A stretch of 64,000 nucleotides of DNA from Promethearchaeota archaeon (GTDB taxonomy: Archaea; Asgardarchaeota; Lokiarchaeia; Sigyniarchaeales; SOKP01): NCBI GenBank assembly GCA_019058445.1, contig JAHPZA010000001.1:141439-205438 (forward strand), written 5' to 3'. Under the pieces are notes generated by a model. The model was not told where the DNA came from and did not search any database. It worked only from the letters and a program-made list of their open reading frames with translations. How positions within the stretch are numbered: position 1 is the stretch's first letter; the number at the start of each line of letters is the position of its first letter. Both the position numbers and the translations under genes were made by a program. Of this stretch, positions 1 through 64,000 are shown piece after piece.

Positions 1-438
1 AAACCAAAACGCCCTCAAGCAGTTAAAAAGAGAGAAGGTCAACAATTTGGGTCTAGACAAATGCGTAGAAAAATGCAGCAACAAGGGATAGATATGGATC
101 AAGTCGACGCAACACGAGTAATAATTGAAGGCCCTGAGAAAACACTTGTTATTACTCAACCTGAAGTGGTTTTAATGAAACAAGCAGGTCAGGAAATATA
201 CCAAGTAATTGGAACAGCAGAAGAATTTTCTCCAGAAGAAATTTCAATCGATGAGGCAGAGAAAATAGATGATAGTGAACCATTAGATGAATCCGAGATG
301 AAACCTACCATTACTGAGAATGATATTATGTTAGTAGCGGCACAGGCAAATGTTGAACGAGACGAAGCTGAGGCTGTTTTAATAGATTGCAATGGTGATA
401 TTGCTAAAGCTATTTTGCTTCTTAAAAATAGACCTTAA
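1..438 (+). CDS. nac: Nascent polypeptide-associated complex (NAC) protein; frame is open from base 1, so possibly 5'-truncated
   Basis: NAC domain (RVIIEG..LVITQPEV..IYQVIG) plus C-terminal UBA-like DIMLVAAQANV...GDIAKAILLL. Confidence 0.92.
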   Translation, partial: KPKRPQAVKKREGQQFGSRQMRRKMQQQGIDMDQVDATRVIIEGPEKTLVITQPEVVLMKQAGQEIYQVIGTAEEFSPEEISIDEAEKIDDSEPLDESEMKPTITENDIMLVAAQANVERDEAEAVLIDCNGDIAKAILLLKNRP

Positions 439-532
439 ATTCTTAAAAGTAAAATTTGAATAATAAGAAAACATTAAGAATAATGAACCTATTTAAAATA
501 TATTCATAAGGAATTATAATTAATGAGTTAAC

Positions 533-889
533 ATGTCTAAAATTAAAAAAAAACCCGCCGATCGCTCAACAACAACTATTTCGAAAAAGGATATCGCATT
601 TGAGAAATCAATCCAGTTTTGTGCGTGGATGTTTTTAATCTCATTAAGCATATTTCTTGTTTATTATGGTATTTTTGATATCATCTTAGAAGAAATTGAT
701 ATTGAAATCACCGCTATGCTATTTTCCTACGCTCTTTTTACGGGAACATCTTCTGCACTTTGCTTTGCTTTATCAACAAAAATAAGAAGAAATAGAGATA
801 GAAAGAAAGAGATATTTATAGACTGGATTATAGCTGAGTTTTTGTTTTGTATGTTTGCGATATTTTCAGTAGCGGTTTATCAATGGTAA
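533..889 (+). CDS. Small membrane protein (~3 TM)
   Basis: Three hydrophobic segments in a 118 aa ORF. Confidence 0.7.
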   Translation: MSKIKKKPADRSTTTISKKDIAFEKSIQFCAWMFLISLSIFLVYYGIFDIILEEIDIEITAMLFSYALFTGTSSALCFALSTKIRRNRDRKKEIFIDWIIAEFLFCMFAIFSVAVYQW

Positions 890-892
890 AAA

Positions 893-1225
893 TTATTTAT
901 AATCCTCCCTCGCAGGACTAAAAACTTCTACAACTTCAGCAGTTTCAAGCACTTTTGCGCCATGTTTTTCCCACGAATCAAAAACATAGCTATCTCCTTC
1001 TTGAGCTAAAAATTCACCTCTAGTTTCAGTAACAAATTGGATTTTTCCAGACACTACGTACCCAATCTGATGGGCATCGTGATCATGGAGAGGAATTTCA
1101 GCGTTTTTTTCAAGATCAAAAAAACATAACATAACTGAATCATTATAAGTCATGGTTTTTCTAAAAATTCCGTCTAGCGCTTTGACTTTTTGGATATTGT
1201 CTTTATTTACGGGTCCTTTAATCAT
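893..1225 (-). CDS. Cupin domain protein
   Basis: PLHDHDAHQIGYVVSG and GDSYVFDSWEKHG cupin motifs. Confidence 0.88.
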   Translation of the reverse strand: MIKGPVNKDNIQKVKALDGIFRKTMTYNDSVMLCFFDLEKNAEIPLHDHDAHQIGYVVSGKIQFVTETRGEFLAQEGDSYVFDSWEKHGAKVLETAEVVEVFSPAREDYK

Positions 1226-1619
1226 TTATTTTTTACCTCTTACATCCATTTAATATTTTTTTTATTTAAATATATACAAGACTAATTCTTATAAAATTTT
1301 ATAGTTAAAACTGAAAGGCGTTTTACTGACTAGCGACAGAAATCCCTAAGAAGAGAAATTAGAAAACTAGTTAACCCTCTAAATAAAAAAATCCTAAAAT
1401 GATTAGGATTTCAAGAGGAAACTCTTTTACAAGAACATTGTTACATTAATAGGAAAAACTTAAATTAAAAATACAAATAAATTTTTATATTCATCGAAGA
1501 AAAATATAATGTAATTAACTGAAATATTATTCACATGAATTATCTAATTAGGTTGGGATTGCCGACAAAAATTCTTTATTTGTGAATCTTAAAGATAAGT
1601 TTATTTATAAAAAGATAAA

Positions 1620-3770
1620 ATGGAAACAAAAGATAATGGAAGGTTAAAAATGGTTTTTGTAGAACAAACGAGTGCACATAAAAAGAAAAGTAAATATCTA
1701 AAAAATTTATTACCTAGAGTGTTTAGAACGGAAGGGGATGTGGTTAAGTTTGATCCGTTAAAAATTGAAAATAGTATCATTAAAGAAACTGGTTTGGATA
1801 AAGAAAATGCTGATAGATTAACTGAAATCGTTGTGAGAAGGATCATATCATCAGGAATTCAATTTCTCTCAGGACCCCATATTCGAGAAATAGTTTGCTC
1901 TGTTCTTTCAGAAGAACACTATGAGGACCAGAGAAAGTTATATACTCGAATTGGAATGCCTTTAATGGATTATGAAGCTATTTTAGACCAAGGCATAAAT
2001 GAAAATGCTAATCAAGATATGAATCCTGAGAGTATCCATCACTGGGCTGCAAATCGAATCTCCGAAGAATATGCGCTTTTAAGGCTTTTAGATTCAGAAG
2101 AAGCTAAAGCTCATTTGTATGGTGATATCCATATCCATATGCTAAGATATTTCGATCTTCGTCCTTTCTGCCAGGAATGGGACCCTCGCATGATTCTCGA
2201 GCATGGTTTACCCCCTGTTGAAAGTTGGCCGCATTGTAGTAAATCGGCTCCTGCTGGAAGCTTGAGAGTGGCTGTAACTCATTTAGCAAAATGGTTAGGC
2301 ATAATACAAGGGGAATTTTCAGGAGGACAAGGTTATGATTATATTACAACGTTTTTAGCTCCTTATGCGAGAGGAATTTCTGACAGGGAAATAGAACAAT
2401 CAATGCAATGCTTAATTTTTGAAACTAACCAAATTTTTGCTGCAAGGGGTGGGCAAGTACCATTTACTTCAATATCCTGTACTCCAACAGTACCAGAAGG
2501 GTTACTTGATATTTCAGCAATAGGACCTCATGGAAAAATAGTTGGATCTTATGGAGATTATAAAGATGAATGCCTACAGCTATTTGATGCATTAACGGAT
2601 GTGTACATTAAAGGAGATCAAAATGGAAAACTTTTTGCTTTTCCAAAACATGAAATAAAAATTAAAAAAGAATGGATAAATGATTTCGAACCGTCTTATT
2701 TGAAATTGATGGAAGAAGTGGCAACTATGGGTACTCCTTATTTCCTTAATATGTGTCCTGACTGGATGCCTGATGAAATACATAGTCAATGTTGTAGAAA
2801 ATTTCTCAGTGGAAATGAAATCATTAGTAAATGTATCCTTGATCCCGAAAAAAGAAAAGATGCAAATGTTTGGGAAAATTACGTGACTATTGGCTCTCTT
2901 CAAAGTGTAAGCTTAAATCTACCTAGATATGCCTATTTATCTCGAAATGAAGATGATTATTTGGAAATATTAGATGAAAAAATGGAATTATCTGCTAGAA
3001 TTTTGATAAAAAAATGGAAGTTAATGGAAAAAAGATTACAATCAGGTCACCTCCCACTGTGCTGCGGAAAAATAAACGGAAAACCAATTTTTAATATAAA
3101 CGATCAAAACCTCTCTATAGGTTTTACAGGATTAAATGAAGCCGTTAAAAGTTTAACTGGAGAAGAACTCCACGAAAGTAAAGATGCGTATAATTTGGGC
3201 AAAAAAATATTGGAATTCATGGTCGCAAAATGCAATACAATGACAGAAAGAGATGGATATTCATATTCACTCTGGGAACAGCCCGCCGAGAGCAGTTCAG
3301 GACGCTTTGCTAAATTGGATTTGAAACATTTTCCTAAAAAAGCAATTCCTCAATCATCTGGTAAATCTGCTTATTACACAAATTCGGGTCATTTCAGATA
3401 TGATGCTGATATTCCACTATCAGAAAGAATAAAAAAGCAAGGAGATTATCATCCAATCGTGAGTGGGGGTGTTATTACTCATATTTTTCTAGGAGAACAA
3501 AAACCAGACATAAATGGATTGTGGGAGCTTACAAAAAATATTTGTCTTAACACAAATACGGCATATTTTGCATATTCTCCCGATTTTACATACTGTCCGC
3601 ATTGTCGAAAGATGTTTCGAGGGGGAAGCTTTACCTGTTCTCAGTGTGGATCTCAGGACGCAAAAGTTTATTCGCGTATTACCGGATATTATAGTGAAGT
3701 TAATAGATATAATGCTGGAAAGAGAGCAGAATGGGAAACCCGAAAACGACAAAATATAGTTCATATATAA
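1620..3770 (+). CDS. nrdD: Anaerobic ribonucleoside-triphosphate reductase (class III) with N-terminal ATP cone
   Basis: ATP cone, PAES motif, CxxC..CxxC zinc site, glycyl-radical loop SRITGYY. Confidence 0.97.
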   Translation: METKDNGRLKMVFVEQTSAHKKKSKYLKNLLPRVFRTEGDVVKFDPLKIENSIIKETGLDKENADRLTEIVVRRIISSGIQFLSGPHIREIVCSVLSEEHYEDQRKLYTRIGMPLMDYEAILDQGINENANQDMNPESIHHWAANRISEEYALLRLLDSEEAKAHLYGDIHIHMLRYFDLRPFCQEWDPRMILEHGLPPVESWPHCSKSAPAGSLRVAVTHLAKWLGIIQGEFSGGQGYDYITTFLAPYARGISDREIEQSMQCLIFETNQIFAARGGQVPFTSISCTPTVPEGLLDISAIGPHGKIVGSYGDYKDECLQLFDALTDVYIKGDQNGKLFAFPKHEIKIKKEWINDFEPSYLKLMEEVATMGTPYFLNMCPDWMPDEIHSQCCRKFLSGNEIISKCILDPEKRKDANVWENYVTIGSLQSVSLNLPRYAYLSRNEDDYLEILDEKMELSARILIKKWKLMEKRLQSGHLPLCCGKINGKPIFNINDQNLSIGFTGLNEAVKSLTGEELHESKDAYNLGKKILEFMVAKCNTMTERDGYSYSLWEQPAESSSGRFAKLDLKHFPKKAIPQSSGKSAYYTNSGHFRYDADIPLSERIKKQGDYHPIVSGGVITHIFLGEQKPDINGLWELTKNICLNTNTAYFAYSPDFTYCPHCRKMFRGGSFTCSQCGSQDAKVYSRITGYYSEVNRYNAGKRAEWETRKRQNIVHI

Positions 3771-4019
3771 ATAACAAAATTTTATGCACTCTATCAATTT
3801 AAAAATCATTATATTTGAAATATTTGCATCATTAGTGAGAGATTTACTCTAGTTATATAACTTGAATGAAGATATAAATCCGAAAAAATAATATCAAGCA
3901 AATAACGAAAGACATTTTGAGATATTCACTAATAAAATTAATGATGAATTTAGAAAATTATTTAAGAAACTAAGACCTATGAACATAGGACAAAAGATTA
4001 AAGATGAGTAGATTTTTCA

Positions 4020-7000
4020 ATGAAACAAACAGAAAGATCATATTTTTCTTATTCAACAAAATTAAAAATTGCTGCATATTGTAATAATACTTGCGCTTTT
4101 CCTTCATGTGGTAAAAAAGTTCTTAGTGGGAGGATTAAGGCAGAAGATCTCGAAAATGGATTTTCTAAAGGTGAATTTGCTCATATAGTTGGTGTATCTC
4201 CTCAAGGACCTAGGCGATCTCAAGATGTGTCTCTAGAGAGCATTAATGATGTTTCAAATGGGATACTACTATGTGCAGAACACCATGCATTAATAGATGC
4301 AAATCCTAATGATTATCCTATAGAAACCTTAAGAAAATGGAAAAGGAATATTGAAGATAATTATAAAAATCTTCTGTTTATCAGTGATTATGATTCATGG
4401 GATGTTGACATAAATAATTTAATTAAAACTTCTGAATTTATTCAATATTCCGAAGAATTAAATAAATTTTTAAATAGTTCTGAGAATCTAATTGTGCACG
4501 TAGACGGCGAAATAGGAGTCGGGAAAAAAACTTTTGTAAAATATTGCTTTTCTCAATTACCTAAAAATCTGCAGAACGAAGTTATTATAATACAATCTAA
4601 TGATTTTGATCTCTCAAATTTCTCATTGTTTAATAAAATGATTAAATCAAGATTCCTTATTTTGCTTGAGACTTCTCCAAATTATCTTAAAAAATTAGTT
4701 GATAGAATTAAACAAGTTAATCCAACTAGTTATAAAGTCATTTCGATTGGTTCGGGTGAATTAGTAACTAAAAAAATAAATGGAATTATAAAAAAATATA
4801 CTTTAAACCGTTTAGATTCGAAAAGTTCAAGGAAATTAATCAGCCAATTAAGCAAAATTATTTCTCAGAATAATATAAAATATATTTTGGATTTGACAAA
4901 AGGAAATCCAGGAATTATTGCATCATTGGTCAAATATAATGAAAGAAAATATGATTTCACAGATGATTCCATAATTTCTGAAATTTTCGAGAATTTCAAT
5001 GAAAGAATTAAAAAAATGGGGATAGAGTTAATTCTAGTTAAAAAAATTATATTAGGTTTCTCAATCTTCTCTGAATTAGGATGGTATAAAGGATTATATA
5101 AGACATTATTTGAGAAAGGAAAATGGAGTTATGAATTTGAAGAGATACCTAACAAATTTTCCAAGATAATAAATGTTGATCTAGACAAGATTGACATTAT
5201 TATTACAGAATTACTTGAACTAAAAGTTTTAGAAAGAAAAGGGAGATTTTTAACTTTATCTTTACCATGTTTATCAGGTCTTTTCATTCGTCAGACACAG
5301 GAGGTATTTCTCAAGTATTTTAAGCGAATTATGGATTTACAAGATCCACATTTATTACAAAAATTTTTAAAACGATTAAAACAGTTTGCTTATGAAGAAG
5401 TCCTAATTTCATCAATTGTTAAGGAAATTCTCGATACTGGGTTATTATCAACTATAGACTGCCTAAATATTAATTTTTTTTCTACAATCCTCTTAAATCT
5501 TGCACAGCTTAATAATAAACTAGTGGCTGACCATCTTGAATTATTATTCAAGCATAAAAATCCACTAGAATTAAAAGAAATTTTAATCAATCGAAGAAAC
5601 TTAATAACAGCTCTTGAGCATCTGATATGGTATCCAGAAACATTTAAGACGGGAATGGATATTTTAATTAAACTAAGCATAGGTGAAAATGAAGACTGGG
5701 CTAATAATGCAACAGGATTAATACCTGAAAAATTTAGAGTATATTTACCTGGAACGTCAGCAAGTTTAGATTTGAGATTGAATTATTTATCTGAGTTTAT
5801 TGCTAATTCAACTGAAGAGCATTTTTTTTTGATTCCAATGATTTTCAAATCTATTTTCTATCTAAATACTAGTTCTAGATTGATATACGCTGAGATACAA
5901 TCATTTAAGCCAATACCAAAAGAATTCGTACCAAATCCAAAAGAATTGTCAAAGTATTTAAATGAAACTTTTAAAATTTTTAAAAATCAATTTGAAAATG
6001 AAAAATTTGAAAAAGATGGATTAGAAATCATAAATAATAATTTGAAACTTTTTGTAGAACTAAACAAGTTTGAAGAAATTAAATCAATATGGAATAAAAT
6101 AATAAGTAAAGATAGAGATTTTAAAATCAGATTAATAAATTTTTTCGAATATCGATTCAAGAATGATACAATCTATCCAGATATTAAAGAGTATATAAAC
6201 AAATTAAAAGAAGATTTTTCCCTACTTGATTCAATTAAAGAGTTTTCTTGGAAAAGCCCATTAGATTTTAAAGAAGAAGATATGAAATCCAAATCTCTTG
6301 AAGTAAAAAAAGTATTATCTAGTTTAGAAAAGGAAGAAATTCAAGAGATTCTAGAATGGTTAATGAAAAATTCTGGTGATTTTGTCATACAAATTGGAAT
6401 TTTGTTATCATTGGACAAAGATTGGATTGATCAATATGAAGATGTATTAGAAAGCTTTCTAAAATTAAAGGAAAATAGGGAATTTGATTTCTTTCTTGCG
6501 GTCTCTTATAACATTAGAATTAAGGACCAAGAAAGGTGGAGATCTATATTAAAAAAAATTGAAGCAAATGAAGGACTTTCACATGATTACTTTAGATTGT
6601 TAAGAGCAACTCCAATTCTCGATGATTGGGTTGTAAATAAAATAGTTGATTTAGCTGAACATGATTTCCTAAATGAAAGTGATTTATATCAATTTTCATG
6701 TTTAGAAAATGTAATTGAATTGGATGAAAACTTGTTTAAAAAAATAATGAGAATCTATTATAATAGATTTCCTAATGTAATTTCTGTTAAGCCTCAACAA
6801 TGGAATGATAATTTATTCTTAATAAAACGATATATTGAAAAAAATCCCAATTTTATCAAAAGAAATGTTGAAGATCTATTAAAAATTCTTTTAAATTTTG
6901 AGTGTCATGAAGTTGAGATTGGTGATAAATTTTCAAGCCTTTGGTTAGAAATTATTCTTATAATTATTAAAGAATGTCCGGGAACAATTAAGGAAATAAG

Positions 7001-7571
7001 AAAAAAAATAATTAGTTTAATTCCTAGCAAATATTTACCAATGGATTTTGACAAAACAACTATTAACACTCTATTTATCAATTTTTATGAAATAGAAGCA
7101 GAAGATACCTGGGAAGATTTTAAAATTTTATTTAAATCCAAATCAATTGATTATGTAGAGTTTTATTTCAACCTCTTATTTCTAAAATTAGTGCCTATCA
7201 ATAAAATTTTAGAATTATGTGAGGAAAATGTAGAAAAAAATCCTTTAATTCTTGTTAAAATTGTAGGAGAGGATATCCAATCTCAAAAAGGTCAAGATCT
7301 TGTTCGTGAAATTTGGTATAACTACTCGAATATTAGCAATCTTTCTTTTGAAATATATTCTAATTATACTTCTGGTGTCAAAATATTCTCACCTGGTGAA
7401 AGCGCTAAAATTCAAGAATTTCAATTAAAAAGACTTGAGGAGTGGCTTGAAAAAGAAAAAAAAATGGAAAAAACTAGAGAAAAAATGACGATATTAATAA
7501 ATGAATTGAAAAGATTAATCTCGAGGGATGAAATACACGCAAAACAGAATGATGAAGAAACAAAAATTTAG
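4020..7571 (+). CDS. HNH endonuclease fused to a STAND-like P-loop NTPase and long helical C-terminus (Avs-like defence protein)
   Basis: N-terminal CAFPSC..AHIVGVSPQGPR..NGILLCAEHHALID (HNH); Walker A GEIGVGKKT; GNP motif; ~800 aa helical tail. Confidence 0.75.
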   Translation: MKQTERSYFSYSTKLKIAAYCNNTCAFPSCGKKVLSGRIKAEDLENGFSKGEFAHIVGVSPQGPRRSQDVSLESINDVSNGILLCAEHHALIDANPNDYPIETLRKWKRNIEDNYKNLLFISDYDSWDVDINNLIKTSEFIQYSEELNKFLNSSENLIVHVDGEIGVGKKTFVKYCFSQLPKNLQNEVIIIQSNDFDLSNFSLFNKMIKSRFLILLETSPNYLKKLVDRIKQVNPTSYKVISIGSGELVTKKINGIIKKYTLNRLDSKSSRKLISQLSKIISQNNIKYILDLTKGNPGIIASLVKYNERKYDFTDDSIISEIFENFNERIKKMGIELILVKKIILGFSIFSELGWYKGLYKTLFEKGKWSYEFEEIPNKFSKIINVDLDKIDIIITELLELKVLERKGRFLTLSLPCLSGLFIRQTQEVFLKYFKRIMDLQDPHLLQKFLKRLKQFAYEEVLISSIVKEILDTGLLSTIDCLNINFFSTILLNLAQLNNKLVADHLELLFKHKNPLELKEILINRRNLITALEHLIWYPETFKTGMDILIKLSIGENEDWANNATGLIPEKFRVYLPGTSASLDLRLNYLSEFIANSTEEHFFLIPMIFKSIFYLNTSSRLIYAEIQSFKPIPKEFVPNPKELSKYLNETFKIFKNQFENEKFEKDGLEIINNNLKLFVELNKFEEIKSIWNKIISKDRDFKIRLINFFEYRFKNDTIYPDIKEYINKLKEDFSLLDSIKEFSWKSPLDFKEEDMKSKSLEVKKVLSSLEKEEIQEILEWLMKNSGDFVIQIGILLSLDKDWIDQYEDVLESFLKLKENREFDFFLAVSYNIRIKDQERWRSILKKIEANEGLSHDYFRLLRATPILDDWVVNKIVDLAEHDFLNESDLYQFSCLENVIELDENLFKKIMRIYYNRFPNVISVKPQQWNDNLFLIKRYIEKNPNFIKRNVEDLLKILLNFECHEVEIGDKFSSLWLEIILIIIKECPGTIKEIRKKIISLIPSKYLPMDFDKTTINTLFINFYEIEAEDTWEDFKILFKSKSIDYVEFYFNLLFLKLVPINKILELCEENVEKNPLILVKIVGEDIQSQKGQDLVREIWYNYSNISNLSFEIYSNYTSGVKIFSPGESAKIQEFQLKRLEEWLEKEKKMEKTREKMTILINELKRLISRDEIHAKQNDEETKI

Positions 7572-8823
7572 CGAATTGATTCCAAAATTCGATAATTGTT
7601 ATATTCCTTTTAGATCAAACCTTGAAATTAAGATAGATCAAATTCATTTTAGAAAAAAAGGACAAGATGAATGGTCATATTTTTCTAAATTATTCAGTTA
7701 TGAAGATGATTATAATCATATAGTTGAAATTAATAACGAAATTGATGAAAATCTAATAATTATCTACTATAAATCACTTGATCCTATAAAGTTTTCGTCA
7801 GAATTTGTCCAACTTCGAGTTATTATAAATAATGAGATTTATAGATGTATGTGCTCAATAGAATGGATAAAAATTGAAGATGATTTACTTCCAAAGATCG
7901 TAATTAATTCAAATTTAGGATTTAAAAAGGAAAGAATTACCTGCCTATGTCTAAAATTAAACGACAATTGTTTGAAATTCCTTAAACAATTTAACCAATT
8001 AATTGAAACTCAAAATATTACAGATTTGACTGATATTCGTGGAATTAATATTAAAAATTATGATATCGCAATTGTAAATATCAAATTCTTAGATGATATA
8101 AATTTATACTTGAGATTTCTAAAGAATATTGGACAAATATACATCTCTGATGACATTGGAAAATTATCAGAAAATTGTCTCAATATCAACAAACACAATT
8201 CATCTTATTCCTTTCATTATCGTATATCTGAATTTTTAAAAATAAAATGTTTAAACATTGAGAAAAATGATAAAGTCGATTTTTGGGAACAAAATAAAGA
8301 TGAATCCGAGAGATTTTGGCAAAAATACTTACAAAAGCATACTGATATCTTTTCCTCTGCTCTAAACTATACTATGGAATTTATCTGTGATGAAGGATCT
8401 GTAAGAGGGCAAGATATATATGGAAAGGGAGAAAAAAGAATAGATTTTCTATATAAAGGAAATGATAATAATGCTATTCTAATCGAAATAAAAGGACCAA
8501 AAACTCAATTAATTATGAATATGGAATATCGTGAAGGAATATATCCTCCCACAACTGATTTATCAGCTTCAGTCCTTCAGGTAATGGATTATAAGAAAAT
8601 ACTAATCGAAAATTATAATGAAATTAAAAAAAGATGTGATTGTGATGGTTTAAAGACAGACATCATTAAATGTTATGTTATAATTGGAAACTTAGAAGAT
8701 TTAAAAGAGGAACAAGAAAAAAGTTTTTCTTATTTTAAAGAAGTCGTAAACCCATATGTGGAGATAATCACCTTTGATGATCTTTTTGATAAATATAAAA
8801 AAAGCTATTTAATGGTCATTTAA
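7528..8823 (+). CDS. Shedu-like (DUF4263) immune nuclease with variable N-terminal domain; true start probably a few codons downstream (MMKKQK)
   Basis: C-terminal SERFWQKYL..RIDFL..LIEIKGP..DLSASVLQVMDYK..IITFDDL pattern. Confidence 0.82.
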   Translation: MKYTQNRMMKKQKFSELIPKFDNCYIPFRSNLEIKIDQIHFRKKGQDEWSYFSKLFSYEDDYNHIVEINNEIDENLIIIYYKSLDPIKFSSEFVQLRVIINNEIYRCMCSIEWIKIEDDLLPKIVINSNLGFKKERITCLCLKLNDNCLKFLKQFNQLIETQNITDLTDIRGINIKNYDIAIVNIKFLDDINLYLRFLKNIGQIYISDDIGKLSENCLNINKHNSSYSFHYRISEFLKIKCLNIEKNDKVDFWEQNKDESERFWQKYLQKHTDIFSSALNYTMEFICDEGSVRGQDIYGKGEKRIDFLYKGNDNNAILIEIKGPKTQLIMNMEYREGIYPPTTDLSASVLQVMDYKKILIENYNEIKKRCDCDGLKTDIIKCYVIIGNLEDLKEEQEKSFSYFKEVVNPYVEIITFDDLFDKYKKSYLMVI

Positions 8824-8885
8824 TTACAAATTATCTTTTTGGATTATGGAAAATATATAAAAATGAGTTTGGAATACTTAAAAAT

Positions 8886-10784
8886 TTATTTATTGTCTTT
8901 TATGAAAGTTTGAAGATCTATAAAGAAATTGAAATTATCGCTTGTAATATTAGTTTTAAGTGTTTCTACTTCTTTATAAGTAACTGTCTCTGCTTCAGTA
9001 TTATTTCTTTTCTTACAAACAAATTTCCCATCTTCCTGTTCTACAAGAATTGGTTCCCTTGTTTGCTTAATAGCAACAATCAAAATGATTTTTTCTATAT
9101 CGAAATCATCTATCAATTTTATCTCTTTACATTTAATAAAATCCTTTTTTGGTTCTGTAAATTTCCTTAATACTTTCTTAATTTGTTTAATTTTTTCCTC
9201 TAATCCATCAATTCCGACAATCTTTTTTGGATCATCATCTGTAATACCAATAATTAATAAGCCACCATCATAATTGGCAAAACTTGTTACTTGATTGCAG
9301 AATTTAATTTTAGCCCTCTTTTTTTCTGATTTGCTGGATTTTTCCCAAAAGTCAAGTGTTTGCTTAAAGTCCCATAAATCATTTTCAATGCGGTTAGGTT
9401 CTATAGCTTTTTTTATAAAAAGAATTAAAGCTTCTTCATTATATAAAAAGGTTTGTTGCAGTCTATATTTGTTAATATCTAAATCTAATTCTTCATAAAT
9501 TTCTTCAAAATCTTCTTCAAGAATTTTGTTCACAATGGATTTAGTGTTTTCTTTTTGAATTAAATATACAGAGCATTCCTCTTCATTTTCGTATAAAAAT
9601 TCTCTAGAATGCGTAGTTATAAAAATCTGATTAGATTTTGATTCTTGAAGGAATTTATCCCTTAACTTAATTTCTAATCCAGGATGTAAATGAAGCCCAG
9701 GTTCTTCTATACATAGTATATTATCTTGCCCAATTTCCATGATATAAGCAATAAAGTGTGCTATGTTAAGTATACCAGCACCCATATTGTCCAAATTCAA
9801 TTCTATGTTTAAATCATTTTCTTTTAAAATTAATATAGTATAATCATTTTCGATCACTTCTTGCCTTAGTATATCAATTTCAGGAATAAATTCTAATAAT
9901 TGCTTATTAAGTTTTGAGTTCCAATCATGTTCATTGGTAACCAATTTCTTATATATTATAGTAACTAAATTACTTCCTACCGGATCCAGACTTAAGCGAG
10001 TGGCCCCTGAGGTCTCAGCCCTTGGATTAAATCTACGTTTATCTGGAATAATATGGATATTTTCAAAAAATTTAATTAATTCTTTAGCTATAAATGGAAT
10101 AGGGGGATAATTTTCAAGATTCAAATGTTCTTCTAAAATTTGTTTTATATATCGAATTCCACCAGTTCTTATATTTGCAAAATAATTTTTTAGAAATACT
10201 CTATCAATTGAAACATTTTGTTTTTGAATAGCTTTAGGATTATATACTGAGTTTTGAAAATTATCATTATCAAGTCTTTTAAAATGGAACAAATCTTGAT
10301 AGTTATTATCCATATGTAAAATTTGAATTCTTTCAATATATAAAGCCTTTCCAATATCGTACTTTTTCAAAAAAATTTTAATTTTATTGAAATATTCATT
10401 TGATTTAAGCCAGTCTAAAGCGACTTTTGTGTCATTCCAATTAAATTCTTGAAATTTTGGATCATTTTTCCTTGTATAATCAAAAACTCTATTTAAAAAA
10501 TTTCGAGTGATAAGTTCCAATATAATTTTATTTCTAAACTCTGATGTTAGGGAAAAAATTAGATTAAGTTCTAATGGTAGTGTTTCGTCTCCATCATAAT
10601 ATTGTTCTCTATTTACTTTTCTTTCTGAATAAGAATCTTGGAGTATCTTAAATATTTTAAATAAATTTGATTTACCTGAACTATTTTTTCCTATTATAAC
10701 ATTGTAATCTTTAAAATCCTCAAATTTAGCATCTTTATAACTCAAGAAATTTTTGATTTCTATTCCTGAAAGCTTAATATTCAA
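8886..10784 (-). CDS. AAA_15/OLD-type ABC ATPase fused to a C-terminal Schlafen/AlbA_2 domain
   Basis: IKNFLS..IIGKNSSGKS Walker A, IEEPGLHLHP, ITTHS; C-terminal WDFKQ..TSFANYDGGLLIIGI..IVGI. Confidence 0.85.
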   Translation of the reverse strand: MNIKLSGIEIKNFLSYKDAKFEDFKDYNVIIGKNSSGKSNLFKIFKILQDSYSERKVNREQYYDGDETLPLELNLIFSLTSEFRNKIILELITRNFLNRVFDYTRKNDPKFQEFNWNDTKVALDWLKSNEYFNKIKIFLKKYDIGKALYIERIQILHMDNNYQDLFHFKRLDNDNFQNSVYNPKAIQKQNVSIDRVFLKNYFANIRTGGIRYIKQILEEHLNLENYPPIPFIAKELIKFFENIHIIPDKRRFNPRAETSGATRLSLDPVGSNLVTIIYKKLVTNEHDWNSKLNKQLLEFIPEIDILRQEVIENDYTILILKENDLNIELNLDNMGAGILNIAHFIAYIMEIGQDNILCIEEPGLHLHPGLEIKLRDKFLQESKSNQIFITTHSREFLYENEEECSVYLIQKENTKSIVNKILEEDFEEIYEELDLDINKYRLQQTFLYNEEALILFIKKAIEPNRIENDLWDFKQTLDFWEKSSKSEKKRAKIKFCNQVTSFANYDGGLLIIGITDDDPKKIVGIDGLEEKIKQIKKVLRKFTEPKKDFIKCKEIKLIDDFDIEKIILIVAIKQTREPILVEQEDGKFVCKKRNNTEAETVTYKEVETLKTNITSDNFNFFIDLQTFIKDNK

Positions 10785-11210
10785 ATCTCCTTTCCCCCTT
10801 AATAATGATTTAAGACTCTTCTGATATTCTTTAGCAAAATATAATATTTATTCTCTTTGGTAAATTAGAAATTATAGAATAATAATTTAATAATATTAAT
10901 TAAAAAGTAAAAATAAAGAGAGTCTAATTATTTTTTACAATTCATTAAACACAATTTTACAAATTTTGAAGCAGATCTTCATTCTTTTAAATCTTAATAT
11001 AATTCTAAATTATTGAATTCAATATTTTCGTATATACTAGAACTATAATTTCAATTTTTATCAATACTCATGTATAGTAATCCTTAAGGTTAGTATTTAA
11101 TTATGAATATAAATATAAAGCTATCAAATAGTTATAGATTACTAGTATATATTTAAATTCACTTAATTACAAATAATTTTATATATTAATACATAAAAAA
11201 AGATTTTTTA

Positions 11211-12752
11211 ATGATAAAAATGAACGAGGCAAGCGTTATTGTACCAAAAAGTGAAATTAGTGACGATTTCTTAATTAAGAATTACTGTAAGCTCATTAAA
11301 AAAGGGGAGATTGAATTTCTAGAGAAAATGGATAGTTTTGACATATATGATAAGAATTATGAAGAATTAAAGGATGAGTCTAACTATATAAAAATTGATA
11401 CTAAGAATCTTGTTAATATTTTAAATGATCTCACTATAGAAGATAAAAAAGAAGAAGAAAAAGTAAAGATTCTGAAAAAGAAAAAAATAATATTTCAGAA
11501 ACTATGGCCGAATTTTGTAAGGAGTGCTATTAAATATCTAAGAATAAAAGATACTCGAGATAAAGGTACCTTTAAATTTGATTTTGGAGTCAACAATTTA
11601 ACAAAATATTTTGAAGAATTCTCAAAATTTGAAGAAATTCTTTATGGAATTGACGAATACTATCGAGATCATTCCCTACATGTTTTTAGAGTGTATCTTT
11701 TAGGAGTATATTTAGTAAGAAAATTTTTTAAAGATTATGATCAATTGAAGATTAAAAATAAACCTTCTATAATCGGTAAAATCTTTTCTGATGAAAAAGA
11801 AGCGATTTGGTGCGTTATAGCATTATGTCATGATTTAGGATATCCATTACAGAAATTAGATGAATTAAATAAAAAACTTGTTAAAATACTCGAATTTTTT
11901 GGTACTTCAAATTTTAATCCTTTAAGATTTAGCTTACCTCTTGAAGGAACAATCTTAGACAAATTTATTTTAAAATTAATTTCGTCAAGAATCAATGACA
12001 ACTTATTGATTCAACATCAACCTAAATTTTATGCAAAATACTCTAAGGCTTATGAAAAATTGAGCCATGGAATAATGTCTTGTATCTTATTAATGAAAAA
12101 TTTAGTATATTTTAAAGAAACAGATTATGAACCTGATTTCCAAAAAGGTTTTAAATATATTAAAGAGCCTTCTACAAATAGCAACGATTTTGATGAAAGA
12201 ACTTTAGAGGATGCAAGACAATATGTAATTAGAAGAGAAATACTACGATCAATTGCTTCCCATGATAACGAAGATATTTATCATATAGAAATGAATAATT
12301 TTCCCTTTTTATTGATAATGTGTGATGAAATCCAGGAATGGAGCCGACCTGCTTCAAAAATAAGACTACTATATGCCTTAGATGAAAAAAATAGAGAGAT
12401 AATTAATATCAATGCTTTTAATGAAAATATAATAGATATCTTAATAAATTTAAATTTTGATGAAAATGATTTATTAAATTATGTTGCAAAGAAATATATG
12501 AAATTTATTCGATTATTGAGAAGTGCTGTAGATTCAGATAAACGGAAATTTAATTTTATAATGTCGATACAAAATAGGGAAGGCATAAAATACCAGTTTA
12601 TTTATGAAAGTCCTAATGAATTCTATACTGATGAAGAAAAGAAAAAAATGGAAATCTCGTATGAAGAACCAAAATGTATAAAATTTATAAATGAAAAACC
12701 AATAGAAGATTTCTCATTAAGGAATATTATTGATTTAATAAATAAAAAATGA
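11211..12752 (+). CDS. HD-superfamily metal-dependent phosphohydrolase
   Basis: RDHSLHVFRVY, LCHDLGYP, SHG, SHD and CDEIQEW motifs. Confidence 0.8.
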   Translation: MIKMNEASVIVPKSEISDDFLIKNYCKLIKKGEIEFLEKMDSFDIYDKNYEELKDESNYIKIDTKNLVNILNDLTIEDKKEEEKVKILKKKKIIFQKLWPNFVRSAIKYLRIKDTRDKGTFKFDFGVNNLTKYFEEFSKFEEILYGIDEYYRDHSLHVFRVYLLGVYLVRKFFKDYDQLKIKNKPSIIGKIFSDEKEAIWCVIALCHDLGYPLQKLDELNKKLVKILEFFGTSNFNPLRFSLPLEGTILDKFILKLISSRINDNLLIQHQPKFYAKYSKAYEKLSHGIMSCILLMKNLVYFKETDYEPDFQKGFKYIKEPSTNSNDFDERTLEDARQYVIRREILRSIASHDNEDIYHIEMNNFPFLLIMCDEIQEWSRPASKIRLLYALDEKNREIININAFNENIIDILINLNFDENDLLNYVAKKYMKFIRLLRSAVDSDKRKFNFIMSIQNREGIKYQFIYESPNEFYTDEEKKKMEISYEEPKCIKFINEKPIEDFSLRNIIDLINKK

Positions 12753-13312
12753 CAGTAAATGATTATACTGATATAAAAACTATTGAAATTAAGAAAAGGG
12801 ATTTAATATTTTCTAAAAAAACTCGTTTGTGGTGTAGATTACCATATCCAAATCATCCTTATGGATGTCCAAATTATAATAAAAATCCATTATGTCCCCC
12901 TTTTGCCGATTACATGGATTATATTAAAAAAAAATATTCTCATTTTTATTTAATTTATGCTATTTTTAAATTAAAAAGTCAAAGAGAAAGAATGCTTTCA
13001 ATCCATCCAAATTGGTCAATAAAAAAAGCTAATTGTTTGTTATATTGGCAGGGTTCTGTAAAAAAAGTCTTAAAAAACTATATTCAAAGGATTATACTAA
13101 AAAATAAAAATAGAAAAACCTATATTTTAGCATGTGGTTCTGGATTTAAATTTAGTAGTATTCATCAAAATAAAGTCTATAGTATGGAAGCTGTAGGAAT
13201 AAATGTATTAAAAACTTTAGATAATGTGGGAATAGAATACGAACTTAAACCTAAGAATAAAGTATTACTAGTTACACTATTATGTTCTCAAGAGTACCTT
13301 TTATTTTTTTAA
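12749..13312 (+). CDS. DUF2284-like Cys-rich metal-binding protein
   Basis: C..GCPNYNKNPLCPP and SMEAVGINV motifs; ATGA overlap with the HD gene. Confidence 0.72.
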   Translation: MTVNDYTDIKTIEIKKRDLIFSKKTRLWCRLPYPNHPYGCPNYNKNPLCPPFADYMDYIKKKYSHFYLIYAIFKLKSQRERMLSIHPNWSIKKANCLLYWQGSVKKVLKNYIQRIILKNKNRKTYILACGSGFKFSSIHQNKVYSMEAVGINVLKTLDNVGIEYELKPKNKVLLVTLLCSQEYLLFF

Positions 13313-14333
13313 ATTCTTCAGGTATATAATCTTTAGTTAAATCTATTTGTTTAATGTTATTGCATACTAATTTTTGAATTGGACAAATTTCATTACATAT
13401 TTTTCTTTCTAAACAATATCCACATTTTAGATTTTCTTTAAAATGCTGTAATTCTATATCTAATAACCTATTAGAAATAACTTTTCGAAGCGAATTTTTA
13501 TCATTCAGTTTCACGAAGCAATTTGAAATATTTTTAAAAGCAGTACAAGGAAATAATTTAAGATCAGATGTAATCATAAATTTATTTTTTCCAGCTTCAC
13601 ACTTAAAACAAGAATTACTAAGGTTAGAAAATGCCGATCCTATTTCGACTTTAGAGGAAGGATAATTTAATTTCACATTATTTAAAATGATAGCTAGATC
13701 TTCTTTGCTAAATACTAATTTCTCATGATTTTTTAAAGCCCTACCATGTAATATAAGGCGAAGTATCTTGACATGTTTAATATTTAGCTCATTTATTAAA
13801 TATTCTATTGTATCTTCAAGGTATTTAATATTTAAACAATTAGGGATGATATGAACTTCAGTATTGATATTTAAATCTATACATGATTTAATTGAAGTTA
13901 TAGTATTTTCAAAACCAAATGTGGTTTTTGTTAATTTAGCAAAATTTTCTTTATCAATGGTTTGAAAATTATATCTTATTGTCAAATTAGGATGATTTTT
14001 ATATCTCATTAAGATATTTTTAGGAATAGGCAAATACTCCCTATCTTTATAAATACATCCACAAGAGTAAATTTCCAGCAAAAAATCACAATTTAGAATA
14101 TAATCAATAAATTCTATAATGTTTGGATGAAGAAATGGTTCTCCTCCTGATAATTGGATAATATCAAGACCAAGTTTTTTAGCATCTTGAATAAGTTCGA
14201 TAAATTTCTTTTTTTCTATATATTTCTTCTTATAGATGGTTGAATCACTAGAACAAAAAATACAATTAAAAGGACATTTGTTAGTTATTTCAATCAACAA
14301 TTCTTTTTTCTTTTTCAATTTTGCTTTCCTCAA
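13272..14333 (-). CDS. Radical SAM protein with SPASM/twitch C-terminus
   Basis: CPFNCIFC, SGGEP, CEAG..PC..CGYC..C..CP. Confidence 0.9.
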   Translation of the reverse strand: MRKAKLKKKKELLIEITNKCPFNCIFCSSDSTIYKKKYIEKKKFIELIQDAKKLGLDIIQLSGGEPFLHPNIIEFIDYILNCDFLLEIYSCGCIYKDREYLPIPKNILMRYKNHPNLTIRYNFQTIDKENFAKLTKTTFGFENTITSIKSCIDLNINTEVHIIPNCLNIKYLEDTIEYLINELNIKHVKILRLILHGRALKNHEKLVFSKEDLAIILNNVKLNYPSSKVEIGSAFSNLSNSCFKCEAGKNKFMITSDLKLFPCTAFKNISNCFVKLNDKNSLRKVISNRLLDIELQHFKENLKCGYCLERKICNEICPIQKLVCNNIKQIDLTKDYIPEEFKKIKGTLENIIV

Positions 14334-14689
14334 CGATTCAATTCTAATATTGACTTAGATACTTTTAATCTTTTTCTATATAAAAAAATAAAAATATCTT
14401 GGTTTTTTCTCATCATCTCCTAAACTTGTTTAACTCTATATTATGCTTAAATATTAGAAATATTTTAAATCTTTTAGCTTTTCTCATTTAAAATATATTT
14501 CTTAAAAATATTTAAAATTATTGGCAATGAAATTATTCGAAATTTAATAAAATCTCATTTAATTAATAAGATTTTGATTTCAATTTAACTTATAATAAAA
14601 AAATAGATTTAACCGACAAATTTATATTATTCTCTTTTCTTAAGAATTGAGAATATTTAAAAATGCTTGTTTATAATTTAATTATGTAG

Positions 14690-15016
14690 ATGATTGCCCT
14701 TGAAAAAGAGATAATTATTATAAATTTTTTAAATGAGAAAGCTATAAATTTATTATATATTCTAGCTAAAAAATATCCAATAACTAGCGTTAATTTGAGG
14801 AATAAGGTTATTAAAAATGAAATAATGTCTATAAGTTCTTACTATAGGTATCTGGATTTCCTTTTGAAACATAAACTGATAAAAAAAGAAAAATATAGAA
14901 AGAAGACAGGGGGTTATATTTATAATATAAGTAATTTTGGTAAGTATTTCCTAGAATTAATTTTAAAATCAAACATTCCTTTTTATAATAATCTAAATCA
15001 TGATCTAAACTCATAA
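14690..15016 (+). CDS. Winged-helix DNA-binding protein (probable regulator)
   Basis: SISSYYRYLDFLLKHKLI..YNISNFG wHTH pattern; divergent from the radical SAM gene. Confidence 0.65.
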   Translation: MIALEKEIIIINFLNEKAINLLYILAKKYPITSVNLRNKVIKNEIMSISSYYRYLDFLLKHKLIKKEKYRKKTGGYIYNISNFGKYFLELILKSNIPFYNNLNHDLNS

Positions 15017-15061
15017 ACTTATAGAATAGCGGATTTTTATTTAAAAAATTTAAAGTGTTTA

Positions 15062-15502
15062 ATTCCTCAATCTTCTGATAATTAGGCTTACTATACAAAT
15101 TCAAGTTATTTCAGATATGATGCTGAGATTTTACATTCAGAAAGGATTAAAAAACAAGGAGATTACCATTCTATTATAAGTGGTTGAGTAATTATTCATA
15201 AAAGCTTAGGCGAGCAAAAATCAGACATACAAGGATTATGAGAATTAACTAAAAATATTTGCCATAATAATAACACAGCATATTATGCCTACACTACAGA
15301 TTTCACTTATCACCCTTATTGAAGAAGAATCTTTCGAGGGGACAGTTTTACCTTTTAAGAATGTGGTGCTCAAGATGCCAGAATTTACTCCAGAATTACT
15401 GGCTATTATAATGAAGTAAATAAATATAATGAGGGAAATAGAGCAGGATGGGAAGCCTGTAAAAGAGATTATATCAACGTATTACAGAGATTAAAAAAAT
15501 AA
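15062..15502 (+). pseudogene. nrdD: Degenerate copy of the nrdD 3' end (aligns to ~3345-3750)
   Basis: Translates in one frame to IPQSS..YYTNSSYFRYDA..YSRITGYYNEV.., with five internal stops (TAG, TGA x3, TAA). Confidence 0.93.
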
Positions 15503-15521
15503 GAATCATATATTTTCTTCT

Positions 15522-17726
15522 CTAATTTTTAATATAGATTTGTCCTATTCCTGATGTAAAGATTTCATAGAATGGAACTGTTAAATCATAAATATTATTA
15601 TTTTCATTATTAAATTCTATAGATTTTACTTTAGTGAAAGTATTTTTAGCAAATTTCATCCATAACTTCTCAACAACAGGAGTATTATATTTCTTTTTTA
15701 TAAGAAAACTCAATGTATCTAATAATTTTCCTTCAGATATATTCATTGTACTATTCTTTTGAGCACATCTCGCTGCGATATATGGAATTTTTCCTTTTTC
15801 AGATAACATTCTAAGAGATATAGCATAATTCTCTTTTAATTCTACATTCATTTTTTTCATCCATGGATTTAAATCGATGACTGGTTCTATATCCCTCCCA
15901 AAATGTCCAATTTCTGGAATAGATGGAATAAACTTCCTTAATATAGATAGATTTCTTTTTCCTTTTATTTCTAAATGATAAGCATTATACCAACTAGGAT
16001 GTTCTACATTATCAAATTCTCGTTTCCTAATATAAGATGAAATCCCTAAGCGTTTTAATAAAAAACTCAAACCAAAAACTAATTTGCGTGAAGATGTGTA
16101 AAAACTCACTAAAACATCTCTTCGTGGTGAGCCTTCACGTGTATATACTACTTCAGATCCGTCTCCTTCTAAATAAGCAGCGATAAAACCTTTCACACAT
16201 TCAATGGGAGCATTATATAGAAATGAAGGAATTTCCTTAAACGGTGCTTTTTCAAGTTTTAATCCTAATCCCGTTGAAAACATAGATTTAATTAGAATGG
16301 AATTACTATTGACGCTATATACAGTGTTATAATCCGCTTTATCATGTGTAGCAATATAAGGTGTATATCCAAAATTCCTTTCTATAAGAAATGCTACTTT
16401 TTCCATCTCAGTTTTATTATTTCCACAAGTGAACGTAATATGTTTCATAGAACCTTCGGAGCAGTAATGCCCTAAGATATATCCAACCTCGAAATTTTTC
16501 TCAACAAATCTAAAGGCTTTTGTTAATGCATTTTTAACATACTCAATGCCTTTCTCCACAATAATTTCTCCACAATTACTAAAGTCTAAGGGGGAATCGT
16601 CTTCATTAACATCGATGACTCGAGGCATTAGAATTGGAGTTCCTTCTTTAACGTTTTCTGCTGTAATTTGGATTATATTAAGATTTTCATCAACAGAAAG
16701 TAGCTTATGTTGTTTTGATAACGATAATATCCCATGCTTCAATGTTAAATTTAATGAAAAATCTCTATACTTTTTTTTAATTCCTTCAATGGGGATTTTT
16801 TTTAATTCAAAATTCTCGTCCAATCCAAAGATATAAGAGTTTTTATAATTTTCTATTTCTTTAATTTCTATTAGATTATATGAATTTGTATTTAAATCGA
16901 ACAATAGAACGAGCTCGTTTTGCTGCATTTTAGAAAAAAGATTCTCTTCAATGGGGGTTCGTTCCTTCTCATACACATCATTAATTCGCTGAAGTTTATC
17001 TTCTTGGATAATTTCTTCATCAAAGAATACTTGATTATTTATTTCTTTTTCTTTAATATTCACACTCGTTTCTAATCCAAAAAATTGGATTAAATCTTTT
17101 CGAATTACTTTTTCGAGGTTAAATAATCCCTCCTCAGTATCAATTTGACTCATTATTTTAAATATTATTTCTATTATCCAACACAAGTAGACAAAAAAAG
17201 CCTTGCGGTATTTCTTGTTTTTTTTAATTTTCCTTTGGTATATTTTTAGTTCTGAGAGGAATCCACTGTAGTTAGCATTTTCGAGATATTTCAAAATATT
17301 TAATATTGGTTTTTTAGTTATAATTGGAGTCAAATGAGCTTCAATTCTTTTAATTAGTTCAATGGTTAGTTCCATTTGTGAAATCGGCGTGTTTACTTCT
17401 CTCTCAAATTTTTTTAATTTAACATAACTCATTCGAGCAATAAATAGAAGATAAGTATCCTTAAATCGTTGTGAAAATTCTGGATCGTAAATAATAAGCT
17501 CTAAGGCACTATTCAACTTATCATTATTATTTTTTTTATAAATTAATTGAACTTTATCAATAGTTTCAATCGAATAATTCTTAAAGTCAATTTTTTTGCC
17601 ACATTCTGAGCAGAATATGAATTTTAAATCAATATTAGCAATATTTAAAATTGTATTCACTGTAATTAACATGCCACATTCTGGACAGTAAATATGTGTT
17701 TGTTTAAGTTTGTCTTTGCTTTTCAT
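15522..17726 (-). CDS. Zinc-ribbon protein fused to an intein-derived Hint/LAGLIDADG module with no C-extein
   Basis: CPECG..CSECG; block B SKQH; LAGLIDADG motifs YILGHYCSEGS and GFIAAYLEGDGS; IYDLTV..IYIKN followed directly by stop. Confidence 0.85.
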   Translation of the reverse strand: MKSKDKLKQTHIYCPECGMLITVNTILNIANIDLKFIFCSECGKKIDFKNYSIETIDKVQLIYKKNNNDKLNSALELIIYDPEFSQRFKDTYLLFIARMSYVKLKKFEREVNTPISQMELTIELIKRIEAHLTPIITKKPILNILKYLENANYSGFLSELKIYQRKIKKNKKYRKAFFVYLCWIIEIIFKIMSQIDTEEGLFNLEKVIRKDLIQFFGLETSVNIKEKEINNQVFFDEEIIQEDKLQRINDVYEKERTPIEENLFSKMQQNELVLLFDLNTNSYNLIEIKEIENYKNSYIFGLDENFELKKIPIEGIKKKYRDFSLNLTLKHGILSLSKQHKLLSVDENLNIIQITAENVKEGTPILMPRVIDVNEDDSPLDFSNCGEIIVEKGIEYVKNALTKAFRFVEKNFEVGYILGHYCSEGSMKHITFTCGNNKTEMEKVAFLIERNFGYTPYIATHDKADYNTVYSVNSNSILIKSMFSTGLGLKLEKAPFKEIPSFLYNAPIECVKGFIAAYLEGDGSEVVYTREGSPRRDVLVSFYTSSRKLVFGLSFLLKRLGISSYIRKREFDNVEHPSWYNAYHLEIKGKRNLSILRKFIPSIPEIGHFGRDIEPVIDLNPWMKKMNVELKENYAISLRMLSEKGKIPYIAARCAQKNSTMNISEGKLLDTLSFLIKKKYNTPVVEKLWMKFAKNTFTKVKSIEFNNENNNIYDLTVPFYEIFTSGIGQIYIKN

Positions 17727-17901
17727 ACTAATGAAATAAATTACTTATATTTAAAACAAAAAAAAGTTTTAAAATTGATTTCAATATGAGATAAAGCACG
17801 TTGGTATTAATAAAAAATTCAGAGAGTCATCAAATTTTTAGAGTTATATTTGCTCCCTAATATAAAGATTTAATTGAATCTGTAACACTTTTGATGATAT
17901 A

Positions 17902-18648
17902 ATGCGAATTGGCGGAATAATTGATATTTCTACAAAAGATATTCCAAATAAAGCATGCATGGTTATCTTTACTAATGGGTGTAATTTTAATTGCGAATTT
18001 TGTCATAACAAACATTTATTACAAAATAATCGCGGTAAAATTATAAAAGTAGAAGAGTTAATGAAACTAATAAATAATAACCTACTAGTTAATAGTTTAA
18101 GTATCACAGGGGGCGAACCGACGCTTCAGGAGGATTTAGTAGAGTTATGTAGAGAAATCACTAAGTTAGGGAAATATCTAAGTATAGATACTAACGGTTC
18201 TAGACCTGAAATCATTCAAAAAGTTATTCCATATATTAATAGAATTGCTTTAGATATAAAAGCACCGTTAAAGCAACATCAATTAGAGAGAGTTGCTAGA
18301 AAAAGTATAGACCCTACGTTAATTACTCAGACATTTCTTATGCTAAATACCAGTAAGACTATTGATTTTGAAATTAGGACCACTTATGCTGAAAACTTAT
18401 TGACACCAGGGGATATTCATGAGATAATTTTCTTTCTTAAGGAGCATAATTTTAGAGGCAATTATGTCTTACAACAATATAACTATTCTGAGGGGGTGGG
18501 TAAAGAGTTTAGAAATAAGTTTCATAAGCCGTCGCATCTTTCTTTAGTCAATATTCTTGGTTCTTATAAAAATCGCAATGTACCTTTTGAAATTTATTTA
18601 AGAGATGATATTGTTGGGTATTGCATGCTTAAAGAAATATTTAATTAA
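17902..18648 (+). CDS. nrdG: Anaerobic RNR activating protein (radical SAM)
   Basis: GCNFNCEFCHN, TGGEPT, DTNG and EIRTT motifs; near nrdD. Confidence 0.92.
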   Translation: MRIGGIIDISTKDIPNKACMVIFTNGCNFNCEFCHNKHLLQNNRGKIIKVEELMKLINNNLLVNSLSITGGEPTLQEDLVELCREITKLGKYLSIDTNGSRPEIIQKVIPYINRIALDIKAPLKQHQLERVARKSIDPTLITQTFLMLNTSKTIDFEIRTTYAENLLTPGDIHEIIFFLKEHNFRGNYVLQQYNYSEGVGKEFRNKFHKPSHLSLVNILGSYKNRNVPFEIYLRDDIVGYCMLKEIFN

Positions 18649-18749
18649 ATTGACTAAGCTAAAATGCATTTAAAAGATAACGATTAGATCGGTATTATGA
18701 ATCCCTTTTTGTATTTTTAATTTAAATATTTTTAAGATATATTGTTATT

Positions 18750-19067
18750 ATGAGTGAAACAAAATCATTAGCATCAATTCAAGAGAAAATTGATAAGTTT
18801 ATAGAGAATCATGGGGGATATTGGCCTCCTCTTTCCATGCTTAGTGCGTTAATGGAAGAGATCGGAGAATTAGCACGTGAAATAAATCATTTAGAAGGTT
18901 TTAAACCAAAAAAAACTACAGAAACGCAAATTGATATAGGGGAAGAACTTGGGGATATTCTATTTGCAATTATATGTTTAGCAAATTTCTACAATATCGA
19001 TTTACATGAAAAAATAAATGAAATTATTGACAAATACCGAAATAGAGATTCTACACGGTTTATTTAA
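18750..19067 (+). CDS. MazG-like nucleotide pyrophosphohydrolase (YpjD-like)
   Basis: EEIGELAREINH..GEELGDILF..LAN. Confidence 0.9.
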   Translation: MSETKSLASIQEKIDKFIENHGGYWPPLSMLSALMEEIGELAREINHLEGFKPKKTTETQIDIGEELGDILFAIICLANFYNIDLHEKINEIIDKYRNRDSTRFI

Positions 19068-19202
19068 GAGGAGAGAGGTAATTAAATCTTTCTTTTTATT
19101 CAATTAGGGAAGAATAGATTATAATATTTTAATTCAATAGATAATTCTAACTTTTAATCAATTAGAAATAGATAAACGGAAATATTCACATATAATAGAG
19201 AA

Positions 19203-20384
19203 ATGCTAAGAGAAGGCTTAAAGAAAAGTGAGATCATAAGATTGTTGGAAAAAAAACTATCTTTGGATTATTCTTATGAATCAGGATATATTTTAGGATC
19301 AATGTGCTCTGAGCCGATTGATTTTGGAAAAGAATTATATGTCAAATATCTCTCTAAAAATTTGGGAGATCCTGGCCTATTTCAAGGAACAGCAGCCTTG
19401 GAAAAGGAATTGATTTCTGAGATTGGAATGCTTTTTGGTGGAAAAGATATTATTGGATCGATAACTACTGGAGGAACAGAAGCAAATATAATGGCTATGC
19501 GAATAGCCAAAAAACTTCGACCTGACATTGAGAATCCTGAGTTTATAGTACCCCGTTCTGCTCACGTATCTTTTGATAAAGGGGAGGATATAATGTGTGG
19601 AGGTATAAAGCTTCGAAAGGCGAACTTGGATAAGAATTTTAAATTAGACATTCATCATTTTGAATCTCTTATAAATAAGAACACTTGTGGGGTGTTAGGA
19701 ATAGCGGGAACAACATCATTAGGGATTGTTGATCCTATAAAAGAAATAGGAAGAATTATTGAAGGAAAAGATATTTTTTTTCATGTTGATGCTGCATTTG
19801 GAGGTTTTGTTCTCCCTTTTCTAAGTGAATTAGGTTATCAAGTGCCTCCTTGGGATTTTGGTGTAAAACAAGTAAATTCTATAACAGCAGACCCCCATAA
19901 AATGGGTCTTGGACCGATACCAACAGGGGGGTTTTTTTTAAGAGATTCTTCTGTTATGAATAGGGTCGGTTTTGATATCCCTTATTTAGCAGGAGGTAAT
20001 TTCAAACATTTCCATCTTGTTGGAACTAGACTTGGAGGGCAGGTAATTGCGTTTTGGGCAATTCTTAAGTATTTAGGAATAGAGGGTTTTGTTAAAATTG
20101 TTAAGGATTGTATGGAGAATACATTTTATTTAGTAAAATTAATATCTGAGATTAAAGGAATTAAACTTGCGGCTACTCCTGAAATGAATATTTTGGGAAT
20201 TACCACTGAAAGTGGAAATAAAATAAATGAAATTGATGAGGAACTTCGAAAACGAAATTGGATGGTTGGAAAATTCATTGATTTTAATTTAATCAGAGTA
20301 GTCATCATGCCCCATGTAAATCAAAACCATTTATTAAAATTTGCTAATGAATTGGAGGATATTACAAAAAACTTAAAAATTTAA
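19203..20384 (+). CDS. mfnA: PLP-dependent tyrosine/aspartate decarboxylase
   Basis: LGSMC, NLGDPGLF, HVDAAFGG and DPHKMG motifs. Confidence 0.88.
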   Translation: MLREGLKKSEIIRLLEKKLSLDYSYESGYILGSMCSEPIDFGKELYVKYLSKNLGDPGLFQGTAALEKELISEIGMLFGGKDIIGSITTGGTEANIMAMRIAKKLRPDIENPEFIVPRSAHVSFDKGEDIMCGGIKLRKANLDKNFKLDIHHFESLINKNTCGVLGIAGTTSLGIVDPIKEIGRIIEGKDIFFHVDAAFGGFVLPFLSELGYQVPPWDFGVKQVNSITADPHKMGLGPIPTGGFFLRDSSVMNRVGFDIPYLAGGNFKHFHLVGTRLGGQVIAFWAILKYLGIEGFVKIVKDCMENTFYLVKLISEIKGIKLAATPEMNILGITTESGNKINEIDEELRKRNWMVGKFIDFNLIRVVIMPHVNQNHLLKFANELEDITKNLKI

Positions 20385-20394
20385 GTGAATTTTT

Positions 20395-21009
20395 TTAATT
20401 CTCTAAATCATCCCATGATTTTAATTCAAATGTGTTCACTTTTTTACCAATTATATTTGAAATTATATCTATTTTTTTTATTATTAATGTATCTGAAATA
20501 TTTTCCTTTTCATATATAAAAGTTAAATTATAATTACTCCAATTTTCATTATCTAGCTGTCTTATAAGACTTTTGCATTTTTTATTTATATTTTCTAACG
20601 CTTTTTCTGATAAATTAGGATTAACAATCTTATAATCTTCCACCGATAAAGGTCCACCTGAAACGATTATATTACGGGGATCGATACCAATGCTTTTTAA
20701 CTTTTTCTTTGAAGAATTAGCTGAAATTAAAATTTTCATATTATTTTTTACCAATTTTAGAAGAGTGCTTTTAATATCTTCTGAGTCCTCATATACTCTT
20801 TTATTTTCAGTACTTAAATAGGCAGAAAAGACTGGTTTGAGCTTTTGGTGAAGTGATTCTAATTTTGAGAGAAAGGTTTGATACATTGTCTCACTTAAAT
20901 TGTAATTTGGAACAATTTCTCGAATTATTACTTTGATATCAATTAAGTCATCAATTGCCGCTAAAAGTGCTTTAACTTCCTCTGAATTTAGGTTTTTCAT
21001 TTTGAACAT
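20395..21009 (-). CDS. DUF2100-like archaeal protein
   Basis: IIVSGGPLSVEDYKIVNP motif. Confidence 0.65.
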   Translation of the reverse strand: MFKMKNLNSEEVKALLAAIDDLIDIKVIIREIVPNYNLSETMYQTFLSKLESLHQKLKPVFSAYLSTENKRVYEDSEDIKSTLLKLVKNNMKILISANSSKKKLKSIGIDPRNIIVSGGPLSVEDYKIVNPNLSEKALENINKKCKSLIRQLDNENWSNYNLTFIYEKENISDTLIIKKIDIISNIIGKKVNTFELKSWDDLEN

Positions 21010-21129
21010 CCAATTATATTAACATTAGTAAGGAAAAATATTAAAAAAAGATATTTAAAGGGAAAAATTAATTTAATATTTAGTAAATAAATATTTGGCA
21101 TAATTATTTCTAAAGATTTGAATTAGAGA

Positions 21130-21822
21130 ATGGGAAAAGAAAAAAAGCCTAAACTTGGAATAAAGACAGCTAGATATTATACAAAAAAATGTGATAATTG
21201 TAATTCTGAATACCCCAACTGGTTCACTAATTGTCCTAACTGTGGAAAAGCTTGGGATGAAGTAAAAGAAATACAAGATGCCAGTGGAAATCTTAAGAAA
21301 AATATAAAAATTGTTGTAAAGATCACTGAAGAGGATTTTACTGAAGCGATTAATATTGTTAAATTAATATTTAGTGCAAATCAAGGACAAAACTGGTATC
21401 AGATAAAGATGGATATGAAAATGGATTATTTCATCGCTGAGATCGCTGAAGTACCTATTGGATCAGTCATAATGTATTATATTGAAGTCAGATTGGAAAA
21501 CGGTGAGACTTTCATAGAAAATAATAATGGGCAATATTTTTTTTATAAAGTTGGTTCTACTATCGAAGAAAATGAAACAGAACCATTTGAATCTGAGGCA
21601 AACTTAATAAATGAGAATATAACAGATTCACAAATTCCCGTTCAAAATTATAAAGAAGATTTACAAACTGTTAATGATAATCAACCTGCCAGTAACAATA
21701 ATACAACTATTTTTGGAAAACCGCAGACTCAAGTTGATCCCAATTTAAAAGTATGTCCTCATTGTAATTCAAAAATAAAGAAAATGTGGAGTAAATGTCC
21801 TTTATGCGGTAAGGACGTTTAA
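21130..21822 (+). CDS. Protein with zinc ribbons at both ends and a central beta-rich domain
   Basis: CDNC..CPNC and CPHC..CPLC. Confidence 0.75.
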   Translation: MGKEKKPKLGIKTARYYTKKCDNCNSEYPNWFTNCPNCGKAWDEVKEIQDASGNLKKNIKIVVKITEEDFTEAINIVKLIFSANQGQNWYQIKMDMKMDYFIAEIAEVPIGSVIMYYIEVRLENGETFIENNNGQYFFYKVGSTIEENETEPFESEANLINENITDSQIPVQNYKEDLQTVNDNQPASNNNTTIFGKPQTQVDPNLKVCPHCNSKIKKMWSKCPLCGKDV

Positions 21823-21906
21823 GAATTCAGAATTTTTACGAAGTAAGGCTCTTTTTACTTATTCTAACCTTCTTTTACATAGAAATTTAAATTAATTTAA
21901 TAAAAA

Positions 21907-23697
21907 TTATTGTAACTTAGCACCACATTTGTTACAAAATGCATAATCTGAAGACAGCATCGCCCCGCAATATTGACAGATTAGAATGTCTTTTCGGGTG
22001 CTTCGAGTGCTTGAAGGTTCAGATTTCTCCGGAATTGAGGTTTCTGGAGAAGTATCGAATATTTCTGGTAGAGGTGCACTACTTGGAGCTTGAGCTGCGC
22101 CTTTATCAATATCTGCTACGTTAGGAATTATCCTAAGACTTGAGGTTTGTTTTTCATCAGATGGTGCTTTATCTCCAAATGGGATAAATGAGGTACCGTG
22201 AGTGGAAGCTGGCTGTTCTGTTTTTTGACTTAAAGTTTGAAATAAGGTTGGTGTATCAGATTCCCTTTTTTCAGGTTCAGCTGTTTGAAATGGCACGATT
22301 GTCTCCTGTTTTTCTTGAGGAGCTGCTTGAAATGCCATAAGAGGTTTAGTTTCTGCTTGAATTTCCTGTAGTGCTTCTTTTTTTTCTTTTTTCCCTACTT
22401 TTTGCATTTCTTCTTTAAGTTTTGCAGCTTTCTCTCTTTTTTTTTTAAGTTTCTTCTCCTTTTCTTCTTTTTTCTTCTGTTTCTCTAATTTTTTTCGTTC
22501 TTTCTTAGATATTATAGTTTCAGGCATATAATCTACAAGGAGTTCAGATACGGGTTCTGGTGTTTTAAATTCCTCTGGACCGGGTGCTGGAACTGGAATA
22601 CTTGATGTGAAAGGAATTGCTTTAGGTTTATAAGCAGGAGGTTCTGATGATACTGATACTTCAGATTTCATACCAAATTGAGTAGGGATTTCTTCTTTTT
22701 GAACTTCCTCAGATAATATTTGTTCTGGTGTTTTAAATTCAAATTCCATTGTATCTTTTGCCGTGGGTTCTAATGAGGTTGTGGGTATAGTTTCTCTTAT
22801 TGGTACCGGTTCTGGAACAGGTGGTGTTGTAAAATCAATCTCTGGCTCAGGCTCAAAGGTTTTTGCCGGTTCTGGAACAGGTGGTGCGGCAAAATCAATC
22901 TCTGGCTCGGGTTCAAAGGTTTTTGCCGGTTCTGGAACAGGTGGTGCGGCAAAATCAATCTCTGGCTCGGGTTCAAAGGTTCTTGCTGGTTCTGGAACAG
23001 ACGGTGCAATAAATTGAGTATCTGGTTTGGGTTCAAGCACAGGGGTGGAAACCTTAGCATCAGGTTGAATTCCCGAGATGAGTTCTGCAGGTGCAGTAGA
23101 TGGTGCGGAGAAAGCTTGACCTGGACTATATACAGTACCTTCAGAAATTAGTTGATCTGGAATTCCTGATCCCACCATTAAACATGCTAGGATATAGAAG
23201 CAATCTCCAACCCCTTCTCCAGTTTTAGCTGAAGTTTCCATATAATATAGATTAAATTTTTGAGTAAAACTATTAATTTCCTCATTTGATAAGGATCGTT
23301 CATCAATCAAATCGCTTTTGTTGCCAACAAGAAGTAACGGTATTTCTGTTTTGATATTTGCCCTTACTTCCTCAATCCATTGTGGTAAATGCTCAAAACT
23401 TTCATATGACGTCAAATCAAAGATTAACAAACCACCCAATGAGCCTCTGTAATACATCGGTCTAATTGAACTAAATCGCTCTTGACCACCGGTATCCCAG
23501 ATTTGTAATTTAACCTTTATAGGTCCTTCTTCTTCGGTATCTATTGATATTGTCTTTACGTGAAAATCTACGCCAATTGTCATTTTATAATCTTCCGTGA
23601 AAAACCCTTTGCTAAACCGAATTGTTAAAGCAGTTTTTCCAACTCCACCATCTCCAACGACAATACATTTAAATAGATAATCGTATTCATCAGCCAT
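21907..23697 (-). CDS. Rab-like small GTPase with long Pro/Glu-rich tail, K/E-rich segment and C-terminal zinc ribbon
   Basis: YDYLFK..GDGGVGKT, TIGVDF, WDTGGQERF, GNKSD, ETSAK; C-terminal CQYC..CNKC. Confidence 0.92.
   Translation of the reverse strand: MADEYDYLFKCIVVGDGGVGKTALTIRFSKGFFTEDYKMTIGVDFHVKTISIDTEEEGPIKVKLQIWDTGGQERFSSIRPMYYRGSLGGLLIFDLTSYESFEHLPQWIEEVRANIKTEIPLLLVGNKSDLIDERSLSNEEINSFTQKFNLYYMETSAKTGEGVGDCFYILACLMVGSGIPDQLISEGTVYSPGQAFSAPSTAPAELISGIQPDAKVSTPVLEPKPDTQFIAPSVPEPARTFEPEPEIDFAAPPVPEPAKTFEPEPEIDFAAPPVPEPAKTFEPEPEIDFTTPPVPEPVPIRETIPTTSLEPTAKDTMEFEFKTPEQILSEEVQKEEIPTQFGMKSEVSVSSEPPAYKPKAIPFTSSIPVPAPGPEEFKTPEPVSELLVDYMPETIISKKERKKLEKQKKKEEKEKKLKKKREKAAKLKEEMQKVGKKEKKEALQEIQAETKPLMAFQAAPQEKQETIVPFQTAEPEKRESDTPTLFQTLSQKTEQPASTHGTSFIPFGDKAPSDEKQTSSLRIIPNVADIDKGAAQAPSSAPLPEIFDTSPETSIPEKSEPSSTRSTRKDILICQYCGAMLSSDYAFCNKCGAKLQ
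22806..23010. repeat. In-frame 60 bp tandem repeat (~3.4 copies) encoding PVPEPAKTFEPEPEIDFAAP
   Basis: Units begin at 22806, 22866, 22926 and 22986 (partial). Confidence 0.95.
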
Positions 23698-23938
23698 TAA
23701 ATGTCCACTATAAAAATTTTATTTCATAAAATTAATTCAAACTATATAAGTTACAACTATTAATATAAATATATATTTTTATTTTTACCGTTAAATTATT
23801 ATTTGATGAAGATAAGCCTAAGAAATTTATACAAAATAATGAAATTGTAAGAAAATGAAAACTCTTTAATGTAGAGAAATTTTATTTTCCCTAGTAAAGT
23901 AATCTTAGCGTAATTTAGTAAATATAATTCAAAAGAAA

Positions 23939-25285
23939 GTGATATTCTTGTTAAAAAAAAGAGATGAACCCTATCTCCAAATCGCTCTAGATTTAATAAA
24001 TAAACACAGAGCTTTACAAATAGCAGAGGAAGGCGTCAATGGAGGTGTAGATTGGATAGAAGCGGGAACACCGCTTATTAAATCTGAAGGTATGGATATT
24101 TTAAGAGTTTTACATAAAAAATTTCCAAATAAAGTATTAGTTGCTGATATGAAGACGGTTGATGGGGGATCGATTGAAATTGAAATTGCAGCAAAATCAG
24201 GTGCTAACATAGTATTAATGCTAGGGGGGAGTGATAATGCTTCTGTTACAGAAGCAGTTGAAGCTGCTGAAAAATATGGAGTGATGTTAGGTTGCGATAC
24301 TATTGATATAATCCCTGAGAGACTTGTAGAGAGAGCTTTAGAGTTGGAGGAATTAGGGGTAAATATGATATGTTCTCACGTAGGGGTAGATCAACAAGTA
24401 ATATATGGGGGTGAGAAAACCCTCGAGGTGGCAAAAAAATTAAAGGAAAAATTAAAACCAACAACTTGGTTAGCAATAGCTGGAGGTATTAATAGTGAAA
24501 CGGCTGCGATAGCTAAGGAAATTGGAGTTGATGTCATAATAGTAGGAGGAGCACTTTACAAATCTCAAAGCCCTGAAGATTCGGCGAGAAAAATAAAAGA
24601 AGCCATAAAACTTGCTAAACCTTTAGAAACCAGCTTATTTAAAAAATATGATGAGGCCCATATTCGTGAAGCTTTAATGAAAGTTTCAACACCTAATATA
24701 TCTGATGCCATGCATCGTTCAGGAGAATTAAAAGGTTTAAAGCCTGTGTGGATTGGAACCGAGGATTATCCATTGAAATTCGCGGGTACCGCCTATACAG
24801 TTAGAGCTTACAATGGAGATTGGAGTAAGCCAGTGGAAGCGATAGAAGAAGCAAGTAAAGGTGATGTAATAGTAATTGATGCTTGTGAAGGAAAGGACGC
24901 AGTATGGGGTGAATTAGCATCATGGAGTTGCAAAGTTAAAGGTATTGAAGCCGTTATAATTGATGGCGCAGTGAGGGATATTGACGATATAAGAAAAATA
25001 AAATTCCCCGCTTTTGCCCGTTATTTTACACCAACTGCTGGCGAGCCTAGAGGTTTGGGGGAAACAAATGTGAGTATTGTATGTGCGGGTCAACATATAA
25101 ATCCTGGAGATTGGATAGTTGGAGATGATTCTGGTGTTGTAGTGATTCCTAAGAAAAAAGCACAAGAAATGGCAAATAGGGGGATTGATGTAATGGAAAA
25201 AGAGAATCGAATTCGTGAAGAAATAAAGCGAGGATCTACGCTTTCTGAAGTTATGTATCTTAAAAAATGGGAGAAACAAAAATAA
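23939..25285 (+). CDS. hxlA: 3-hexulose-6-phosphate synthase fused to an RraA/HMG-aldolase-like domain
   Basis: LQIALD, IEAGTPLIK, ADMKT; C-terminal AVWGEL..DGAVRD..PGDWIVGDDSGVV. Confidence 0.88.
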   Translation: MIFLLKKRDEPYLQIALDLINKHRALQIAEEGVNGGVDWIEAGTPLIKSEGMDILRVLHKKFPNKVLVADMKTVDGGSIEIEIAAKSGANIVLMLGGSDNASVTEAVEAAEKYGVMLGCDTIDIIPERLVERALELEELGVNMICSHVGVDQQVIYGGEKTLEVAKKLKEKLKPTTWLAIAGGINSETAAIAKEIGVDVIIVGGALYKSQSPEDSARKIKEAIKLAKPLETSLFKKYDEAHIREALMKVSTPNISDAMHRSGELKGLKPVWIGTEDYPLKFAGTAYTVRAYNGDWSKPVEAIEEASKGDVIVIDACEGKDAVWGELASWSCKVKGIEAVIIDGAVRDIDDIRKIKFPAFARYFTPTAGEPRGLGETNVSIVCAGQHINPGDWIVGDDSGVVVIPKKKAQEMANRGIDVMEKENRIREEIKRGSTLSEVMYLKKWEKQK

Positions 25286-25330
25286 ATGATATTCCCTTAT
25301 TCTTTAACAATTATTTTATTTTAAAAGTTA

Positions 25331-25428
25331 AGCCAGAGGTGAGATTTGAACTCACGATAATCAACTCTGCAGGCTGACGCTATCGGCATTTTTTTAAAAA
25401 AAATTCGACCGGGCTAAGCGACTCTGGC
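25331..25428 (-). tRNA. tRNA-Cys(GCA) with a 24 nt non-canonical D-arm intron (~25382-25405)
   Basis: Acceptor GCCAGAG/CTCTGGC, anticodon arm TCAGC-CTGCAGA-GTTGA, T-arm GTGAG-TTCAAAT-CTCAC; BHB-like motif around the insert. Confidence 0.92.
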
Positions 25429-25500
25429 ATAAAATATCTAAACTAAAAAATAAAGATATAGATATAATAATTAAGATTAAATTTTAATTTTTTGTTTAAT

Positions 25501-26445
25501 TCAATTAAAAGTAGATTTTAATTGGTCATGAAATTTATTTAATTCGACTTTCATCTCATTGATGCTTTTAAATGGGACGGAAATTCCTAAATAAAAGATA
25601 TTTCTTCCATTTTGTAATTGTATCTCATATTTTTTAACATATTCTATATTTTCCTTGACAAATGACAATCTTTCATCTATTGCTACTTGGTTATCAGTTA
25701 GTCTTTGAAAAAATTCCAAATCCTCGTTAATCTTATTGCTTATTAGTTCTTCGAAATCTCTTGAATCCATAGATTCATTATAATAATCTGAAATGATTAA
25801 ACCGGTATCAGTATATAAAATTGCATGATTACAATGAAAATCTTGCACAATATTTCTTAATTTATCATTAATAGTTACCAAATTTAGCAATTTATTTAGT
25901 GAATAGGAAATCGCTTTTGACAAGGATGATATATCATAGATAGAAGTCTTAAAAAATTTAAATTTCATATCTTTATTTTGACTTAATATGAGATTTTGAA
26001 TCATGTCGATTCTATCAATGAATTCTTCATTGGTTTTATATTTTGGATCATATTTATTAAAGCATATAAGAATTTCATTAGAATAATCCATATTTCTATA
26101 AATATCTAAAAGTTCATGCAGATATCTTACTGATGCTTCAAATTTTAGCTCATCCTGGATATCGATAAGGTAATATAAGTAATTGGTTTCTGTGAAATAA
26201 ATGGGATTATTGACATAAATCTTTCGATATTTAGCTTGTCCTCCCATATCCCACAAATTTATAGTCCAGTTGTTTAAAAAATCAAAAGAATTATAATCGA
26301 TTTTTATCGTTGGTTTTAAATTTCTCACTTTTTCGTAAAAGTTATATTTTTTTCTTAAGGCTATTAAAGCACTCGTTTTTCCTGCATTATCTAGGCCACT
26401 TATTACTATTTTTATGTCTTCCATTTTTACCGAATTATCTGCCAT
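25501..26445 (-). CDS. Arf/Rag-like small GTPase with C-terminal roadblock/longin-like domain
   Basis: GLDNAGKT, WDMGGQ, NKYD; C-terminal HAILYTDTGLIISD. Confidence 0.82.
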   Translation of the reverse strand: MADNSVKMEDIKIVISGLDNAGKTSALIALRKKYNFYEKVRNLKPTIKIDYNSFDFLNNWTINLWDMGGQAKYRKIYVNNPIYFTETNYLYYLIDIQDELKFEASVRYLHELLDIYRNMDYSNEILICFNKYDPKYKTNEEFIDRIDMIQNLILSQNKDMKFKFFKTSIYDISSLSKAISYSLNKLLNLVTINDKLRNIVQDFHCNHAILYTDTGLIISDYYNESMDSRDFEELISNKINEDLEFFQRLTDNQVAIDERLSFVKENIEYVKKYEIQLQNGRNIFYLGISVPFKSINEMKVELNKFHDQLKSTFN

Positions 26446-26683
26446 TTTCGAGATTTAGTCAAGACTTTTTTTTTCTAAAGGAACATATGATTGTATAAAT
26501 AGTTTAAGTTTTTTTATTTAATTTTTAGTATTTCTCAAAATAGAGTTTAAAGAGAAACAATGTGGAAAAAAAAAAGGGTAATATAATATGGAAGTTATAA
26601 GTTTATAAAGAATTGAGATCTAAAATTTAAAAAAACAAAGAAAAATAATTAATAGTATAGATGAATAAATAAAGAGGATAAAT

Positions 26684-27712
26684 ATGGATTCAAAAGAGAT
26701 AGATTTTTATTCGCTTGGTTTTAACTTTATTGAAACCAAAACTATGTTCGTTACAGATTATAAAGACGGTAAATGGACTGAGGGCAAGTTGGTTCCTTTT
26801 GGACCTTTCGAGATTTCACCAGGAGCTTGTGTATTAAACTATGGGCAAGGTATTTTTGAAGGTATGAAAGCTTTAAGAGCAAAAACAGGTCAAATTACAT
26901 TATTTAGACCAGAAGAGAATGGAAAAAGGTTTAAAGATAGCGCAGAGAGAATGTTAATGCCTACTTATGACGAGAATAAATTTGTGCAAGCAGTAAAGAA
27001 AGTAGTAAAAGCTAATGAAGAATATATACCCCCTTATGATAGTGGTGGAGCTTTGTATATTCGACCGTTAATGATCGGAAATGGACCAATTTTGGGTGTT
27101 GCTCCAGCTAATGAATATAAGTTCATAATTTTTACTGTTCCCGTAGGCCCATATTTCCCAGAAGGTTTTAAAGCAATCGATCTTGAGATTTCTAAGAAAT
27201 ATACTCGAGCGGCTCCTGGAGGAACTGGCTTTGCAAAAACATGCTGTAATTATGCACCAACAATGAAACCGGCGAAAGAGACAAAAGCCAAAGGATTTGC
27301 TCAAGTTATTTATTTAGACGCCGTAGAAAGAGAATATATTGATGAGGTGGGGACTGCCAATTTTTTTGCGATTATAAATGGAAAACTTGCTTCACCTAAA
27401 GCAGCAGGAACGATACTACCGGGAATTACGCGTAAATCAGTATTAGAAATAGCTGAAAAGAAACTTAACCTGACAGTTGAAGAGAGAGACATCTCTTATA
27501 AAGAATTATTTGAGGAGAGTTGTACTGAAGTATTTTGTACTGGAACAGCTGCGGTTATTACACCAATAGGTTCAGTAGTATTAGAAGACAAGAAACGAGT
27601 ATTTAATAATGGTGAACCTGGAAAATTAACCAAAAAACTCTACGATCTCTTAACTGGTATTCAGCGATTAGAAATTGAAGACGAATTTGGATGGGTTACA
27701 GTATTAGAATAA
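26684..27712 (+). CDS. ilvE: Branched-chain amino acid aminotransferase
   Basis: LNYGQGIFEG, LYIRP, ILPGITR, GTAAVITP. Confidence 0.95.
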   Translation: MDSKEIDFYSLGFNFIETKTMFVTDYKDGKWTEGKLVPFGPFEISPGACVLNYGQGIFEGMKALRAKTGQITLFRPEENGKRFKDSAERMLMPTYDENKFVQAVKKVVKANEEYIPPYDSGGALYIRPLMIGNGPILGVAPANEYKFIIFTVPVGPYFPEGFKAIDLEISKKYTRAAPGGTGFAKTCCNYAPTMKPAKETKAKGFAQVIYLDAVEREYIDEVGTANFFAIINGKLASPKAAGTILPGITRKSVLEIAEKKLNLTVEERDISYKELFEESCTEVFCTGTAAVITPIGSVVLEDKKRVFNNGEPGKLTKKLYDLLTGIQRLEIEDEFGWVTVLE

Positions 27713-27901
27713 GTGTATTTTTTATAATCTTTTATTTTCTTTATTATTGGTTTACTTCTTTTACGTATTATAAATTAAAATTTATTCCTTAGTTTTTAAT
27801 TAACAATTAACTTAATTTGGAGTTAACCATATTCAATTATAATACCTTGTAAGGATAGGGGATACAATTATAAGTAAAAACATATTTAAATAGGAAATTT
27901 T

Positions 27902-29332
27902 ATGGATATTGCTATTATAAACACTTGGTTAATAACTTTTGAAGGAAAAGGTTTAGGAATAATTCAGAACGGGGGTATCGGAGTAGAAAATGAGAAAATT
28001 AGCTTTGTAGGTAAAATGGAAGATTTTAACTCATATAAAAAAGCTGATTTGATAATCGAAGGAAATAATACTCATGTTACAATGCCTGGATTGATTAATG
28101 GTCATACACATTCTGCTTTAACACTATGTCGTGGGACTGCTAATGATTTACCTGAAATAGAATATATCCCAAAGGGACTTGGTATATTTGCTAGTCATTT
28201 AAAAGCTGAGGATATTATTCTGGGAACTAAACTTGCTGTCTTAGAAGGTTTAAAAACCGGGACGACGACATTTACAGAATATGGAATAGGTTTATTAGAT
28301 ATTGTTAAGAAAGTCTTCTTACCGTTTAAAGCTCGAGTTGTGGCTACAGAAATGATAAGTGAATTAAACTTTAATGAAGAAAAAAAGCCAAATGAGCTTT
28401 ATACTTTTTATAAGTATTTAGGAACAAATGCATTTAAGCGTGCTATTAGATTATACAAGGAATTCAAAAATAACGATCTTATTTCTGTGATGTATGGTCC
28501 AAATGCGTTGGATATGGTTTCAATGGAAATGATAAAAAATGTCAAGAATCAAGCAGCTGTAGATGGAACAAAAATACATATGCACATTGCACAGGGAGGG
28601 AGGGAACGCGTTCAAATTACAAAGCGTTATGGAAAAAATATGACTGCCATAAAATTACTTAAGAAAAATGGTTTATTAGATCCAAGACTTATAGCAGCTC
28701 ATATTCATGATACTACTGAAGCGGAGAGAGAACAGTTGGTAAAAAAAGGAGTTAAAATGGTGGGCTGTCCTAGCTCAATTTCCAAAATTGACGGAATGAT
28801 TCCTCCTTTAGCCAGTTATATTAAATTAGGAGGAAATGCTGCTTTAGGTACCGATGAAGCTCCAGGAACCGGGCATCATAATTTATTTAACGAGATAAAA
28901 ATGGCTAGTATTTTATCTAAAGTCGCCTTTAAAGATCCCACTGCGATGCCGCCATGGGAATCCATGAAATTGGCAACAATTTCAGGTGCCAACGTACTCG
29001 GACTTGGAACTGAAATTGGGAGTCTAAGTGTGGGAAAAAATGCTGATATTATAACTATTAACTTGCATCATGCTCATTTAACACCTATCATTCATAAACC
29101 GTTTATCAATTTGATCGCAAACTTAGTTTATTCAAGTAAAGGAAACGAAGTAGATAATGTTATCATCGCAGGAAAACCTATTATTATTCATGGCAAATTT
29201 CGTGAGATAGATGAGGATTTAATTGTTAATAAAGCAAATAAACGTGCTCAAGATCTTTTTGAAAATATCTCAGAAGATTGGGAAAAAGCAGGTTCAAAAA
29301 TGGTTTCCTATCATAAGCAGGGGTACATATAA
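27902..29332 (+). CDS. Amidohydrolase (MTA/SAH deaminase-like)
   Basis: PGLINGHTH, HMH, LGTD motifs. Confidence 0.88.
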   Translation: MDIAIINTWLITFEGKGLGIIQNGGIGVENEKISFVGKMEDFNSYKKADLIIEGNNTHVTMPGLINGHTHSALTLCRGTANDLPEIEYIPKGLGIFASHLKAEDIILGTKLAVLEGLKTGTTTFTEYGIGLLDIVKKVFLPFKARVVATEMISELNFNEEKKPNELYTFYKYLGTNAFKRAIRLYKEFKNNDLISVMYGPNALDMVSMEMIKNVKNQAAVDGTKIHMHIAQGGRERVQITKRYGKNMTAIKLLKKNGLLDPRLIAAHIHDTTEAEREQLVKKGVKMVGCPSSISKIDGMIPPLASYIKLGGNAALGTDEAPGTGHHNLFNEIKMASILSKVAFKDPTAMPPWESMKLATISGANVLGLGTEIGSLSVGKNADIITINLHHAHLTPIIHKPFINLIANLVYSSKGNEVDNVIIAGKPIIIHGKFREIDEDLIVNKANKRAQDLFENISEDWEKAGSKMVSYHKQGYI

Positions 29333-29348
29333 TACATCCTTCCGCTTT

Positions 29349-29618
29349 TTAACCCCATTCACTTTTATATCCTGTTCCGCCTTGAGGCCAATTAAAGTTA
29401 ATTGCTCCTTCTACACAGACATACCAGCATGAGGCGCATTCCATGCATGTCTCGAGACTTTTTATGTGAGCTTTCTGGCTTATTATCTCAAAACAGCTCC
29501 CCAAACAAACTTTTATGCAGTTTGCACAACCGGTACATTTTTCATCGTTTATCTTTATAAAATCACCAGTACCTTCTACCCATTCTACACCTGGGAATTT
29601 ATCGGATGTCCTAACCAT
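29349..29618 (-). CDS. 4Fe-4S ferredoxin (FixX-like)
   Basis: Two CxxCxxCxxxC motifs; likely ATG at 29618 overlaps the upstream oxidoreductase. Confidence 0.88.
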   Translation of the reverse strand: MVRTSDKFPGVEWVEGTGDFIKINDEKCTGCANCIKVCLGSCFEIISQKAHIKSLETCMECASCWYVCVEGAINFNWPQGGTGYKSEWG

Positions 29619-31290
29619 GTACAGCACCTCTCTTATAATCTGGAACCTTAAAAATTTCTGGATCGGCCTTTTTAACAAACTCAATCAACCTTTTACTTAA
29701 TTTTTCTGAAATAGGGTCCATTAAACTCACTAGTTTTAGAAGTCTTGGTTCCATCTTGGGAAGTTTTTTACTAAGATAAGAGTTTGCATTGTCAGCTAAA
29801 TTGATTAAGGTTTTTGTATATAATTTTTTGAACACACTAAATAATTTTACCCATAAATTGATTAATTTTAAACCAGTAAGAAATAAAGATTGTTTAAATA
29901 GGGGTCTATGGTGTGTTTTCTCTTGATATGTCTTTGTTTTGAAATCATAAATCCAATTCTGGTAATATCTGAAGTACATTTTCATCCATTTCGTAAGAAT
30001 AGTGGGATCATCTCTTATAAATAAGAAAGCTAATCTTAGAAATGGAGTTGTAAAATAAGTAAGAGATCCAAGCCCCCATCCATCATGTATATATTTTTTA
30101 AGTTTCTCCTCATCATGTTCCCTTTGTGCTATCCGAAGATTATATCTATTTTTCGCCGATATGGACCATTGAATTATGGGATGTTTTTTTATTTTTTCAT
30201 TATATTTACTTAAAAATGATTTAGAAGTATCATTTGCTCGAATCGCTTTAATGGCAATTTCCGCGGCAATTTCTGCGGAAAACCATGCTGCGGGAACTCC
30301 ATCGCATAATTCAGTACCCTCAAGTCCCGCTACATCACCGATTAAAATCATTCCATTCGTATAATTTGGATAGTTCCTTAATGTACTATTAAGACCAACA
30401 TATATTTCAAATCCTTCCCACATCCTTGCTCTTAGTTTTATACGGGGAGCAACCAAATTTTTCCACCATGGTAGTTTAGATGTGATATTCTTATGATACT
30501 CGTCAAAAAGTTTTTTCAGATTTGGTACGATTTTTTGATCGGTTCGTAAACATTGGTCTTGCATAAAATGAAGGCTATTCCTATAGGGCCAAACCATAAG
30601 ACCATTTCCGTAACCCAGTGGGGGTGCAATTTTTTGTTCATCCCAACCCCAACACATTTTCACAGTATACCCGAAAATTTTATCTATATTTTCTTTAGCC
30701 ATTTCATAGTCGTAAGTGTCTGCCAATGAAATTGTTTCTGGAGGATATTTTTCTCTAACACCGGCTTTTATAGCTAATAACCCTTGACTACCTTCGGCGT
30801 CAATGACAATCTTAGATCTTATTTGTTCTCCCTTATCCGTTATAACTCCCTTAATAAAACCTTCTTCTTTTATAAAATCTACTACCGTAGTGGAAGTTTT
30901 CAACGTCGCTCCCGCCTGTATAGCTTTTTTAGCTTCCCATTGACAGAAAGGTTTGCAGTAAGTATTATACCCAAATGCAACTATCGGGGATAACGGTTTT
31001 GGGACTCTAAGAGAATCATCTATATCTATAATTCCGTTTTCAATATCCTTAATAATATAATTAATAATTCCGTCAGAGGGCCTTTCAAAGGGGGGATTTC
31101 CATCTCTAATGAATGCGGGACCGAATATAAAGCCGTAAAATGGTATTGTCAATCCGGATATTACTTTATCCCCCACATTTTCCGATCTTTCAATCAATAA
31201 GGTCTTTAAACCTGCATCAGCACATAGTTTAGCGGCAACTGGTCCTCCAAATCCCGCTCCTACAACAATGATATCATATTCTTTATTCAT
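29611..31290 (-). CDS. FAD-dependent oxidoreductase (FixC/geranylgeranyl reductase family)
   Basis: VVGAGFGG, DAEG and IGDVAG motifs; coupled ferredoxin. Confidence 0.85.
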   Translation of the reverse strand: MNKEYDIIVVGAGFGGPVAAKLCADAGLKTLLIERSENVGDKVISGLTIPFYGFIFGPAFIRDGNPPFERPSDGIINYIIKDIENGIIDIDDSLRVPKPLSPIVAFGYNTYCKPFCQWEAKKAIQAGATLKTSTTVVDFIKEEGFIKGVITDKGEQIRSKIVIDAEGSQGLLAIKAGVREKYPPETISLADTYDYEMAKENIDKIFGYTVKMCWGWDEQKIAPPLGYGNGLMVWPYRNSLHFMQDQCLRTDQKIVPNLKKLFDEYHKNITSKLPWWKNLVAPRIKLRARMWEGFEIYVGLNSTLRNYPNYTNGMILIGDVAGLEGTELCDGVPAAWFSAEIAAEIAIKAIRANDTSKSFLSKYNEKIKKHPIIQWSISAKNRYNLRIAQREHDEEKLKKYIHDGWGLGSLTYFTTPFLRLAFLFIRDDPTILTKWMKMYFRYYQNWIYDFKTKTYQEKTHHRPLFKQSLFLTGLKLINLWVKLFSVFKKLYTKTLINLADNANSYLSKKLPKMEPRLLKLVSLMDPISEKLSKRLIEFVKKADPEIFKVPDYKRGAVHG

Positions 31291-31465
31291 GGTATTGCAT
31301 TCTTCATTATCTAAATTATATAGAATTTAATTGTTTTCTTATATAAAATGTATCTTTAAATTATCAATTTCTAGAGTAAAACGGTTAAACTTCAAAAATT
31401 AAAGTTAAAATACAAATAATAAGAATTTCAATACTATCTGGCTTAAGTACTCATTTCTCTTGTAT

Positions 31466-32566
31466 TTAAATAGCATCGGGACCAACAGTTCTTATTAATC
31501 TTTTCATATCATCTTCTTTTTTAGCAAATATGCCTATATTTCCGATCCTAACTTTCTTTAGACCTAATTTTTTTACTGCTTTATATGTATCTAAAATTTC
31601 GGTTAAAGTTGGTGGTCGAAAATCTTTTAATTTGTACTGCGGGAAAAATGCTAAAATGTGGAAAGGTATATTCTCATCTATTTCTACTATTAACTGTGCT
31701 ATCTTCTCAAATTGCTCAATTTCAACCAAATCTGGAATATATACTGTAAGAATCTCTAAGATAAAGTTACGAGATAGGATTTCTTTAGGACTTTTCAATA
31801 CAGATTTATTAGAAGTACCACATAATTTTTTATAAATATTTTCATCAAAAGCTTTAATATCTAACCAATAGGAATCTAAACCGACTTTTTGCAATAGATC
31901 TAAATTTTTTGGAGTTAAACCATATCCATTGGTTTCTAATAATACCCATATATTTTTACATATCCTCTTGATTTTTTGGCTAGCTTCAGCATAAAAGTTT
32001 GCTTGGCATGCAATATCTCCTCCTGTAAATGCAACTATATTCCTTGCAGGTCCGATTCCTCCTTGTGAAATAACAATCTGATCTTGGGAGATTTTATTAG
32101 GACAGAGCGGACTCCTCTTATTAAATAAGATGCATGCTCCGCAGTGTTTGCACGAATCAGTCGCATAATACATTAAAGCTCTTTCTCTGGGTTCCCATAC
32201 TGTGACTGATTTTTCGTATTCTTCGCATGCGAGGGCTATCTCATCTGTGGAATACCATTCCCCAGAATAAAATTTACTAAATTCCCATGAGTGACATTTT
32301 AAACAGTTATGATTGCATCCAGATTGGTAAATCGAGAAATAATCTTCGGGTCGTGATAAATGCATCGATTTTATTAACCTATAATAGGTATTATTTTCAT
32401 ACTTCAGAGTTGCCACGCAAGCTGGTTGAATAGTATTATCTTTTAATGTGACCTCACATGCACCTTGAGGATAGCCCTGTTTGACCATATTGCAGTACGA
32501 AAATGAATTTTCCATGACAGTAAATTGTTGTATAATTATTATTTTGTCGATACAAAAAATGATCAT
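31466..32566 (-). CDS. Radical SAM protein, PFL-activase-like
   Basis: GCNHNCLKC, FTGGD, ETNG. Confidence 0.82.
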   Translation of the reverse strand: MIIFCIDKIIIIQQFTVMENSFSYCNMVKQGYPQGACEVTLKDNTIQPACVATLKYENNTYYRLIKSMHLSRPEDYFSIYQSGCNHNCLKCHSWEFSKFYSGEWYSTDEIALACEEYEKSVTVWEPRERALMYYATDSCKHCGACILFNKRSPLCPNKISQDQIVISQGGIGPARNIVAFTGGDIACQANFYAEASQKIKRICKNIWVLLETNGYGLTPKNLDLLQKVGLDSYWLDIKAFDENIYKKLCGTSNKSVLKSPKEILSRNFILEILTVYIPDLVEIEQFEKIAQLIVEIDENIPFHILAFFPQYKLKDFRPPTLTEILDTYKAVKKLGLKKVRIGNIGIFAKKEDDMKRLIRTVGPDAI

Positions 32567-32606
32567 ATTTGAATGGAAATTAATCTAATATAGATAAAGA
32601 GGTTAA

Positions 32607-33275
32607 TTAAAAGTTATCATACTTTTCCATGTCTTCCAATTTATACACGCCAAACCGCTCTGTCCTTTTTCTTCTTAATGTTTCCCATCCTGCCCTAGTT
32701 CCTTTAATGCATAATTGGGTTTTGTATATCTTCATTATCTCGTATAATTTTTCACGGTATTTAGCGATATTTATTTTGATTTGTTTTTCTTTAGGAGACA
32801 CTGAATAATAAACGTAATATTCTGCATCCAATTCAAGCTCCTTTCCGGCAGTTTTGGCGATTATATGGGTGGCTTTATGATCGGGATGGCTTTTTATATC
32901 CCCCGGTAACACTATCCGGTTTGCATCCTTAATGATTTCTTTGGATAAGGAGACTGCTAAATCTATGTTATTCATAGCGTCTTGATCATGTATTTTTAGG
33001 AGATGAACGTTATCCGGTAAAAGGCCTAACGCACTTGCCGCATCTTCAGCCTCTTTAAGAGCAATATCGGCAATTTGATTTTCATTGAGATCTTTATATT
33101 CATCTATTTCCCCAACAACTAATTCATTCGCTTTTAAACCCCATGAGATTAAAACTCTATTGTCGGTCACATAAATAATATGGACCTCCTGTTTTTCTTC
33201 TATCCATTTTAATATACTTCCACCACATCCATAAATTTCATCATCAGGATGGGGTGCAAACACTACAATTTTCAT
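32607..33275 (-). CDS. PIG-L/LmbE family deacetylase
   Basis: APHPDDE and HPDH. Confidence 0.9.
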   Translation of the reverse strand: MKIVVFAPHPDDEIYGCGGSILKWIEEKQEVHIIYVTDNRVLISWGLKANELVVGEIDEYKDLNENQIADIALKEAEDAASALGLLPDNVHLLKIHDQDAMNNIDLAVSLSKEIIKDANRIVLPGDIKSHPDHKATHIIAKTAGKELELDAEYYVYYSVSPKEKQIKINIAKYREKLYEIMKIYKTQLCIKGTRAGWETLRRKRTERFGVYKLEDMEKYDNF

Positions 33276-33397
33276 GATTTATTGAGTAATATTTCTTTAG
33301 AATGATCTTTAAAATTTATAATGATTTTTAGATATTAGGAAGTTTTAATTTAAAAAGAGAAGATAGTATATATTGTAATTCTATTCAGAGTTATAAC

Positions 33398-34390
33398 ATG
33401 AAACCGATTTTAGGCATTTTATTAGGAGAAGCTACAGGTATAGGTCCTGAGGTTGTATCTCAAGTTTGTGCTAAACATGAAATATTAGCTTATTGTAAGC
33501 CAATTTTGATTGGGGATCTTCGTGTATTAAGGGCTGGTATGAATATATCTGGCATAGATTTTACTGTTAATGTAATTGATGATATTAAACAAGCTGATTG
33601 GACGGATTCTATTCCAATTTTAGACCAAAAAAATATTGATCCTGCTAATATTAAGATGGGTCAGATAGATGCAAAGTCGGGTAAAGCAACTGGTGAATTA
33701 TTTGAAACCGCATTAAAACTTTTTAATAATGGAGATATCCACGGCTTTACTTTTGCTCCCTACAATAAAGCCGCATTAGAATATGGAGGATTTGATATTT
33801 TTAAGCTATTTGCCCGTAATTTGAAAGTAAATTGGCCTTTTGGTGAATTAAATACAGTAAATAATGTATGGGTTTCAAGAGTCACGAGCCATATTCCATT
33901 AAAAGATGTTTCAAAACGTTTGACTGTTAAAAATATTGTTGGTGCTATAAAACTTGTCAATGACACAATGATTTTAACGGGTATTGATCAACCTCGAATA
34001 GCTGTAGCTGCATTGAATCCCCATGCTGGAGAGGATGGATTATTTGGAAAAGAGGAAATTGAAGTAATAATCCCCGCGATTGATAAAGCAAATGAAGAGG
34101 GGATTAATGCAAAGGGTCCTTTTCCAGCAGATACACTTTTCATGAACGCATTTAAGGGATTATATAATGGAATTACCACAATGTACCATGATCAAGGGCA
34201 AATTGCTCTTAAATTAGTGAATTTTGAATCAGCAGTTACGGTTGTAGCTGGTTTGTCCTGCCCGATTACAACTCCCGCACATGGAACTGCGTTTGATATA
34301 GTTGGAAAAGGGGTTGCGGATCCTAGTGCGATGCAAAATGCGATTAAAATCGCAGCTGAAATGGCAATTCACATGTCAAAAAATTTCTGA
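33398..34390 (+). CDS. pdxA: PdxA-family dehydrogenase
   Basis: GIGPE, LNPHAGE, PADT, YHDQG, HGTAFDI. Confidence 0.9.
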   Translation: MKPILGILLGEATGIGPEVVSQVCAKHEILAYCKPILIGDLRVLRAGMNISGIDFTVNVIDDIKQADWTDSIPILDQKNIDPANIKMGQIDAKSGKATGELFETALKLFNNGDIHGFTFAPYNKAALEYGGFDIFKLFARNLKVNWPFGELNTVNNVWVSRVTSHIPLKDVSKRLTVKNIVGAIKLVNDTMILTGIDQPRIAVAALNPHAGEDGLFGKEEIEVIIPAIDKANEEGINAKGPFPADTLFMNAFKGLYNGITTMYHDQGQIALKLVNFESAVTVVAGLSCPITTPAHGTAFDIVGKGVADPSAMQNAIKIAAEMAIHMSKNF

Positions 34391-34407
34391 AGTTTGAGGG
34401 GTATCTA

Positions 34408-34914
34408 ATGGTTGAAAGAGTGTTAGTTATAGGGGATACTCATATTTCAAAATTTAAGGATCTACCTGAAAAAATGATACAATTAATTCAAGACGCAGAT
34501 TGGGTGATTCATGTAGGTGATTATACCTCTATCGATGTATTATTAGGATTTATTAAGCTTAAAGGGCCAAAATTCAGAGGAGTATATGGAAATGCAGATC
34601 CTATGAAAATCAGAGAGCGAGTATTGGCAAAAGATATTATAGAGATATCCCAAAAAAGGTTAGGAATTACTCATCCAGCAGCGGGAGGTACATATGAAAA
34701 TACCAAAAAAAAAGTGATCAAAGCATTTAAAGATTATGAAGTAGATGCCATAATCTACGGACATACTCATGACCCACTTATTGAAGACTGTAATGGGATC
34801 TTATTAGTCAATCCAGGAAAAGGTTATTTAGAAGAAAGTTATTTTGGATCTCCAACTTCAGTGGCGATCCTTACTATAGAAAAAAGAATTTCAGGAACAA
34901 TTGAGATTATTTAA
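34408..34914 (+). CDS. YfcE/Vps29-family metallophosphoesterase
   Basis: GDTH, HVGD, GNAD, GHTH, NPG. Confidence 0.9.
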   Translation: MVERVLVIGDTHISKFKDLPEKMIQLIQDADWVIHVGDYTSIDVLLGFIKLKGPKFRGVYGNADPMKIRERVLAKDIIEISQKRLGITHPAAGGTYENTKKKVIKAFKDYEVDAIIYGHTHDPLIEDCNGILLVNPGKGYLEESYFGSPTSVAILTIEKRISGTIEII

Positions 34915-35062
34915 TTATTATGCATATTCTCCAGCGTATTTTAAATCGATCTTTTGACAAAATTTTCGATTTTAAGGGTAATTATAAAAAGTTTAAAAAC
35001 TGAGAAATCGTAATATGTGTATAAATAATATTTTTAATATAAAAAAAAAGTGAATTTGAAAA

Positions 35063-35773
35063 TTGCTCTCTCTAATCGGTTGGCTTGATGGATTAACTGC
35101 ATTGATAGTCGTTTTAATCGGAGTAATAATTGGATTGATATCTATTTATAAATCAGTTAAAATGGAAGCTAAGCTATTACGTATTACAGGAATCGCTACT
35201 TTGTCTGCAGGTTTTACACTATTAGGACCAGCAGTAGACTTTCTTACAATTTTAATGACTGGGGATAATATCGAACCTTATTGGTTATATGGGCTATTAA
35301 GTTACATGTGGAGTGCTCCCCTAACCATCTCTGGGCTGTATGTGGGTGCAGAGCTAATTTTACCCGATAAAAAGAAAGTCATAATAGCTATATTTACTGT
35401 GTTATCCTTGATTTTTGAAGTTTTACTATTTTATTACACTTTTACAAATCCTCATTTAATTTACGAATTTCCCCCGGATCCTCAAGGAAATGCTTTATTA
35501 AACACGAGTCTTGTGATTAGATCTCCAGTATTTATTTTATTACTGATTTTTCTTATTTCAGGACTTATATTTAATGGATTTGGTTTTTTAAATAAGAGCT
35601 TTCAATCTTCTGGTGAAATTAAAAGGAAGTTTTTTTATTTATCATTGGGTTGGATATTATTTATTGTTTGTGGGGCATTGGATGGTTTAATTGATCCTGG
35701 TGTGGCAATTTTTCTTATTAGAACTGGAACAATGATAAGTATAATTCTAATGTATTTAGGTATTAAATCCTAA
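35063..35773 (+). CDS. ~7-TM membrane protein (paralog of 36240-36944)
   Basis: Seven hydrophobic segments; N-terminus MLSLIGWLDGLTA. Confidence 0.8.
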   Translation: MLSLIGWLDGLTALIVVLIGVIIGLISIYKSVKMEAKLLRITGIATLSAGFTLLGPAVDFLTILMTGDNIEPYWLYGLLSYMWSAPLTISGLYVGAELILPDKKKVIIAIFTVLSLIFEVLLFYYTFTNPHLIYEFPPDPQGNALLNTSLVIRSPVFILLLIFLISGLIFNGFGFLNKSFQSSGEIKRKFFYLSLGWILFIVCGALDGLIDPGVAIFLIRTGTMISIILMYLGIKS

Positions 35774-35826
35774 TACCTATCCTAATCCAAACTACAAACC
35801 CTTTTTTTTTATTACTCAAAATGTTT

Positions 35827-36042
35827 TTATTTTAGGCTTTCTGAGACAACAACAATTTCTGAGGTAGGAATATGATATATACATTCAGTATACTCAGTTT
35901 TCTCTCTTAAAGTCACAACTTCATTTGTGAGAGTTTCCAATATTCCAGAAAACCAGCTTCTCTCACTCAAATCTCTTACATACACCGAAATTTTCTTCGT
36001 TTTTAAATTTTCAAGTATTGATTTTATAACCATTTTGATCAC
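35827..36042 (-). CDS. Small Sm/LSm-like fold protein (tentative)
   Basis: ISVYV..FSGIL..VVTL..HIPTSEIVVV beta pattern; GGTGA SD-like motif at the start. Confidence 0.5.
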   Translation of the reverse strand: MIKMVIKSILENLKTKKISVYVRDLSERSWFSGILETLTNEVVTLREKTEYTECIYHIPTSEIVVVSESLK

Positions 36043-36239
36043 CTAATCAATTATTTATTTTTTGATATCAAATTGCCATTAGATAAGATTCAAATATCTT
36101 TAATTAATCTATTTGATCTCTTTTCATTTAAAAATCAAAAAATAAGGATGGATGATTAAGGTTTTCCTATAAGAATTGCTTTATTTTTATAAAAAACAAT
36201 AATTAAAAATTAGAAAAAAATTGGAGATTATTATCTATT

Positions 36240-36944
36240 TTAGTCTTTTAAACCAACATACATAAATAATGGTCCACTAATATACCCGATTCTAATGAAA
36301 ATCAAAGCAAATCCCGGTTCTGTTAAAGATTCAAATAGACCAAATATAGCATACAAAAATATCCCTAAAGAAACTAATAAAAGTTTCTTTCTTACGTTTC
36401 CAGTTGCTTGTAAAGCCTTGATTAAGAAGCCTATTCCTAAAAAAACAATTAGGGAGATAATAAAAATTATCATTAAAAAGCCAGCAGGAGACAGTAATAC
36501 TAAATTATAATCTATTAATGCGTCTCCAGATCTCTTGGGGTATACAAAATTAAAAGAATTCATCGGATTCGCGAAAATCGCGATTTCGAATAAAATCATT
36601 AATACAAGGTAGATAATCGTGATAATTCTTTTCTTTTCTGGTAACATGAGTCTTGCGCCCATATGCATACCAAGTACGACGAGGGGCGCGATCCATATGT
36701 AACTTAATAGACCTACTAGACCATATATATTTTGTATATTTTTTCCTGACAAAATAACTATTAAAAAATCTAAAAATACTCCTAGGAAAGCAAGACCCGC
36801 TAAAATTACAAGCAATCCCACGTAAAATAGAAGATTAGCATCAATTTTTTTTGATTTGTATATAAAATAGAGTCCAAATATACATCCGAGTATTACTACA
36901 CCTGACGCTGTTAATCCATCGATCCAGCCTATTGTAGATAACAA
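36240..36944 (-). CDS. ~7-TM membrane protein (paralog of 35063-35773)
   Basis: N-terminus MLSTIGWIDGLTA; shared GLLSY.W.AP and IR.G motifs. Confidence 0.8.
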   Translation of the reverse strand: MLSTIGWIDGLTASGVVILGCIFGLYFIYKSKKIDANLLFYVGLLVILAGLAFLGVFLDFLIVILSGKNIQNIYGLVGLLSYIWIAPLVVLGMHMGARLMLPEKKRIITIIYLVLMILFEIAIFANPMNSFNFVYPKRSGDALIDYNLVLLSPAGFLMIIFIISLIVFLGIGFLIKALQATGNVRKKLLLVSLGIFLYAIFGLFESLTEPGFALIFIRIGYISGPLFMYVGLKD

Positions 36945-37444
36945 TTAATTTTCACCCATTTTAATTTTATTTTCTAACGATAGATCTCACTCAGTTATAA
37001 ATTTATTTAATAAATTATTAATCTCATTAGTTATTTAAATATACGCTTTTTAAGTTCTTTTTATTTTAATTTTAGGTTAATTTGTTAACACATATATTAA
37101 ATTCATAACATAAAATGAAAAGAATTGATTACTGATAATTTAATTCATTCCAAAATGATAAATCGTCCTGTTTATAAATTTAATTCAGAAATAAACAGCT
37201 TAGTTCTTTTGATGTAATTTTTTGATAATCAAAAGTTCCACAATTTTTTTGAATTTAAACCATTTTTCCTCGTCAATTTCACCACTTAACCGGGTATTTC
37301 GCTTCGTTTGTTGGTTAAAATATACAACATTACATGGAACTTTATTTTTTGATATCATATGTTCATATTGAAAATTAACTATAAAAAGAAAGAAATTTTT
37401 CTTCTGTGACCCTATTAAATCAATATTTTAAGAGAAGTAGAGAT

Positions 37445-38608
37445 TTAAAGTAATGAAATGAGTTCTGATAATAAATTGTTGAGATCAATGACATTAATAT
37501 CATACCTGTTCTTTTCTACAACTGATTTATATTGATATTCACAAAATGGGCAAGCAGTTAAAATGGTATGTGCTCCAAGCTCTTTGACTTCCTCTAATCG
37601 CTGTATTGTAGTTTTTTCAGCTAACTCAGGATACGCAGATCGAACTCCCGAACCGGAACCACAGCAATTTGAGTCTTCTTTAGTTTGATTAAACTCTGCA
37701 TAAGGAAGTTGGATTGCATCTAAAATTGCCCTAGGTTCATTATAAATGCCCAACCCTCTAGCTAAATGACAAGGATCATGCCAAATAATGGGTCCTTTTA
37801 TGGTAGTTTTTAATAGTTCGTTAATTTTTGATTTTAAATCTCCTAGTTTGGATATTTTATCAACAAGGTATTCTGAGAAATGTAAAAGTTTCGTGTCTTC
37901 AAATTTTTCTTTTAATTCCGATTTATATATCTCTTTAAACGCCGTTAGACATCCAGGACATGTGAAAATTATCTGTTTAGGAATATTTTCTCTTATTTCA
38001 TTTAACATCGAATTAGTAAGATCATATAATAGTTCATTATGTCCGGTACGATATAAAATACCAGAACAACATGTTTCATTTTTCAATACTTTAATATTTT
38101 CTCCTAATTTTTCAAATAGTTTTAGGGTGTGTAATGCTATTTCAGGTATTCGATAAATAGCCATACATCCTGGGTAATATATTGAATCAGCATTTACATT
38201 TCCTTTCAAATTTGGCCATGAAGCGTCTCTTGGTTGCGTTTCTCCAAATGGATTTCCATGGTTTTTTATATTCTCAACAATTTTTTTATGTGCTTCAGGA
38301 TAGTTGTCAGCTTCAACTAATTTCTTTTTACCAAGATATATAATAGAGGGAACATCTACTCCTGAGGGACAAATATATTCACAATGACCGCACCCTGTAC
38401 ATGAAAAAAGGCGTTCTTTTGCTAATTCACTATTCTGGAACCTTAAATCTGGATCTTGCATTATAGCGTGGACGATGGAGACCTTTCCTCGAGCAAAAGA
38501 ACTTTCCCATCTAGTATCTTCATCATATCCCGGACACTCCATATCTTTGGGACAAAATCCACATAAATTACATTTCCATATTATACCAAGTAATTGTTTT
38601 TCTCTCAT
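37445..38608 (-). CDS. Fe-S oxidoreductase with CCG domains (GlcF/HdrD-like)
   Basis: CTGCGHCEYICP, CCSG, HDPCHL, CCGSG, ACPFC. Confidence 0.9.
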   Translation of the reverse strand: MREKQLLGIIWKCNLCGFCPKDMECPGYDEDTRWESSFARGKVSIVHAIMQDPDLRFQNSELAKERLFSCTGCGHCEYICPSGVDVPSIIYLGKKKLVEADNYPEAHKKIVENIKNHGNPFGETQPRDASWPNLKGNVNADSIYYPGCMAIYRIPEIALHTLKLFEKLGENIKVLKNETCCSGILYRTGHNELLYDLTNSMLNEIRENIPKQIIFTCPGCLTAFKEIYKSELKEKFEDTKLLHFSEYLVDKISKLGDLKSKINELLKTTIKGPIIWHDPCHLARGLGIYNEPRAILDAIQLPYAEFNQTKEDSNCCGSGSGVRSAYPELAEKTTIQRLEEVKELGAHTILTACPFCEYQYKSVVEKNRYDINVIDLNNLLSELISLL

Positions 38609-38625
38609 AGTAAACTCTTTTCTAT

Positions 38626-40107
38626 TTAATTTGAAAAAATCGCAAGTTTATTTATTGAATACATTTTACCGGGATTTAAGATGTTGTTAGGATCAAAAAT
38701 AGATTTAATTTTGCCCATAAGTTCTACAACTTCCTCCCCTAATACCGTACCTAAATAGGGGGCTTTCCAAATTCCGCATCCATGTTCCGCCGATACCGAC
38801 CCCCCTAGGGATGTTGCTAATGTGACTAATTGTTCTTGAAGATCACCCATTTTTTGAACATCTGCTTTAGATTTTAATGTTACAGTTGAAATAAAATGAA
38901 CATTACCATCTCCTAAATGCCCCATACGAGTAAAAATCAAATTATGAGATCTCATAATTTCCCCAAACTGTTCCATTAAATTATATATCTTGCTATAGGG
39001 AACAGAAAAGTCTAAAATTGCCGGAATTAGGGAAGAAGGATTCTTTTCAGGTCTTCTAATTCGTAATAATGAGGGTCCTGCCCCATCTCTTGCTTTCCAA
39101 ATGTATTCATGTTCAAGACCTCTCAGAATTTTTATATCAGATGCGTGTTGATTACGTGAGAATAAATTTTTAATACGATTAGCATAGTCTGAGGTAGTTT
39201 TCTCATCCCCATCTAAACGGACTAATATTGCAGCCTTAGCTATTTTTAATACCATTTTGGGAGTTAATCTAGATAAGTATGAATTCATCCCACTTAGTAC
39301 TAATTGGTCAACCATTTCTATTGACATTGGAATTATCATTTCTTTTATTTCTTTTGCTATTTGAACAGCTACTTCAATGGAGTCAAAATATCCTAGAATA
39401 GTTACGAAACTTTCTGGAAGAGGTAAAAATTCTAAAGCTGCCTCGGTTATTACCCCTAAAGTCCCCTCAGATCCTACAAAGAGACTTAATAAATCCAAGC
39501 CAGCTACAGTTTTTTTCACTTGGCGTCCAAGTTGGACTTTTTGACCAGTACCTAAAATAGTTTTCAGATTTAACACATAATCTTTTGTTGTTCCGTATTT
39601 TATTGCTGATTCGCCTGAAGCATCATTGGCTATCATTCCACCAATGGTGCACACGTCTGCTGAACCCGGATTACAGGGTATCCAATAACCTCTACCCGTA
39701 TTTCTTAAAACTTTACCTAAATCTTTATATAACACTCCCGGTTCTACAATTGCATAATTATCCTCAGTGTCAATTTTAATAATATGATTCATCCGAGAAA
39801 AATCTAAGACAACGCCTCCCTCGATCGGAAGAAACTGGCCCCCATAACTTGTCCCGGCCCCTCTTGGTATAATTTTTAAAGATTCTTCATTTGCCAAATC
39901 TATAATAGATTTAACTTGGTCAGCATTATCTGGTTTTACCACGAGATCTGCCATAATTCGATAATTATCATCTACCCAACTAAGAGCCCGAGAAACTAGA
40001 TCATGGGAATAACAATAGAGCTCAACAGGATCATCTGAGAGATATTTATCTCCAACAATAGTTTTTAATTTTGCTTTAATTGAGGGTTCAATCATGATTA
40101 TACTCAA
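38626..40107 (-). CDS. FAD-linked oxidase (GlcD/D-lactate dehydrogenase family)
   Basis: PRGAGT, GSEGTLGVIT, GHLGDGNVH, AEHG, DPNNILNPGK. Confidence 0.92.
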   Translation of the reverse strand: MSIIMIEPSIKAKLKTIVGDKYLSDDPVELYCYSHDLVSRALSWVDDNYRIMADLVVKPDNADQVKSIIDLANEESLKIIPRGAGTSYGGQFLPIEGGVVLDFSRMNHIIKIDTEDNYAIVEPGVLYKDLGKVLRNTGRGYWIPCNPGSADVCTIGGMIANDASGESAIKYGTTKDYVLNLKTILGTGQKVQLGRQVKKTVAGLDLLSLFVGSEGTLGVITEAALEFLPLPESFVTILGYFDSIEVAVQIAKEIKEMIIPMSIEMVDQLVLSGMNSYLSRLTPKMVLKIAKAAILVRLDGDEKTTSDYANRIKNLFSRNQHASDIKILRGLEHEYIWKARDGAGPSLLRIRRPEKNPSSLIPAILDFSVPYSKIYNLMEQFGEIMRSHNLIFTRMGHLGDGNVHFISTVTLKSKADVQKMGDLQEQLVTLATSLGGSVSAEHGCGIWKAPYLGTVLGEEVVELMGKIKSIFDPNNILNPGKMYSINKLAIFSN

Positions 40108-40261
40108 TATATTTCTTAAAACGTAAATTTATTCAAAATCCAAATTAATAAGTACCAAAATTAATTCTTCATTTAAATTATTACCATTAATCCTCTGTAA
40201 AAAAATAGAAAAATAATAGAATATATGAGAGTATAGACATAAATTTAAAAGGTGATAGAAA

Positions 40262-40861
40262 TTGAAGGAGAATGAATTGGATTATAAAGAATTAGAACCA
40301 GAGATAAAAGTATTGGAGAAAAAGGGATTTTTGATTCTCATACAACTTATTGGATGGGCACTTTTCGGATTCTGTGTATATCGATGGATAACTTATTTTT
40401 TTATATATGAATATTATAGGTCCCTTACACATACTACATATCTTACTTTAATCATAATAAGTCTTACGTGCATTAATAAATTTGAGTCTCCTCTTTTAAA
40501 TTCTGCGGCAAGTATGTCCTTTTTGCTTTTCATTATAGTTTCAGTAATATTTGTATCATTAGCAACCGATATATTCACTTTTATCGATGGAGTTGTATTA
40601 CATGGCGCTATTGCTGCATTTCAAATGTATATACTACTCAATAAAAAGATCGTAGTCAGTAAGAAATATTTATTATGGAGCTTTTTACTTTACTTAATTT
40701 TTATAAGTTCTTACGATAGTTTCGCCCGCATAATTGCCGCTATTGACATGAATGAAGAAACATCAAGCATTAAAATGACCGTTCAAATATTTTATGCTTT
40801 ATGCATTAGTACGATGCTAGTGTATGTTATTAAGAAGAAATGTGGAATTTTGTTTCCCTAA
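40262..40861 (+). CDS. Membrane protein
   Basis: ~6 hydrophobic segments; GGTGA SD upstream. Confidence 0.7.
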   Translation: MKENELDYKELEPEIKVLEKKGFLILIQLIGWALFGFCVYRWITYFFIYEYYRSLTHTTYLTLIIISLTCINKFESPLLNSAASMSFLLFIIVSVIFVSLATDIFTFIDGVVLHGAIAAFQMYILLNKKIVVSKKYLLWSFLLYLIFISSYDSFARIIAAIDMNEETSSIKMTVQIFYALCISTMLVYVIKKKCGILFP

Positions 40862-40871
40862 GAAAGATATT

Positions 40872-41321
40872 TTAAGATGTTTCAATTTTTTTTTTGTAGC
40901 AAGAACAACAATAAAATTGTAGTAGAGGATTTATCCAATATCTCATTAATGCCTCTTGTGAAAAGTTTTTATTAAAAGAAGAGCAACTGCATTCTAAAAA
41001 AGTTATCTCCTTCTCGCAATCTATACATTTTCTTTTTAAATTATATGCATGTTTAAAATCAACAAGGCAAGAGGGACAAAATACTTTATGTTTCAAATTT
41101 TTCCAAGTTTTTGAGATATCAATATCTGGGATAAATTTGAATTGGTCTTTATTGTTTAATATGTTAAAGAAACTCTCTACAGGATTATTATATGAGCTTA
41201 AGTAGTGATAGACATTTTTAAATTCATTAAAATAGAATCTTTCATGACAAATCGAACAAGAACGGCTCTCATTTAGAGAAATTTTATTGTTTTTCTTTTT
41301 TGAATGGATTAGACTTTTCAA
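40872..41321 (-). CDS. Cys-rich zinc-finger protein with internal duplication
   Basis: CSIC..CPSC..CIDC..CCSC; repeated RxCxxC..W.N..F/YCxxC unit. Confidence 0.6.
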   Translation of the reverse strand: MKSLIHSKKKNNKISLNESRSCSICHERFYFNEFKNVYHYLSSYNNPVESFFNILNNKDQFKFIPDIDISKTWKNLKHKVFCPSCLVDFKHAYNLKRKCIDCEKEITFLECSCSSFNKNFSQEALMRYWINPLLQFYCCSCYKKKIETS

Positions 41322-41498
41322 GATTTATCCTTTAGTTTTGTCTGGTTTGGAGCTCAAAATTTAAAAGGTTTTTTTTAAATTTCTATCTTCTCATATAAAA
41401 ATTTTCATTTAAAACTTTATGGATATCTTTTTATATCGAATACGCTTATAGTTGATAATTTAAAAAAGAAAACTGGGTTTATTGCTTTAAGATTTTGA

Positions 41499-42392
41499 CT
41501 ATAAACCCCACATATTATCTATCTTTTCAGCTAATTTATCTTGAATGAGAATAATTTCAGTATCAAAGTAATTTTTTACAATATCTATTATAAATTTGAA
41601 ATATGGTTTACTTATTTTTATGAAATGAGTATCTTCTAAATATCGTATTGCTTTTTTCGCTTCTAGTGGACGGCTTATATCTTGTTTATTATAGAATTCG
41701 AATAATTTATGAGCTAGTGTATAAATTTCTCTAATTTTATCTCTTAAATTCTTTAAAGCTAAATTTGAATCACTTTCTTTAAAGAATTCTTTAATAAATT
41801 CTTGTTCTATTTTTAATTCATTTATGTTTAGTGATTTTTTCATCCTTCCAGTTATTCTTTTACCTTCTAAGACTAAATATTCCGTATAATGTTTTTTACT
41901 AACCTTATATGTCTCTTTTGTATGGATTAAAATGTGGGCATCGAACGATTTTTGAAAAGTATAATCGAAAAAATCAAATAATGTATCTTTAAGATATTCA
42001 AGATTATTATCTATTACGATCAAAATTCTCTTTTTAATTAAGCTCCCTCGAATTGCATAAATTAGAATTTCAGGTCTAAGATTCATCTTAATCTCAAACA
42101 CATCAATATCTTGAGGTTTAAGTTCTGGAGTAAGGTCGATCTTAGGTTCTATATCGTCTAATAAAGCATCTAATTTTTGATAGCCTCTTACTTTAAGATG
42201 TTTATCAATAAACGGTACAAATGCATGATCGCACACTCTTCCTGTGGGAATAAATAAACTGGTCAATTGTTTTGACTGGTCAATTATACGCATAGGAATA
42301 TTGACAATTTTTTTTGAGCGACAGATAGGGCACACAATCTCAACATTTCCCCACACTTCAGTTTCTATATTACTTTGTGTTTTAACAGCCAT
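41499..42392 (-). CDS. Hypothetical protein with N-terminal CPIC..CxH..DKxxKVRGYQ zinc domain
   Basis: Domain shared with 46990-47637. Confidence 0.75.
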   Translation of the reverse strand: MAVKTQSNIETEVWGNVEIVCPICRSKKIVNIPMRIIDQSKQLTSLFIPTGRVCDHAFVPFIDKHLKVRGYQKLDALLDDIEPKIDLTPELKPQDIDVFEIKMNLRPEILIYAIRGSLIKKRILIVIDNNLEYLKDTLFDFFDYTFQKSFDAHILIHTKETYKVSKKHYTEYLVLEGKRITGRMKKSLNINELKIEQEFIKEFFKESDSNLALKNLRDKIREIYTLAHKLFEFYNKQDISRPLEAKKAIRYLEDTHFIKISKPYFKFIIDIVKNYFDTEIILIQDKLAEKIDNMWGL

Positions 42393-42566
42393 ATATCATT
42401 TTGATCCATTTTTTGTTATGTATTGCTAATTCACCTAAAAAAACTAAACTTTTTTTTTAGATTAAACTTTATTTAGAAAAAATTTTGATCCAATAAGCAA
42501 TATAACATAAGATTGATGGACAAAAAAATAATTAAAAATAAATGATTGAAATTGCCGTTTATCAGC

Positions 42567-43037
42567 TTATTCCTCTTGTTTATGGATGTCAGCAATGGTA
42601 AGATTAAATCTCTTAAGTATTTTAGGATCGATTTTTAAACCATGATAAGGGGTGCCAGCGGAGCCTAAGATGAAATCTTTTGTAATTACCTTTTTATCTA
42701 TATATACTGGCATTTTGTTTATAACAGAAATAGGAGGAACGCCTCCAATTGAATATCCCGTACTCTCTTTTATGAGTTTTTCAGAGGCAAACGTGAATTT
42801 TTTCATTTGTGATATGGTTTCTAACTTTTTTAGATCTAACTGTTGGTTTCCTAAGAGAATTACAGATAAAAGATCTCCCTTTTTAGATTTCAATATCAAA
42901 CATTTAATTATATTCTCAAGAGGAATATTGAGTGCTTTTGCGATATTCTCAGAGTGCGTCCCATTTATGTTTTCATGTTCTATAATTTCTCCATTGATAC
43001 CTAAATCGGACATTATAATTTTTGTTTTCTCAATCAT
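42567..43037 (-). CDS. YbaK/EbsC-family aminoacyl-tRNA deacylase
   Basis: IIKCL, TGYSIGGVPP, SAG. Confidence 0.9.
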   Translation of the reverse strand: MIEKTKIIMSDLGINGEIIEHENINGTHSENIAKALNIPLENIIKCLILKSKKGDLLSVILLGNQQLDLKKLETISQMKKFTFASEKLIKESTGYSIGGVPPISVINKMPVYIDKKVITKDFILGSAGTPYHGLKIDPKILKRFNLTIADIHKQEE

Positions 43038-43760
43038 TTTACACAGGGTAAAGGATACTTATTTTAAGATTATAGCATATATGCAGATAACGCGACTATT
43101 TCTTATCTTAAGGTTGTTGTCAATTACGAATATATTCCTATTACTATTTTCCATTCAATCTAAAAGATCTTACCAATAATATTTTTTGTTTTTTTCTATT
43201 TAAAATTACTTACTCTTTTTTCCAAATTTAGTTTTATTAAAATGCGAAAAAACATTTTAGCATAAAAAATGAGAGGAGACTCCTAGCACATCAACCTGAT
43301 TACCAGGTCAGAAAAAAAGAGGATAAATAAGATAAATTTAGTGCGAAGATTTGTACACTAACCAAAAGACAAAAATCTAGAATGTGATAGGAGTCATTTT
43401 TAATTTTTTTTTGAATTCTGAGGTGATTTGTTTTCTATTATTTTTCCTCCATGAGAATAATCTAATTCGATGTTTTTTGTCCTTATCTAAAATATTTTTA
43501 ATTACTTTTACCTCTACTAAATTTAAATCTTTCATATAGTTAGGATCGAGAAATAACTCGATTTTATCCTTGTTTACTTTTTTTATTCCAAATCACCTTA
43601 CATATCCCATTCTAGACCTACCTATAAAAAAAGCGATATTTTTTATGCTACACTCTAATGAACAGAAATCAATTCTAATAAGTTCGGCAAGTTCACATTT
43701 TACACCCACCATAAATTAAATAAAACATTTTTTAAATTTCGGAATAATTTAAAATATATC

Positions 43761-44936
43761 ATGGATCTTTCTAACATCACTAAAGTTTTTTCTGAATCTG
43801 TTATCCGTGAAATGACGCGTATAGCCAATGAACATCCGGGATGTATCAATCTGGCTCAAGGCTTTCCTGATTTTTCAGCACCTGAGTCAATCAAAAATGC
43901 CGCAATTGAAGCAATTCGAGCAGATATAAACCAGTATGCGATAACATGGGGTTCTGTATCGCTAAGAAATGCTATTGCCGAAAAAATAACTGAATATAAT
44001 AAATTAAAATTTGTGGATCCTGCAAAAAATATTACAGTCACCTGCGGCTCAACAGAAGCAATGCTCTCTTCAATGAAAGCCATTATAAATCCTGGTGACG
44101 AAGTAATCATATTTGAACCATTTTATGAAAATTATGGTCCTGATTGTCTATTATCTGGAGCTACTCCTCGTTACATTATGTTAAATCCTCCTGATTGGAA
44201 GTTCGAGTTTGATGAGCTTGAACAACTTTTTAATGAGAGAACAAAAGCAATAATAATTAATACTCCAAATAATCCTACTGGAAAGGTATTTAATCAAAAA
44301 GAATTGAAATTTATCGCAGATTTATGTCTAACCTATGACTGTATTGCGATTACCGATGAGATTTATGAACATATATTATTTGATGATCATAAGCATATTT
44401 CCATAGCATCCTTGTCTGATATGGAAAATAATTCAATTACCATTAATTCCATATCTAAAACATACTCCCTTACTGGCTGGAGAGTTGGTTGGGCCGTTGC
44501 GAGTGAAAAAATAACCAATGAACTTAAAAAAGTTCATGATTTCCTAACAGTTGGGGCTCCAGCTCCGCTTCAAGATGCAGCAGCATTTGCACTTTCTCTT
44601 GGTGACGACTATTATAAATGGCTTGGAGATTTCTATCAACATGCTAGAGATAAGCTCTTCAACGCTCTAAAACAAACATCTCTTAATCCAATTAAACCAG
44701 ATGGAGCCTATTACATTATAACGAATTGTGAAGATTATATGGATCAATATTGTCTTCAAGATTCAACTGATTTAGCTATACATTTGGTAAAAAACATAGG
44801 TATTGCAACCGTACCTGGTTCCTCATTTTATGCGGATCCTAAAAGTGGTCAATATCAAACCCGTTTTTGTTTTTGTAAAAAAGAAGAGACATTACAATCA
44901 GCAACCCAATGTCTTAATAAGATAAGACATAAATAA
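43761..44936 (+). CDS. Class I/II PLP aminotransferase (YbdL/kynurenine aminotransferase-like)
   Basis: INLAQGFPDF, NTPNNPTG, DEIY, SKTYSLTGWRVG. Confidence 0.92.
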   Translation: MDLSNITKVFSESVIREMTRIANEHPGCINLAQGFPDFSAPESIKNAAIEAIRADINQYAITWGSVSLRNAIAEKITEYNKLKFVDPAKNITVTCGSTEAMLSSMKAIINPGDEVIIFEPFYENYGPDCLLSGATPRYIMLNPPDWKFEFDELEQLFNERTKAIIINTPNNPTGKVFNQKELKFIADLCLTYDCIAITDEIYEHILFDDHKHISIASLSDMENNSITINSISKTYSLTGWRVGWAVASEKITNELKKVHDFLTVGAPAPLQDAAAFALSLGDDYYKWLGDFYQHARDKLFNALKQTSLNPIKPDGAYYIITNCEDYMDQYCLQDSTDLAIHLVKNIGIATVPGSSFYADPKSGQYQTRFCFCKKEETLQSATQCLNKIRHK

Positions 44937-45043
44937 AAGACATTTAATCTCTATTTATAGGTGAAAAACCAATTTACTCGCTCCAGGTAATGCCGAGATT
45001 CAATTTCTTAAAGTTTTAAATCAATCAAACTTTACATTTATTA

Positions 45044-46180
45044 ATGGACTCATTTTTTAGAGAATCTTACAATTACTTAGCTAGAAAAATAGAAGACGCT
45101 TTAAAGAGCGTAAATAAGAGAGTAATGCAATCTTGTTTAGATATTTTAGATAATGGAAAACAAGAAAAACGTGTTACAATTGATGGAGCTGGTAGATCAT
45201 TACAAAGCGCCTTATTACTCGCTAATGAGTTAGAAAACTTATATGGGATTCGAGTTAACCAAGTTAATAATGCAAATCTAAGACCTTTAAGAAAAGGAGA
45301 TATATTCATAGTAAATTCTCGATCAGGGTCAGGAAAATCCACTAGAGATGCTGAATTTGCAGTAAAAAAGGGGTTAAGCGTTATCTATATAACAGGAAAC
45401 CCAGAACTGGAGGAGAAATTTGAAAATGTAATTCTTATCAAGGGAGATATCAATCATGAAAGAAAATATGCCCCTCTTGGGACTGAATTCGAACAAGCAA
45501 GTGCGATTTTATGCTCATGTATGGGATATGCCTATAATAAATCCGATAAAATGAAAGCTTTTAATATTATTTGTAAAACGGTAATAAATGGGTTATATTC
45601 AAATCTTCAGGAACTGGAAAAACAAGAAAAGCCAATTGCGAGTTACACTTCATTAATAAACGATTTTTTAGACGTTAAAAATGACAGGGTGATTTATTTT
45701 AAAGGAGCAGGGATAAATGATATCATCTCAAGAGTAATTGCAATAAGATATGGTCATTTACATAAAGAAAATTTGAAAGATTTACACGTAGTATATGAGG
45801 GTCATTGGAAAAGTAGAAAGAAGGATGATTTAGCCGTCTTGATAAGCGGGAGTGGGGAGACAGATCAAATCCTAAAATATGCGCAGCAAGCGGGTGATGT
45901 TGGAATGAAGTTGTTTACCATAACCTCATTTAAGCAATCGAATTTAGCAAGAACTAATAAGTGGTATCGTAAATATCAAGGAAATTTAATAATTGAAGGT
46001 CGACCTGAGATGATTAGTTATTATAATAAATCAATCCATAAGGTAACTAAGACGTTCTTCCCTCAATTTGAATTAAACACTTATATTACACTTGATGCTT
46101 TATTAGCTTTAATCGCAAACCATAATGACATTACGGAAGAGGATATGAAAAAAACGCATAGAGATAAGGAGTTAGAATAG
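45044..46180 (+). CDS. Tandem-SIS-domain protein, 6-phospho-3-hexuloisomerase-like
   Basis: GAGRS..SRSGS..APLGTEFE, and a second SIS domain with ISGSGET..FE. Confidence 0.75.
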   Translation: MDSFFRESYNYLARKIEDALKSVNKRVMQSCLDILDNGKQEKRVTIDGAGRSLQSALLLANELENLYGIRVNQVNNANLRPLRKGDIFIVNSRSGSGKSTRDAEFAVKKGLSVIYITGNPELEEKFENVILIKGDINHERKYAPLGTEFEQASAILCSCMGYAYNKSDKMKAFNIICKTVINGLYSNLQELEKQEKPIASYTSLINDFLDVKNDRVIYFKGAGINDIISRVIAIRYGHLHKENLKDLHVVYEGHWKSRKKDDLAVLISGSGETDQILKYAQQAGDVGMKLFTITSFKQSNLARTNKWYRKYQGNLIIEGRPEMISYYNKSIHKVTKTFFPQFELNTYITLDALLALIANHNDITEEDMKKTHRDKELE

Positions 46181-46212
46181 AAAGAGTTTAATATATAAAT
46201 AAAACGTACTTC

Positions 46213-46458
46213 TTGAAAATTAGAATTAAGATGGAACAATTTCAAATTGCAAGAGTACGACCTCCCACGGAAAATTTTAGTTTAGCAATAAATACTTATT
46301 TTTTTTGTCCATGGGGCAAATGCACTTTTTGCCCGAATAATTTATTTCATGAAACAATCAAATTTAGGAGGAGGACATTAGAAGAAATAAAAAATGATAT
46401 TGATAACGCAGCCCTTCTTAATAAAAGTCTTTTAAAAAGAGAAACCTCGATCTTTTAA
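46213..46458 (+). pseudogene. Truncated radical SAM N-terminal fragment
   Basis: RPPTE..CPWGKCTFC followed by an early stop (81 aa). Confidence 0.65.
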
Positions 46459-46498
46459 TAGTTGATTGTAAAACATTTGGTAGTTCATCTATGAATGA

Positions 46499-46921
46499 AT
46501 GGTTTGGCGGATGAACTCAATACCGCGTAAAGCCACGATATCAACAATGGGGAAAAAAAGGAGTAGATACATGGAAAGTCAATCTCAAGAAAAAGAAAAG
46601 AAAGATACAAAAAAAAAGAAGAAAAAGAAAGATTCTATTGTAACCTCATGCAGATGGCGAAAGGATATTTACAGAATTGAGGAATGGAAAACGCTGATTA
46701 AAGGCGATATGAAGAAACTGAAAAAACGCTATTATACGCTCTTTAATAGGGGAGTACAACCAAACGATATACAAGGCGGAGTATTGTATGACCAATTAGC
46801 AGAGAAATTAGTGTTATTGATGATTAAAGCGAAGATCAATTCGGACGAGTACGGGATTGCGATCACCCACGATGAAGTACAGCCAATCATTAACAAACTG
46901 AAGGAAGGTGGGGTACTATAG
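46499..46921 (+). CDS. Hypothetical basic protein
   Basis: 140 aa ORF; start uncertain. Confidence 0.5.
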   Translation: MVWRMNSIPRKATISTMGKKRSRYMESQSQEKEKKDTKKKKKKKDSIVTSCRWRKDIYRIEEWKTLIKGDMKKLKKRYYTLFNRGVQPNDIQGGVLYDQLAEKLVLLMIKAKINSDEYGIAITHDEVQPIINKLKEGGVL

Positions 46922-46989
46922 ATTTTGCACAATGGGTTCTCAATGAAAAAGAGAGGCAGGAGAGAGAGAAGCAAGAAAAGGAACGCGAT

Positions 46990-47637
46990 ATGAATCCGCA
47001 AAGCGAAGAGACTTCAAAAAAACTACAAAAAATTGCGAGATTTAGAAGTTTTAGCTCATATCCCCCTCCCTCACCCTCCGATAGTACTAAACCAACTATC
47101 AAGCAAAATGCCCCTGCGTTAAAACCACCCCCAGCACAGGATAAGAATAATATCATCCCTATGCGAACAGTGAAAGTGAAATGCCCCATTTGTAGCGCAC
47201 AAAAAGAGATTGACATACCAGAAAGTGTTATTAACCATAGTAAACAACTGGCAACTGTGTCGATCAATCCGCACTCGGTATGTAATCATTCTTTTCAAAT
47301 CTTTATTGACAAGAATTTTAAAGTACGCGGGTATCAGAAACCAGAATACGAAGTGAACGGGACGGGGCAGACAAAAAAAGAAGATGCCAAATTTGAGAGA
47401 ATGCAAAAAGTATTTGCGGGAATTCAACATCTAAAAGACTATGATAAAGCCAAAGAGAAGAAGAATATCCCTAAGAATAGGGCAGATGAACACACATCTA
47501 CCCTTGAACAGAGGATACAACAGAAGAAAATGACATTAGAAGACATTTACGAGATATTTTGGCAGGATATAGACGATGAGAACCGAGAATTTCGAGAATT
47601 TATTGTCAAAGATCCACGACGTGAGACGAGATCCTAA
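46990..47637 (+). CDS. Hypothetical protein with CPIC..CNH..DKNFKVRGYQ zinc domain
   Basis: Domain paralogous to 41499-42392. Confidence 0.72.
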   Translation: MNPQSEETSKKLQKIARFRSFSSYPPPSPSDSTKPTIKQNAPALKPPPAQDKNNIIPMRTVKVKCPICSAQKEIDIPESVINHSKQLATVSINPHSVCNHSFQIFIDKNFKVRGYQKPEYEVNGTGQTKKEDAKFERMQKVFAGIQHLKDYDKAKEKKNIPKNRADEHTSTLEQRIQQKKMTLEDIYEIFWQDIDDENREFREFIVKDPRRETRS

Positions 47638-47736
47638 TATAGAGGGAATTGAAATTCTCATATCTTTTATATAAAAGAATGACCTAATAAGAAATATAAA
47701 TCCTAAAAAGCGTTAGATGAATTTTTAGTAAATAAG

Positions 47737-47940
47737 GTGTCGTATATAACCTATAAAGGACAAAGATATTATGTAAAAGATGGAGATTTAAGACTCAGTT
47801 CTTTAGGTATAAGTGATATAAGTGAGATAGATGGATTGGAAACATTTACTAATCTACAAGGATTACATCTTCGGGATAATTCAAAATTGGAGATAAAAAG
47901 ATTGGAGAAGCTTACTGATCTACAAGCACTATTAAATTAG
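47737..47940 (+). pseudogene. Leucine-rich-repeat protein fragment
   Basis: LRLSSLGISDISEIDGLETFTNLQGLHLRDN; only 67 aa. Confidence 0.6.
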
Positions 47941-48019
47941 AAATAAAATCATAAATAAGATTTTTTCTTTATTCGTAATTAATTATACTTCTAAAATAAT
48001 AAAATACTTCTATTAAATT

Positions 48020-48235
48020 ATGTCACGTTCTAAGCCATATGTGGATAAGGATGAAGAACTCACAGAAAAAGAGAAAAGAATGGTAGTTATTGGACTGATA
48101 TTACTTATACTTGGTCTTTTTATTGCTTTACTTTTTTCTGATTTTGTATATGTAGGACTTGCTTTATTTTGTATTGACATTTGTCTTGCACTTGTTTTTG
48201 GCAGTAAGGGAGGGGTTTCTAAATTTGATTTTTAA
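48020..48235 (+). CDS. Small 2-TM membrane protein
   Basis: Two hydrophobic helices. Confidence 0.55.
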   Translation: MSRSKPYVDKDEELTEKEKRMVVIGLILLILGLFIALLFSDFVYVGLALFCIDICLALVFGSKGGVSKFDF

Positions 48236-48839
48236 AAGCTACGAAGTGGAAATAAAATGACTGATGACGAGATAATATTATGGGAAAAACAATTTCTAGA
48301 TTTTTTCAAAAGTTCAAAATTTTTATATGATTTCAATCTTTAGGAGAATCTTCAATCGCTCTCTGAAAATTCTCAAAAAAAAAAGACAAGACTCAAATGC
48401 ATTTAAATACATCATTTCTTATGATCTTATATAGAAAACGACGTGCGAGGGGTTATGCCACATAAACATTATTGAGAAAATTAAAAAAAATAGTATGAAA
48501 AGCGCCATCCTTATCGCTATTATAAAAAACCTTATCGTATTTGCGATCCAACTAAATTTTCTTGTGTTACTTTGATTCTTTTTTCATTATTAGTTATATT
48601 TGGTCAGAATGTATTGATGTTACTAATTCTATTAATAATCCTATTTATTTGGTCAGTTTTATTTATCCTATTATTATTTTTTTTTAGTGAGAGAAAAAGT
48701 CCAGAGGAAATAGAACCAGAAGAAAAATAAAAAATATTTTATATTACACTTTTTGAGAATTTGTAGTACTTTTTTATTTTGCAGGATGAAATTTAAAATT
48801 ATTATTCCTTCAAATATGTATAAAAAGAAATAAGAGAAA

Positions 48840-49307
48840 ATGGCTCTTAAACTTTATATAGCTTCCATTGAAGAGAAAGAGAAGATTTATAATGCGTTGA
48901 TTGAATATTCCAAAGAACTTAAGCAATTTCAAGAACATACGTCAAGAGAGATTGCATCAGAGAAATATTTTGATGATTATTGGACCGAATCACAGAGGTT
49001 TCCTATAGTTGTATATGACGACGATAAGTTGATTGGATTTTGTTTACTTAGAAGTGAGAAAAACTATTACAGTATAGCAGAATTTTATATAAAACCAAAG
49101 TTCAGACGTTTTGGCTATGGTACAAAACTATTAAATTTTACACTAGAGTTCTGTAAAAGGAGGGGAATTCATAGTTCCATCATTGCTATTTCATTGGTAA
49201 AGAATATAAGAGCAAATGATTTTTGGATAGTCAATGGTTTTATTAGATATAAAGAGGTTTTTCTTGAAAATGAGAGGTATAATTGCAATTTAAAGGAATT
49301 GATTTAA
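48840..49307 (+). CDS. GNAT-family acetyltransferase
   Basis: IAEFYIKPKFRRFGYG..N..A..FW. Confidence 0.88.
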   Translation: MALKLYIASIEEKEKIYNALIEYSKELKQFQEHTSREIASEKYFDDYWTESQRFPIVVYDDDKLIGFCLLRSEKNYYSIAEFYIKPKFRRFGYGTKLLNFTLEFCKRRGIHSSIIAISLVKNIRANDFWIVNGFIRYKEVFLENERYNCNLKELI

Positions 49308-49382
49308 AATTTAATGATTTTAGGAAATATGAAAAAATAAAATCTATCGAATATTTATGTAAAAATAAACGTTAAATGTGAA

Positions 49383-50849
49383 ATGAAAATGGCAGATTTT
49401 GAACCTAAAATTGTAAGTAAAGAAGAATTGAGTAGAATCTCTGCTGATGTAAATCCAGAAGAATTATTACTATTTGACGATCATTGTTTAAATGTCCACT
49501 ATGAATCAAAAGTATTACTTGGAGCAAAAGAGCCGGGATCACCCTGGGTGGTAACGAAAGATATTAAAACCGGAGAGAAAGCGGAGATTCTTGATTGCAC
49601 CTCACAAAATTGGACTTTAGCATTGGGATTCGCCCATCCTGACGTAAATTATGCGGTCACCGAACAAATGAAAAGACTCACTCATGTCAAATCCGCTGGT
49701 GTTTCTCCTGCTCGAGCCAAATTTGCAAATAAATTATCCGAATTGGTCCCAGGAAGATTGAAAGGTGGCAGAGTTCATGTTAATAATTCAGGGGGTAGTT
49801 TAGCACTTGAAGCTGCAATAAAGCTCGCGCTAGTCGCAGGTAAAGGAGCGGATCAATTATTAGTGTTCAGGGGCGGATATCACGGGAATACATTAGCCAT
49901 GATAACCGCGTCACAACCAATTCATACCGTAACGCGATTTCGCCCATTTGGAGTGGATAGATTCGTTCGTTGTCCCCAACCGTATTGCTATAGATGTATG
50001 TGGAACTATAAAAATGGTTTGTATGGTAAAAAAGACCCTCAATGTAATTTGGAATGCTTTAATTTAGTGAAAGAATATTTACGGGGATTATCCTCAAGAA
50101 AAATAGCTGGAGTGATCTTAGAAGTATGTCAAGCAGCAGGGGGTCATATTCCTTTTCCGCCAGAGTTTCTGTTGAAATTAAGAGAAGTATGTGATGAAGA
50201 AAAGATTCTCATTATTTATGATGAGTCCCAAACAGCAGTTTGGAGGTCTGGAAAATATTTCTCTCTCACAGAGAGATATGAAAAGGAATTAAGTATTGAT
50301 GTGTCTCCTGATATGATGTGTTTTACGAAAGCCATTGGAGGAGGTTTCCCGTTAGGCGCGATGATCGCAAGCCCAAAGATTAAAAAGAGATTTAGTCCCT
50401 CAGAAGATCATACCACTTTTTCTAATACCCCAATAGGAATGACAGCTGGCCTAGCAGCATTTAAAGTTATTGAGCAAGGGAAAATTAATGAAAATTGTGA
50501 GAAGAGAGGCAAACAAATCACAAAGAGATTAAAAGAACTCCAAGAAAAATATGAAGTTATAGGAGATATTCGTGGACCAGGATTATTCATAGGAATTGAA
50601 TTAGTTAAAAACAAAGAATCAAGAGAACCTTTTTCAGAATTACTACAGGAAATGCTCGCTGAGGGAATAAAACAGAATATATTCTTTGGACCTAGCATGC
50701 CGTATTTAACCGGAACCGGGAAAATTATCATGCATAATCTAATTAAAATTAAACCTCCATTAGTAATTACTGAAGAAGATGCAGATTACATCTGTGAAAA
50801 ATTTGAAAGTGTGCTGAAAGCCTCACTACATACTCTTGACTTCAAGTAA
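49383..50849 (+). CDS. Class III PLP aminotransferase
   Basis: GGYHGNT, DESQT, KAIGGGFPLG, IRGPGLFIG. Confidence 0.92.
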   Translation: MKMADFEPKIVSKEELSRISADVNPEELLLFDDHCLNVHYESKVLLGAKEPGSPWVVTKDIKTGEKAEILDCTSQNWTLALGFAHPDVNYAVTEQMKRLTHVKSAGVSPARAKFANKLSELVPGRLKGGRVHVNNSGGSLALEAAIKLALVAGKGADQLLVFRGGYHGNTLAMITASQPIHTVTRFRPFGVDRFVRCPQPYCYRCMWNYKNGLYGKKDPQCNLECFNLVKEYLRGLSSRKIAGVILEVCQAAGGHIPFPPEFLLKLREVCDEEKILIIYDESQTAVWRSGKYFSLTERYEKELSIDVSPDMMCFTKAIGGGFPLGAMIASPKIKKRFSPSEDHTTFSNTPIGMTAGLAAFKVIEQGKINENCEKRGKQITKRLKELQEKYEVIGDIRGPGLFIGIELVKNKESREPFSELLQEMLAEGIKQNIFFGPSMPYLTGTGKIIMHNLIKIKPPLVITEEDADYICEKFESVLKASLHTLDFK

Positions 50850-51239
50850 ATTTTAAATTCATAAAAAAGAAATTTATTCTTTTTTTCCTATTATTTTAGT
50901 TTTTTAAAATTGGGTTACGTCTTCAATTATTATTATACCATGTGTACCATCAAACTTATATAATAAGGAGCCTTTTAATGATTCAATGAGACGAGTAACT
51001 TTAGTCGCACCGACTAGAAGAATGGATACACTGTCTTGCACTAGGCAAGTAGCAGCACCAAATATCCATTAGATCATTCAAACCCGTCTCTATTGATTTC
51101 TCTACTTTTTATCATTATATTCTCTGAATACTCCTCGTAATTTTAAGTTCTAAGGGGCGGGTTTAGAAATATTATATCTAAGAAAGATCTAACTCCCTCA
51201 TAACAAAAAAACATTAAAAAAAAAGGAGGTGGAAAGAAA

Positions 51240-51362
51240 ATGAATAAGAAAAAAAATAAAAACTTAGAAGAAATCTTGCAATCTCTTAATAATGACGAGG
51301 TGCTTGTTCTCTCGTACTCGTCAAAGGAGGATGAGGAGGATAAAAAGGATAATGATAATTAA
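51240..51362 (+). CDS. Putative 40 aa small protein (MNKKKNKNLEEILQSL...DNDN)
   Basis: Strong AGGAGGT SD just upstream of ATG 51240; below the ORF-track length cutoff. Confidence 0.5.
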   Translation: MNKKKNKNLEEILQSLNNDEVLVLSYSSKEDEEDKKDNDN

Positions 51363-51654
51363 AACTTGATCTTCGTATTTTATCACCACATTTTCTCAAT
51401 TTTTTCTTCAATGTAATCCTCTGAAAACTTGAATTCTTTATAAATATAAACATCAACAATCCTAAGAGAATGATAAAATAATTTTTCTTTATTTTTAGAA
51501 TAAATTTTTGCTCCAAATGCCTCAGCATTTTATTATAAAAAATATTGTCATTATGTAGCAAGATTTTAATAAAATTGGGGCAAAGCAGATTGGATAAATA
51601 CTCTCTTATCTTAATTCTAAAAGTATTAATATTTTATAGACCATAGAAGATAGT

Positions 51655-52221
51655 ATGAAATTTCAAAGTTTACTTGAAAAACCATCAGATAAAATATTAT
51701 TGATAACATTTATTCTCAGTTTTATAATGACATGGGTCTTTGTATTCTTTATTTTCGCCCCACTGCTTGCTCAATTTCCTCCAGGAGCAGGACTTATGGA
51801 TATGAAAGCTGCTTGGACCAAGAAAAACATGGACAAGATTATTGCTATATGGAAAAAAGAGTCTCTCTCACGTTATATTGAATTAATGACGTTTGTAAAT
51901 AATATAGATTTTGTTTTTATGTTTGTATACGGTTGGGCTGTATTCAGCGGATTATTACTGGTAGCTCGTCAATTAAAGGATTCAGAGAAGCTTCAAAAGT
52001 TTTATCTTAACCTATCAATAGTAGCTTGGGTGAGTGTATTATTCGATGTAATTGAGGGCATTTTTATTGCAATTATACTTCTCGATCCCTCGAATATTAC
52101 AGAAACTTCAGCCATAGGCGTTTCTTTATCGGCAACCCTTTGTATCATCGTATTATATAGCTGTGTGTTTCTCTGGATTATTGGATTACTAATCGTATTA
52201 GTAAAGCACTTGAAAAAATAA
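51655..52221 (+). CDS. Membrane protein
   Basis: ~4 hydrophobic segments, with DFVF and DVIE motifs. Confidence 0.7.
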   Translation: MKFQSLLEKPSDKILLITFILSFIMTWVFVFFIFAPLLAQFPPGAGLMDMKAAWTKKNMDKIIAIWKKESLSRYIELMTFVNNIDFVFMFVYGWAVFSGLLLVARQLKDSEKLQKFYLNLSIVAWVSVLFDVIEGIFIAIILLDPSNITETSAIGVSLSATLCIIVLYSCVFLWIIGLLIVLVKHLKK

Positions 52222-52295
52222 GAGATACAATCGAGATTTCTGGTCGAAAATCAAAATTTCCAAAATTTTTTATTTTTTAAGAATAAACATATAAT

Positions 52296-52691
52296 ATGTT
52301 TCAAACTATGGATCTTTTAACTCTATTACTGATAATATTAACAGTAGCCGTCATTGCAGCAGTTATAAATTTTATTATTGGAATGGTAGTCATGCTACGA
52401 ATGACTTCCTTAAAAGGATTAACTAAAGAAAAAAAGCCCGCCATAATTTTAAACACCATCTGGAGTATAGTCGTGTTTGTGTTCAGTTTCTCCCCTTATC
52501 TTTATATTATTGCATTTATAGTTAATCTAATTATTGGCCTGATTGCTTTAAGTTCGGATGAATTTTACGGGATAAAACGTTTTGGAAGACGTATAAAAAT
52601 CCTGTTTGCGGTTTTAATAATACAGTTTGTAATTATTATCGTAGCCTACATTATAATCGTGTTTATAATTTTTGCTTATTTACTTGGTTGA
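52296..52691 (+). CDS. Membrane protein
   Basis: Highly hydrophobic 131 aa ORF. Confidence 0.65.
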   Translation: MFQTMDLLTLLLIILTVAVIAAVINFIIGMVVMLRMTSLKGLTKEKKPAIILNTIWSIVVFVFSFSPYLYIIAFIVNLIIGLIALSSDEFYGIKRFGRRIKILFAVLIIQFVIIIVAYIIIVFIIFAYLLG

Positions 52692-53037
52692 ATTAAATTT
52701 TTTCAATTAGTTTCCTTTAGGATCATATTCTAGAAAAAAGCTGAACTAAATAATAATTTCATATCTTTATAGAGTTCTCTTCAATACTAATATGCCCTTG
52801 TTTGCTTAATATTCTCGCGTTTTATCTAAGGATGATATAATAAAATAGAGTTATATCCCTCTAATTTTTAAGTTTTTAAGAACAAAACAAAAAAAATGAG
52901 AGCCAAATCTTAACTCACAAAGATGCAATCCTCATATTATCTCCAGATTATTGACGATATATTTATTAATGGGGCTGAAACTGAAATATTGTGATACAAA
53001 ATTAAAATAAAATTTTAACATAAATTTATCGAGATAT

Positions 53038-53895
53038 ATGATAGACAATATTGATGAGGAGGATGTGAAATCTTCCAAATATAAGATAATTTTATTTTGC
53101 ACTATATACAATTTGATCGCAGAATTTTCAACGAGAGGAATAATCGGTTTTTTTTATAATCTTATGGTTTTATGGCTTTTTCTGGCATATTTCACATTTT
53201 TCTTAATTATAATTCATATTGCTTACACCAGTAAAGGATCTGACATCGCAATTTTATTTGGATCAATAACTTGGGCATTACCCATCGCATTTTTCTCGAC
53301 AGGTACCCCTTTTTTTACAGGAGAGATTATTGGTTATTCTTTAAGCATTATTATCATCATGTTCTTTATGTGGGGTATGACTCAAACTTGGTTGCCGCTG
53401 TATGTGAGCGGAAAATTTTTTGGTTGGAATATAGCAGATGGGAAACTCAGTCGAACAGGCGGGATTTTTTGTCTTTTGTATCTTTTTGGCTTCTGTGCTT
53501 TCGCATTTCCCGGAGCTATTAAAGGCCCAATATATTTGTATATAATTTCAATTATATTAATTATATTGTTTATTGTATTAACTCGGAAATTCATAAAATC
53601 TGCAAGAGAGAATCCACCTCAATTTAGCACCCCCCCTATTACTGAAAAAACTTATAGACAAATTGGAGATTTTACGATTTTAACTTACTTATTTTGGATA
53701 TCAGTCATAGTGGCATTACTTACCGGTGTTATAATCCCGATTTATTATCCTTTAACGAGTGTAATACGGCCCTTTTATATCCAAGCTTTTTTATTGATGA
53801 TATTATGGTCAGTAATTTCCGGAGTAGTTCAAACCATATACAGAAATAAAGTAGGACCATTTCCCATGCCCGGGATTTTAATCCCAAAAAAATAG
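53038..53895 (+). CDS. Polytopic membrane protein
   Basis: ~8 hydrophobic segments. Confidence 0.7.
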   Translation: MIDNIDEEDVKSSKYKIILFCTIYNLIAEFSTRGIIGFFYNLMVLWLFLAYFTFFLIIIHIAYTSKGSDIAILFGSITWALPIAFFSTGTPFFTGEIIGYSLSIIIIMFFMWGMTQTWLPLYVSGKFFGWNIADGKLSRTGGIFCLLYLFGFCAFAFPGAIKGPIYLYIISIILIILFIVLTRKFIKSARENPPQFSTPPITEKTYRQIGDFTILTYLFWISVIVALLTGVIIPIYYPLTSVIRPFYIQAFLLMILWSVISGVVQTIYRNKVGPFPMPGILIPKK

Positions 53896-53938
53896 TTTAT
53901 AAATAGAAATATCAGAGTAAAAGAAAAGGTTAACTTCT

Positions 53939-53980
53939 TGGCAATGCCTTGCTAGACAATTGGTGCACCAGAGGGTGCGG
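53939..53980 (-). other. 42 bp diverged fragment of 23S rRNA helix 96
   Basis: 32/42 identical to 62925-62966. Confidence 0.6.
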
Positions 53981-54056
53981 TATATATTTTTAATAATTTT
54001 TCAAGTATATATTGTAAATATCCAATTAGACTATCAATTAATAGTTCTTTTTTTAA

Positions 54057-54716
54057 TTAAGTCTCATTCTTGAATTGCGTAAGCATTAAATACCCTTGAA
54101 GTGCAAAGTAGGCAAATATCGTATACCAAATTACTTTTTGACTTATGATACCTAAGCCTTCATATGGTAGAAAATAGAACTGAATACCGATTAAAAGAAC
54201 TACAAGAGCGACTATAATTAGATATAATAGCATTCTGGGAAGATCCTTATTTAAATAAAAGGCAATTAAATAGAAAATCCACGTAAACAACAAAAAGATG
54301 TAAGTAAACAGAGCAAGATAATAATTGTAATAAAAAATTATCAGTAACATAAAAGTACAGGCAAATAAGACTCCACATATAATCCCTAAAGCAGCAGCTG
54401 CTTTTTGAACAGATGCAGTAAAGAAATGATATGAGGCTATTAACCCGGGAATTAGAAAAATGCTGAACAAAATAGAGCCAGTACCAGCAATTATCCTCGA
54501 AATCGTATTATCCTTCCCAGAGTGAGATACGGTTCTTACCAAATCACCAAGATAATTTTTCGCAAGTGAAAACCCCGGAGAAGTTGGATCCATTTCCGAA
54601 CCACCTCCATAAAAGAACATTGCGATGGTTGTCAGAACTACATATCCAACACAACCAATTATACTTAGCACAAAAGCTATTTCTTTCCAGTTTTTAACAT
54701 TCATTTTCAATCTCAA
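54057..54716 (-). CDS. DUF998-like membrane protein
   Basis: FFYGGG..GFS..NYLGDL..QK pattern; ~6 TM. Confidence 0.6.
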   Translation of the reverse strand: MRLKMNVKNWKEIAFVLSIIGCVGYVVLTTIAMFFYGGGSEMDPTSPGFSLAKNYLGDLVRTVSHSGKDNTISRIIAGTGSILFSIFLIPGLIASYHFFTASVQKAAAALGIICGVLFACTFMLLIIFYYNYYLALFTYIFLLFTWIFYLIAFYLNKDLPRMLLYLIIVALVVLLIGIQFYFLPYEGLGIISQKVIWYTIFAYFALQGYLMLTQFKNET

Positions 54717-54892
54717 TTTAAAATCTTATATTTTATAAATTAAGTATTATTTCTTGCTTAAAATAAATATAACTTATTGTTTTAAACGAAATTTTTTGTA
54801 TTTACAAGTCCTGCAAACAATCTAAATTCAGGAACATACCCTCTCAAAACTTCCACTTAAAGTATTAAATAAATCATTCATTTAGTTGATCT

Positions 54893-55894
54893 ATGGGAAA
54901 ATTAGATGGAAAAGTAGCATTAATCACTGGAGCGGCTGGTGGAATTGGAAAAGCAACTTCAAAACTCTTTCTTGAAGAAGGTGCTAAAGGAGTGGTAATG
55001 GCAGATATTTGGGATGAAATGGGTGAAAAAACAGCAAAAGAACTCGGACCAAATGCGAAATATATTCATACAGATGTTTCTCAAGAAACCGATATAAAAA
55101 AGGCTATTGATTTCGCTGTTGATGAATTTGGACAACTTGATATCATATTCTCAAACGCTGGTAATCCGGGTCCTGTAGGAGTAATTGAAGATATTCCGAC
55201 TGACGAATTTGATCTTACCGTTGCTATTCATCTTCGCGCCGCGTTCTTATGCATGAAACATTCTATACCAATAATGAAAAAACAGGGTTCAGGATGTTTT
55301 ATAACTACAAGTTCGGTCGCGGGTTTTCAACAAGGGTTGGGTACACTACCATACTCACTTTCTAAGGCGGGAATTATACAACTTACACGAATTGCCGCTG
55401 TGGAATTAGGGGCGTATGGAATAAGAGCAAACGCTATTGCGCCAGGAGGCATATCGACAGGTATTTTTGGTCAAGGATTTGGTTTATCTCCTGAAGTAGC
55501 GGTAAAATTTGGGAAAATGATTAAAGACATTCTTGCGATTTATCAGCCTATTCCGCGTGCAGGGTTACCGGAAGATATTGCACATGCAGCTTTATTTCTC
55601 GCAGAAGATTCAAGCAGTTTTATTACTGGAGAAACTCTTAAAGTAGATGGTGGGCTTCTATCTGGAAGGATACCGCAAGATCCTGAAGAGCTTATGGAAA
55701 AATATTTTAACATTATAGCTCAATTAGATCCGGAAGATCAGAAAATCGTAATTGCTAAGATAGGAGAAGGCGCTCAGAAAGCCACTAAGGATATGAAATA
55801 TTTAAAACCGATCGCTCGGGAACAAATGCTCAAAAGGATGCAGAAATTAATGAAAGTACAACAAAAACTCATGAAAGAATCGGCCAAGAAATAA
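54893..55894 (+). CDS. Short-chain dehydrogenase/reductase
   Basis: TGAAGGIG, NAG, YSLSK, VDGG. Confidence 0.93.
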   Translation: MGKLDGKVALITGAAGGIGKATSKLFLEEGAKGVVMADIWDEMGEKTAKELGPNAKYIHTDVSQETDIKKAIDFAVDEFGQLDIIFSNAGNPGPVGVIEDIPTDEFDLTVAIHLRAAFLCMKHSIPIMKKQGSGCFITTSSVAGFQQGLGTLPYSLSKAGIIQLTRIAAVELGAYGIRANAIAPGGISTGIFGQGFGLSPEVAVKFGKMIKDILAIYQPIPRAGLPEDIAHAALFLAEDSSSFITGETLKVDGGLLSGRIPQDPEELMEKYFNIIAQLDPEDQKIVIAKIGEGAQKATKDMKYLKPIAREQMLKRMQKLMKVQQKLMKESAKK

Positions 55895-55941
55895 GACAAT
55901 TTATTTGATGTGTTTTTGTAAGAAAAAAGAAAAAAATCTAG

Positions 55942-56113
55942 ACTCAGGAACACACCCCCTCATTAATCGCGACTTACCATTTTTCATCATGCTTACCACT
56001 TCACACACACTTGACTTCACTCCTGAACATTCAAAGCCCGAACCACGAGTCCTTTTTCAACACCACACACTCGTGCTGTTGAGAACAGCGGGCTAAATAG
56101 GTCGCCCGGAAGC
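55942..56113 (-). repeat. Direct-repeat copy of the 23S rRNA 3' end plus trailer (partner at 62375-62551)
   Basis: 56017-56113 identical to 62455-62551 (97 bp); the remaining ~75 bp are similar but diverged. Confidence 0.96.
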
Positions 56114-57191
56114 ATTCTATTATCTACATTTCTATTCTGTTTAAATCATAACTGATTTCATGATCACTCTGATAAGAATGTAAAGTTATTTAAAGTTAAA
56201 AAAGGAGACTTTTATTGCTAAAATTATCGAGAACATCTGCCGAAATATCAATAAAATGATAGCAACAAAAATCTCTAAATTAAAATAATATCATCATATA
56301 TAAAGAAAAAAATAAAATCTAATACTCTCATATTAAAATTAAATAAGAACATATTTTTTTTTTTGATAGAATAGTGTAAATAGAAAGAAATGATCTTGAA
56401 TTATTGAAAACTATTAGTCTCTTGATTTTTTTAAAATAATTTAAACTCATTTATAGTGAAGTTTTTATATATAAGATACAAAATTTTAATGAGTTACAAG
56501 GATTTTTTCATAAAAATTTTCTTGTAGCTCAACAAGGAGTAAAAAAGAGAACATTTGCCAAAAAAATCAAATTATTTTGGTTAAACAACACGTCGCGTTG
56601 ATATTTGGCACGTTTTCTTTTATATCTCCTTTAACTATTTAAAAAATCTTGTTGTTTAAAAATATTAGTTTTTACCTATCTATACTTTACTTTATTTTTT
56701 CATAAAAATTGCGACGTGTGTTAAATTGATAATTTTATTTAAAAATTCTAGTCTTGAATCCTACAAAGAATTTATTTTTATTACGCGAGTATCTACTCAA
56801 AAAGAATTAAATAGCAAGTCTTTTAGAAACTTATATCATTTTCAATTTCTTAGGGAGTTTTCTTGGGATGATAATAATTATTATGGTAATATAAGTAAAA
56901 GTTTTAAAAATTTCTTTATTATTCGTAAAACATCATTAGAAAAGGTTAATACGATATATTTAAAATTATGATCAACCTATTTATGGGGAATTGAATAATA
57001 TTTATGCTTCTAAATTTCTTTTTTTCTTTCTTTTTATTTTGTATAAATAAAAATGATAAAGTTAAATATATCTTACACAAAACAGTTTACTGAAAAAACA
57101 ATAATTACAGGGTATTAATTTTATAATATTTGCTTAAAGATTAATTATAGTTTTATTCATTGTGATATGTATTTTAATAGTGTTAAAGTTC

Positions 57192-57542
57192 CTATAATTC
57201 TGTCTCAATTTTTTCTATTTTCTTTAACTGCTTAAGCTCTTTACCCAAAAAATTATGGAGCTCTACAACAGCTCTTTTTGTCATTATTAACTCACATTGT
57301 AATTCAACAGTTAATAGTTGTTCTGACATCCTTTTTTCAATATCATCTTTATTTAAGTTTTGCTCCAAAAGTTCATTATTTTTTATTATTAAACTATTTG
57401 TATCAATATTTACAAAACTCAATCGAAAATCATATGGGTTTCTAAAACCTCCAATGGCTCCTGTTACATAGTACTTTTCAAAATTTTGAGCCTTAATATA
57501 TTTTTTCTTTGGTTGATATTTTTTTAAAGTCTGATCCTCCAA
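57192..57542 (-). CDS. DUF3467-like protein
   Basis: YYVTGAIGG..DFRLSF..ELIMT..ELHNFL pattern. Confidence 0.55.
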   Translation of the reverse strand: MEDQTLKKYQPKKKYIKAQNFEKYYVTGAIGGFRNPYDFRLSFVNIDTNSLIIKNNELLEQNLNKDDIEKRMSEQLLTVELQCELIMTKRAVVELHNFLGKELKQLKKIEKIETEL

Positions 57543-57548
57543 ATATAA

Positions 57549-58256
57549 TCATCTCTTTATATTTTCCAATAATATTATTTCAGGTAAGGGATTCGTGTTA
57601 TCATCTTTTGGATTACTAGAAACAGAGGTAGTTAGTCGAATTGACGTTCTTACCCTTTTATGAAGCATTAGATTAGTAAACTCTCTCAACCTTCTATGAA
57701 AAATTTCCTCTGGTTGATATGATTGATGTAAGATTTTTTGTTTTTCAAAAGATTCTTGAATTTCATCCCTACTAAAAACATTATCAATATCCTTTTCATT
57801 ATAAATCAGATCTGAAATACTTTGTTTTAATGATGCATAAATATTTAAACCACTTTTAGTAATGTAAAATCTATTATCATCAGTTTTTTTAAACAAAAAG
57901 CCAATAGATTTAGAAATTTTAGGTAAGTTAATATTGTGTGGTATTTTTATAGCACTATCAGGATTAAAAGCTTTCTTATTCGTTAGATGCATAATGAATT
58001 TTTCCTTGTCATTAAGCCTATTATAAATTTCTGACTCAATTATCTTAAATTTTGAACCATTTATTTGTATTTTTGGACAATAGTTTTGTATTAGATTAAA
58101 TATTGTAAAGTATTTCTGAATGGTTATCCAATGACGATCAATATTTTTTAGTGATTTAATTTCATTTATATTATATTCTTTATCCTCTTCTAACAGATTC
58201 AAATTGAGTATTAATGACATTGTAATATTTAATGGATCTTTTGTGATTTCAAACAC
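57549..58256 (-). CDS. Hypothetical protein, probable winged-helix domains
   Basis: YNINEIK..HWITIQKY; FYITKSG wing motif. Confidence 0.55.
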   Translation of the reverse strand: MFEITKDPLNITMSLILNLNLLEEDKEYNINEIKSLKNIDRHWITIQKYFTIFNLIQNYCPKIQINGSKFKIIESEIYNRLNDKEKFIMHLTNKKAFNPDSAIKIPHNINLPKISKSIGFLFKKTDDNRFYITKSGLNIYASLKQSISDLIYNEKDIDNVFSRDEIQESFEKQKILHQSYQPEEIFHRRLREFTNLMLHKRVRTSIRLTTSVSSNPKDDNTNPLPEIILLENIKR

Positions 58257-58362
58257 CTAATTTTTGTCGATATTTTCATTATAATGAAAATAATTTTAAT
58301 TTATAAATATATTTTCTATTTTCTATAATTTAAAGGTTGCACTTTTTTTATTGTAGTGAAAA

Positions 58363-59064
58363 TCACCTAATTATCTTTGAACAATAGTAAAAATTGTATA
58401 CGATATAAAATATTTTGTTACATCGATTACATTTTATAATATAACTCTCAAAACTTTCAAAATTATTATTATTTTCTTCAATAAATTCCTCCAAATCATT
58501 CGAACATTCACATTTTATCCTTACTACAAAATGGAAAATGTTATTTATAAATTCATAATGTATTGTATAATCATTTCCGTCTTTCGGTAAATTATGTCCG
58601 TCATGAGGAAGATTGATATTGTATCTTTCTTCTAATTCTTTCACTTTATTTTCTATTATTTTATCAGTATGTTCTTCAAATTGAAAGTTATCCCAAAATA
58701 ACCTAACAAAATCTTCTTTATTTATATATATATGATTATTTTCTTCATCTTTTAGATCAAAAAAATTAGACAATTCTTTACATATCCCTTTTTGCTTTAA
58801 TTCATTATAAACCATTTCTCCTACTGGTTTACTGAGAGTGCAATCTAGTTTAGTAACATGATGTCCTTTCCTATCTTTACGTGATTTGTAAATAGTCAGA
58901 TCATGTTTTTCTAGTGCTCTACAATTTAATTCATCGTCAAATAAGTCCGTTTTAAAGATATTTGGATTTCCTAAATGACAGATAAAATAAATTAAAAGTG
59001 GATGCTCATTGGCTATATCATATAATAATGCTGAATTATGCAAATATGCTAATGTAGTTTTCAT
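58363..59064 (-). CDS. Hypothetical protein with C-terminal CxC/CxxC
   Basis: 233 aa ORF; KCEC..CNRC. Confidence 0.6.
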   Translation of the reverse strand: MKTTLAYLHNSALLYDIANEHPLLIYFICHLGNPNIFKTDLFDDELNCRALEKHDLTIYKSRKDRKGHHVTKLDCTLSKPVGEMVYNELKQKGICKELSNFFDLKDEENNHIYINKEDFVRLFWDNFQFEEHTDKIIENKVKELEERYNINLPHDGHNLPKDGNDYTIHYEFINNIFHFVVRIKCECSNDLEEFIEENNNNFESFESYIIKCNRCNKIFYIVYNFYYCSKIIR

Positions 59065-59156
59065 CTTAATAAAAAGGATTTTTACCTATAATTAATCATT
59101 TTAATTTTAACAAATTTAAATATTATCAAATTATTTAAATTTAAAAAAAAATTATC

Positions 59157-59600
59157 TCAAATTTTTTTAAAGCCTTTAGAATCTAATATATCATTACATA
59201 ATTTATCACATTTTTGAATGAAAGCATTCCTACGTCCAATATGATAAAATTCTACTTTGCTGTATTTATTGCAGAGAGAATAGACTTTATTGCATAATTC
59301 AGACAGGTGTGGATAATTAATTCTCCAGTTTTTTTTAATCTGATTTACAGCTAATTTACTATCAGAATAGACTTTTATAACCCATCTCGTAAATTTCTCA
59401 GCTTCTTTTAAAGCATTAATAATAGCTAAATATTCAGCTGTATTGTTTGTTGCATTACCAATATACTCGCTTTTTTGATAAATAATTTCATCGTCTTTGA
59501 CATATATGAATGACCAGGAAGCAGGACCGGGATTCTTTCTAGCAGCTCCATCAACATAAATTTCCAATATTTCTCCTCGTTTCACAAGTTGTTTTTTCAC
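59157..59600 (-). CDS. rnhA: Ribonuclease HI
   Basis: YVDGAARKNPGPA, TNNTAEY, YSDSKL, N..CDKL. Confidence 0.92.
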   Translation of the reverse strand: MKKQLVKRGEILEIYVDGAARKNPGPASWSFIYVKDDEIIYQKSEYIGNATNNTAEYLAIINALKEAEKFTRWVIKVYSDSKLAVNQIKKNWRINYPHLSELCNKVYSLCNKYSKVEFYHIGRRNAFIQKCDKLCNDILDSKGFKKI

Positions 59601-59813
59601 TATTTTTCCTCAATAAATTACTTATCAATCAAATTTCTTTTAAAATCGCTAAAAATTTTAGAAGGATTTAAGTTTGACATCTATGTATTAAATAAAATCG
59701 ATGATATTTAAATCGAAAGTGTCTACAAGATGTTAAGAAAAATAGGAAAAAAATAAAAAAAAATCTAAAATCAGGTAAAACCCTCTTTATGATCACAAAT
59801 TTTTATTTTTACG

Positions 59814-60008
59814 TTATCCAATTCTTCTTTTCTTAAATGGGCCCTTTGCAAAAATTCTACCTCTTTCATCATGTCCAAGTTGCCAAACTTCACCACAATC
59901 TTCATTCGAACATACACCGATTACATTTTCATGAAAAATTGTTTTTGTGATTGTCATTTTTGACCTACAATGTGGACAAGATGATTTTTTGAATATTTCA
60001 AGATCCAA
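59814..60008 (-). CDS. Small zinc-finger protein
   Basis: CPHC..CSNEDC; GGTGA SD and TATA-like box (~60135) upstream. Confidence 0.6.
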   Translation of the reverse strand: MDLEIFKKSSCPHCRSKMTITKTIFHENVIGVCSNEDCGEVWQLGHDERGRIFAKGPFKKRRIG

Positions 60009-60419
60009 TTTAAAATCACCTTTTCAATAGTTTAATTGGTAATAGCTGTGTTAGCATTATTTGTTTTTCAAATCTTTTTTATTAACTTAATTTTTAATAA
60101 ATCATTTATTTGTTATCTAGTGCACAGAAGTTGTATATAAATGATAGGTTAATAGATTAGATCGTCCAGATCCGATCTAACAAAAAATCTCTGGATGTTC
60201 CGACATAACTCTCTCACCTTTTCTTTTCAACACAAAAATCCGTGACTTTGCCCATCCCCTCCATTAAAAGGCGAATTGAGGGGATTGTGTCGGTAACCGC
60301 AAATGTTGTTTTTAATTTTTTAAGTAAGGCCCTAAAGTAGTCAATTGACCTAAATTCGAAAGTAAAATTATTTATAAAAAGCTATAAAAACAAAAGAACT
60401 AAATTCTTGATCTTTTCTT

Positions 60420-60995
60420 TTAAGGAGAGAAAAATGATCTAATTCTCGCGCATTTATCAGGATGACGCAACGGAATTAGGCAAGCGAAATCTCTTATATT
60501 ATCGTGTCCTGTAATGTATAATTGATATACATTCCGGTCATTTGGTAGATAAACTCCGCTATGAATTGAAAATTGGTTTAATAGCTCTTGTAGAATGCAA
60601 ATTTTTATATTTTCTGAAGAATAGATTGAAAGCATGGGTTGATTCGTTCCCGTTGTCGTGGCGCTCCCTTCCGCGTCAAAAAAACCCGCTATCCATTGCT
60701 GTTGAAATTCTGGTTTAATTAATCTTACCAACTCTGGATTATTTTTAACTTCCAATATTTTGGTTACCAGCTCTTTATGAAAAAACCGGAGCCTATAATG
60801 AAGGCGATTAGTATGCGGTCTAATAATAATATCTTTATTAATCAAATCTCTGATGAGAGGTTGGATTTGTTCCAACCAACCTAGTGAGGCTGAATCTAAA
60901 TCAAATTCGTATCCTTTTTGGGGGCTAGTTCTTACATAGGCATCCTCGGCAACTCCGCAGATATACCAGAATTCTGAGAACAATTTAAATTCCAT
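60420..60995 (-). CDS. Free-standing LAGLIDADG homing endonuclease
   Basis: WYICGVAEDAY (degenerate motif 1), WIAGFFDAEGS (motif 2), IPLRHPDK. Confidence 0.88.
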   Translation of the reverse strand: MEFKLFSEFWYICGVAEDAYVRTSPQKGYEFDLDSASLGWLEQIQPLIRDLINKDIIIRPHTNRLHYRLRFFHKELVTKILEVKNNPELVRLIKPEFQQQWIAGFFDAEGSATTTGTNQPMLSIYSSENIKICILQELLNQFSIHSGVYLPNDRNVYQLYITGHDNIRDFACLIPLRHPDKCARIRSFFSP

Positions 60996-61189
60996 ATTAT
61001 TAGATTTTTAAAAGAAATGTTTAAAGCCTATGACCTACTTAACTTAGTGGTTTTTTTATAAGAGAAAAAGGAGAAAAAATCTTTAGAGTCCAATTAGAAA
61101 AATCTTTTTCAATACAATCCAATTTTTAATTAAAATTATTAAATTATTATTAAATTTTTTTTTAAGACAGGATATATTAATACGTTAAG

Positions 61190-62227
61190 ATGGAAGAAAT
61201 AAAACAATTCAAAGAAACCAATTCTCCAAAATTAATTTACATTGATCAAAATCATTGGTCAAAATTGGAAAGAGTATATCACGAAATCGAAAGAGATTCA
61301 ATAGTAGAAAATTTATTAGAGAAAATTTTTGACCTAAAAGAAAATGGGAAAATAAAAATTCTAATTGATATAAATCGTAAGATTGAGACATCTCAACGAG
61401 ATATTAAGGAAACACGAGAAAGGCTTACAGATTTAATGCTCGAGTTATCAGATGGTTATTTTGTTCTTCCTTTTTTAGTTCTTGAGGAATTTGAAATAAT
61501 GAATTATTTTAGTAGAAAACTAGGAATCCGTCAATATAATATATTAGATTTGGCAATCGGGCAAGAATTTCAACATTTAATGGTAGGAGAACCTTCTATT
61601 TCAAGTGATGAAATTGATAAGGATGAATTAAATCAAATTAATCATAAAATTCATGAATTAATTCAAAATCCATCATTTATTAAAGATATTTTTTGCAAAC
61701 CATCAGAAAGAGATGATGAAAGTAAGCTCAAATATATTAGAGATGCTGAAAATGTGCGTATACCGTTATATTCAATGGAAACAAATAGAGAGCGCAAAAT
61801 ATATCAAACAACTCATGATTTCACGCATTTAATGAGAAAAATTTTTAAAACATACAAAGTAACTGATGATTATATAGGAAAAATTCCAGATATTGATAGA
61901 GCATCAAATGCTTTGATGCTTCGTAATAACATTCCTAGAAATTTAGGGGAATATAAGGATAGATTAAAATTTATGAAAAATTTTCCCATGTTTTATACTC
62001 ACTGCACGTTAATAGGTTTCAGAGACAGAGATTTAAGACGTCAAATCCAAGCAAATGATTTGATAGATATTGTAAGTTTTGTATTACCAATTGTTTATTT
62101 TAATGTAGTCGTGGGCGAAACATATTTTATAAACTTAGCAAAACAAGCTAAACTAGATTCTGAATACAATTCTGCTCTGTTTAGTAAATTGTTAGAACTA
62201 AAAGAATATTTAGAAAATTTAAGTTAG
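61190..62227 (+). CDS. PIN-like domain protein (putative nuclease)
   Basis: IYIDQNHW..IE..NDLID..Y..VVVGE acidic motif spacing. Confidence 0.6.
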   Translation: MEEIKQFKETNSPKLIYIDQNHWSKLERVYHEIERDSIVENLLEKIFDLKENGKIKILIDINRKIETSQRDIKETRERLTDLMLELSDGYFVLPFLVLEEFEIMNYFSRKLGIRQYNILDLAIGQEFQHLMVGEPSISSDEIDKDELNQINHKIHELIQNPSFIKDIFCKPSERDDESKLKYIRDAENVRIPLYSMETNRERKIYQTTHDFTHLMRKIFKTYKVTDDYIGKIPDIDRASNALMLRNNIPRNLGEYKDRLKFMKNFPMFYTHCTLIGFRDRDLRRQIQANDLIDIVSFVLPIVYFNVVVGETYFINLAKQAKLDSEYNSALFSKLLELKEYLENLS

Positions 62228-62606
62228 CAGGTTAAACAAATTTTCTTCAGACATAAATAAACTTAAGCAATCATAATTGAAGTTGTTTTAATATGTCAAT
62301 TAACATTAAAATTTTAACGTTTTAGAATTATTTTTCATAAAAAAAATAAGAAAAAAATAAATAAAAAAATCTTAACTCAGGAACACACCCCCTCACCAAT
62401 CGCTTCTTTTCTTGCCATTATTCAACACGCTTACCACTTCACACGCACTTAACCTCACTCCTGAACATTCAAAGCCCGAACCACGAGTCCTTTTTCAACA
62501 CCACACACTCGTGCTGTTGAGAACAGCGGGCTAAATAGGTCGCCCGGAAGCTCCCTACGTACACCCCTGTCTCACCAACCCCGTCTTTTACGGGTGCACT
62601 CGTCCT

Positions 62607-62848
62607 AATCCCGCGGTTGCTGTCACCAGCCCCCGCTCTAATTAGTTTGACAAGCTAATCATTTGGACTATGATGCTATGTTTTGCGCTGCGCTACTGCG
62701 CTATGCTCCACGCTACTGCGCTTCGCACTGTAAAATGCACAATTGTAAAATAATACATGTCCGGCTGACTTCCGGCCTACACAGGGCATAAAGCCTTGTC
62801 AGCCGCATCAGCCCAAATCACAAACTCAGCAAAATAATCTTACGGAAA
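62607..62848 (-). other. Supersized expansion segment at helix 98 (ES39), ~240 nt
   Basis: Long insert between conserved flanks ..CGTCCT and AGGAATGGATGACTATTTTCGGGG. Confidence 0.8.
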
Positions 62849-62874
62849 AGGAATGGATGACTATTTTCGGGGCC

Positions 62875-62909
<35 letters not shown>

Positions 62910-63032
62910 TAGCGCGTAGCTGCCCGGCGATGCCTTGTCAGACAACCGGTACACCAGAGGCGCCGGCAAAATGTTCCTCTCGTACTGATTTTCCCTTACC
63001 CTCAGTCCTCCAACAAACCCAGTAGATAGAAT

Positions 63033-63075
<43 letters not shown>

Positions 63076-63107
63076 TTAATGGGCGTACAGCCCCACCCTT
63101 GGGAGTT

Positions 63108-63140
63108 ATGCGCTCATTTCCAATACACGGAAATAATATG
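63108..63140 (-). other. ~31 nt insertion in the 23S helix 91 loop (relaxed-BHB intron or expansion; ends approximate)
   Basis: H91 spans 51 nt instead of ~20; internal hairpin UUAUUUCC/GGAAAUGA. Confidence 0.6.
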
Positions 63141-63225
63141 TGCGCTCCCAGGATAGGAAGAGCCGACATCGAGGAAGCAAGCCACGAGGTCGATAGGAGC
63201 TCTTACTCGTGACAACTCTGTTACC

Positions 63226-63256
63226 TTCCCGCGCATCGAGGCATTCTCGGATGCGT
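63226..63256 (-). other. 31 nt BHB intron in the 23S peptidyl-transferase centre (~E. coli 2446/2447)
   Basis: UUAC-CCCG-GG|A-CGCAU...AUGCG-CGGG-AA|G-GUAA is a canonical bulge-helix-bulge. Confidence 0.88.
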
Positions 63257-63269
63257 CCCGGGGTAATTT

Positions 63270-63363
63270 TTATAGAACGCACAGTAAATCTGCGCATTTA
63301 TATAGAACCCACAAAACTCGAGTCGCTAATATCTATCTATTAACTCCATTGATGTGGAAGTTT
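63270..63363 (-). other. Two stacked BHB-type introns (64 nt at 63300-63363 and 30 nt at 63270-63299) at one 23S site (~E. coli 2430s)
   Basis: 5' exon AUAG-AA pairs with either of two CUAU half-sites; removal restores GGUGAUAGAAAAAUUACCCC. Confidence 0.8.
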
Positions 63364-63860
63364 TTCTATCACCTCAACAAGCCACACAAGCAGCGTTAAG
63401 GATCGCTAGACCAGGCGTTAGCCTCAGGATTCCTTGGTAGTCAGAATCCAGTCAGGCCAGCTTTTGCTCTTAAACTCTGCGGCGGATTCCTGACCCGCCT
63501 GAGCTGACCATTGGTTACTCCAGATACCTTTTCTGGAGTGAGCCGCCCCAGCCAAACTGCCCACCTGCGGGTGTCCGTCACTTTCACGACGTTAGCGGTT
63601 CCAGAAAGGAAAGCCGGTGTTCCAATGTTGCTCCCCTACACCCGAAAGTGTAGGATCGACGCTCCCGACTACGCTCTGTATCCAGTCCAAAATCGCAACA
63701 ACAAGCTGCAGTAAAACTCCACGGGGTCTTCTCGTCCCACTGGGCTTCTCCGGACCGTTCGCCGGAGTGTGATTTCAATCGTCAGGAGGTTGGGACAATA
63801 GGGAGAACGTTGGACCATTCATGCACGTCTGAACTTACCAGACAAGGCATTTGGCTACCT

Positions 63861-63889
63861 TTCTCTCGAGGCTCGAGATGAGAGCTCGT
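63861..63889 (-). other. 29 nt BHB intron in 23S (~E. coli 1927)
   Basis: ACU-CUCU-UA|A-CGAG...CUCG-AGAG-AA|A-GGU; removal restores CUCUUAAGGUAG. Confidence 0.9.
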
Positions 63890-64000
63890 TAAGAGAGTTA
63901 TAGTTACTCCCGGCGTTTAGCAGGACTTACTGCGGTTGTAACCGCGATTTATCAGACTGCCACTGGCCAGGTTTCAGCCTCTGTAAACAAGCTTTCGCTC

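What the first reader, a model, noticed from the sequence alone, without database searches (positions are those of the whole stretch)
3345..15502. Defence island bracketed by two copies of the nrdD 3' end, with no integrase
Seen: 15062-15502 is a colinear, frameshift-free copy of the last ~140 codons of nrdD, including the glycyl-radical loop. It has five nonsense codons, many synonymous differences and a different C-terminal tail. About 11 kb of defence-type genes lie between the copies, and nrdG follows ~2.4 kb later. Inference: the synonymous divergence suggests a once-functional, diverged allele rather than a fresh target-site duplication. An incoming cassette may have carried its own nrdD end, recombined into nrdD and displaced the resident end. 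The nrdD-nrdG gap would then be a homology-driven defence hotspot.
Basis: partly seen in the sequence, partly recalled or inferred. Interest (0 to 1): 0.8.

Follow-up and report, generated by a model that had tools for sequence, protein, structure and literature searches.

The report
Archaeal nrdD 3'-end replacement hotspot
In this Asgard (Promethearchaeia/Loki) archaeon and its relatives, new DNA repeatedly enters just behind the ribonucleotide reductase gene nrdD by bringing its own copy of the gene's end and pushing the old end downstream; this resembles the yeast "WHO" homing elements, but here the incoming DNA is an 11 kb block of defence genes and there is no integrase.

Summary
Window 15061-15502 is a gap-free, 74% identical copy of the last ~140 codons of nrdD, with 5 internal stops.

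The copy is not a fresh duplicate. Synonymous difference to the live end is saturated (pS 0.64, pN 0.15). Its own decay is flat across codon positions (15/19/21 private changes).

The closest relative with this nrdD (G003) has nrdD and nrdG ~50 bp apart, so window 3786-17907 is an insertion.

Across the family the site is polymorphic:
- 53 of 80 species loci are empty and 23 are occupied, with unrelated cargo.
- At least 8 genomes carry one or two extra nrdD 3' fragments (162-450 nt) stacked downstream.
- In close genome pairs the nrdD 5' part differs by 2-5% and the 3' end by 12-30%. Several independent breakpoints fall at codons 553-556, just upstream of the longest fragments.

No integrase is present. 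The only mobility-type gene is the extein-less, intein-derived LAGLIDADG endonuclease at 15522-17726. It or its relic abuts an nrdD 3' end in all 5 genomes that have it.

Best reading (0.55): a prokaryotic counterpart of yeast WHO elements, with defence cargo hitch-hiking. Cleavage of nrdD is inferred, not shown.

This scan noted the WHO parallel earlier for the endonuclease gene on this same DNA.

The parts
1620..3770 (+). Full-length, intact nrdD (class III ribonucleotide reductase, 716 aa)
   Evidence: PF13597 6.9e-143 and TIGR02487 over cut-off. Orthologs at 80-91% aa identity in relatives, in conserved upstream synteny.
3278..3285 (+). Position in nrdD (codons 553-556, end of the conserved WEQP motif) that matches the recurrent recombination breakpoint seen in relatives. 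Candidate break site; inferred.
   Evidence: In close pairs, dense differences start at gene nt 1659-1666 in at least 3 independent events. The longest fragment (G074) begins ~15-20 nt downstream.
3344..3770 (+). Live copy of the repeated nrdD 3' end (last ~141 codons, glycyl-radical and zinc-ribbon part)
   Evidence: Repeat family D1 and alignment. Groups with the G002 allele.
3786..17907 (.). Whole 14.1 kb insertion relative to the empty site of the closest relative
   Evidence: blastn of the G003 junction: homology ends at 3785 and resumes at 17908. G003 and G007 have nrdD, ~40-55 bp, then nrdG. GC is 0.21-0.27 in the island against 0.30-0.36 in the flanks.
4020..7571 (+). Cargo: 1183-aa protein with N-terminal HNH_2 nuclease domain; overlaps the next gene
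   Evidence: PF13391 1.5e-6. PADLOC hits to SAVED-HNH effectors and SduA N-terminus over residues 4-140.
7528..8823 (+). Cargo: Shedu-type nuclease (SduA C-terminal domain)
   Evidence: PF14082 1.6e-23 and PADLOC SduA 1.1e-39. A copy 86% identical in nt lies on a metagenome contig with different neighbours.
8886..10784 (-). Cargo: ABC/AAA_15 ATPase fused to a Schlafen/AlbA_2 domain
   Evidence: PF13175 4.4e-24 and PF04326 3.2e-13. PADLOC HEC-01A/AriA/GajA-like ATPase hits.
11211..12752 (+). Cargo: 513-aa protein with an H...HD motif (HD phosphohydrolase-like)
   Evidence: No family hit. Motif read from the translation. A 26% identical homolog lies downstream of nrdD in G087.
12749..13312 (+). 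Cargo: DUF2284 metal-binding protein
   Evidence: PF10050 6.9e-14
13272..14333 (-). Cargo: radical SAM/SPASM-type enzyme
   Evidence: PF04055 6.6e-16. Sub-threshold NCBIfam SPASM maturase hits and a weak PADLOC pVip hit.
14690..15016 (+). Cargo: small winged-helix-like protein, last gene before the dead copy
   Evidence: Weak PF14277 and ScpB hits only
15061..15502 (+). Dead, displaced nrdD 3' end (5 internal stops, no indel, own tail)
   Evidence: Groups with the G008 allele (UFBoot 100) inside the genus clade.
15522..17726 (-). Free-standing, non-splicing, intein-derived LAGLIDADG endonuclease with an N-terminal zinc ribbon, convergent with the dead nrdD end. Not between the repeats, but part of the system.
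   Evidence: PF14528 9e-13 and PF14890 8.9e-11. No N-terminal Cys and no C-extein; both LAGLIDADG acidic motifs are conserved in 4 orthologs. Best PDB match is a V-ATPase intein. It or its relic abuts an nrdD 3' end in all 5 genomes that have it.
17902..18648 (+). nrdG activase, the right-hand flank of the insertion
   Evidence: TIGR02495 8.3e-45, over cut-off. Directly follows nrdD in G003 and G007.

Best explanation
The 3' end of nrdD is a recurrent entry site that works like the yeast WHO homing elements.

Proposed mechanism:
- A double-strand break is made in the 3' third of a 'sensitive' nrdD allele, near codons 553-556.
- The break is repaired by homologous recombination with incoming DNA that carries its own diverged nrdD 3' end plus whatever lies behind it.
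- The incoming end becomes the functional end of the gene.
- The previous end is left downstream as a promoterless fragment that decays.
- Such a fragment can later serve as the right-hand homology arm when the cassette moves on.

The window holds a two-layer stack:
- Older layer: the now-dead end (15061-15502) with the LAGLIDADG endonuclease gene convergent behind it (15522-17726).
- Newer layer: the live end (3344-3770) with 11.3 kb of mostly defence-type cargo (3771-15061).

Shown:
- insertion relative to an empty site;
- the dead end is a diverged, once-functional allele;
- recurrence and stacking in relatives;
- replacement of the 3' end in near-identical genomes;
- clustered breakpoints;
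- no integrase;
- the endonuclease is tied to this site and kept intact.

Inferred:
- that the endonuclease cuts nrdD;
- that the defence cassette, which has no endonuclease of its own, entered by the same route;
- the order of the two layers in this genome.
For: Empty site in G003/G007 and exact insertion limits.

The dead end was a functional allele:
- pS 0.64 vs pN 0.15.
- Private changes of the dead copy are 15/19/21 at codon positions 1/2/3, against 0-3/0-3/13-22 for live alleles.
- The decay is even along its length.

Recurrence and stacking:
- Extra nrdD 3' fragments lie downstream of nrdD in G074 (two), G087 (two), G080, G008, G058, G024 and G117.
- Distal fragments are shorter.
- Cargo is unrelated between genomes.
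- 53 loci are empty and 23 occupied among 80 species.

3' end replacement:
- G058/G019/G084 differ at 6-7% of third positions in the 5' part but at 22-26% in the 3' end.
- G058's fragment groups with the G084 live end (UFBoot 100) and starts where the divergence jump starts.
- Further pairs show 2-5% against 12-30%, and control pairs show no jump.
- Dense differences start at gene nt 1659-1666 in at least 3 independent events. Some are short tracts in empty loci, as expected for break repair.

Endonuclease:
- It is extein-less, and its catalytic motifs are conserved.
- Orthologs occur in only 5 of 135 family genomes, always against an nrdD 3' end.
- L171, which carries a relic, has a replaced 3' end relative to the empty L117.
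- The 2.2 kb ORF is intact although the adjoining 441 bp collected 5 stops.

WHO elements show the same anatomy (PMC7282813; 10.64898/2026.08.13.744650):
- ~400 bp host-gene 3' fragments;
- 85% identity between alleles downstream of the cut;
- a cut just upstream of the fragment 5' ends;
- the newest element next to the gene.
Against: - The newest layer in the window has no endonuclease gene or relic. Most occupied sites in relatives (G074, G080, G008) also lack one, so a cis-encoded nuclease is not required for entry.
- The WHO model predicts a third fragment between the endonuclease gene and nrdG. None is detectable.
- Fragment 5' boundaries vary from 162 to 450 nt, and two breakpoints lie elsewhere (codons 633 and 661).
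- Part of the jump after WEQP falls in a poorly constrained linker.
- In the window the live end is the allele concordant with the 5' part (closest to G002), and the dead end is the discordant one (closest to G008). The direction therefore rests on analogy.
- No cleavage assay exists.
Confidence: 0.55

Rival explanations
1. Nuclease-independent homology trap. Cassettes of the form 'nrdD 3' end, cargo, old nrdD fragment' spread between cells by ordinary RadA-mediated double crossover. The nrdD body serves as the left arm and the fragment as the right arm. The LAGLIDADG gene is just one more selfish passenger of the site.
For: Most occupied sites, and the newest layer in the window, carry no endonuclease. 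Both arms come from one conserved gene, which explains why insertion does not depend on the downstream gene (nrdG in this genus, another gene in other genera). Alleles of fragments are shared between genomes (G074 fragment 1 with the G087 live end, UFBoot 98).
Against: Random crossovers should not start at the same ~8 nt in independent events, nor leave short tracts that begin there in empty loci. It does not explain how the first duplication arose. It also does not explain why the endonuclease gene is found only at this site and is kept intact.
Confidence: 0.25
2. Site-specific integration by a tyrosine or serine recombinase that targets the nrdD 3' end, as e14 and phage 21 do at icd or ICESt1/3 at fda. 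The integrase would have been lost or would act in trans, leaving integrase-less remnants in tandem (CIME-like accretion).
For: Elements that integrate into a gene's 3' end carry a replacement end and leave the displaced end at the far junction, with the crossover at the 5' edge of the repeat. Tandem accretion gives arrays (established knowledge of these systems). The genome has two tyrosine recombinases elsewhere.
Against: - No recombinase was found in the window's island or in any annotated island of relatives.
- Repeat lengths differ from 162 to 450 nt.
- There is no shared identical core. The longest identical run between the two copies is ~19 nt, inside a conserved motif.
- Some cassettes are a single 1 kb gene (G080).
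- Conversion tracts occur without any insertion.
Confidence: 0.12
3. Local tandem duplication of the nrdD end in this genome, followed by insertion of genes between the copies and decay of one copy. Alternatively, an assembly artefact that joins two strains.
For: Two co-oriented copies lie 11.7 kb apart.
Against: - Third-position difference is 0.46, while in-situ decay of ~13% predicts ~0.2.
- The dead copy groups with another species' allele.
- The same architecture recurs on single contigs of other assemblies (G074, G080, G087).
- The copies are 26% different, so they cannot be collapsed or mis-joined as repeats.
- The window lies on a contig longer than 200 kb, in a 10-contig assembly.
Confidence: 0.03

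Closest known systems
WHO homing elements at FBA1 in Torulaspora/Lachancea yeasts (Coughlan et al. 2020, PMC7282813; 2026 preprint 10.64898/2026.08.13.744650)
   Same: - An intein-derived LAGLIDADG endonuclease without exteins, fused to a zinc-binding module, sits just downstream of a conserved housekeeping gene.
- Each arrival replaces the gene's 3' end and leaves the old end as a ~400 bp fragment, with or without stops.
- The alleles are strongly diverged downstream of a fixed point that lies just upstream of the fragment 5' ends.
- Clusters are built with the newest element next to the gene.
- Fragments are carried to other loci (compare WHO10 with G117:C66).
   Different: - The host is an archaeon and the target is nrdD.
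- The zinc ribbon is N-terminal and present only in the window's copy.
- The endonuclease gene is convergent with the host gene.
- Transfer must be between cells, not meiotic.
- Large non-nuclease cargo (defence genes and others) travels in the cassettes, and most cassettes have no endonuclease.
- Cleavage is not demonstrated.
- Neither paper reports prokaryotic counterparts or cargo.
Free-standing homing endonucleases of T-even phages (Seg/Mob proteins; 'intronless homing')
   Same: A stand-alone nuclease gene sits next to a conserved gene (often nrd genes). It cuts nuclease-less alleles and spreads with co-conversion of flanking sequence (own knowledge; phage nrd homing context in PMC1865063).
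   Different: Phage cases leave no duplicated 3' fragment, build no stacks and carry no kilobase cargo. Those enzymes are GIY-YIG or HNH, not intein-derived.
C-terminal displacement arrays of rhs/cdiA polymorphic toxin genes
   Same: Incoming DNA carries a piece of the conserved gene plus new downstream genes. It recombines into the resident gene, and the displaced ends accumulate as orphan fragments downstream (own knowledge).
   Different: There the variable part is the gene's own tip and its immunity gene. Here the gene product is conserved and the variable part is unrelated cargo behind it.
Integrase-mediated insertion into the 3' end of protein genes (e14/phage 21 at icd; ICESt1/3 and CIMEs at fda)
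   Same: The element carries a substitute 3' end with many synonymous differences. A pseudo-3' end lies at the far junction. Tandem accretion occurs (own knowledge).
   Different: No recombinase, no common core and variable repeat length.

Membership tests
WHO-type homing element | Intein-like LAGLIDADG endonuclease with no exteins and no splicing residues | tested here: met
   Hint and LAGLIDADG_3 domains. The protein ends at the terminal Asn of the intein fold with nothing after it. There is no Cys/Ser at the Hint start. SEG and GDG acidic motifs are conserved in 4 orthologs. The PDB match is to a V-ATPase intein.
WHO-type homing element | Fusion to a zinc-finger type DNA-binding module | tested here: inconclusive
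   The window's copy has an N-terminal CPECG...CSECG zinc ribbon plus a helical domain. A paralog in the same genome shares this module at 49% identity but carries HNH_3 domains instead. Orthologs in G019, G058 and G087 have other or no N-terminal regions.
WHO-type homing element | Sits immediately downstream of one conserved host gene, with patchy distribution among strains and species | tested here: met
   Orthologs (>50% identity) or relics occur in the window, G019, G058, G087 and G139/L171 only, out of 135 family genomes. In the four cases where the junction is assembled it abuts an nrdD 3' end. In G087 its 3' end lies at a contig start, and its other side adjoins a fragment.
WHO-type homing element | Each integration replaces the host gene's 3' end and leaves the old end as a downstream fragment; repeated events build clusters | tested here: met
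   Window. Stacks in G074 and G087, and single fragments in G080, G008 and G058. Replaced 3' ends in near-identical genomes.
WHO-type homing element | The endonuclease cleaves sensitive alleles of the host gene, and the allele linked to it is resistant | not testable with these tools
   Only indirect evidence: breakpoints cluster at codons 553-556, ~15-65 nt upstream of the long fragments' 5' ends.
Integrase-borne integrative element targeting a gene 3' end | Tyrosine or serine recombinase encoded in the element | tested here: not met
   None among the 8 island ORFs or the annotated islands of relatives in Pfam, NCBIfam, PADLOC or PHROGs. The genome's only two PF00589 genes are on other contigs.
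Integrase-borne integrative element targeting a gene 3' end | Identical core sequence at both junctions, with the same crossover point for all members | tested here: not met
   The copies are 74% identical with no long identical block. Fragment starts differ by up to ~290 nt between genomes.
Shedu defence system (cargo) | SduA protein with the DUF4263/PD-(D/E)xK C-terminal nuclease domain | tested here: met
   PF14082 1.6e-23, over cut-off; PADLOC SduA 1.1e-39. Anti-virus activity was not tested.

The most novel reading that the evidence does not exclude
Asgard archaea possess a true WHO-type homing system. A splicing-dead intein nuclease cuts nrdD at a fixed site. The resulting repair events both replace the end of this essential gene and import kilobases of cargo. 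A homing element, not an integrase or transposase, would therefore be the engine that builds and exchanges a defence island across species and genera.
Probability: 0.4. Interest if true: 0.85.

Novelty: new variant of a known kind. Interest (0 to 1): 0.8.

Why it matters
How defence islands assemble at chromosomal hotspots that lack integrases is an open question. This locus offers a concrete, testable route. The two homology arms both come from one essential gene, so a cassette can enter any relative that has nrdD, whatever lies downstream.

A site-specific nuclease may supply the break. If so, WHO-type homing, described so far only in a few yeasts, would also exist in archaea, and it could carry cargo.

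There is also a practical point. Stacked pseudo-3' ends of a housekeeping gene are an easily searchable signature for finding more such hotspots. The diverged repeats explain contig breaks just behind nrdD in several assemblies (G002, G008, G087).

Tried and rejected
- A genome-contig scan with the endonuclease found nothing.
- The single metagenome scan, with SduA, returned one 4.7 kb contig without nrdD context.
- I looked for an endonuclease relic inside the island and for a third nrdD fragment before nrdG. Neither was found.
tblastn found no similarity (E<=1) to the inteins in the five intein-bearing nrdD loci I held. The best PDB and NCBIfam matches are V-ATPase subunit A inteins. The claim is not confirmed.
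- I tested whether the dead copy is a chimera of an old and a young part. Decay is even: 12/13/15/15 private changes per quarter.
- I tried to resolve which end is resident in the window from distances and trees. This was inconclusive, because species of the genus are near saturation at third positions.
- The HD-motif protein (11211-12752) recurs near nrdD in G087, so I considered it as a hidden recombinase. I rejected this: it is an HD-type hydrolase, and HD proteins are common cargo here.
- The paralog locus on contig 6 is flanked by two full-length M28 peptidase paralogs at 42% identity. That is not a 3'-end replacement.
Full report
**1. The observation**

The window encodes an intact nrdD at 1620-3770. 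It is 716 aa long and matches PF13597 and TIGR02487 over their full length.

Window 15061-15474 aligns to 3344-3757 without a single gap at 74% identity. In the nrdD frame the second copy has five internal stop codons. It keeps the glycyl-radical motif, has lost three of the four zinc-site cysteines, and ends in a different tail at about 15502.

Eight intact ORFs lie between the copies:
- an HNH-domain 1183-aa protein overlapping a Shedu SduA gene;
- an ABC-type ATPase fused to a Schlafen/AlbA_2 domain;
- an HD-motif protein, DUF2284, a radical SAM/SPASM enzyme and a small wHTH protein.

None has an integrase, transposase or recombinase domain in Pfam, NCBIfam, PADLOC or PHROGs.

nrdG starts at 17902. 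The 2.4 kb between the dead copy and nrdG is a 734-aa gene on the minus strand with Hint and LAGLIDADG domains.

The genome is a Promethearchaeia (Lokiarchaeia-type Asgard) MAG, judging by the record titles of its relatives.

**2. It is an insertion, and the site is polymorphic**

G003 is the closest relative holding this nrdD (91% aa identity). It has the same upstream genes, then nrdD, a spacer of about 50 bp, nrdG and the same downstream genes. G007 is the same.

Homology between the G003 junction and the window ends at 3785 and resumes at 17908. The insertion is therefore 14.1 kb and includes the dead copy and the endonuclease gene. The island is more AT-rich than its flanks.

In other genera nrdD is followed directly by the homolog of window ORF 18750-19067. 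Of 80 species-level loci, 53 are in this empty state and 23 are occupied by something else. Cargo is unrelated from genome to genome and is not only defence:
- SUKH/DUF6891;
- DUF285;
- an ICMT-like membrane protein;
- a ferredoxin;
- HD proteins;
- a HerA-like ATPase;
- a STAND NTPase.

**3. The dead copy was a functional, diverged allele**

| Comparison | Codon position 1 | Position 2 | Position 3 |
|---|---|---|---|
| Live vs dead | 0.18 | 0.145 | 0.457 |
| Live ends of different species of the genus | 0.04-0.11 | 0.02-0.05 | 0.37-0.45 |

Nei-Gojobori gives pS 0.643 and pN 0.150 for live vs dead.

Sites where the dead copy differs from all four live alleles of the genus number 15, 19 and 21 at positions 1, 2 and 3. 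This flat profile is about 13% neutral decay. Live alleles show 0-3, 0-3 and 13-22. The decay is even along the copy.

An in-situ duplicate that decayed by 13% would differ at roughly 0.2 of third positions, not 0.46. In a tree of 3' ends, the dead copy lies inside the genus clade and groups with the G008 allele (UFBoot 100). The live end groups with G002.

**4. The same thing has happened many times in relatives**

A search with the last 141 residues over 135 family genomes found extra nrdD 3' fragments:
- G074, one contig: nrdD, 2.2 kb, a 450-nt fragment with an open frame, 3.6 kb, a 171-nt fragment, 2.4 kb, then the usual downstream genes.
- G087: endonuclease gene, a 448-nt fragment with 3 stops, 2.2 kb, a 162-nt fragment, then the downstream genes.
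- G080: nrdD, one 213-aa gene, a 194-nt fragment.
- G008, G058 and G024: single fragments of 300, 263 and about 240 nt.
- G117: a 216-nt fragment at another locus, in front of a 2025-aa STAND NTPase.

Distal fragments are the shorter ones.

In G074 the live end is the phylogenetically discordant allele. Third-position difference to its nearest relatives is 0.46-0.50 in the 3' end, against 0.28-0.32 in the 5' part. The fragments lie in the clade of its relatives.

G058, G019 and G084 differ at 6-7% of third positions in the 5' part but at 22-26% in the 3' end. The jump between G058 and G084 begins where G058's fragment begins. That fragment is the G084-type allele: 92% identity, UFBoot 100. This is direct evidence that an incoming end displaced the resident one.

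**5. Breakpoints cluster**

Among 73 full-length genes, 15 pairs differ by less than 6% in the 5' part. Eight of those pairs differ two- to nine-fold more in the last 450 nt (11-30%), and control pairs show no jump.

Dense differences begin at gene nt 1659-1666 (codons 553-556, window 3278-3285) in at least three independent events (L146; L144; L184 vs L141). This is right after the conserved WEQP motif. Other events start at codons 525, 633 and 661.

In some empty loci the divergent tract lasts only 100-250 nt from that point, as expected for repair of a break by gene conversion. The longest fragment (G074) starts 15-20 nt downstream of this point, and the window's repeat starts about 60 nt downstream.

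Caveat: the first codons after WEQP are a weakly constrained linker. However, the elevated divergence continues through conserved sequence.

**6. The endonuclease**

The 734-aa protein has an N-terminal zinc ribbon and a helical region, then a Hint-LAGLIDADG module.
- That module lacks the N-terminal nucleophile.
- It ends at its terminal Asn with no extein.
- Four orthologs share these features and both acidic LAGLIDADG motifs.
- The nearest solved structures are V-ATPase inteins.

Orthologs or relics occur in only 5 of 135 genomes. Each lies against an nrdD 3' end: convergent with the live end in G019, G058 and G139/L171, convergent with the dead end in the window, and next to a fragment in G087. 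L171 carries a relic and has a replaced 3' end relative to the empty L117.

The ORF is intact although the adjacent 441 bp picked up five stops, so it is under selection.

The N-terminal module recurs at 49% identity in a paralog on contig 6, fused there to HNH_3 domains.

**7. Comparison with what is known**

The anatomy matches the WHO elements of Torulaspora and Lachancea (preprint). WHO elements show:
- extein-less intein nucleases fused to a zinc finger, downstream of FBA1;
- replacement of the FBA1 3' end at every integration;
- ~400 bp fragments with or without stops;
- alleles only 85% identical downstream of the cut;
- a cut just upstream of the fragment ends;
- the newest element next to the gene.

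Those papers describe no prokaryotic counterpart and no cargo.

This locus differs in several ways:
- the host and the target gene;
- the position of the zinc module;
- the convergent orientation;
- kilobases of cargo;
- many cassettes without a nuclease, including the window's newest layer.

Integrase-type insertion into gene 3' ends (icd, fda) gives similar pseudo-ends. It fails here on the absence of a recombinase and of a common core.

**8. Reading of the window**

The dead end abuts the endonuclease gene as live ends do elsewhere. The most economical history is therefore as follows. An nrdD whose end was the now-dead, G008-like allele had the nuclease gene behind it. Later a cassette carrying the present end plus the 11.3 kb cargo arrived and displaced that end.

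The stack could equally have been built in a donor and transferred whole, using nrdD and nrdG as arms.

Unexplained points:
- what cut or recombined the nuclease-linked allele to admit a nuclease-less cassette;
- the missing third fragment;
- the lack of any net indel in nine fragments (notebook).

**9. Verdict**

The hotspot belongs to the nrdD end and probably depends on a site-specific break.

The kind is known from yeast. The archaeal setting and the cargo are new with respect to the papers searched.

The scan had already noted the WHO parallel for the nuclease gene on this DNA.

Noticed in passing
L104:8630-13293 (G000 contig 6, 923630-928293): A 707-aa paralog shares the endonuclease's N-terminal zinc-ribbon and helical module (49% identity) but carries HNH_3 nuclease domains. 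It sits between two full-length M28 peptidase paralogs that are 42% identical. This may be another homing-type locus with a swapped nuclease module.
   Followed up: partly
G000 contig 3, 120459-122258 (L002/L004), and the same gene in G001, G003, G006, G007, G009, G019: A second, nrdD-like paralog (about 60% identity to nrdD in its N-terminal half and 43% in its C-terminal half) has one in-frame TAA/TAG between residues ~392 and ~420 in many genomes. It may be a conserved split gene or recoding.
   Followed up: no
L097:8860-9146 and 2587-8661 (G117 contig 66): A 216-nt nrdD 3' fragment lies far from nrdD. It is 90% identical to that genome's own nrdD end, with changes equal at all codon positions. 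It sits directly in front of a 2025-aa STAND/NACHT-like NTPase. G117's own nrdD site is empty. This resembles WHO10 insertions that carry an FBA1 fragment to new loci.
   Followed up: partly
L038:12744-17640 and L100:2635-8116: In G019 and G058 the endonuclease gene overlaps by 4 nt an upstream 926-941-aa gene with weak AAA/helicase P-loop hits. The two genes are 90% conserved as a pair between the two genomes, so the nuclease may work with an ATPase there.
   Followed up: no
L049 (G014), L094:510-4079 (G080), and G111, G147 and others: nrdD itself carries one or two inteins in its N-terminal half in about ten family genomes (ORFs of 1186-1687 aa). These inteins show no tblastn similarity to the free-standing endonuclease.
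   Followed up: partly
window 15061-15502 and fragments in L045, L093-L097: None of nine nrdD fragments has a net insertion or deletion, even those at ~60% aa identity. This is unusual for decaying DNA.
   Followed up: no
L105 (metagenome contig Ga0114923_10018505): An SduA gene 86% identical in nt to window 7764-8810 is followed by DNA unrelated to the window. The Shedu gene therefore moves independently of the rest of the island.
   Followed up: partly
L007 (G002), L008/L045 (G008), L095/L099 (G087): Several assemblies break within ~650 nt downstream of nrdD, or exactly at the endonuclease gene's end. This is consistent with repeated nrdD ends confusing short-read assembly.
   Followed up: no

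What the first reader, a model, noticed from the sequence alone, without database searches (positions are those of the whole stretch)
55942..62551. Integrase-free cargo cassette anchored on the 23S rRNA 3' end and carrying a homing endonuclease
Seen: ~175 bp covering the 23S terminus and trailer is directly repeated 6.4 kb apart, with a 97 bp identical core and a diverged distal trailer. It encloses PIN-like, LAGLIDADG, zinc-finger, RNase HI, wHTH-like and DUF3467-like genes. No recombinase is present. The layout mirrors the nrdD island: duplicated 3' end of a conserved gene, accessory cargo, and a LAGLIDADG gene inside or adjacent. Inference: a shared strategy in which homing-endonuclease breaks and homologous recombination at essential-gene 3' ends import cassettes.
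Basis: partly seen in the sequence, partly recalled or inferred. Interest (0 to 1): 0.82.

Follow-up and report, generated by a model that had tools for sequence, protein, structure and literature searches.

The report
Accessory gene block behind 23S tail
In this Lokiarchaeia-type Asgard genome, about 6.2 kb of strain-specific accessory genes lies between the 23S rRNA gene and a spare copy of that gene's tail, a layout that recurs in related genomes and suggests the rRNA tail works as a gene-capture site with no recognisable integrase.

Summary
The last 55 nt of the 23S rRNA plus about 145 nt of trailer (62353-62551) recur in direct orientation at 55920-56113. The copies are 6438 nt apart and share an exactly identical 97-nt core. 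A third, decayed tail relic lies at about 54804-54859.

The enclosed low-GC block holds at least five accessory units, each with its own patchy distribution. None matches a recombinase. A same-genus genome (G003) joins its 23S tail almost directly to the flank and lacks the block.

At least four relatives (G024, G038, G030, G070) carry direct copies of their own 23S tail downstream of the gene, bracketing unrelated cargo. G006 has a short trailer copy, and G158 and G160 show partial cases.

The LAGLIDADG gene is real, but its relatives are encoded in a 23S intron at the peptidyl-transferase site. G000 has a 31-nt ORF-less mini-intron at that site. The endonuclease therefore most likely targets that site, about 730 nt upstream of the 3' end, and not the 3' end itself.

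My best reading is serial gene capture by recombination through the rRNA tail. The endonuclease is a passenger or an occasional helper.

The contig ends inside the 23S, and the read-level test failed, so integrated versus episomal form is untested.

This scan noted similar 23S-tail cassette arrays before on other genomes.

The parts
62497..64000 (-). 3' third of the 23S rRNA gene (Rfam model positions 1921-2987), cut by the contig end
   Evidence: Rfam RF02540, 812.9 bits. Contig C1 ends at window base 64000.
63226..63256 (-). 31-nt ORF-less mini-intron at the PTC site (CCCCGGG|GTAACAG). Relatives carry an intron encoding a family-A LAGLIDADG at this same site.
   Evidence: Alignment with intronless G002 and intron-bearing L109. 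The centroid fold gives 3-nt bulge, 4-bp helix, 3-nt bulge.
62353..62496 (-). Native 23S trailer T1. It is the 3' strand of the long leader-trailer processing stem, includes the motif GGGGTGTGTTCCTGA, and ends in a T-run.
   Evidence: Genus alignment A2. In G002 the trailer +5..+129 pairs with the leader -157..-6, 108 intermolecular pairs.
62455..62551 (-). Proximal copy of the 97-nt identical core (last 55 nt of 23S plus the first 42 nt of trailer)
   Evidence: Exact string identity with 56017-56113.
61190..62227 (+). 345-aa orphan, convergent with the 23S. The family is patchy and sits in defence-island-like neighbourhoods elsewhere.
   Evidence: Found in 13 of 161 class genomes and 0 of 9 other same-genus genomes. 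Homologs lie next to nSTAND3, HNH, PLDc_2, SLFN_AlbA_2 and AAA_15/21 genes. No Pfam hit.
60420..60995 (-). Free-standing family-A LAGLIDADG homing endonuclease gene (191 aa), same strand as the 23S. Both motifs carry acidic residues.
   Evidence: PF14528, E 1.6e-13. Present in only 2 of 161 class genomes. Relatives are intron-encoded in 23S. Motif alignment.
59814..60008 (-). 64-aa CxxC...CxxC zinc-ribbon ORF
   Evidence: ORF list. Only weak zinc-ribbon family hits, E about 0.02-0.07.
59734..59802 (-). Possible fourth, strongly decayed relic of the tail end (GAGGG..CCTGA..TAGATTTTTTT). Support is weak.
   Evidence: 64% over 56 nt. 86% over 44 nt, E 5e-6, but A-rich. Not recovered by the motif search at 2 or fewer mismatches.
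59157..59600 (-). Type-1 RNase H (147 aa), the only copy in the genome and patchy among relatives
   Evidence: PF00075/PF13456, E about 1.5e-13. NCBIfam RNase HI models hit below their cut-offs. Found in 9 of 26 relatives, 1 of 9 same-genus.
57192..59064 (-). Conserved three-gene module (233 aa, 235 aa, 116 aa). It is self-contained, found in 8 other genomes with different neighbours, and has winged-helix-like N-terminal parts.
   Evidence: AF2 pLDDT 85.7 and 65.2. Fold searches give only wHTH-type matches at Z about 5 and no recombinase fold.
56114..57191 (.). 1.08-kb AT-rich (about 21% GC) stretch with no ORF longer than 81 aa
55920..56113 (-). Distal copy: last 55 nt of 23S plus complete trailer T2 with motif and T-run. 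It abuts the stop codon of the convergent SDR gene.
54893..55894 (+). Short-chain dehydrogenase gene lying between tail copy T2 and relic T3 (an older layer). Not found in the syntenic G003 contig.
   Evidence: PF13561, E 1e-54. No hit in the syntenic G003 contig.
54804..54859 (-). Third, decayed relic of the tail end (T3)
   Evidence: Apart from T1 and T2, this is the only match in the 4.6-Mb genome to GGGGTGTGTTCCTGA at 2 or fewer mismatches. Member of family D2.
53931..53974 (-). 44-nt scrap resembling 23S positions 62917-62960 (77%). Marginal.
   Evidence: E 1.4e-4 against own 23S. E 5.8e-5 against G002 23S.

Best explanation
The block 56114-62352 is a mosaic of strain-specific accessory genes placed between the stand-alone 23S rRNA gene and its former tail by recombination through the tail sequence.

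Proposed mechanism: incoming DNA from a related lineage carried its own copy of the highly conserved 23S end and processing-stem trailer. It was either a circle integrating by a single homologous crossover, or a linear piece anchored by homology in the 23S with an illegitimate join 55 nt before the 3' end. Recombination regenerated an intact 23S with tail T1 and pushed the other tail copy (T2) 6.4 kb downstream.

The same thing had happened before. The SDR gene sits between T2 and an older relic, T3. The region is therefore a serially growing cassette stack, comparable to tandem islands at tRNA genes but with no recognisable integrase.

The LAGLIDADG gene inside the block belongs to a lineage of 23S-intron endonucleases. 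It most likely cuts intron-less 23S alleles at the PTC site, which in this genome is protected by a 31-nt ORF-less mini-intron. If DNA is exchanged between cells, such a break could help carry the adjacent block along by co-conversion, but it is not needed for the layout.

Shown: the repeats, the relic, absence of the block in relatives, patchy cargo, recurrence in other genomes, and the endonuclease-intron relation.

Inferred: the recombination route, its direction, and any role of the endonuclease.
For: The repeat is real and specific.
- The tail motif occurs only three times in 4.6 Mb, and all three copies lie within 7.6 kb downstream of the 23S.

The two copies look like two alleles, not a duplicate decaying in place.
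- There are 0 differences in the first 97 nt and 18 differing columns in the next 96 (p 1.4e-6).
- 16 of the 18 fall on columns that vary among orthologous tails (p 8e-4).

The block is absent or different in relatives.
- The same-genus G003 contig is syntenic with window 41560-54160 and then runs into the 23S tail, with no block and no SDR.
- Cargo units are patchy and independent: the 345-aa protein in 13/161 genomes, the module in 9/161 with unshared neighbours, LAGLIDADG in 2/161, RNase HI in 9/26. None except a distant RNase HI occurs in the 9 other same-genus genomes.
- The block has low GC, 21-28% against 30-40% in the flanks.

No recombinase was detected.
- No hit in four HMM libraries, and no recombinase-like fold for the two largest module proteins.

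The architecture recurs in other genomes.
- G024: 147 nt, 96%, 2 kb apart. G006: 67 nt, 92.5%. G038, a single-contig genome: 161 nt, 84%, 4.5 kb apart. G030: 48 nt, 90%.
- G070 has four further direct copies within 10 kb downstream of its 23S that pass a whole-genome search, and none elsewhere in the genome.
- The left ends of the copies differ between genomes (-55, -10, +52, +100, -150). This fits homology-driven joins better than one fixed att core.
- Cargo there is Fic, LRR, MazEF, ParE, a Ras GTPase and TPR, with no recombinase.

The endonuclease is tied to a 23S intron site.
-.
Against: - The contig ends inside the 23S, and the assembly method is unknown.
- Logan k=31 contigs of the probable source run break exactly at the 97-nt core. 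They cannot distinguish an integrated block from a 6.4-kb circle plus an empty site.
- No read-level or long-read evidence was obtained.
- No donor genome carrying this block behind its 23S was found.
- An integrase acting in trans, or one since lost, would leave the same footprint.
- Three cargo proteins (345 aa, 116 aa, 64 aa) were not folded, so an unrecognised recombinase is not excluded.
- Tail relics do not decay monotonically with distance: the possible relic at 59.7 kb is more decayed than T2.
- G003 also lacks SDR and most of the 219-aa gene, so it is not a clean empty site.
Confidence: 0.5

Rival explanations
1. Classical site-specific integration. A small integrative element with an attP that mimics the 23S end and tail was inserted by a tyrosine or serine integrase. 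That integrase has since been lost, or is encoded elsewhere, or is one of the orphan proteins. Repeated rounds gave the stack, as with tandem islands at tRNA and tmRNA genes.
For: - Direct repeats made of the 3' end of a conserved RNA gene, with an intact gene regenerated, are the textbook att footprint.
- The identical core has a sharp inner boundary at 56113/56114.
- The block has low GC.
- The three-gene module is bracketed in G015 by a 44-nt direct repeat taken from the 3' end of an RFC-like gene, with no room for other genes. This hints that the module moves as a unit.
Against: - No integrase family hit in the block, or in the tail-bounded cassettes of five other genomes.
- The module proteins fold as winged-helix-like DNA binders, not recombinases.
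- Repeat boundaries differ widely between genomes.
- Module copies share no conserved termini.
- The cargo is a mosaic of units that occur separately elsewhere.
Confidence: 0.2
2. Endonuclease-driven import. The free-standing LAGLIDADG cuts intron-less 23S alleles. Repair from an allele carrying the mini-intron, the downstream endonuclease gene and the neighbouring cargo copies the whole block. The distal tail copy serves as the far-side homology arm.
For: - Family-A relatives are encoded in an intron at CCCCGGGGGT|AACAGAG of the 23S.
- G000 and G158 both have a mini-intron of about 30 nt at that site, with the endonuclease gene 1.3-1.5 kb downstream of the 23S on the same strand.
- A second family shows the same split: it is intron-encoded in G070, but free-standing 440 nt behind the 23S in G020, which keeps an ORF-less insert of about 113 nt at that site.
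- Another free-standing LAGLIDADG follows the 16S 3' end.
- This matches collaborative homing as described for a cyanophage free-standing endonuclease and an ORF-less psbA intron (background cited in PMC6083498, found).
Against: - Homing converts a recipient to the donor arrangement and does not itself create direct repeats.
- Tail-bounded cassettes in G024, G006, G038, G030 and G070 carry no free-standing endonuclease.
- Only 1 of the 17 sampled relatives with at least 1.6 kb assembled downstream of the 23S has a LAGLIDADG there.
- The G158 copy lacks a start codon for its first 75 or so codons.
- Cleavage activity and DNA exchange between cells are untested.
Confidence: 0.12
3. Assembly artefact. 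The 6.4-kb unit is a separate circular element or belongs to another strain, and was threaded into the chromosome through the 97-nt shared core.
For: - The contig ends in the rRNA gene.
- Logan contigs of the probable source run stop about 30 nt into the core on every side. The island contig covers 56084-62484 and the flank contig ends at 56046. The graph therefore allows both traversals.
Against: - The core is only 97 nt, shorter than standard reads, and both copies are flanked by copy-specific sequence. Ordinary reads and k-mers above 100 would resolve it.
- A third relic (T3) and lower-identity tail copies in other assemblies, including a single-contig genome at 84% identity, cannot be repeat-collapse artefacts.
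- Even under this rival, a real molecule must carry a 23S tail next to the cargo.
Confidence: 0.1
4. Local partial duplication of the 23S 3' region, including its intron endonuclease, followed by decay and later insertions. The endonuclease gene and the distal tail would be what remains of a second 23S fragment.
For: - The endonuclease is of intron type and lies between the native 23S and the partial copy in sense orientation.
- 23S-like scraps occur downstream: 53931-53974 here, and two scraps with a tandem unit of about 232 nt in G158.
Against: - No 23S exon sequence flanks the endonuclease gene.
- 4.3 kb of unrelated genes separates it from the partial copy.
- The differences between the copies follow ortholog variability and not uniform decay.
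Confidence: 0.05

Closest known systems
Tandem genomic islands at tRNA/tmRNA gene 3' ends (integrase-mediated), and archaeal 'gene capture' at tRNA genes
   Same: - Direct repeats are copies of the 3' end of a conserved RNA gene.
- The functional gene is regenerated.
- Newer insertions sit next to the gene and older att relics lie further out.
- The cargo is strain-variable and compositionally deviant.
   Different: - The target is the 23S rRNA end plus its processing-stem trailer, not a tRNA.
- No integrase is recognisable here or in the cassettes of five other genomes.
- Repeat boundaries differ between genomes.
- Cassettes are very small (1-3 genes) and occur independently elsewhere.
Collaborative homing: a free-standing homing endonuclease plus an ORF-less intron (cyanophage F-CphI with the psbA group I intron; T4 mobE trans homing, PMC2790892)
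   Same: - The endonuclease gene lies outside the intron but close to the target gene.
- The host allele carries an ORF-less intron at the site where relatives of the endonuclease are intron-encoded.
- Spread would depend on co-conversion of flanking DNA.
   Different: - This is an archaeal bulge-helix-bulge mini-intron in rRNA spliced by host enzymes, not a group I intron.
- It is a LAGLIDADG enzyme in a cellular chromosome, not a phage.
- No cleavage or homing data exist.
Archaeal rRNA-intron LAGLIDADG endonucleases (the I-DmoI and I-PorI type; rDNA-targeting examples discussed in PMC2602781)
   Same: - Size (about 190 aa).
- Two LAGLIDADG motifs in one chain.
- Close relatives encoded in 23S introns at a functional-core site.
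   Different: Here, and in G158, the gene lies outside the rRNA gene, 1.3-1.5 kb beyond its 3' end, among accessory genes.
Integron cassette arrays
   Same: - A stack of small, promoter-poor cassettes of one to three genes.
- Cassettes are separated by a recurring boundary element.
- Growth appears to be at the end next to a fixed anchor.
   Different: - No IntI-type integrase.
- The boundary elements are copies of the anchor gene's own tail, not attC hairpins.
- Gene orientation is mixed.

Membership tests
Integrase-type genomic island at an RNA gene 3' end | Direct repeats formed by duplication of the target gene's 3' end, with the gene left intact | tested here: met
   55920-56113 vs 62353-62551, with a 97-nt identical core. 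The 23S reaches model end 2987.
Integrase-type genomic island at an RNA gene 3' end | Tyrosine or serine recombinase gene inside the element | tested here: not met
   No recombinase family in Pfam, NCBIfam, PHROGs or PADLOC for any ORF of the block. Models of the 233-aa and 235-aa proteins gave no recombinase-like match. The 345-aa, 116-aa and 64-aa proteins were not folded.
Integrase-type genomic island at an RNA gene 3' end | Presence or absence polymorphism among close relatives | tested here: met
   The G003 contig lacks the block. Cargo was not found in the 9 other same-genus genomes, except a 48%-identical RNase HI elsewhere in one.
Integrase-type genomic island at an RNA gene 3' end | Excision to a circle and an empty site | not testable with these tools
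Junction patterns were not found in JGI contigs.
LAGLIDADG homing endonuclease (single-chain, two-motif) | LAGLIDADG domain and two motifs with catalytic acidic residues | tested here: met
   PF14528, E 1.6e-13, over residues 97-174. Motif 1 (ICGVAEDAY) and motif 2 (IAGFFDAEG) align with ALADG and FFDADG of relatives. Assignment of the catalytic residues is by alignment only.
Collaborative homing pair (free-standing endonuclease plus ORF-less intron) | ORF-less intron in the target gene at the insertion site used by intron-borne relatives of the endonuclease | tested here: met
   L109 and L110 carry the family-A gene in an intron at CCCCGGGGGT|AACAGAG. G000 has a 31-nt insert there and G158 about 30 nt. 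G002 has none.
Collaborative homing pair (free-standing endonuclease plus ORF-less intron) | The endonuclease cleaves the intron-less allele and not the intron-bearing one | not testable with these tools
   Needs a cleavage assay.
Integron | IntI integrase with attI, and attC-bounded cassettes | tested here: not met
   No integrase was found. The boundaries are copies of the 23S tail.
Type-1 RNase H | RNase H domain | tested here: met
   PF00075 at 51.5 bits against a cut-off of 25.8. NCBIfam RNase HI equivalog models hit below their cut-offs, so the exact subfamily is open.
   No Pfam PIN hit, even at E 10. The nearest named Atlas cluster is PIN, found on 23% of its members, at score 0.81, which is a lead only.

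The most novel reading that the evidence does not exclude
In Lokiarchaeia, and by this scan's earlier notes possibly in other archaea and some bacteria, the end and processing-stem trailer of a stand-alone rRNA gene acts as an integrase-free gene-capture site. Small cassettes flanked by tail copies can pop out and re-enter any genome that shares the conserved tail, using ordinary homologous recombination. Intron-derived homing endonucleases parked just behind the rRNA gene, paired with ORF-less mini-introns, supply double-strand breaks that drag the neighbouring cassettes between lineages.
Probability: 0.25. Interest if true: 0.85.

Novelty: new variant of a known kind. Interest (0 to 1): 0.62.

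Why it matters
If the 23S tail really is a recombination anchor for small cassettes, it would be a route of gene flow in Asgard archaea that needs no element-encoded integrase. It would also explain why rRNA flanks are hypervariable and break assemblies.

The second point may be more solid. Two unrelated LAGLIDADG lineages are intron-encoded in some genomes. In others they sit free-standing just behind the 23S, and the intron there is reduced to an ORF-less mini-intron. That gives a testable model for how archaeal rRNA mini-introns persist and move, by homing in trans.

I found no paper describing either pattern in the searches I could run. That is a limited search, not proof of novelty.

Tried and rejected
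- Read-level test. The look-up of sequencing runs gave one probable source run and three same-study runs, all kept only as Logan contigs.
- Exact-protein look-ups returned only k=31 Logan contigs that break at the repeat core, which is uninformative on integration.
- Patterns for the empty-site junction and the circle junction found nothing in JGI metagenome contigs. This is uninformative, because the strain may not be there.
- An Rfam family search of the own genome missed even the known partial 23S, so I used BLAST instead.
- tblastn of the cargo against 19 loci downstream of the 23S in relatives found nothing. No donor synteny was found for the 345-aa gene: its homologs are not next to a 23S.
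- I first read the G070 LAGLIDADG as lying downstream of the 23S, because Rfam ended its alignment early. BLAST showed it is inside a 23S intron.
- No conserved termini exist upstream of the three-gene module across seven genomes, so I dropped the idea that the module is a transposon with defined ends.
- No tandem iterons or notable repeats occur in the 1.08-kb AT-rich stretch. No tRNA is present in the window.
- The TnpB explanation from an earlier scan note on another genome does not apply here: no TnpB or IS family hit.
- The Tn7-at-nrdD idea for the neighbouring island was not supported by the ORFs I scanned.
- Foldseek against the PDB gave no match at E 0.001 or better for either model.

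Full report
**Observation.** The window is the last 64 kb of contig C1 of a 4.6-Mb, 10-contig, 31% GC assembly, and window base 64000 is the contig end. Rfam finds the 3' third of an archaeal 23S rRNA on the minus strand at 62497-64000, model positions 1921-2987. No other 23S piece exists in the assembly.

The reported repeat is real. 55973-56113 and 62411-62551 are 95% identical, 6438 nt apart and direct. The similarity extends with one 5-nt indel to 55920-56113 vs 62353-62551. The core 56017-56113 = 62455-62551 is identical over exactly 97 nt. The unit therefore consists of the last 55 nt of the 23S plus about 145 nt of trailer down to a T-run.

**What the repeated piece is.** An alignment of six same-genus tails shows the 23S end, the proximal trailer and a distal motif (GGGGTGTGTTCCTG followed by a T-run) are conserved, while the middle varies. 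In G002, which has the whole gene, the leader (-157..-6) pairs almost continuously with the trailer (+5..+129). That gives 108 intermolecular pairs, and the motif forms the outermost helix. G002 has no 16S within 11.7 kb upstream.

The repeat is thus a complete spare 3' strand of the processing stem plus terminator of a stand-alone 23S unit. In the whole G000 genome the 15-nt motif occurs, at 2 or fewer mismatches, only three times: in the native tail, in the distal copy, and in a decayed third relic at about 54828-54842 between the SDR gene and the 219-aa gene. A possible fourth, A-rich relic at 59734-59802 is weak.

**The two copies look like alleles.** All 18 differing columns lie in the distal 96 columns and none in the first 97 (Fisher p 1.4e-6). 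Sixteen of the 18 fall on columns that also vary among the orthologous tails (p 8e-4). These two tests are not independent, because the conserved columns lie mostly in the first half. Each copy carries its own derived states. This fits one tail having evolved as a working tail in another lineage before arriving here. Ongoing gene conversion of the proximal part would also fit. Uniform decay of a local duplicate fits less well.

**Content of the block.** GC falls to 21-28% inside, against 30-40% in the flanks. The ORFs are listed here in order from the 23S outward.
- **345-aa orphan (61190-62227, convergent with the 23S).** It is found in 13 of 161 class genomes and in none of the 9 other same-genus genomes. 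Its homologs sit beside nSTAND3, HNH, PLDc_2, SLFN_AlbA_2 and AAA_15/21 genes. The Atlas gives only unnamed clusters.
- **191-aa LAGLIDADG (60420-60995).** PF14528.
- **64-aa zinc ribbon.**
- **Type-1 RNase H (59157-59600).** It is the only copy in the genome and is found in 9 of 26 relatives.
- **Three-gene module (57192-59064).** It recurs in eight other genomes with unrelated neighbours.
- **1.08 kb of AT-rich DNA without genes**.

No recombinase family is hit in Pfam, NCBIfam, PHROGs or PADLOC. AlphaFold models of the 233-aa and 235-aa module proteins (pLDDT 85.7 and 65.2) match only winged-helix regulators at Z about 5, and no recombinase. 'wHTH-like' is weakly supported.

**Relatives.** Same-genus G003 has a 14-kb contig that is syntenic with window 41560-54160. 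It then runs, after a remnant of the 219-aa gene, straight into the 23S tail, with no block and no SDR. G001's 23S lies about 7 kb from sequence that in G000 is 35 kb away. The whole region downstream of the 23S is therefore flexible.

Searching each relative's own 23S end and tail against its downstream region gave direct copies in several genomes:
- G024: 147 nt, 96%, 2.0 kb apart
- G006: 67 nt, 92.5%, 1.2 kb apart
- G038, a single-contig genome: 161 nt, 84%, 4.5 kb apart
- G030: 48 nt, 90%, 4.9 kb apart

That is 3 of 15 relatives with at least 5 kb assembled downstream, plus G006, which has less.

G070 has four further partial copies that pass a whole-genome search, plus a 47-nt match seen only in the local search. 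All are direct, all lie within 10 kb downstream of its 23S, and none occurs elsewhere in its 4.7 Mb. The enclosed genes are Fic, an LRR protein, MazEF and ParE pairs, a Ras-family GTPase and a TPR protein, with no recombinase. The inner ends of the copies differ between genomes: -55, -10, +52, +100 and -150.

In G160 the same three-gene module lies 190 nt from a 23S 3'-end fragment whose junction differs from that in G000. In G015 the module is bracketed by a 44-nt direct repeat taken from the 3' end of an RFC-like AAA+ gene. Module copies share no conserved termini.

**The endonuclease.** Family A is rare, present only in G000 and G158 among 161 class genomes. In G158 it also lies downstream of the 23S, by 1.3 kb and on the same strand. 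The large protein database holds nine relatives. Those with retrievable context are inside 23S genes. The intron sits at CCCCGGGGGT|AACAGAG in the peptidyl-transferase region.

G000's own 23S has a 31-nt insert at that site (63226-63256), whose centroid fold is a 3-4-3 bulge-helix-bulge. G158 has about 30 nt there, and G002 has none.

A second family repeats the pattern. It is intron-encoded in G070. In G020 it is free-standing 440 nt behind the 23S, and the G020 23S keeps an ORF-less insert of about 113 nt at the corresponding site. A third free-standing LAGLIDADG follows the 16S 3' end at the end of G000 contig C6.

The likely target of the G000 enzyme is therefore the intron-less PTC site, about 730 nt upstream of the 23S 3' end. 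The arrangement resembles collaborative homing (free-standing endonuclease plus ORF-less intron), which is known from phages (PMC2790892; background in PMC6083498). Only 1 of the 17 sampled relatives with at least 1.6 kb assembled downstream has a LAGLIDADG there. The endonuclease is therefore not a regular part of tail-bounded cassettes.

**Mechanism.** I favour recombination through the tail (confidence 0.5). DNA bearing a related tail plus cargo recombined with the resident 23S end. The route was either Campbell-type integration of a circle or a one-sided homologous anchor with an illegitimate join at -55. This duplicated the tail, and earlier rounds left T3 and perhaps other relics.

The rivals are:
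- a lost or trans-acting integrase (0.2)
- endonuclease-driven co-conversion as the cause of the block (0.12)
- an assembly or episome artefact (0.1)
- decay of a partial 23S duplicate (0.05)

The artefact cannot be dismissed. The contig ends in the rRNA gene, and Logan's k=31 contigs break at the core. Against the artefact, the core is shorter than a read, the copies have private flanks, and low-identity arrays exist in other assemblies.

**Novelty and prior notes.** Literature searches found papers on Asgard mobile elements that integrate at tRNA genes, and Tn7-like elements at nrdD, but nothing on rRNA-tail cassette stacks or on free-standing archaeal rRNA-intron endonucleases. This scan's own earlier notes describe similar 23S-tail arrays in Methanomethylicia, Heimdall-group and other Asgard, DPANN and Dehalococcoidales genomes. 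I treated them as leads only. The recurrence I report rests on my own searches in the relatives of this genome.

I class the finding as a new variant of a known kind: tandem islands at RNA gene ends, here at an rRNA tail and without an integrase. It carries a second, better-supported variant: a collaborative-homing-like split between a mini-intron and its endonuclease in archaea.

Noticed in passing
G000 contig C6 end (L085:12286-14220): The contig ends in the 16S 3' end. About 240 nt downstream, on the same strand, lies another free-standing two-motif LAGLIDADG gene (235 aa). It is followed by a 231-aa membrane protein that is 44% identical to the 219-aa gene downstream of the 23S (54057-54716). 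Both rRNA genes therefore have paralogous downstream neighbours.
   Followed up: partly
L106 (G070:C35) and L036 (G020:C216): A second LAGLIDADG family is encoded in a 770-nt 23S intron at GGGTTTAGACCGTCGTGAG| in G070. In G020 it is free-standing 440 nt behind the 23S, and that 23S keeps an ORF-less insert of about 113 nt at the site. G002 also has an ORF-less insert of about 117 nt there.
   Followed up: partly
L081:10325-12631 (G015:C14): The three-gene module is bracketed by a 44-nt direct repeat (86%). One copy lies within the last codons of an RFC-like AAA+ ATPase gene. This is the same 'duplicated 3' end of a conserved gene' footprint, but at a protein-coding gene.
   Followed up: partly
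It encloses a Shedu SduA_C protein, an AAA_15/21+SLFN_AlbA_2 protein and a radical-SAM activase. The LAGLIDADG there is part of an intein in the 734-aa ORF. A preprint (10.1101/2025.07.27.667033) reports Tn7-like elements using nrdD as an attachment site in related archaea, but I saw no Tn7 genes in the ORFs scanned.
   Followed up: partly
window 53931-53974: A 44-nt stretch is 77% identical to 23S positions 62917-62960, in the same orientation (E 1.4e-4). It may be an older rDNA scrap. The G003 contig happens to begin at the equivalent 23S position.
   Followed up: partly
L077:2213-2629 (G158:C207): Just after the 23S tail lies a unit of about 232 nt repeated in tandem. It is made of the tail end plus a 26-33-nt scrap resembling 23S positions about 1941-1973.
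   Followed up: no
window 22806-23036: Three tandem copies of a 60-nt unit (84-95% identical in 111-nt register) lie inside the 596-aa ORF 21907-23697.
   Followed up: no
window 63270-63363 and 63226-63256: Compared with G002, the G000 23S has about 125 extra nt at the PTC region, split into a 94-nt and a 31-nt insert. G158 has only the insert of about 30 nt.
   Followed up: partly

What the first reader, a model, noticed from the sequence alone, without database searches (positions are those of the whole stretch)
60335..61040. Free-standing LAGLIDADG endonuclease beside a 23S full of ORF-less introns: possible homing in trans
Seen: a compact 191 aa LAGLIDADG gene lies 1.5 kb downstream of the 23S on the same strand. 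It is bracketed by a short imperfect inverted repeat (AAGTAGTCA at 60335 and TGACCTACTT at 61031). None of the 23S introns visible here encodes an ORF. Known: archaeal rRNA introns often carry such genes internally, and collaborative homing between free-standing endonucleases and ORF-less introns is described in phage. Inference: the mini-introns may shield this rDNA from the enzyme and spread together with it and the cassette.
Basis: partly seen in the sequence, partly recalled or inferred. Interest (0 to 1): 0.72.

Follow-up and report, generated by a model that had tools for sequence, protein, structure and literature searches.

The report
Free-standing homing nuclease behind Asgard 23S
A selfish DNA-cutting gene of a kind normally carried inside an intron of the large ribosomal RNA gene sits here just behind that gene, whose probable cut site is blocked by a 31-base intron; the same pairing recurs in four other Asgard archaea, which suggests one way their tiny introns spread.

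Summary
The 191-aa LAGLIDADG gene (60420-60995, minus strand) is real, I-DmoI-like and intact-looking. Motif 1 is the family's normal form. The bracketing inverted repeat is chance.

Fourteen related lineages sit inside a BHB intron at one 23S site (L2450, E. coli numbering), which gives the probable target. Here L2450 is empty, but a 31-nt ORF-less intron at L2446 splits the site 4 nt away; 37 relatives keep it intact. The L1927, L2433 and H91 inserts do not track the nuclease.

The layout recurs. In all 5 Asgard genomes where both can be read, a free-standing 23S-intron-type nuclease lies just behind the 23S and an ORF-less intron sits at or beside its own family's site. The gene lies in a 6.4-kb insertion bounded by a duplicated 23S end.

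Self-protection is well supported. Cleavage and joint spread are inferred only; one of the five copies is already broken. Nearest precedents are phage collaborative homing and archaeal I-PogI. This scan has noted similar nuclease/mini-intron pairs at protein genes of other archaea. New variant of a known kind.

The parts
60420..60995 (-). Free-standing monomeric two-motif LAGLIDADG endonuclease, 191 aa, of the family that otherwise lives in 23S L2450 introns
   Evidence: ORF; PF14528; homologues 54-69%, their intron context; I-DmoI best by profile and fold; model pLDDT 97.8
60939..60965 (-). Motif 1 (Y11-A19, acid D18 at the end of helix 7-18); one residue shorter than motif 2, as in the whole family
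60666..60695 (-). Motif 2 (W101-G110, acid E109 at the end of helix 95-109)
62497..64000 (-). 3' part of the archaeal 23S rRNA gene (model 1921-2987); cut off by the contig end
63226..63256 (-). 31-nt ORF-less canonical BHB intron at L2446; splits the predicted target 4 nt from the family's insertion point (junction 63222/63221)
   Evidence: BHB read from the sequence; target inferred from intron-borne relatives
63270..63363 (-). Two-unit ORF-less intron at L2433 (64+30 nt); 17 nt from the predicted site, probably not the shield
   Evidence: also present with the L2450 nuclease intron in L033/L038
63861..63889 (-). 29-nt ORF-less BHB intron at L1927; site of a different nuclease family
63108..63137 (-). 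30-nt helix-91 insert; common in relatives, unrelated to this gene
   Evidence: 24 of 40 genomes
62353..62551 (-). Proximal copy of the 23S 3' end and trailer (3' arm of the pre-rRNA processing stem)
   Evidence: pairs with the 23S leader on contig C7
55920..56113 (-). Distal copy of the 23S 3' end and trailer; 97-bp core (56017-56113) identical to 62455-62551; bounds the 6.4-kb insertion
   Evidence: empty site in same-genus G052
59747..59802 (-). Decayed partial copy of the trailer downstream of the nuclease; possible end of an inner module of about 2.6 kb
   Evidence: 44 nt, 86%, partly poly-A
61190..62227 (+). Cargo ORF, 345 aa, antisense, between 23S and nuclease; no Pfam; bacterial look-alikes of unknown function
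59814..60008 (-). Cargo: small zinc-ribbon-like ORF, 64 aa (weak hits only)
59157..59600 (-). Cargo: RNase HI-like ORF, 147 aa
57192..59064 (-). Cargo: three low-GC ORFs (233, 235, 116 aa) without family; no integrase or transposase in the insertion
60335..60343 (.).

Best explanation
The gene is a homing endonuclease of the archaeal 23S L2450-intron family that now stands outside the rRNA gene. SHOWN: family, intact reading frame and motifs, position, the L2446 intron, the duplicated 23S end, the empty site in a same-genus genome, and the recurrence. INFERRED (about 0.9): it recognises the intron-less sequence around A2450, and the L2446 intron makes the host's only found copy uncuttable. INFERRED (about 0.7): it is still active. 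INFERRED (about 0.55): when this DNA meets an intact allele, the break is repaired from the donor. The mini-intron is copied because it lies at the break. The nuclease and cargo come along only when copying runs past the 23S end and rejoins the recipient's own 23S end, which is left displaced downstream as the direct repeat. Short repairs would give intron without nuclease, as in G076.
For: (1) 8 close lineages (39-69%) and 6 more distant ones (33-36%) sit in a BHB intron after A2450. (2) 37 class genomes have the exact intact site, 3 are interrupted (G000, G076, G152), and both genomes with the free gene are among the 3 (naive p 0.004). (3) Family-matched recurrence: G152 and G307 have ORF-less L2450 introns (30, 114 nt) plus a free L2450-family gene about 1.3 kb behind the 23S. 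G042 and G270 have ORF-less L2601 introns plus a free L2601-family gene. G000 and G152 are intact at L2601 and G042 is intact at L2450. (4) The free L2601 copies of three Asgard families form one group (97/95), which fits spread in the free state. (5) All 36 invariant residues kept; branch dN/dS 0.056, differs from 1 at p 0.0015. (6) Trailer copies lie behind the free gene in G000, G307, G270 and G050. (7) Same-genus G046, G047 and G048 keep cuttable sites.
Against: No cleavage, expression or transfer was observed. A blocked site is required for survival with an active enzyme, so the match shows target and past activity, not mobility. The G152 copy has a 1-nt deletion in codon 2 yet scores dN/dS 0.087, so that test cannot see recent decay. 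Free L2450-family copies are not one clade (AU p 1.3e-5; this gene with G152 p 0.029), so this gene has no shown free-standing sister. Duplicated 23S ends are also present in at least 5 relatives without such a gene. This is the only case protected at L2446, not at the family's own site. G076 has L2446 without the gene (84% complete).
Confidence: 0.55

Rival explanations
1. Stranded passenger. The 23S 3' end of Lokiarchaeia is a general landing site for foreign DNA. A nuclease gene from an L2450 intron was captured there, was tolerated only because L2446 already blocked its site, and will decay without moving further.
For: Partial 23S-end duplications in G055, G060, G062, G084 and G096, which lack the gene. 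Separate origins of the free L2450-family copies. G152 copy broken. The gene's GC (36.5%) differs from the other cargo (25-30%), so the insertion is a mosaic.
Against: No sign of decay here. Seven free copies of 23S-intron nuclease lie just behind a 23S or before a trailer copy, which chance capture explains poorly. Free L2601 copies form a cross-family group.
Confidence: 0.33
2. Host-kept function. The nuclease is retained because it destroys incoming intron-less rDNA, or promotes DNA capture at the 23S end, without needing to move itself.
For: Intact gene; stacked trailer copies at 62353, 59747, 55920 and 54804; another free LAGLIDADG holds one slot after the 16S in three lineages at about 70% identity.
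Against: Very patchy: 2 of 161 class genomes, absent from 9 same-genus genomes, broken in G152. Capture at the 23S end happens without it.
Confidence: 0.08
3. Assembly artefact: the gene was misplaced from an intron of another organism's 23S near a contig end.
Against: The gene has unique AT-rich flanks without exon or intron-end sequence and lies 3 kb from the contig end. The same layout occurs in four independent assemblies, one nearly complete (G307).
Confidence: 0.04

Closest known systems
[quoted passage not shown]
   Same: Nuclease gene outside the host gene and close to it; ORF-less intron at or beside the predicted cut site protects the carrier.
   Different: Cellular archaeal chromosome, rRNA target, LAGLIDADG enzyme, protein-spliced BHB intron and not group I. 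In the phage model the free state precedes intron capture; here most relatives are intron-borne and the free state looks derived, at least twice (root unsure). Cleavage not shown.
I-PogI of Pyrobaculum oguniense (Nakayama 2003, cited in PMC4496867 and PMC10643990)
   Same: Archaeal rRNA LAGLIDADG nuclease coupled to a short ORF-less hairpin intron a few bases away (it cuts at S1205 and co-converts that intron).
   Different: I-PogI is still encoded inside its own 16S intron (S1213); here the gene is 2.2 kb from the site, outside the rRNA gene, in an insertion with cargo.
I-DmoI and I-Tsp061I (archaeal rRNA-intron monomeric LAGLIDADG endonucleases)
   Same: Best sequence-profile hit (E 3e-7) and best folds (TM 0.67-0.74); two motifs in about 190 aa.
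   Different: 21-24% identity to I-DmoI; motif 1 is one residue shorter; different target; not in an intron.
I-SceI / yeast omega intron at LSU 2449 (from my own knowledge, not checked here)
   Same: Targets the same conserved peptidyl-transferase stretch around 2448-2451.
   Different: Mitochondrial group I intron; no close sequence relation found.

Membership tests
Monomeric two-motif LAGLIDADG endonuclease (I-DmoI type) | Two LAGLIDADG helices, each ending in an acidic residue | tested here: met
   D18 ends helix 7-18, E109 ends helix 95-109; both conserved in the family; motif 1 has the family's one-residue-shorter spacing
Monomeric two-motif LAGLIDADG endonuclease (I-DmoI type) | Tandem alpha-beta-beta-alpha-beta-beta-alpha fold | tested here: met
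   Model pLDDT 97.8; Foldseek I-DmoI E 9e-10, I-Tsp061I TM 0.74
Monomeric two-motif LAGLIDADG endonuclease (I-DmoI type) | Site-specific double-strand cleavage of the intron-less allele | not testable with these tools
   Needs an assay; target inferred from 14 intron-borne lineages
Collaborative homing system | Nuclease gene is free-standing, next to the target gene | tested here: met
   1502 nt after the 23S end, no exon or intron-end flanks
Collaborative homing system | ORF-less intron at the nuclease's target in the carrier | tested here: met
   L2446 lies 4 nt from the family's insertion site; 5 of 5 readable cases match; the target itself is inferred
Collaborative homing system | Partner intron is a self-splicing group I intron, as in the described phage cases | tested here: not met
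   31-nt BHB hairpin; no group I hit in the window
Collaborative homing system | Intron and nuclease are inherited together through homing | tested here: inconclusive
   Free L2601 copies form a cross-family group, but free L2450 copies do not and G076 has the intron alone
Archaeal BHB rRNA intron | Bulge-helix-bulge at the junctions; removal restores the conserved rRNA | tested here: met
   L2446, L1927 and L2433 restore the sequence found in intron-less relatives; H91 is less canonical
Archaeal BHB rRNA intron | Spliced out of the RNA | not tested
Integrase-driven genomic island | Direct repeat of the 3' end of an RNA gene at both ends, empty site in relatives | tested here: met
Integrase-driven genomic island | Encodes an integrase or transposase | tested here: not met
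   None among the 7 ORFs by Pfam or NCBIfam

The most novel reading that the evidence does not exclude
Asgard archaea carry a general class of active, integrase-free mobile units in which an rRNA homing nuclease stands behind the rRNA gene, pairs with an ORF-less tRNA-type intron at its target, and by one-sided repair drags the intron and several kilobases of cargo into any relative's rDNA, leaving the old 23S end displaced. This would explain both the spread of tiny rRNA introns and gene accretion at the rRNA end.
Probability: 0.35. Interest if true: 0.8.

Novelty: new variant of a known kind. Interest (0 to 1): 0.62.

Why it matters
ORF-less BHB introns cannot move on their own and are usually read as decayed remnants or hitch-hikers of a neighbouring nuclease intron. 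A nuclease that stands outside the rRNA gene offers a third route, in the archaeal group closest to eukaryotes. The target is predicted to within a few bases, so one cleavage assay tests it. It would also extend collaborative homing from phages to a cellular rRNA locus and tie it to gene capture without an integrase. I found no paper describing this layout in seven searches of the open literature; subscription papers were not searchable.

Tried and rejected
Inverted repeat as an element end or intron remnant: chance-level. A first impression that it resembles the L033 intron stem did not survive shuffling (p 0.55 and 0.94).

H91, L1927 and L2433 inserts as shields: not associated with this gene.

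One origin for the free L2450-family genes: rejected (long branches in the set).

Branch dN/dS as proof of present activity: not usable, since the broken G152 copy scores alike.

GC-rich stretch 60150-60330 as a conserved RNA: no Rfam hit, no homologue in 160 genomes, folding z -0.8 and -1.9.

Bacterial-type promoter scan: at chance. A TATA-like hexamer 30 nt before the start codon is weak evidence in AT-rich DNA.

Exon mosaic test for recent 23S transfer: G076 too incomplete, no signal.

There is no read evidence. Small-share RNA runs were not used.

Whole-genome Rfam searches missed the rRNAs known to be present, so their blanks mean nothing. PADLOC gave no defence system.

Full report
SETTING. 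The window is the end of contig C1 of a 4.6-Mb, 10-contig genome. A same-family genome, G152, is the record of a Promethearchaeota archaeon, so the host is a Lokiarchaeia-type Asgard archaeon. The window holds the 3' third of the 23S (62497-64000, minus). The 5' third is on contig C7 and the middle was not found.

OBSERVATION. The ORF 60420-60995 (minus, 191 aa) is real, hits LAGLIDADG_3 above cut-off and starts 1502 nt after the 23S. Four ORF-less inserts interrupt the visible 23S: L1927 (29 nt), a two-unit L2433 (94 nt), L2446 (31 nt) and H91 (30 nt); removing them restores the sequence of intron-less relatives. E. coli numbers were assigned by hand from the conserved sequence. The inverted repeat is present but ordinary: 62% of random ORFs of the genome do as well.

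THE PROTEIN. The best solved relative is I-DmoI by profile (E 3e-7) and by fold (E 9e-10; I-Tsp061I TM 0.74). The model is confident (pLDDT 97.8) and puts D18 and E109 at the ends of the two motif helices. Motif 1 is one residue shorter than motif 2 in every family member, intron-borne ones included. The protein keeps 36 of 36 residues invariant among eight intron-borne relatives. Its branch has dN/dS 0.056 (p 0.0015 against 1), but the broken G152 copy gives 0.087, so this shows history and not present activity.

THE TARGET. Nine homologues were found at 39-69% identity. Eight are encoded inside a BHB intron inserted after A2450 of an archaeal 23S. Six more distant ones from other Asgard classes sit at the same site. 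Intron-borne LAGLIDADG enzymes cut at or a few bases from their insertion site (established; 15-30 bp sites, PMC4496867), so the target is inferred to be the intron-less stretch around A2450. In the window that junction (63222/63221) is empty, but the L2446 intron lies 4 nt upstream and replaces the left half of the site. The genome holds no intact copy.

WHICH INTRON MATTERS. Among 161 class genomes, 37 have the exact intact site and three are interrupted: this one, G076 and G152. Only this genome and G152 carry the gene; naive p 0.004 (genomes are related, so this overstates). H91 inserts are in 24 of 40 readable genomes. L1927 mini-introns are in three others, and that site has its own nuclease family. 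The L2433 pair coexists with the L2450 nuclease intron in L033/L038. Only L2446 fits a shield.

RECURRENCE. G152 has a 30-nt ORF-less intron exactly at L2450 and a free homologue 1.3 kb behind the 23S, with a 1-nt deletion in codon 2. G307, a nearly complete genome of another class, has a 114-nt ORF-less L2450 intron, an antisense ORF, an intact free homologue (41%) and then a short copy of the 23S end. G042 and G270 show the same design with a second family: ORF-less L2601 introns (120 and about 167 nt) and an intact free L2601-family gene right after the 23S. The match is family-specific: G000 and G152 are intact at L2601, G042 at L2450. G237 (L2601 family) and G050 (L1927 family) have free copies but unassembled sites. 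So 5 of 5 readable cases agree.

ORIGINS. Free L2450-family genes are not one clade (AU p 1.3e-5; this gene with G152, p 0.029), so the free state arose more than once or has traded back and forth with introns; the root is unsure. The three free L2601 genes, from three Asgard families, do group together (97/95). That is the best hint that such genes can spread while free. It concerns the sister family and not this gene.

THE INSERTION. The 23S end and trailer are repeated 6.4 kb downstream with a 97-bp identical core. Same-genus G052 has the 23S end joined directly to the genes beyond the repeat. No recombinase is encoded. The trailer is the 3' arm of the processing stem, and the distal copy pairs with the C7 leader at least as well as the proximal one (-108 against -106 kcal/mol), which weakly suggests the distal copy is the displaced native end. 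The two trailers resemble different relatives. Such duplications also occur in five relatives without the gene, so the 23S end is a general landing place.

MECHANISM. Most likely (0.55): a homing endonuclease whose own rDNA is protected by L2446 cuts intact alleles; repair copies the mini-intron always, and the nuclease with cargo when copying runs past the 23S end. Family, layout, protection pattern and insertion are shown. Cutting, expression and transfer are inferred. The main rival (0.33) is a captured, tolerated passenger on its way to decay. Because L2450 itself is empty here, the gene did not simply leave its own intron shell behind; L2446 is a separate element, also seen with compensated stems in G076 of another genus.

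COMPARISON AND VERDICT. It resembles phage collaborative homing (PMC3984707) and the archaeal I-PogI case (PMC4496867), but is neither: the intron is BHB and the gene is outside the rRNA. I found no report of the layout. Earlier notes of this scan describe similar pairs at protein genes; they are unchecked leads and not counted as support. New variant of a known kind; interest 0.62.

Noticed in passing
L007:13224-13931 (contig C6 of this genome): A second free-standing two-motif LAGLIDADG (235 aa) directly after the 16S 3' end and before tRNA-Ala; 70% identical genes hold the same slot in two other lineages (L256, L258/L259). Target unknown.
   Followed up: partly
L261:1-1099 (G050, same genus): Free-standing gene of the L1927-intron nuclease family (63% to the L026 intron ORF), followed 1.3 kb later by a 23S trailer copy; its 23S is not assembled.
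   Followed up: partly
window 63270-63363: Two introns stacked at L2433; removing the first rebuilds the splice motif of the second. Same design in G076 and L033/L038.
   Followed up: partly
window 54804-54859 and 59747-59802: Further decayed copies of the 23S trailer; the outermost matches the C7 leader exactly over 12 nt, as if successive insertions pushed older trailers outward.
   Followed up: partly
L263, L270, L272, L273, L274: Partial duplications of the 23S 3' end 3-7 kb downstream in five relatives without a nuclease: the 23S end is a lineage-wide landing site.
   Followed up: partly
window 60150-60330: GC-richer stretch with hairpins just after the nuclease; no Rfam hit, no homologue in 160 genomes, folding not significant.
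   Followed up: yes
L030:2371-2403 and about 2611-2630: Two short copies of an internal 23S sequence (33 bp, 91% for the first) downstream of the 23S in G152, next to trailer copies; unexplained.
   Followed up: no
L313 (G200) and L314/L322 (G175): Free LAGLIDADG genes right after a 16S end; in G200 that end looks interrupted, in G175 it is only a 20-nt fragment.
   Followed up: no
L293:2732-2981 (G260): Group I intron hit (Rfam RF00028, 61 bits) in an Asgard 23S that also has the L2450 nuclease intron.
   Followed up: no
L264:172-3180 (G050 contig C14): Array of 26 intron-less tRNA genes with a 297-aa LAGLIDADG frame directly after it; may be viral or misbinned.
   Followed up: no
window 63108-63137, L156, L157: The H91 insert is nearly identical in G047 (same genus) and G056 (another genus), hinting at transfer of this 23S segment.
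   Followed up: no
L308:1568-9197 (G307): 16S and 23S are much longer than the models (2666 and 4804 nt) and hold several inserts, some with ORFs.
   Followed up: no
window 62607-62848: Long, repeat-rich expansion in 23S domain VI.
   Followed up: no

What the first reader, a model, noticed from the sequence alone, without database searches (positions are those of the whole stretch)
63270..63363. Stacked (recursive) rRNA introns: removing the first rebuilds the splice motif of the second
Seen on the sense strand: AUAG-AA|A-AAC..CCAC...GUGG-GUU-CUAU-AU|A-AAUGCGCAG-AUUUA-CUGUGCGUU-CUAU-AA|A-AAUU. Excising the 64 nt unit recreates AUAG-AAA followed by a 9 bp hairpin and a second CUAU-AAA. Excising that 30 nt unit restores the consensus-length exon. 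The outer helix is relaxed, and one-step removal of all 94 nt is also possible. Inference: repeated invasion of the same site producing an archaeal twintron, ~13 nt from another intron. I know of no description of this in Asgard rRNA.
Basis: partly seen in the sequence, partly recalled or inferred. Interest (0 to 1): 0.8.

Follow-up and report, generated by a model that had tools for sequence, protein, structure and literature searches.

The report
Conserved two-part intron in Asgard 23S rRNA
A 94-base insert in the large ribosomal RNA gene of an Asgard archaeon is a compound intron made of two units that share one splice-site partner in the exon; the same design is kept in five other public assemblies, so it was probably selected to be cut out in two steps, though no RNA data show this yet.

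Summary
Window 63270-63363 (minus strand) is an exact 94-nt insertion in the 23S rRNA. Fifteen relatives, including one with 98% identical exons, lack it and read straight through the site. It splits as described into a 64-nt unit and a 30-nt unit, each ending in CUAUA(U/A), the complement of the exon's AUAG. A second, canonical 31-nt intron lies 13 nt downstream.

New here: the two-unit design is not unique to this genome. Four metagenome contigs and one MAG of the same family carry it at the same site. A seventh, partial copy from a marsh metagenome shows part of unit 1, unit 2 and the 31-nt intron.
- Unit 2 is exactly 30 nt in all six full copies, and its stem covaries (5 of 9 pairs).
- The internal GUUCUAUAAA junction is nearly invariant, while most other intron columns vary.
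- A standard motif using the first CUAU exists in 6 of 6 copies. A one-step motif exists in only 3 of 6.
- No copy carrying only one unit was found.

Verdict: a real, conserved compound BHB intron, most likely removed sequentially (about 0.55). Excision was not observed, because no RNA run held it. "Repeated invasion" is plausible, but if so it was ancient, not recent. This is a new variant of a known kind. Interest 0.6.

The parts
62497..64000 (-). 3' part (model positions 1921-2987) of the 23S rRNA gene, cut by the contig end
   Evidence: RF02540 at 812.9 bits. The window ends at the end of contig C1.
63366..63369 (-). Exon strand AUAG. It is the central-helix partner (H1) for both CUAU copies. 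The following AAA (63365-63363) is the 5' bulge, with the cut predicted after 63364.
   Evidence: Sequence. BHB scan. Invariant in all carriers and in the intron-less relatives.
63300..63363 (-). Unit 1, 64 nt. Composition: A + AAC(UU)CCACA + a 39-nt variable interior + UGUGG-GUU + CUAU (63305-63302) + AU. The homologous unit is 59-62 nt in five other assemblies.
   Evidence: The motif AUAG/CUAU with a 5-bp inner helix is present in 6 of 6. The 5' block AAACUUCCAC and the 3' block GUUCUAUA are invariant.
63270..63299 (-). Unit 2, 30 nt. Composition: A + 9-nt stem strand (63298-63290) + loop AUUUA (63289-63285) + 9-nt stem strand (63284-63276) + CUAU (63275-63272) + AA. Its motif with the exon AUAG forms only after unit 1 is removed.
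   Evidence: Exactly 30 nt in all six sequences. Of the 9 stem pairs, 5 show changes on both sides and 98% of cells are paired. The marsh-metagenome copy adds C-G to U-A and G-U to G-C.
63257..63269 (-). 13-nt micro-exon AAAUUACCCCGGG between the compound intron and the next intron. Its UUAC forms the outer helix of the next intron's motif.
   Evidence: Alignment with 15 intron-less relatives. BHB scan.
63226..63256 (-). Neighbouring canonical 31-nt BHB intron: outer helix UUAC/GUAA, central helix CCCG/CGGG, bulges GGA and AAG, inner hairpin with loop AAUGC
   Evidence: It is also present, with a covarying stem (30 nt), in L042 and, with loop changes only, in the marsh-metagenome contig. It is absent from L031, L035, L036 and L038.

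Best explanation
The 94 nt are a compound archaeal bulge-helix-bulge (BHB) intron in the peptidyl-transferase region of the 23S rRNA of a Promethearchaeota (Asgard) archaeon. The intron has two units that use the same exon strand, AUAG followed by AAA, as their 5' half-motif.

Step 1 (inferred). In the precursor, AUAG pairs with the first CUAU. The 5' AAA bulge is then flanked by this 4-bp helix and by unit 1's own inner helix. The 3' bulge (AUA here, AAA in relatives) is flanked by the 4-bp helix and by the hairpin of unit 2, which stands in for the missing exon-exon helix. The splicing endonuclease (EndA) cuts both bulges, and RtcB joins the ends. This removes 64 nt.

Step 2 (inferred). The ligation places AUAG-AAA directly before unit 2's 9-bp hairpin and the second CUAU-AAA. 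That creates a standard relaxed (HBh') 30-nt mini-intron, which is removed the same way. The exon GAUAGAAAAAUUACC is restored.

Shown: the exact insertion, the two-unit anatomy, its conservation, the covariation of unit 2's stem, and the presence of EndA and RtcB genes.

Inferred: that the insert is excised at all, and the order of the cuts.

Origin (inferred): two standard ~30-nt units stacked at one target site long ago. Unit 1's ends still fit the scheme A + 9 + loop + 9 + CUAU + AA, with an enlarged loop. The whole has since been inherited, lost or transferred as one piece.
For: 1. Exact insertion: 15 relatives read through the site.
2. The same architecture occurs at the same site in L031, L035, L036, L038 (metagenome contigs) and in L042 = G084 (a MAG of the same family). 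The inserts are 89-92 nt, and unit 2 is always 30 nt.
3. An independent marsh-metagenome contig covers the 31-nt intron, the micro-exon, unit 2 and 48 nt of unit 1. It has 12 substitutions and no gaps, and its stem changes are compensatory.
4. Unit 2 hairpin: 5 of 9 pairs changed on both sides and 98% of cells are paired. No shuffle out of 500 reached the observed covariation score.
5. The splice-motif columns (5' block, internal AAGUUCUAUAAA, terminal CUAUAA) vary in 3 of 28 columns, against 55 of 66 for the other intron columns. The internal CUAU-AAA is therefore under constraint, as a two-step pathway requires.
6. A motif with the first CUAU and a 5-bp inner helix is present in 6 of 6. The one-step motif with the second CUAU has an inner helix of 3 bp or more in only 3 of 6.
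7. Local folding: AUAG pairs with the first CUAU in the minimum-energy structure of 6 of 6. The pair probability is 0.50-0.88, against 0.005-0.13 for the second CUAU, and the difference is 1.8-4.2 kcal/mol. After in-silico removal of unit 1, the best fold in 3 of the 5 correctly processed sequences shows helix, 3-nt bulge and hairpin; in L036 and L038 AUAG stays unpaired.
8. The machinery is encoded: an EndA gene (PF01974 + PF02778) and RtcB.
9. Kaneta et al. 2018 (PMC5829648) report that Asgard archaea have the broad-specificity EndA type, which accepts relaxed motifs.
Against: - No RNA evidence. No RNA run held the intron, and the two RNA runs laid showed only intron-less rRNA of relatives.
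- The central helices and unit 1's inner helix are invariant, so covariation says nothing about which CUAU pairs with AUAG.
- The helices are short and AU-rich. In a 234-nt context of this genome the minimum-energy fold does not contain them.
- Because the two junctions are near-identical repeats, several cutting orders give the same product.
- A one-step motif exists in three carriers, this genome included.
- Only one EndA-type gene was detected. Its nearest solved relative is the strict-specificity homotetramer of M. jannaschii, so broad specificity is taken from the literature and not shown here.
- Only about five independent lineages are available, and they are related to one another.
Confidence: 0.55

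Rival explanations
1. It is a single 89-94-nt intron removed in one step. AUAG pairs with the last CUAU, both hairpins sit inside the intron, and the internal CUAUAAA is a relic or serves another purpose.
For: The one-step motif (ATAG / AAA / inner helix of 3-5 bp / second CTAT / AAA) is present in this genome, L042 and L031. No carrier has only one unit, as expected if the insert is one evolutionary and functional unit. A broad-specificity EndA could cut bulges defined by separate helices (PMC5829648).
Against: In L035, L036 and L038 the inner helix next to the 5' bulge is missing for this pairing. The internal junction is nearly invariant while most other intron columns vary, and the spacing between the two CUAU copies is exactly 30 nt in all. 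A one-step model does not need either feature. Local folding favours the first CUAU by 1.8-4.2 kcal/mol. If the first CUAU pairs with AUAG at all, the enzyme should also cut the bulge after it.
Confidence: 0.25
2. The sequence is spliced in two steps, but in the other order. A 30-nt piece between the two CUAUAA repeats is removed first, through a UAUA/UAUA helix around unit 2's hairpin. Unit 1 then leaves with the exon directly behind it.
For: RNAalifold pairs the two UAUA stretches around the hairpin in all six sequences. Because the junctions are repeats, the final product is the same.
Against: The resulting motif is poor: a 2-nt bulge on one strand and 1 nt on the other, and no G-C pair. 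The pairs are invariant, so covariation does not support them. Local folding places AUAG on the first CUAU and leaves the second unpaired.
Confidence: 0.08
3. The insert is not spliced and stays in the mature rRNA as an expansion segment.
For: Asgard LSU rRNAs are known for large expansion segments (own knowledge). No RNA data here show removal.
Against: The site is a single-stranded, universally conserved stretch about 13-20 nt before the GGGGRUAACAG core of the peptidyl-transferase centre. The insert is present or absent between relatives with 98% identical exons. It has splice-motif features at both ends and at the internal junction. Its unit 2 has the same 30-nt build as the neighbouring canonical intron.
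Confidence: 0.05
4. It is an assembly artefact that fused two alleles.
For: The gene lies at a contig end, and the run holds several related strains.
Against: A 195-nt contig of the probable source run spans the whole region without a difference. Five other assemblies and a second study's contigs show the same arrangement.
Confidence: 0.01

Closest known systems
Archaeal BHB introns in rRNA genes, best described in Thermoproteales and Desulfurococcales (e.g. Jay & Inskeep 2015, PMC4496867)
   Same: An exact insertion at a conserved functional site of the rRNA. A 4-bp central helix with 3-nt bulges. Protein-catalysed excision by EndA with ligation by RtcB is expected. Presence is patchy among close relatives.
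   Different: This case is in an Asgard lineage. The units are very small (30 nt). Two units abut and share one exon half-motif. The second unit's motif is interrupted by the first. The outer exon-exon helix is lacking.
Relaxed HBh' tRNA introns of Crenarchaeota, Nanoarchaeota and Asgard, cut by broad-specificity EndA (Kaneta et al. 2018, PMC5829648; Yoshihisa 2014, PMC4090602)
   Same: Each unit has the central helix, the 5' bulge and an inner helix, but no proper outer helix. Lineages with many such introns carry EndA types with extra loops.
   Different: The host is an rRNA. The EndA type of this genome was not settled here: only one alpha-like gene was found.
Spliceosomal twin introns (stwintrons) of fungi and recursive splicing in animals (PMC6616335, PMC5587772, PMC5126111)
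   Same: An internal intron interrupts a splice signal of an external one, so the second splice site is created only by the first ligation. The 5' exon end is reused.
   Different: The machinery is entirely different (a protein endonuclease recognising RNA shape versus the spliceosome), and the host is not an mRNA. The similarity is one of logic only, not of descent.
Group II / group III twintrons of Euglena plastids and nested group II introns
   Same: They are compound introns thought to arise by insertion of one intron into another, and they are excised sequentially.
   Different: Those are self-splicing ribozyme introns truly nested in sequence. Here the units are adjacent in the DNA and nested only in the RNA motif.

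Membership tests
Archaeal BHB intron (EndA/RtcB-spliced) | Exact intervening sequence whose removal restores the conserved mature sequence | tested here: met
   15 intron-less relatives read GUGAUAGAAAAAUUACCCC across the site.
Archaeal BHB intron (EndA/RtcB-spliced) | 4-bp central helix with a 3-nt bulge on each strand, cuts placed symmetrically | tested here: met
   AUAG/CUAU with bulges AAA and AUA for unit 1 in the precursor. AUAG/CUAU with AAA and AAA for unit 2 after removal of unit 1. The 64 + 30 register gives the correct exon length.
Archaeal BHB intron (EndA/RtcB-spliced) | Inner (intron) helix h' next to the 5' bulge | tested here: met
   Unit 1 has 5 bp in 6 of 6 sequences, but these pairs are invariant. 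Unit 2 has 9 bp with 5 covarying pairs.
Archaeal BHB intron (EndA/RtcB-spliced) | Outer exon-exon helix h next to the 3' bulge (needed for the strict hBHBh' form) | tested here: not met
   0 bp adjacent to the bulge. GGUG/UACC can pair only 3 nt further out. The motif is therefore the relaxed HBh' form. In the precursor, unit 2's hairpin occupies the place of h for unit 1.
Archaeal BHB intron (EndA/RtcB-spliced) | Splicing endonuclease and RNA ligase encoded by the genome | tested here: met
   EndA alpha-type gene of 202 aa, PF01974 + PF02778. RtcB, PF01139, 574 bits. No beta subunit was detected.
Archaeal BHB intron (EndA/RtcB-spliced) | Absence from the mature RNA / excised (often circular) intron observed | not testable with these tools
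   No RNA run held the intron. The RNA contigs that were laid came from intron-less relatives.
Twintron-like compound intron (sequential splicing required) | One intron interrupts a sequence or structure that the other needs for splicing | tested here: met
   Unit 1 lies between the exon AUAG-AA and the first base of unit 2, that is, inside the 5' bulge of unit 2's motif. This holds in all six sequences.
Twintron-like compound intron (sequential splicing required) | Sequential excision with a detectable intermediate | not testable with these tools
   This needs RNA from a carrier. Only indirect support exists: the conserved internal motif and the folding preference.
Twintron-like compound intron (sequential splicing required) | Relatives with the outer intron alone, as a record of stepwise origin | tested here: not met
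   No single-unit allele was found among the hits of the 3'-junction pattern in the metagenome and genome collections, nor among 18-48-nt inserts in 400 genomes of the phylum. Many MAGs lack a 23S gene, so this negative result is weak.
rRNA expansion segment | Retained in mature rRNA, at a peripheral and variable site | tested here: inconclusive
   The site is a conserved core strand, not a variable helix. Retention itself could not be tested.

The most novel reading that the evidence does not exclude
Asgard archaea carry a conserved, obligatorily recursive protein-spliced intron. One exon half-motif is used twice. The hairpin of the second unit acts as the surrogate outer helix for cutting the first unit. 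The first ligation then builds the splice motif of the second. This would be the EndA-world counterpart of eukaryotic recursive splicing and stwintrons, maintained by selection in the peptidyl-transferase region of the 23S rRNA.
Probability: 0.45. Interest if true: 0.75.

Novelty: new variant of a known kind. Interest (0 to 1): 0.6.

Why it matters
Archaeal BHB introns are usually treated as independent units, each with its own motif. A conserved arrangement in which one excision creates the substrate for the next would have three consequences.
- It would show that the shape-reading endonuclease pathway can support ordered, multi-step splicing. That logic is so far known from spliceosomal and ribozyme introns.
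- It would give a natural substrate for asking how far Asgard EndA tolerates relaxed motifs.
- It bears on how mini-introns accumulate in Asgard genomes. A recent census of Asgard tRNA introns (bioRxiv 10.64898/2026.10.13.758758) calls the route by which they arrive the central open problem.

There is also a practical consequence. Compound inserts like this one break rRNA annotation and primer or probe sites in Asgard 23S genes.

Tried and rejected
- **RNA evidence.** The two RNA runs laid (X2, X3) covered only the exon parts with intron-less junctions of relatives, so they say nothing about splicing in this organism.
- **Other copies in the genome.** blastn-short of the 64-nt, 30-nt and 31-nt pieces found nothing beyond chance 11-18-mers.
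- **5'-junction pattern in 161 genomes of the class.** Only this genome and G084 matched. Two other hits lie in non-rRNA DNA and are chance.
- **Any 18-48-nt insert at the site in 400 genomes of the phylum.** Six hits, at about the rate of the reversed-pattern control, and none intron-like. Inserts of 49-110 nt were not scanned at phylum level.
- **Genome-wide motif scans** for standard 30-nt units and for the tandem signature. There was no enrichment over the reversed genome (5997 vs 6033 loose; 11 vs 28 strict), so motif-only scanning has no power here.
- **RF02540 search of the whole genome.** It returned no match although the window holds the gene, so that result was disregarded.
- **A third nesting level inside unit 1.** No conserved motif was found. 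A conserved GGAGUAGAUAG stretch remains unexplained.
The gene is broken as described, but the 60 nt did not resolve into two units.
- **C/D-box guide RNA inside the intron.** Reading the sequence showed no box C or box D motif.
- **Sugahara et al. 2007 (PMC1852824)** on multi-intron tRNAs could not be read. One literature query was mis-formed.

Full report
**What is there.** The last 1.5 kb of the window (62497-64000, minus strand) is the 3' part of an archaeal 23S rRNA gene (RF02540, 813 bits). It is cut by the end of contig C1. On the sense strand the region reads GGUGAUAGAA, then 94 nt (63363 down to 63270), then AAAUUACCCCGGG, then 31 nt (63256 down to 63226), then GGUAACAGAG. I searched 40 relatives with this stretch and aligned 15 that hold the region. 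All 15 read GUGAUAGAAAAAUUACCCCGGGGGUAACAGAG without either insert. Both inserts are therefore exact intervening sequences. The organism is an Asgard archaeon: close homologues of its EndA protein are named Promethearchaeota or Lokiarchaeota by their sources.

**Anatomy.**
- Exon AUAG (63369-63366) is followed by AAA.
- Unit 1 (64 nt) opens with AAC-UU-CCACA and closes with UGUGG-GUU-CUAU-AU.
- Unit 2 (30 nt) is A + 9-nt strand + AUUUA + 9-nt strand + CUAU + AA.

A simple motif scan lists three candidates in this genome. ATAG / AAA / 5-bp inner helix / first CTAT / ATA gives a 64-nt intron. ATAG / AAA / 3-bp inner helix / second CTAT / AAA gives a 94-nt intron. The downstream 31-nt intron is fully canonical (outer helix 4 bp, CCCG/CGGG, inner helix 6 bp). 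At the compound intron no exon-exon helix adjoins the 3' bulge, so both units are of the relaxed HBh' kind.

**It is not a one-off.** I scanned the metagenome and species-genome collections for the 3' junction (UCUAUAA + AAAUUACCCYRGG). Among chance hits this returned five 23S genes: L031, L035, L036 and L038 (metagenome contigs) and L042 (a MAG of the same family, identical to G084). All five carry an insert of 89-92 nt at the same site with the same build.
- Unit 1 is 59-62 nt: A + AACUUCCAC + 31-36 variable nt + GUGG + a 3-4-nt bulge + AAGUU + CUAU + AA.
- Unit 2 is exactly 30 nt.

Laying public contigs on the region added two more observations.
- A 195-nt contig of the probable source run is identical across both introns.
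- In a marsh metagenome from another study, a 151-nt contig covers the 31-nt intron, the micro-exon, unit 2 and 48 nt of unit 1, with 12 substitutions and no gaps. In unit 2 those substitutions turn C-G into U-A and G-U into G-C, and they change three loop bases.

A 'joint' in that run (63276 to 63355) coincides exactly with the invariant ends of the element. I read it as a further carrier with a diverged interior, not as a deletion.

**Which parts are constrained.** Across the six full sequences, unit 2's hairpin has 9 pairs. Five changed on both sides and 98% of cells are paired. None of 500 shuffles reached the observed covariation score, and slid controls collapse to 30-48% paired (RNAalifold agrees). 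AUAG/CUAU and unit 1's inner helix never vary, so covariation cannot tell which CUAU pairs with AUAG.

Column variability is informative, however. The 5' block AAACUUCCAC, the internal AAGUUCUAUAAA and the terminal CUAUAA vary in 3 of 28 columns. The remaining intron columns vary in 55 of 66. The caveats are that the sequences are related and that the 5' block was delimited after seeing the data. The spacing between the two CUAU copies is 30 nt in every sequence. An internal splice motif kept intact, at fixed spacing, while the surrounding intron sequence turns over is what a two-step pathway needs and what a one-step pathway does not.

**Motif and folding tests of the pathways.**
- The first-CUAU motif has a 5-bp inner helix in 6 of 6 sequences. 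The one-step motif has an adjacent inner helix of 3 bp or more only in this genome, L042 and L031.
- In local folds of the 109-114-nt segment, AUAG(AA) pairs with (UU)CUAU of unit 1 in the minimum-energy structure of all six.
- The pair probability is 0.50-0.88 for the first CUAU and 0.005-0.13 for the second. Forcing the second costs 1.8-4.2 kcal/mol.
- In that fold exactly 3 nt separate the central helix from unit 2's hairpin. The hairpin therefore sits where the missing outer helix would be.
- After removing unit 1 in silico, the best fold of own, L042 and L035 is outer GGUG/UACC, a 6-nt 3' bulge, AUAGA/UCUAU, a 3-nt AAA bulge and an 8-bp hairpin. In L036 and L038 the hairpin forms but AUAG stays unpaired. 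L031 was mis-parsed in that run.

These helices are short and AU-rich, and in a 234-nt context of this genome the minimum-energy fold does not contain them. The folding results are therefore supportive, not decisive.

Because the two junctions are near-repeats, a third route gives the same product: a 30-nt piece removed first through a UAUA/UAUA helix. Its motif is poor.

**Machinery.** The genome encodes one EndA-type protein (202 aa, N- and C-terminal endonuclease domains) and RtcB. No second endonuclease subunit was detected, even at a lax threshold. The nearest solved structure is the M. jannaschii homotetramer. Kaneta et al. 2018 report that Asgard archaea have the heterotetrameric type with the loop that confers broad specificity (PMC5829648). 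I could not confirm that for this genome.

**History.** On a tree of the exon columns, L031, L036, L038 and L042 form a clade (support 100/99). This genome sits next to L002, which is 98% identical in the exons and has neither intron. At least two gains or losses are needed. The intron copies differ far more than the exons do. For example, the unit-2 stems of this genome and L042 differ at most positions, although L042's 23S overall is about 86% identical to own. The compound form is therefore old and was not assembled recently in this genome.

No allele with only one unit turned up. It rests on unit 2 having the same 1 + 9 + 5 + 9 + 4 + 2 build as the neighbouring intron in L042, and on unit 1's ends fitting that build with an enlarged loop. 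A free-standing LAGLIDADG gene lies 1.5 kb downstream. Whether it moves these ORF-less introns is untested.

**Known or new.** BHB introns in archaeal rRNA, relaxed motifs and multi-intron tRNAs are well known (PMC4496867, PMC4090602, PMC5829648). Heavy intron loads in Asgard tRNAs were described recently, without mention of rRNA or nesting (bioRxiv 10.64898/2026.10.13.758758). Full-text searches for nested, recursive or twin BHB introns found nothing for archaea. The nearest logical parallels are fungal stwintrons and animal recursive splicing. The library does not hold many subscription-journal papers, so absence from it is not proof of novelty. I class the finding as a new variant of a known kind.

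**Verdict.** That the 94 nt are spliced out is very likely (about 0.9). That they leave in two ordered steps is the best-supported pathway (about 0.55) but is unobserved. Interest 0.6.

Noticed in passing
window 63226-63256 (-): Splicing of the canonical 31-nt intron gives GGGGGUAACAG, with G where most organisms have A (E. coli ~2448). 14 of the 15 intron-less relatives aligned also have this G (L017 has A).
   Followed up: yes
window 63861-63889 (-): A 29-nt mini-intron at CUCUCUU^AAGGUAGCC is present only in this genome among 11 sequences compared. L036 instead has a 31-nt insert 9 nt upstream.
   Followed up: partly
window ~63105-63140 (-): A 31-39-nt insert in the GGGAGCGCAC...UAACUCCC hairpin is shared by this genome, L002, L004, L031, L035, L036 and L042, with strongly diverged sequence. 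It is absent from L005, L006, L008, L009 and L012.
   Followed up: partly
relatives L002, L004, L005, L007, L035, at the site matching window 63041-63045: These relatives carry a longer insert (116-206 nt; 791 nt in L035) at GUCGUGAG^ACAGGUCGG, which this genome lacks. L035 also has a ~697-nt insert inside GGUAA^CAGAG, next to the peptidyl-transferase A.
   Followed up: no
window 60423-60995 (-): A free-standing 191-aa LAGLIDADG protein gene (PF14528, E = 1.6e-13) lies 1.5 kb downstream of the 23S, on the same strand. None of the mini-introns encodes a protein.
   Followed up: partly
window ~63325-63345 (-) and alignment A1 columns 27-38: Inside unit 1 a stretch GGAGU(A)GAUAG is kept in own, L042 and L036/L038 (partly in L031), and it contains an exon-like GAUAG(AA). 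Its role is unexplained. It could be a decoy partner for CUAU or a relic of the target site.
   Followed up: partly
window 62605-62850 (-): A ~210-246-nt insert near helix 98 (ES39-like) differs in length among relatives (26-233 nt).
   Followed up: no
G000 contig C10, ~621700-623200 (-): The acetyl-CoA synthetase gene is interrupted at several places, by frame changes, stops and an in-frame 60-nt insert. One 28-nt insert has a clear BHB motif (CCAA/TTGG, 8-bp inner helix). This agrees with earlier notes that this genome has BHB-type introns in mRNAs.
   Followed up: partly
G000 contig C9:770313-770921 (+): Only one EndA-type gene was detected in a 92.6%-complete genome. Its nearest solved relative is the M. 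jannaschii homotetramer, although this genome is full of relaxed motifs.
   Followed up: partly
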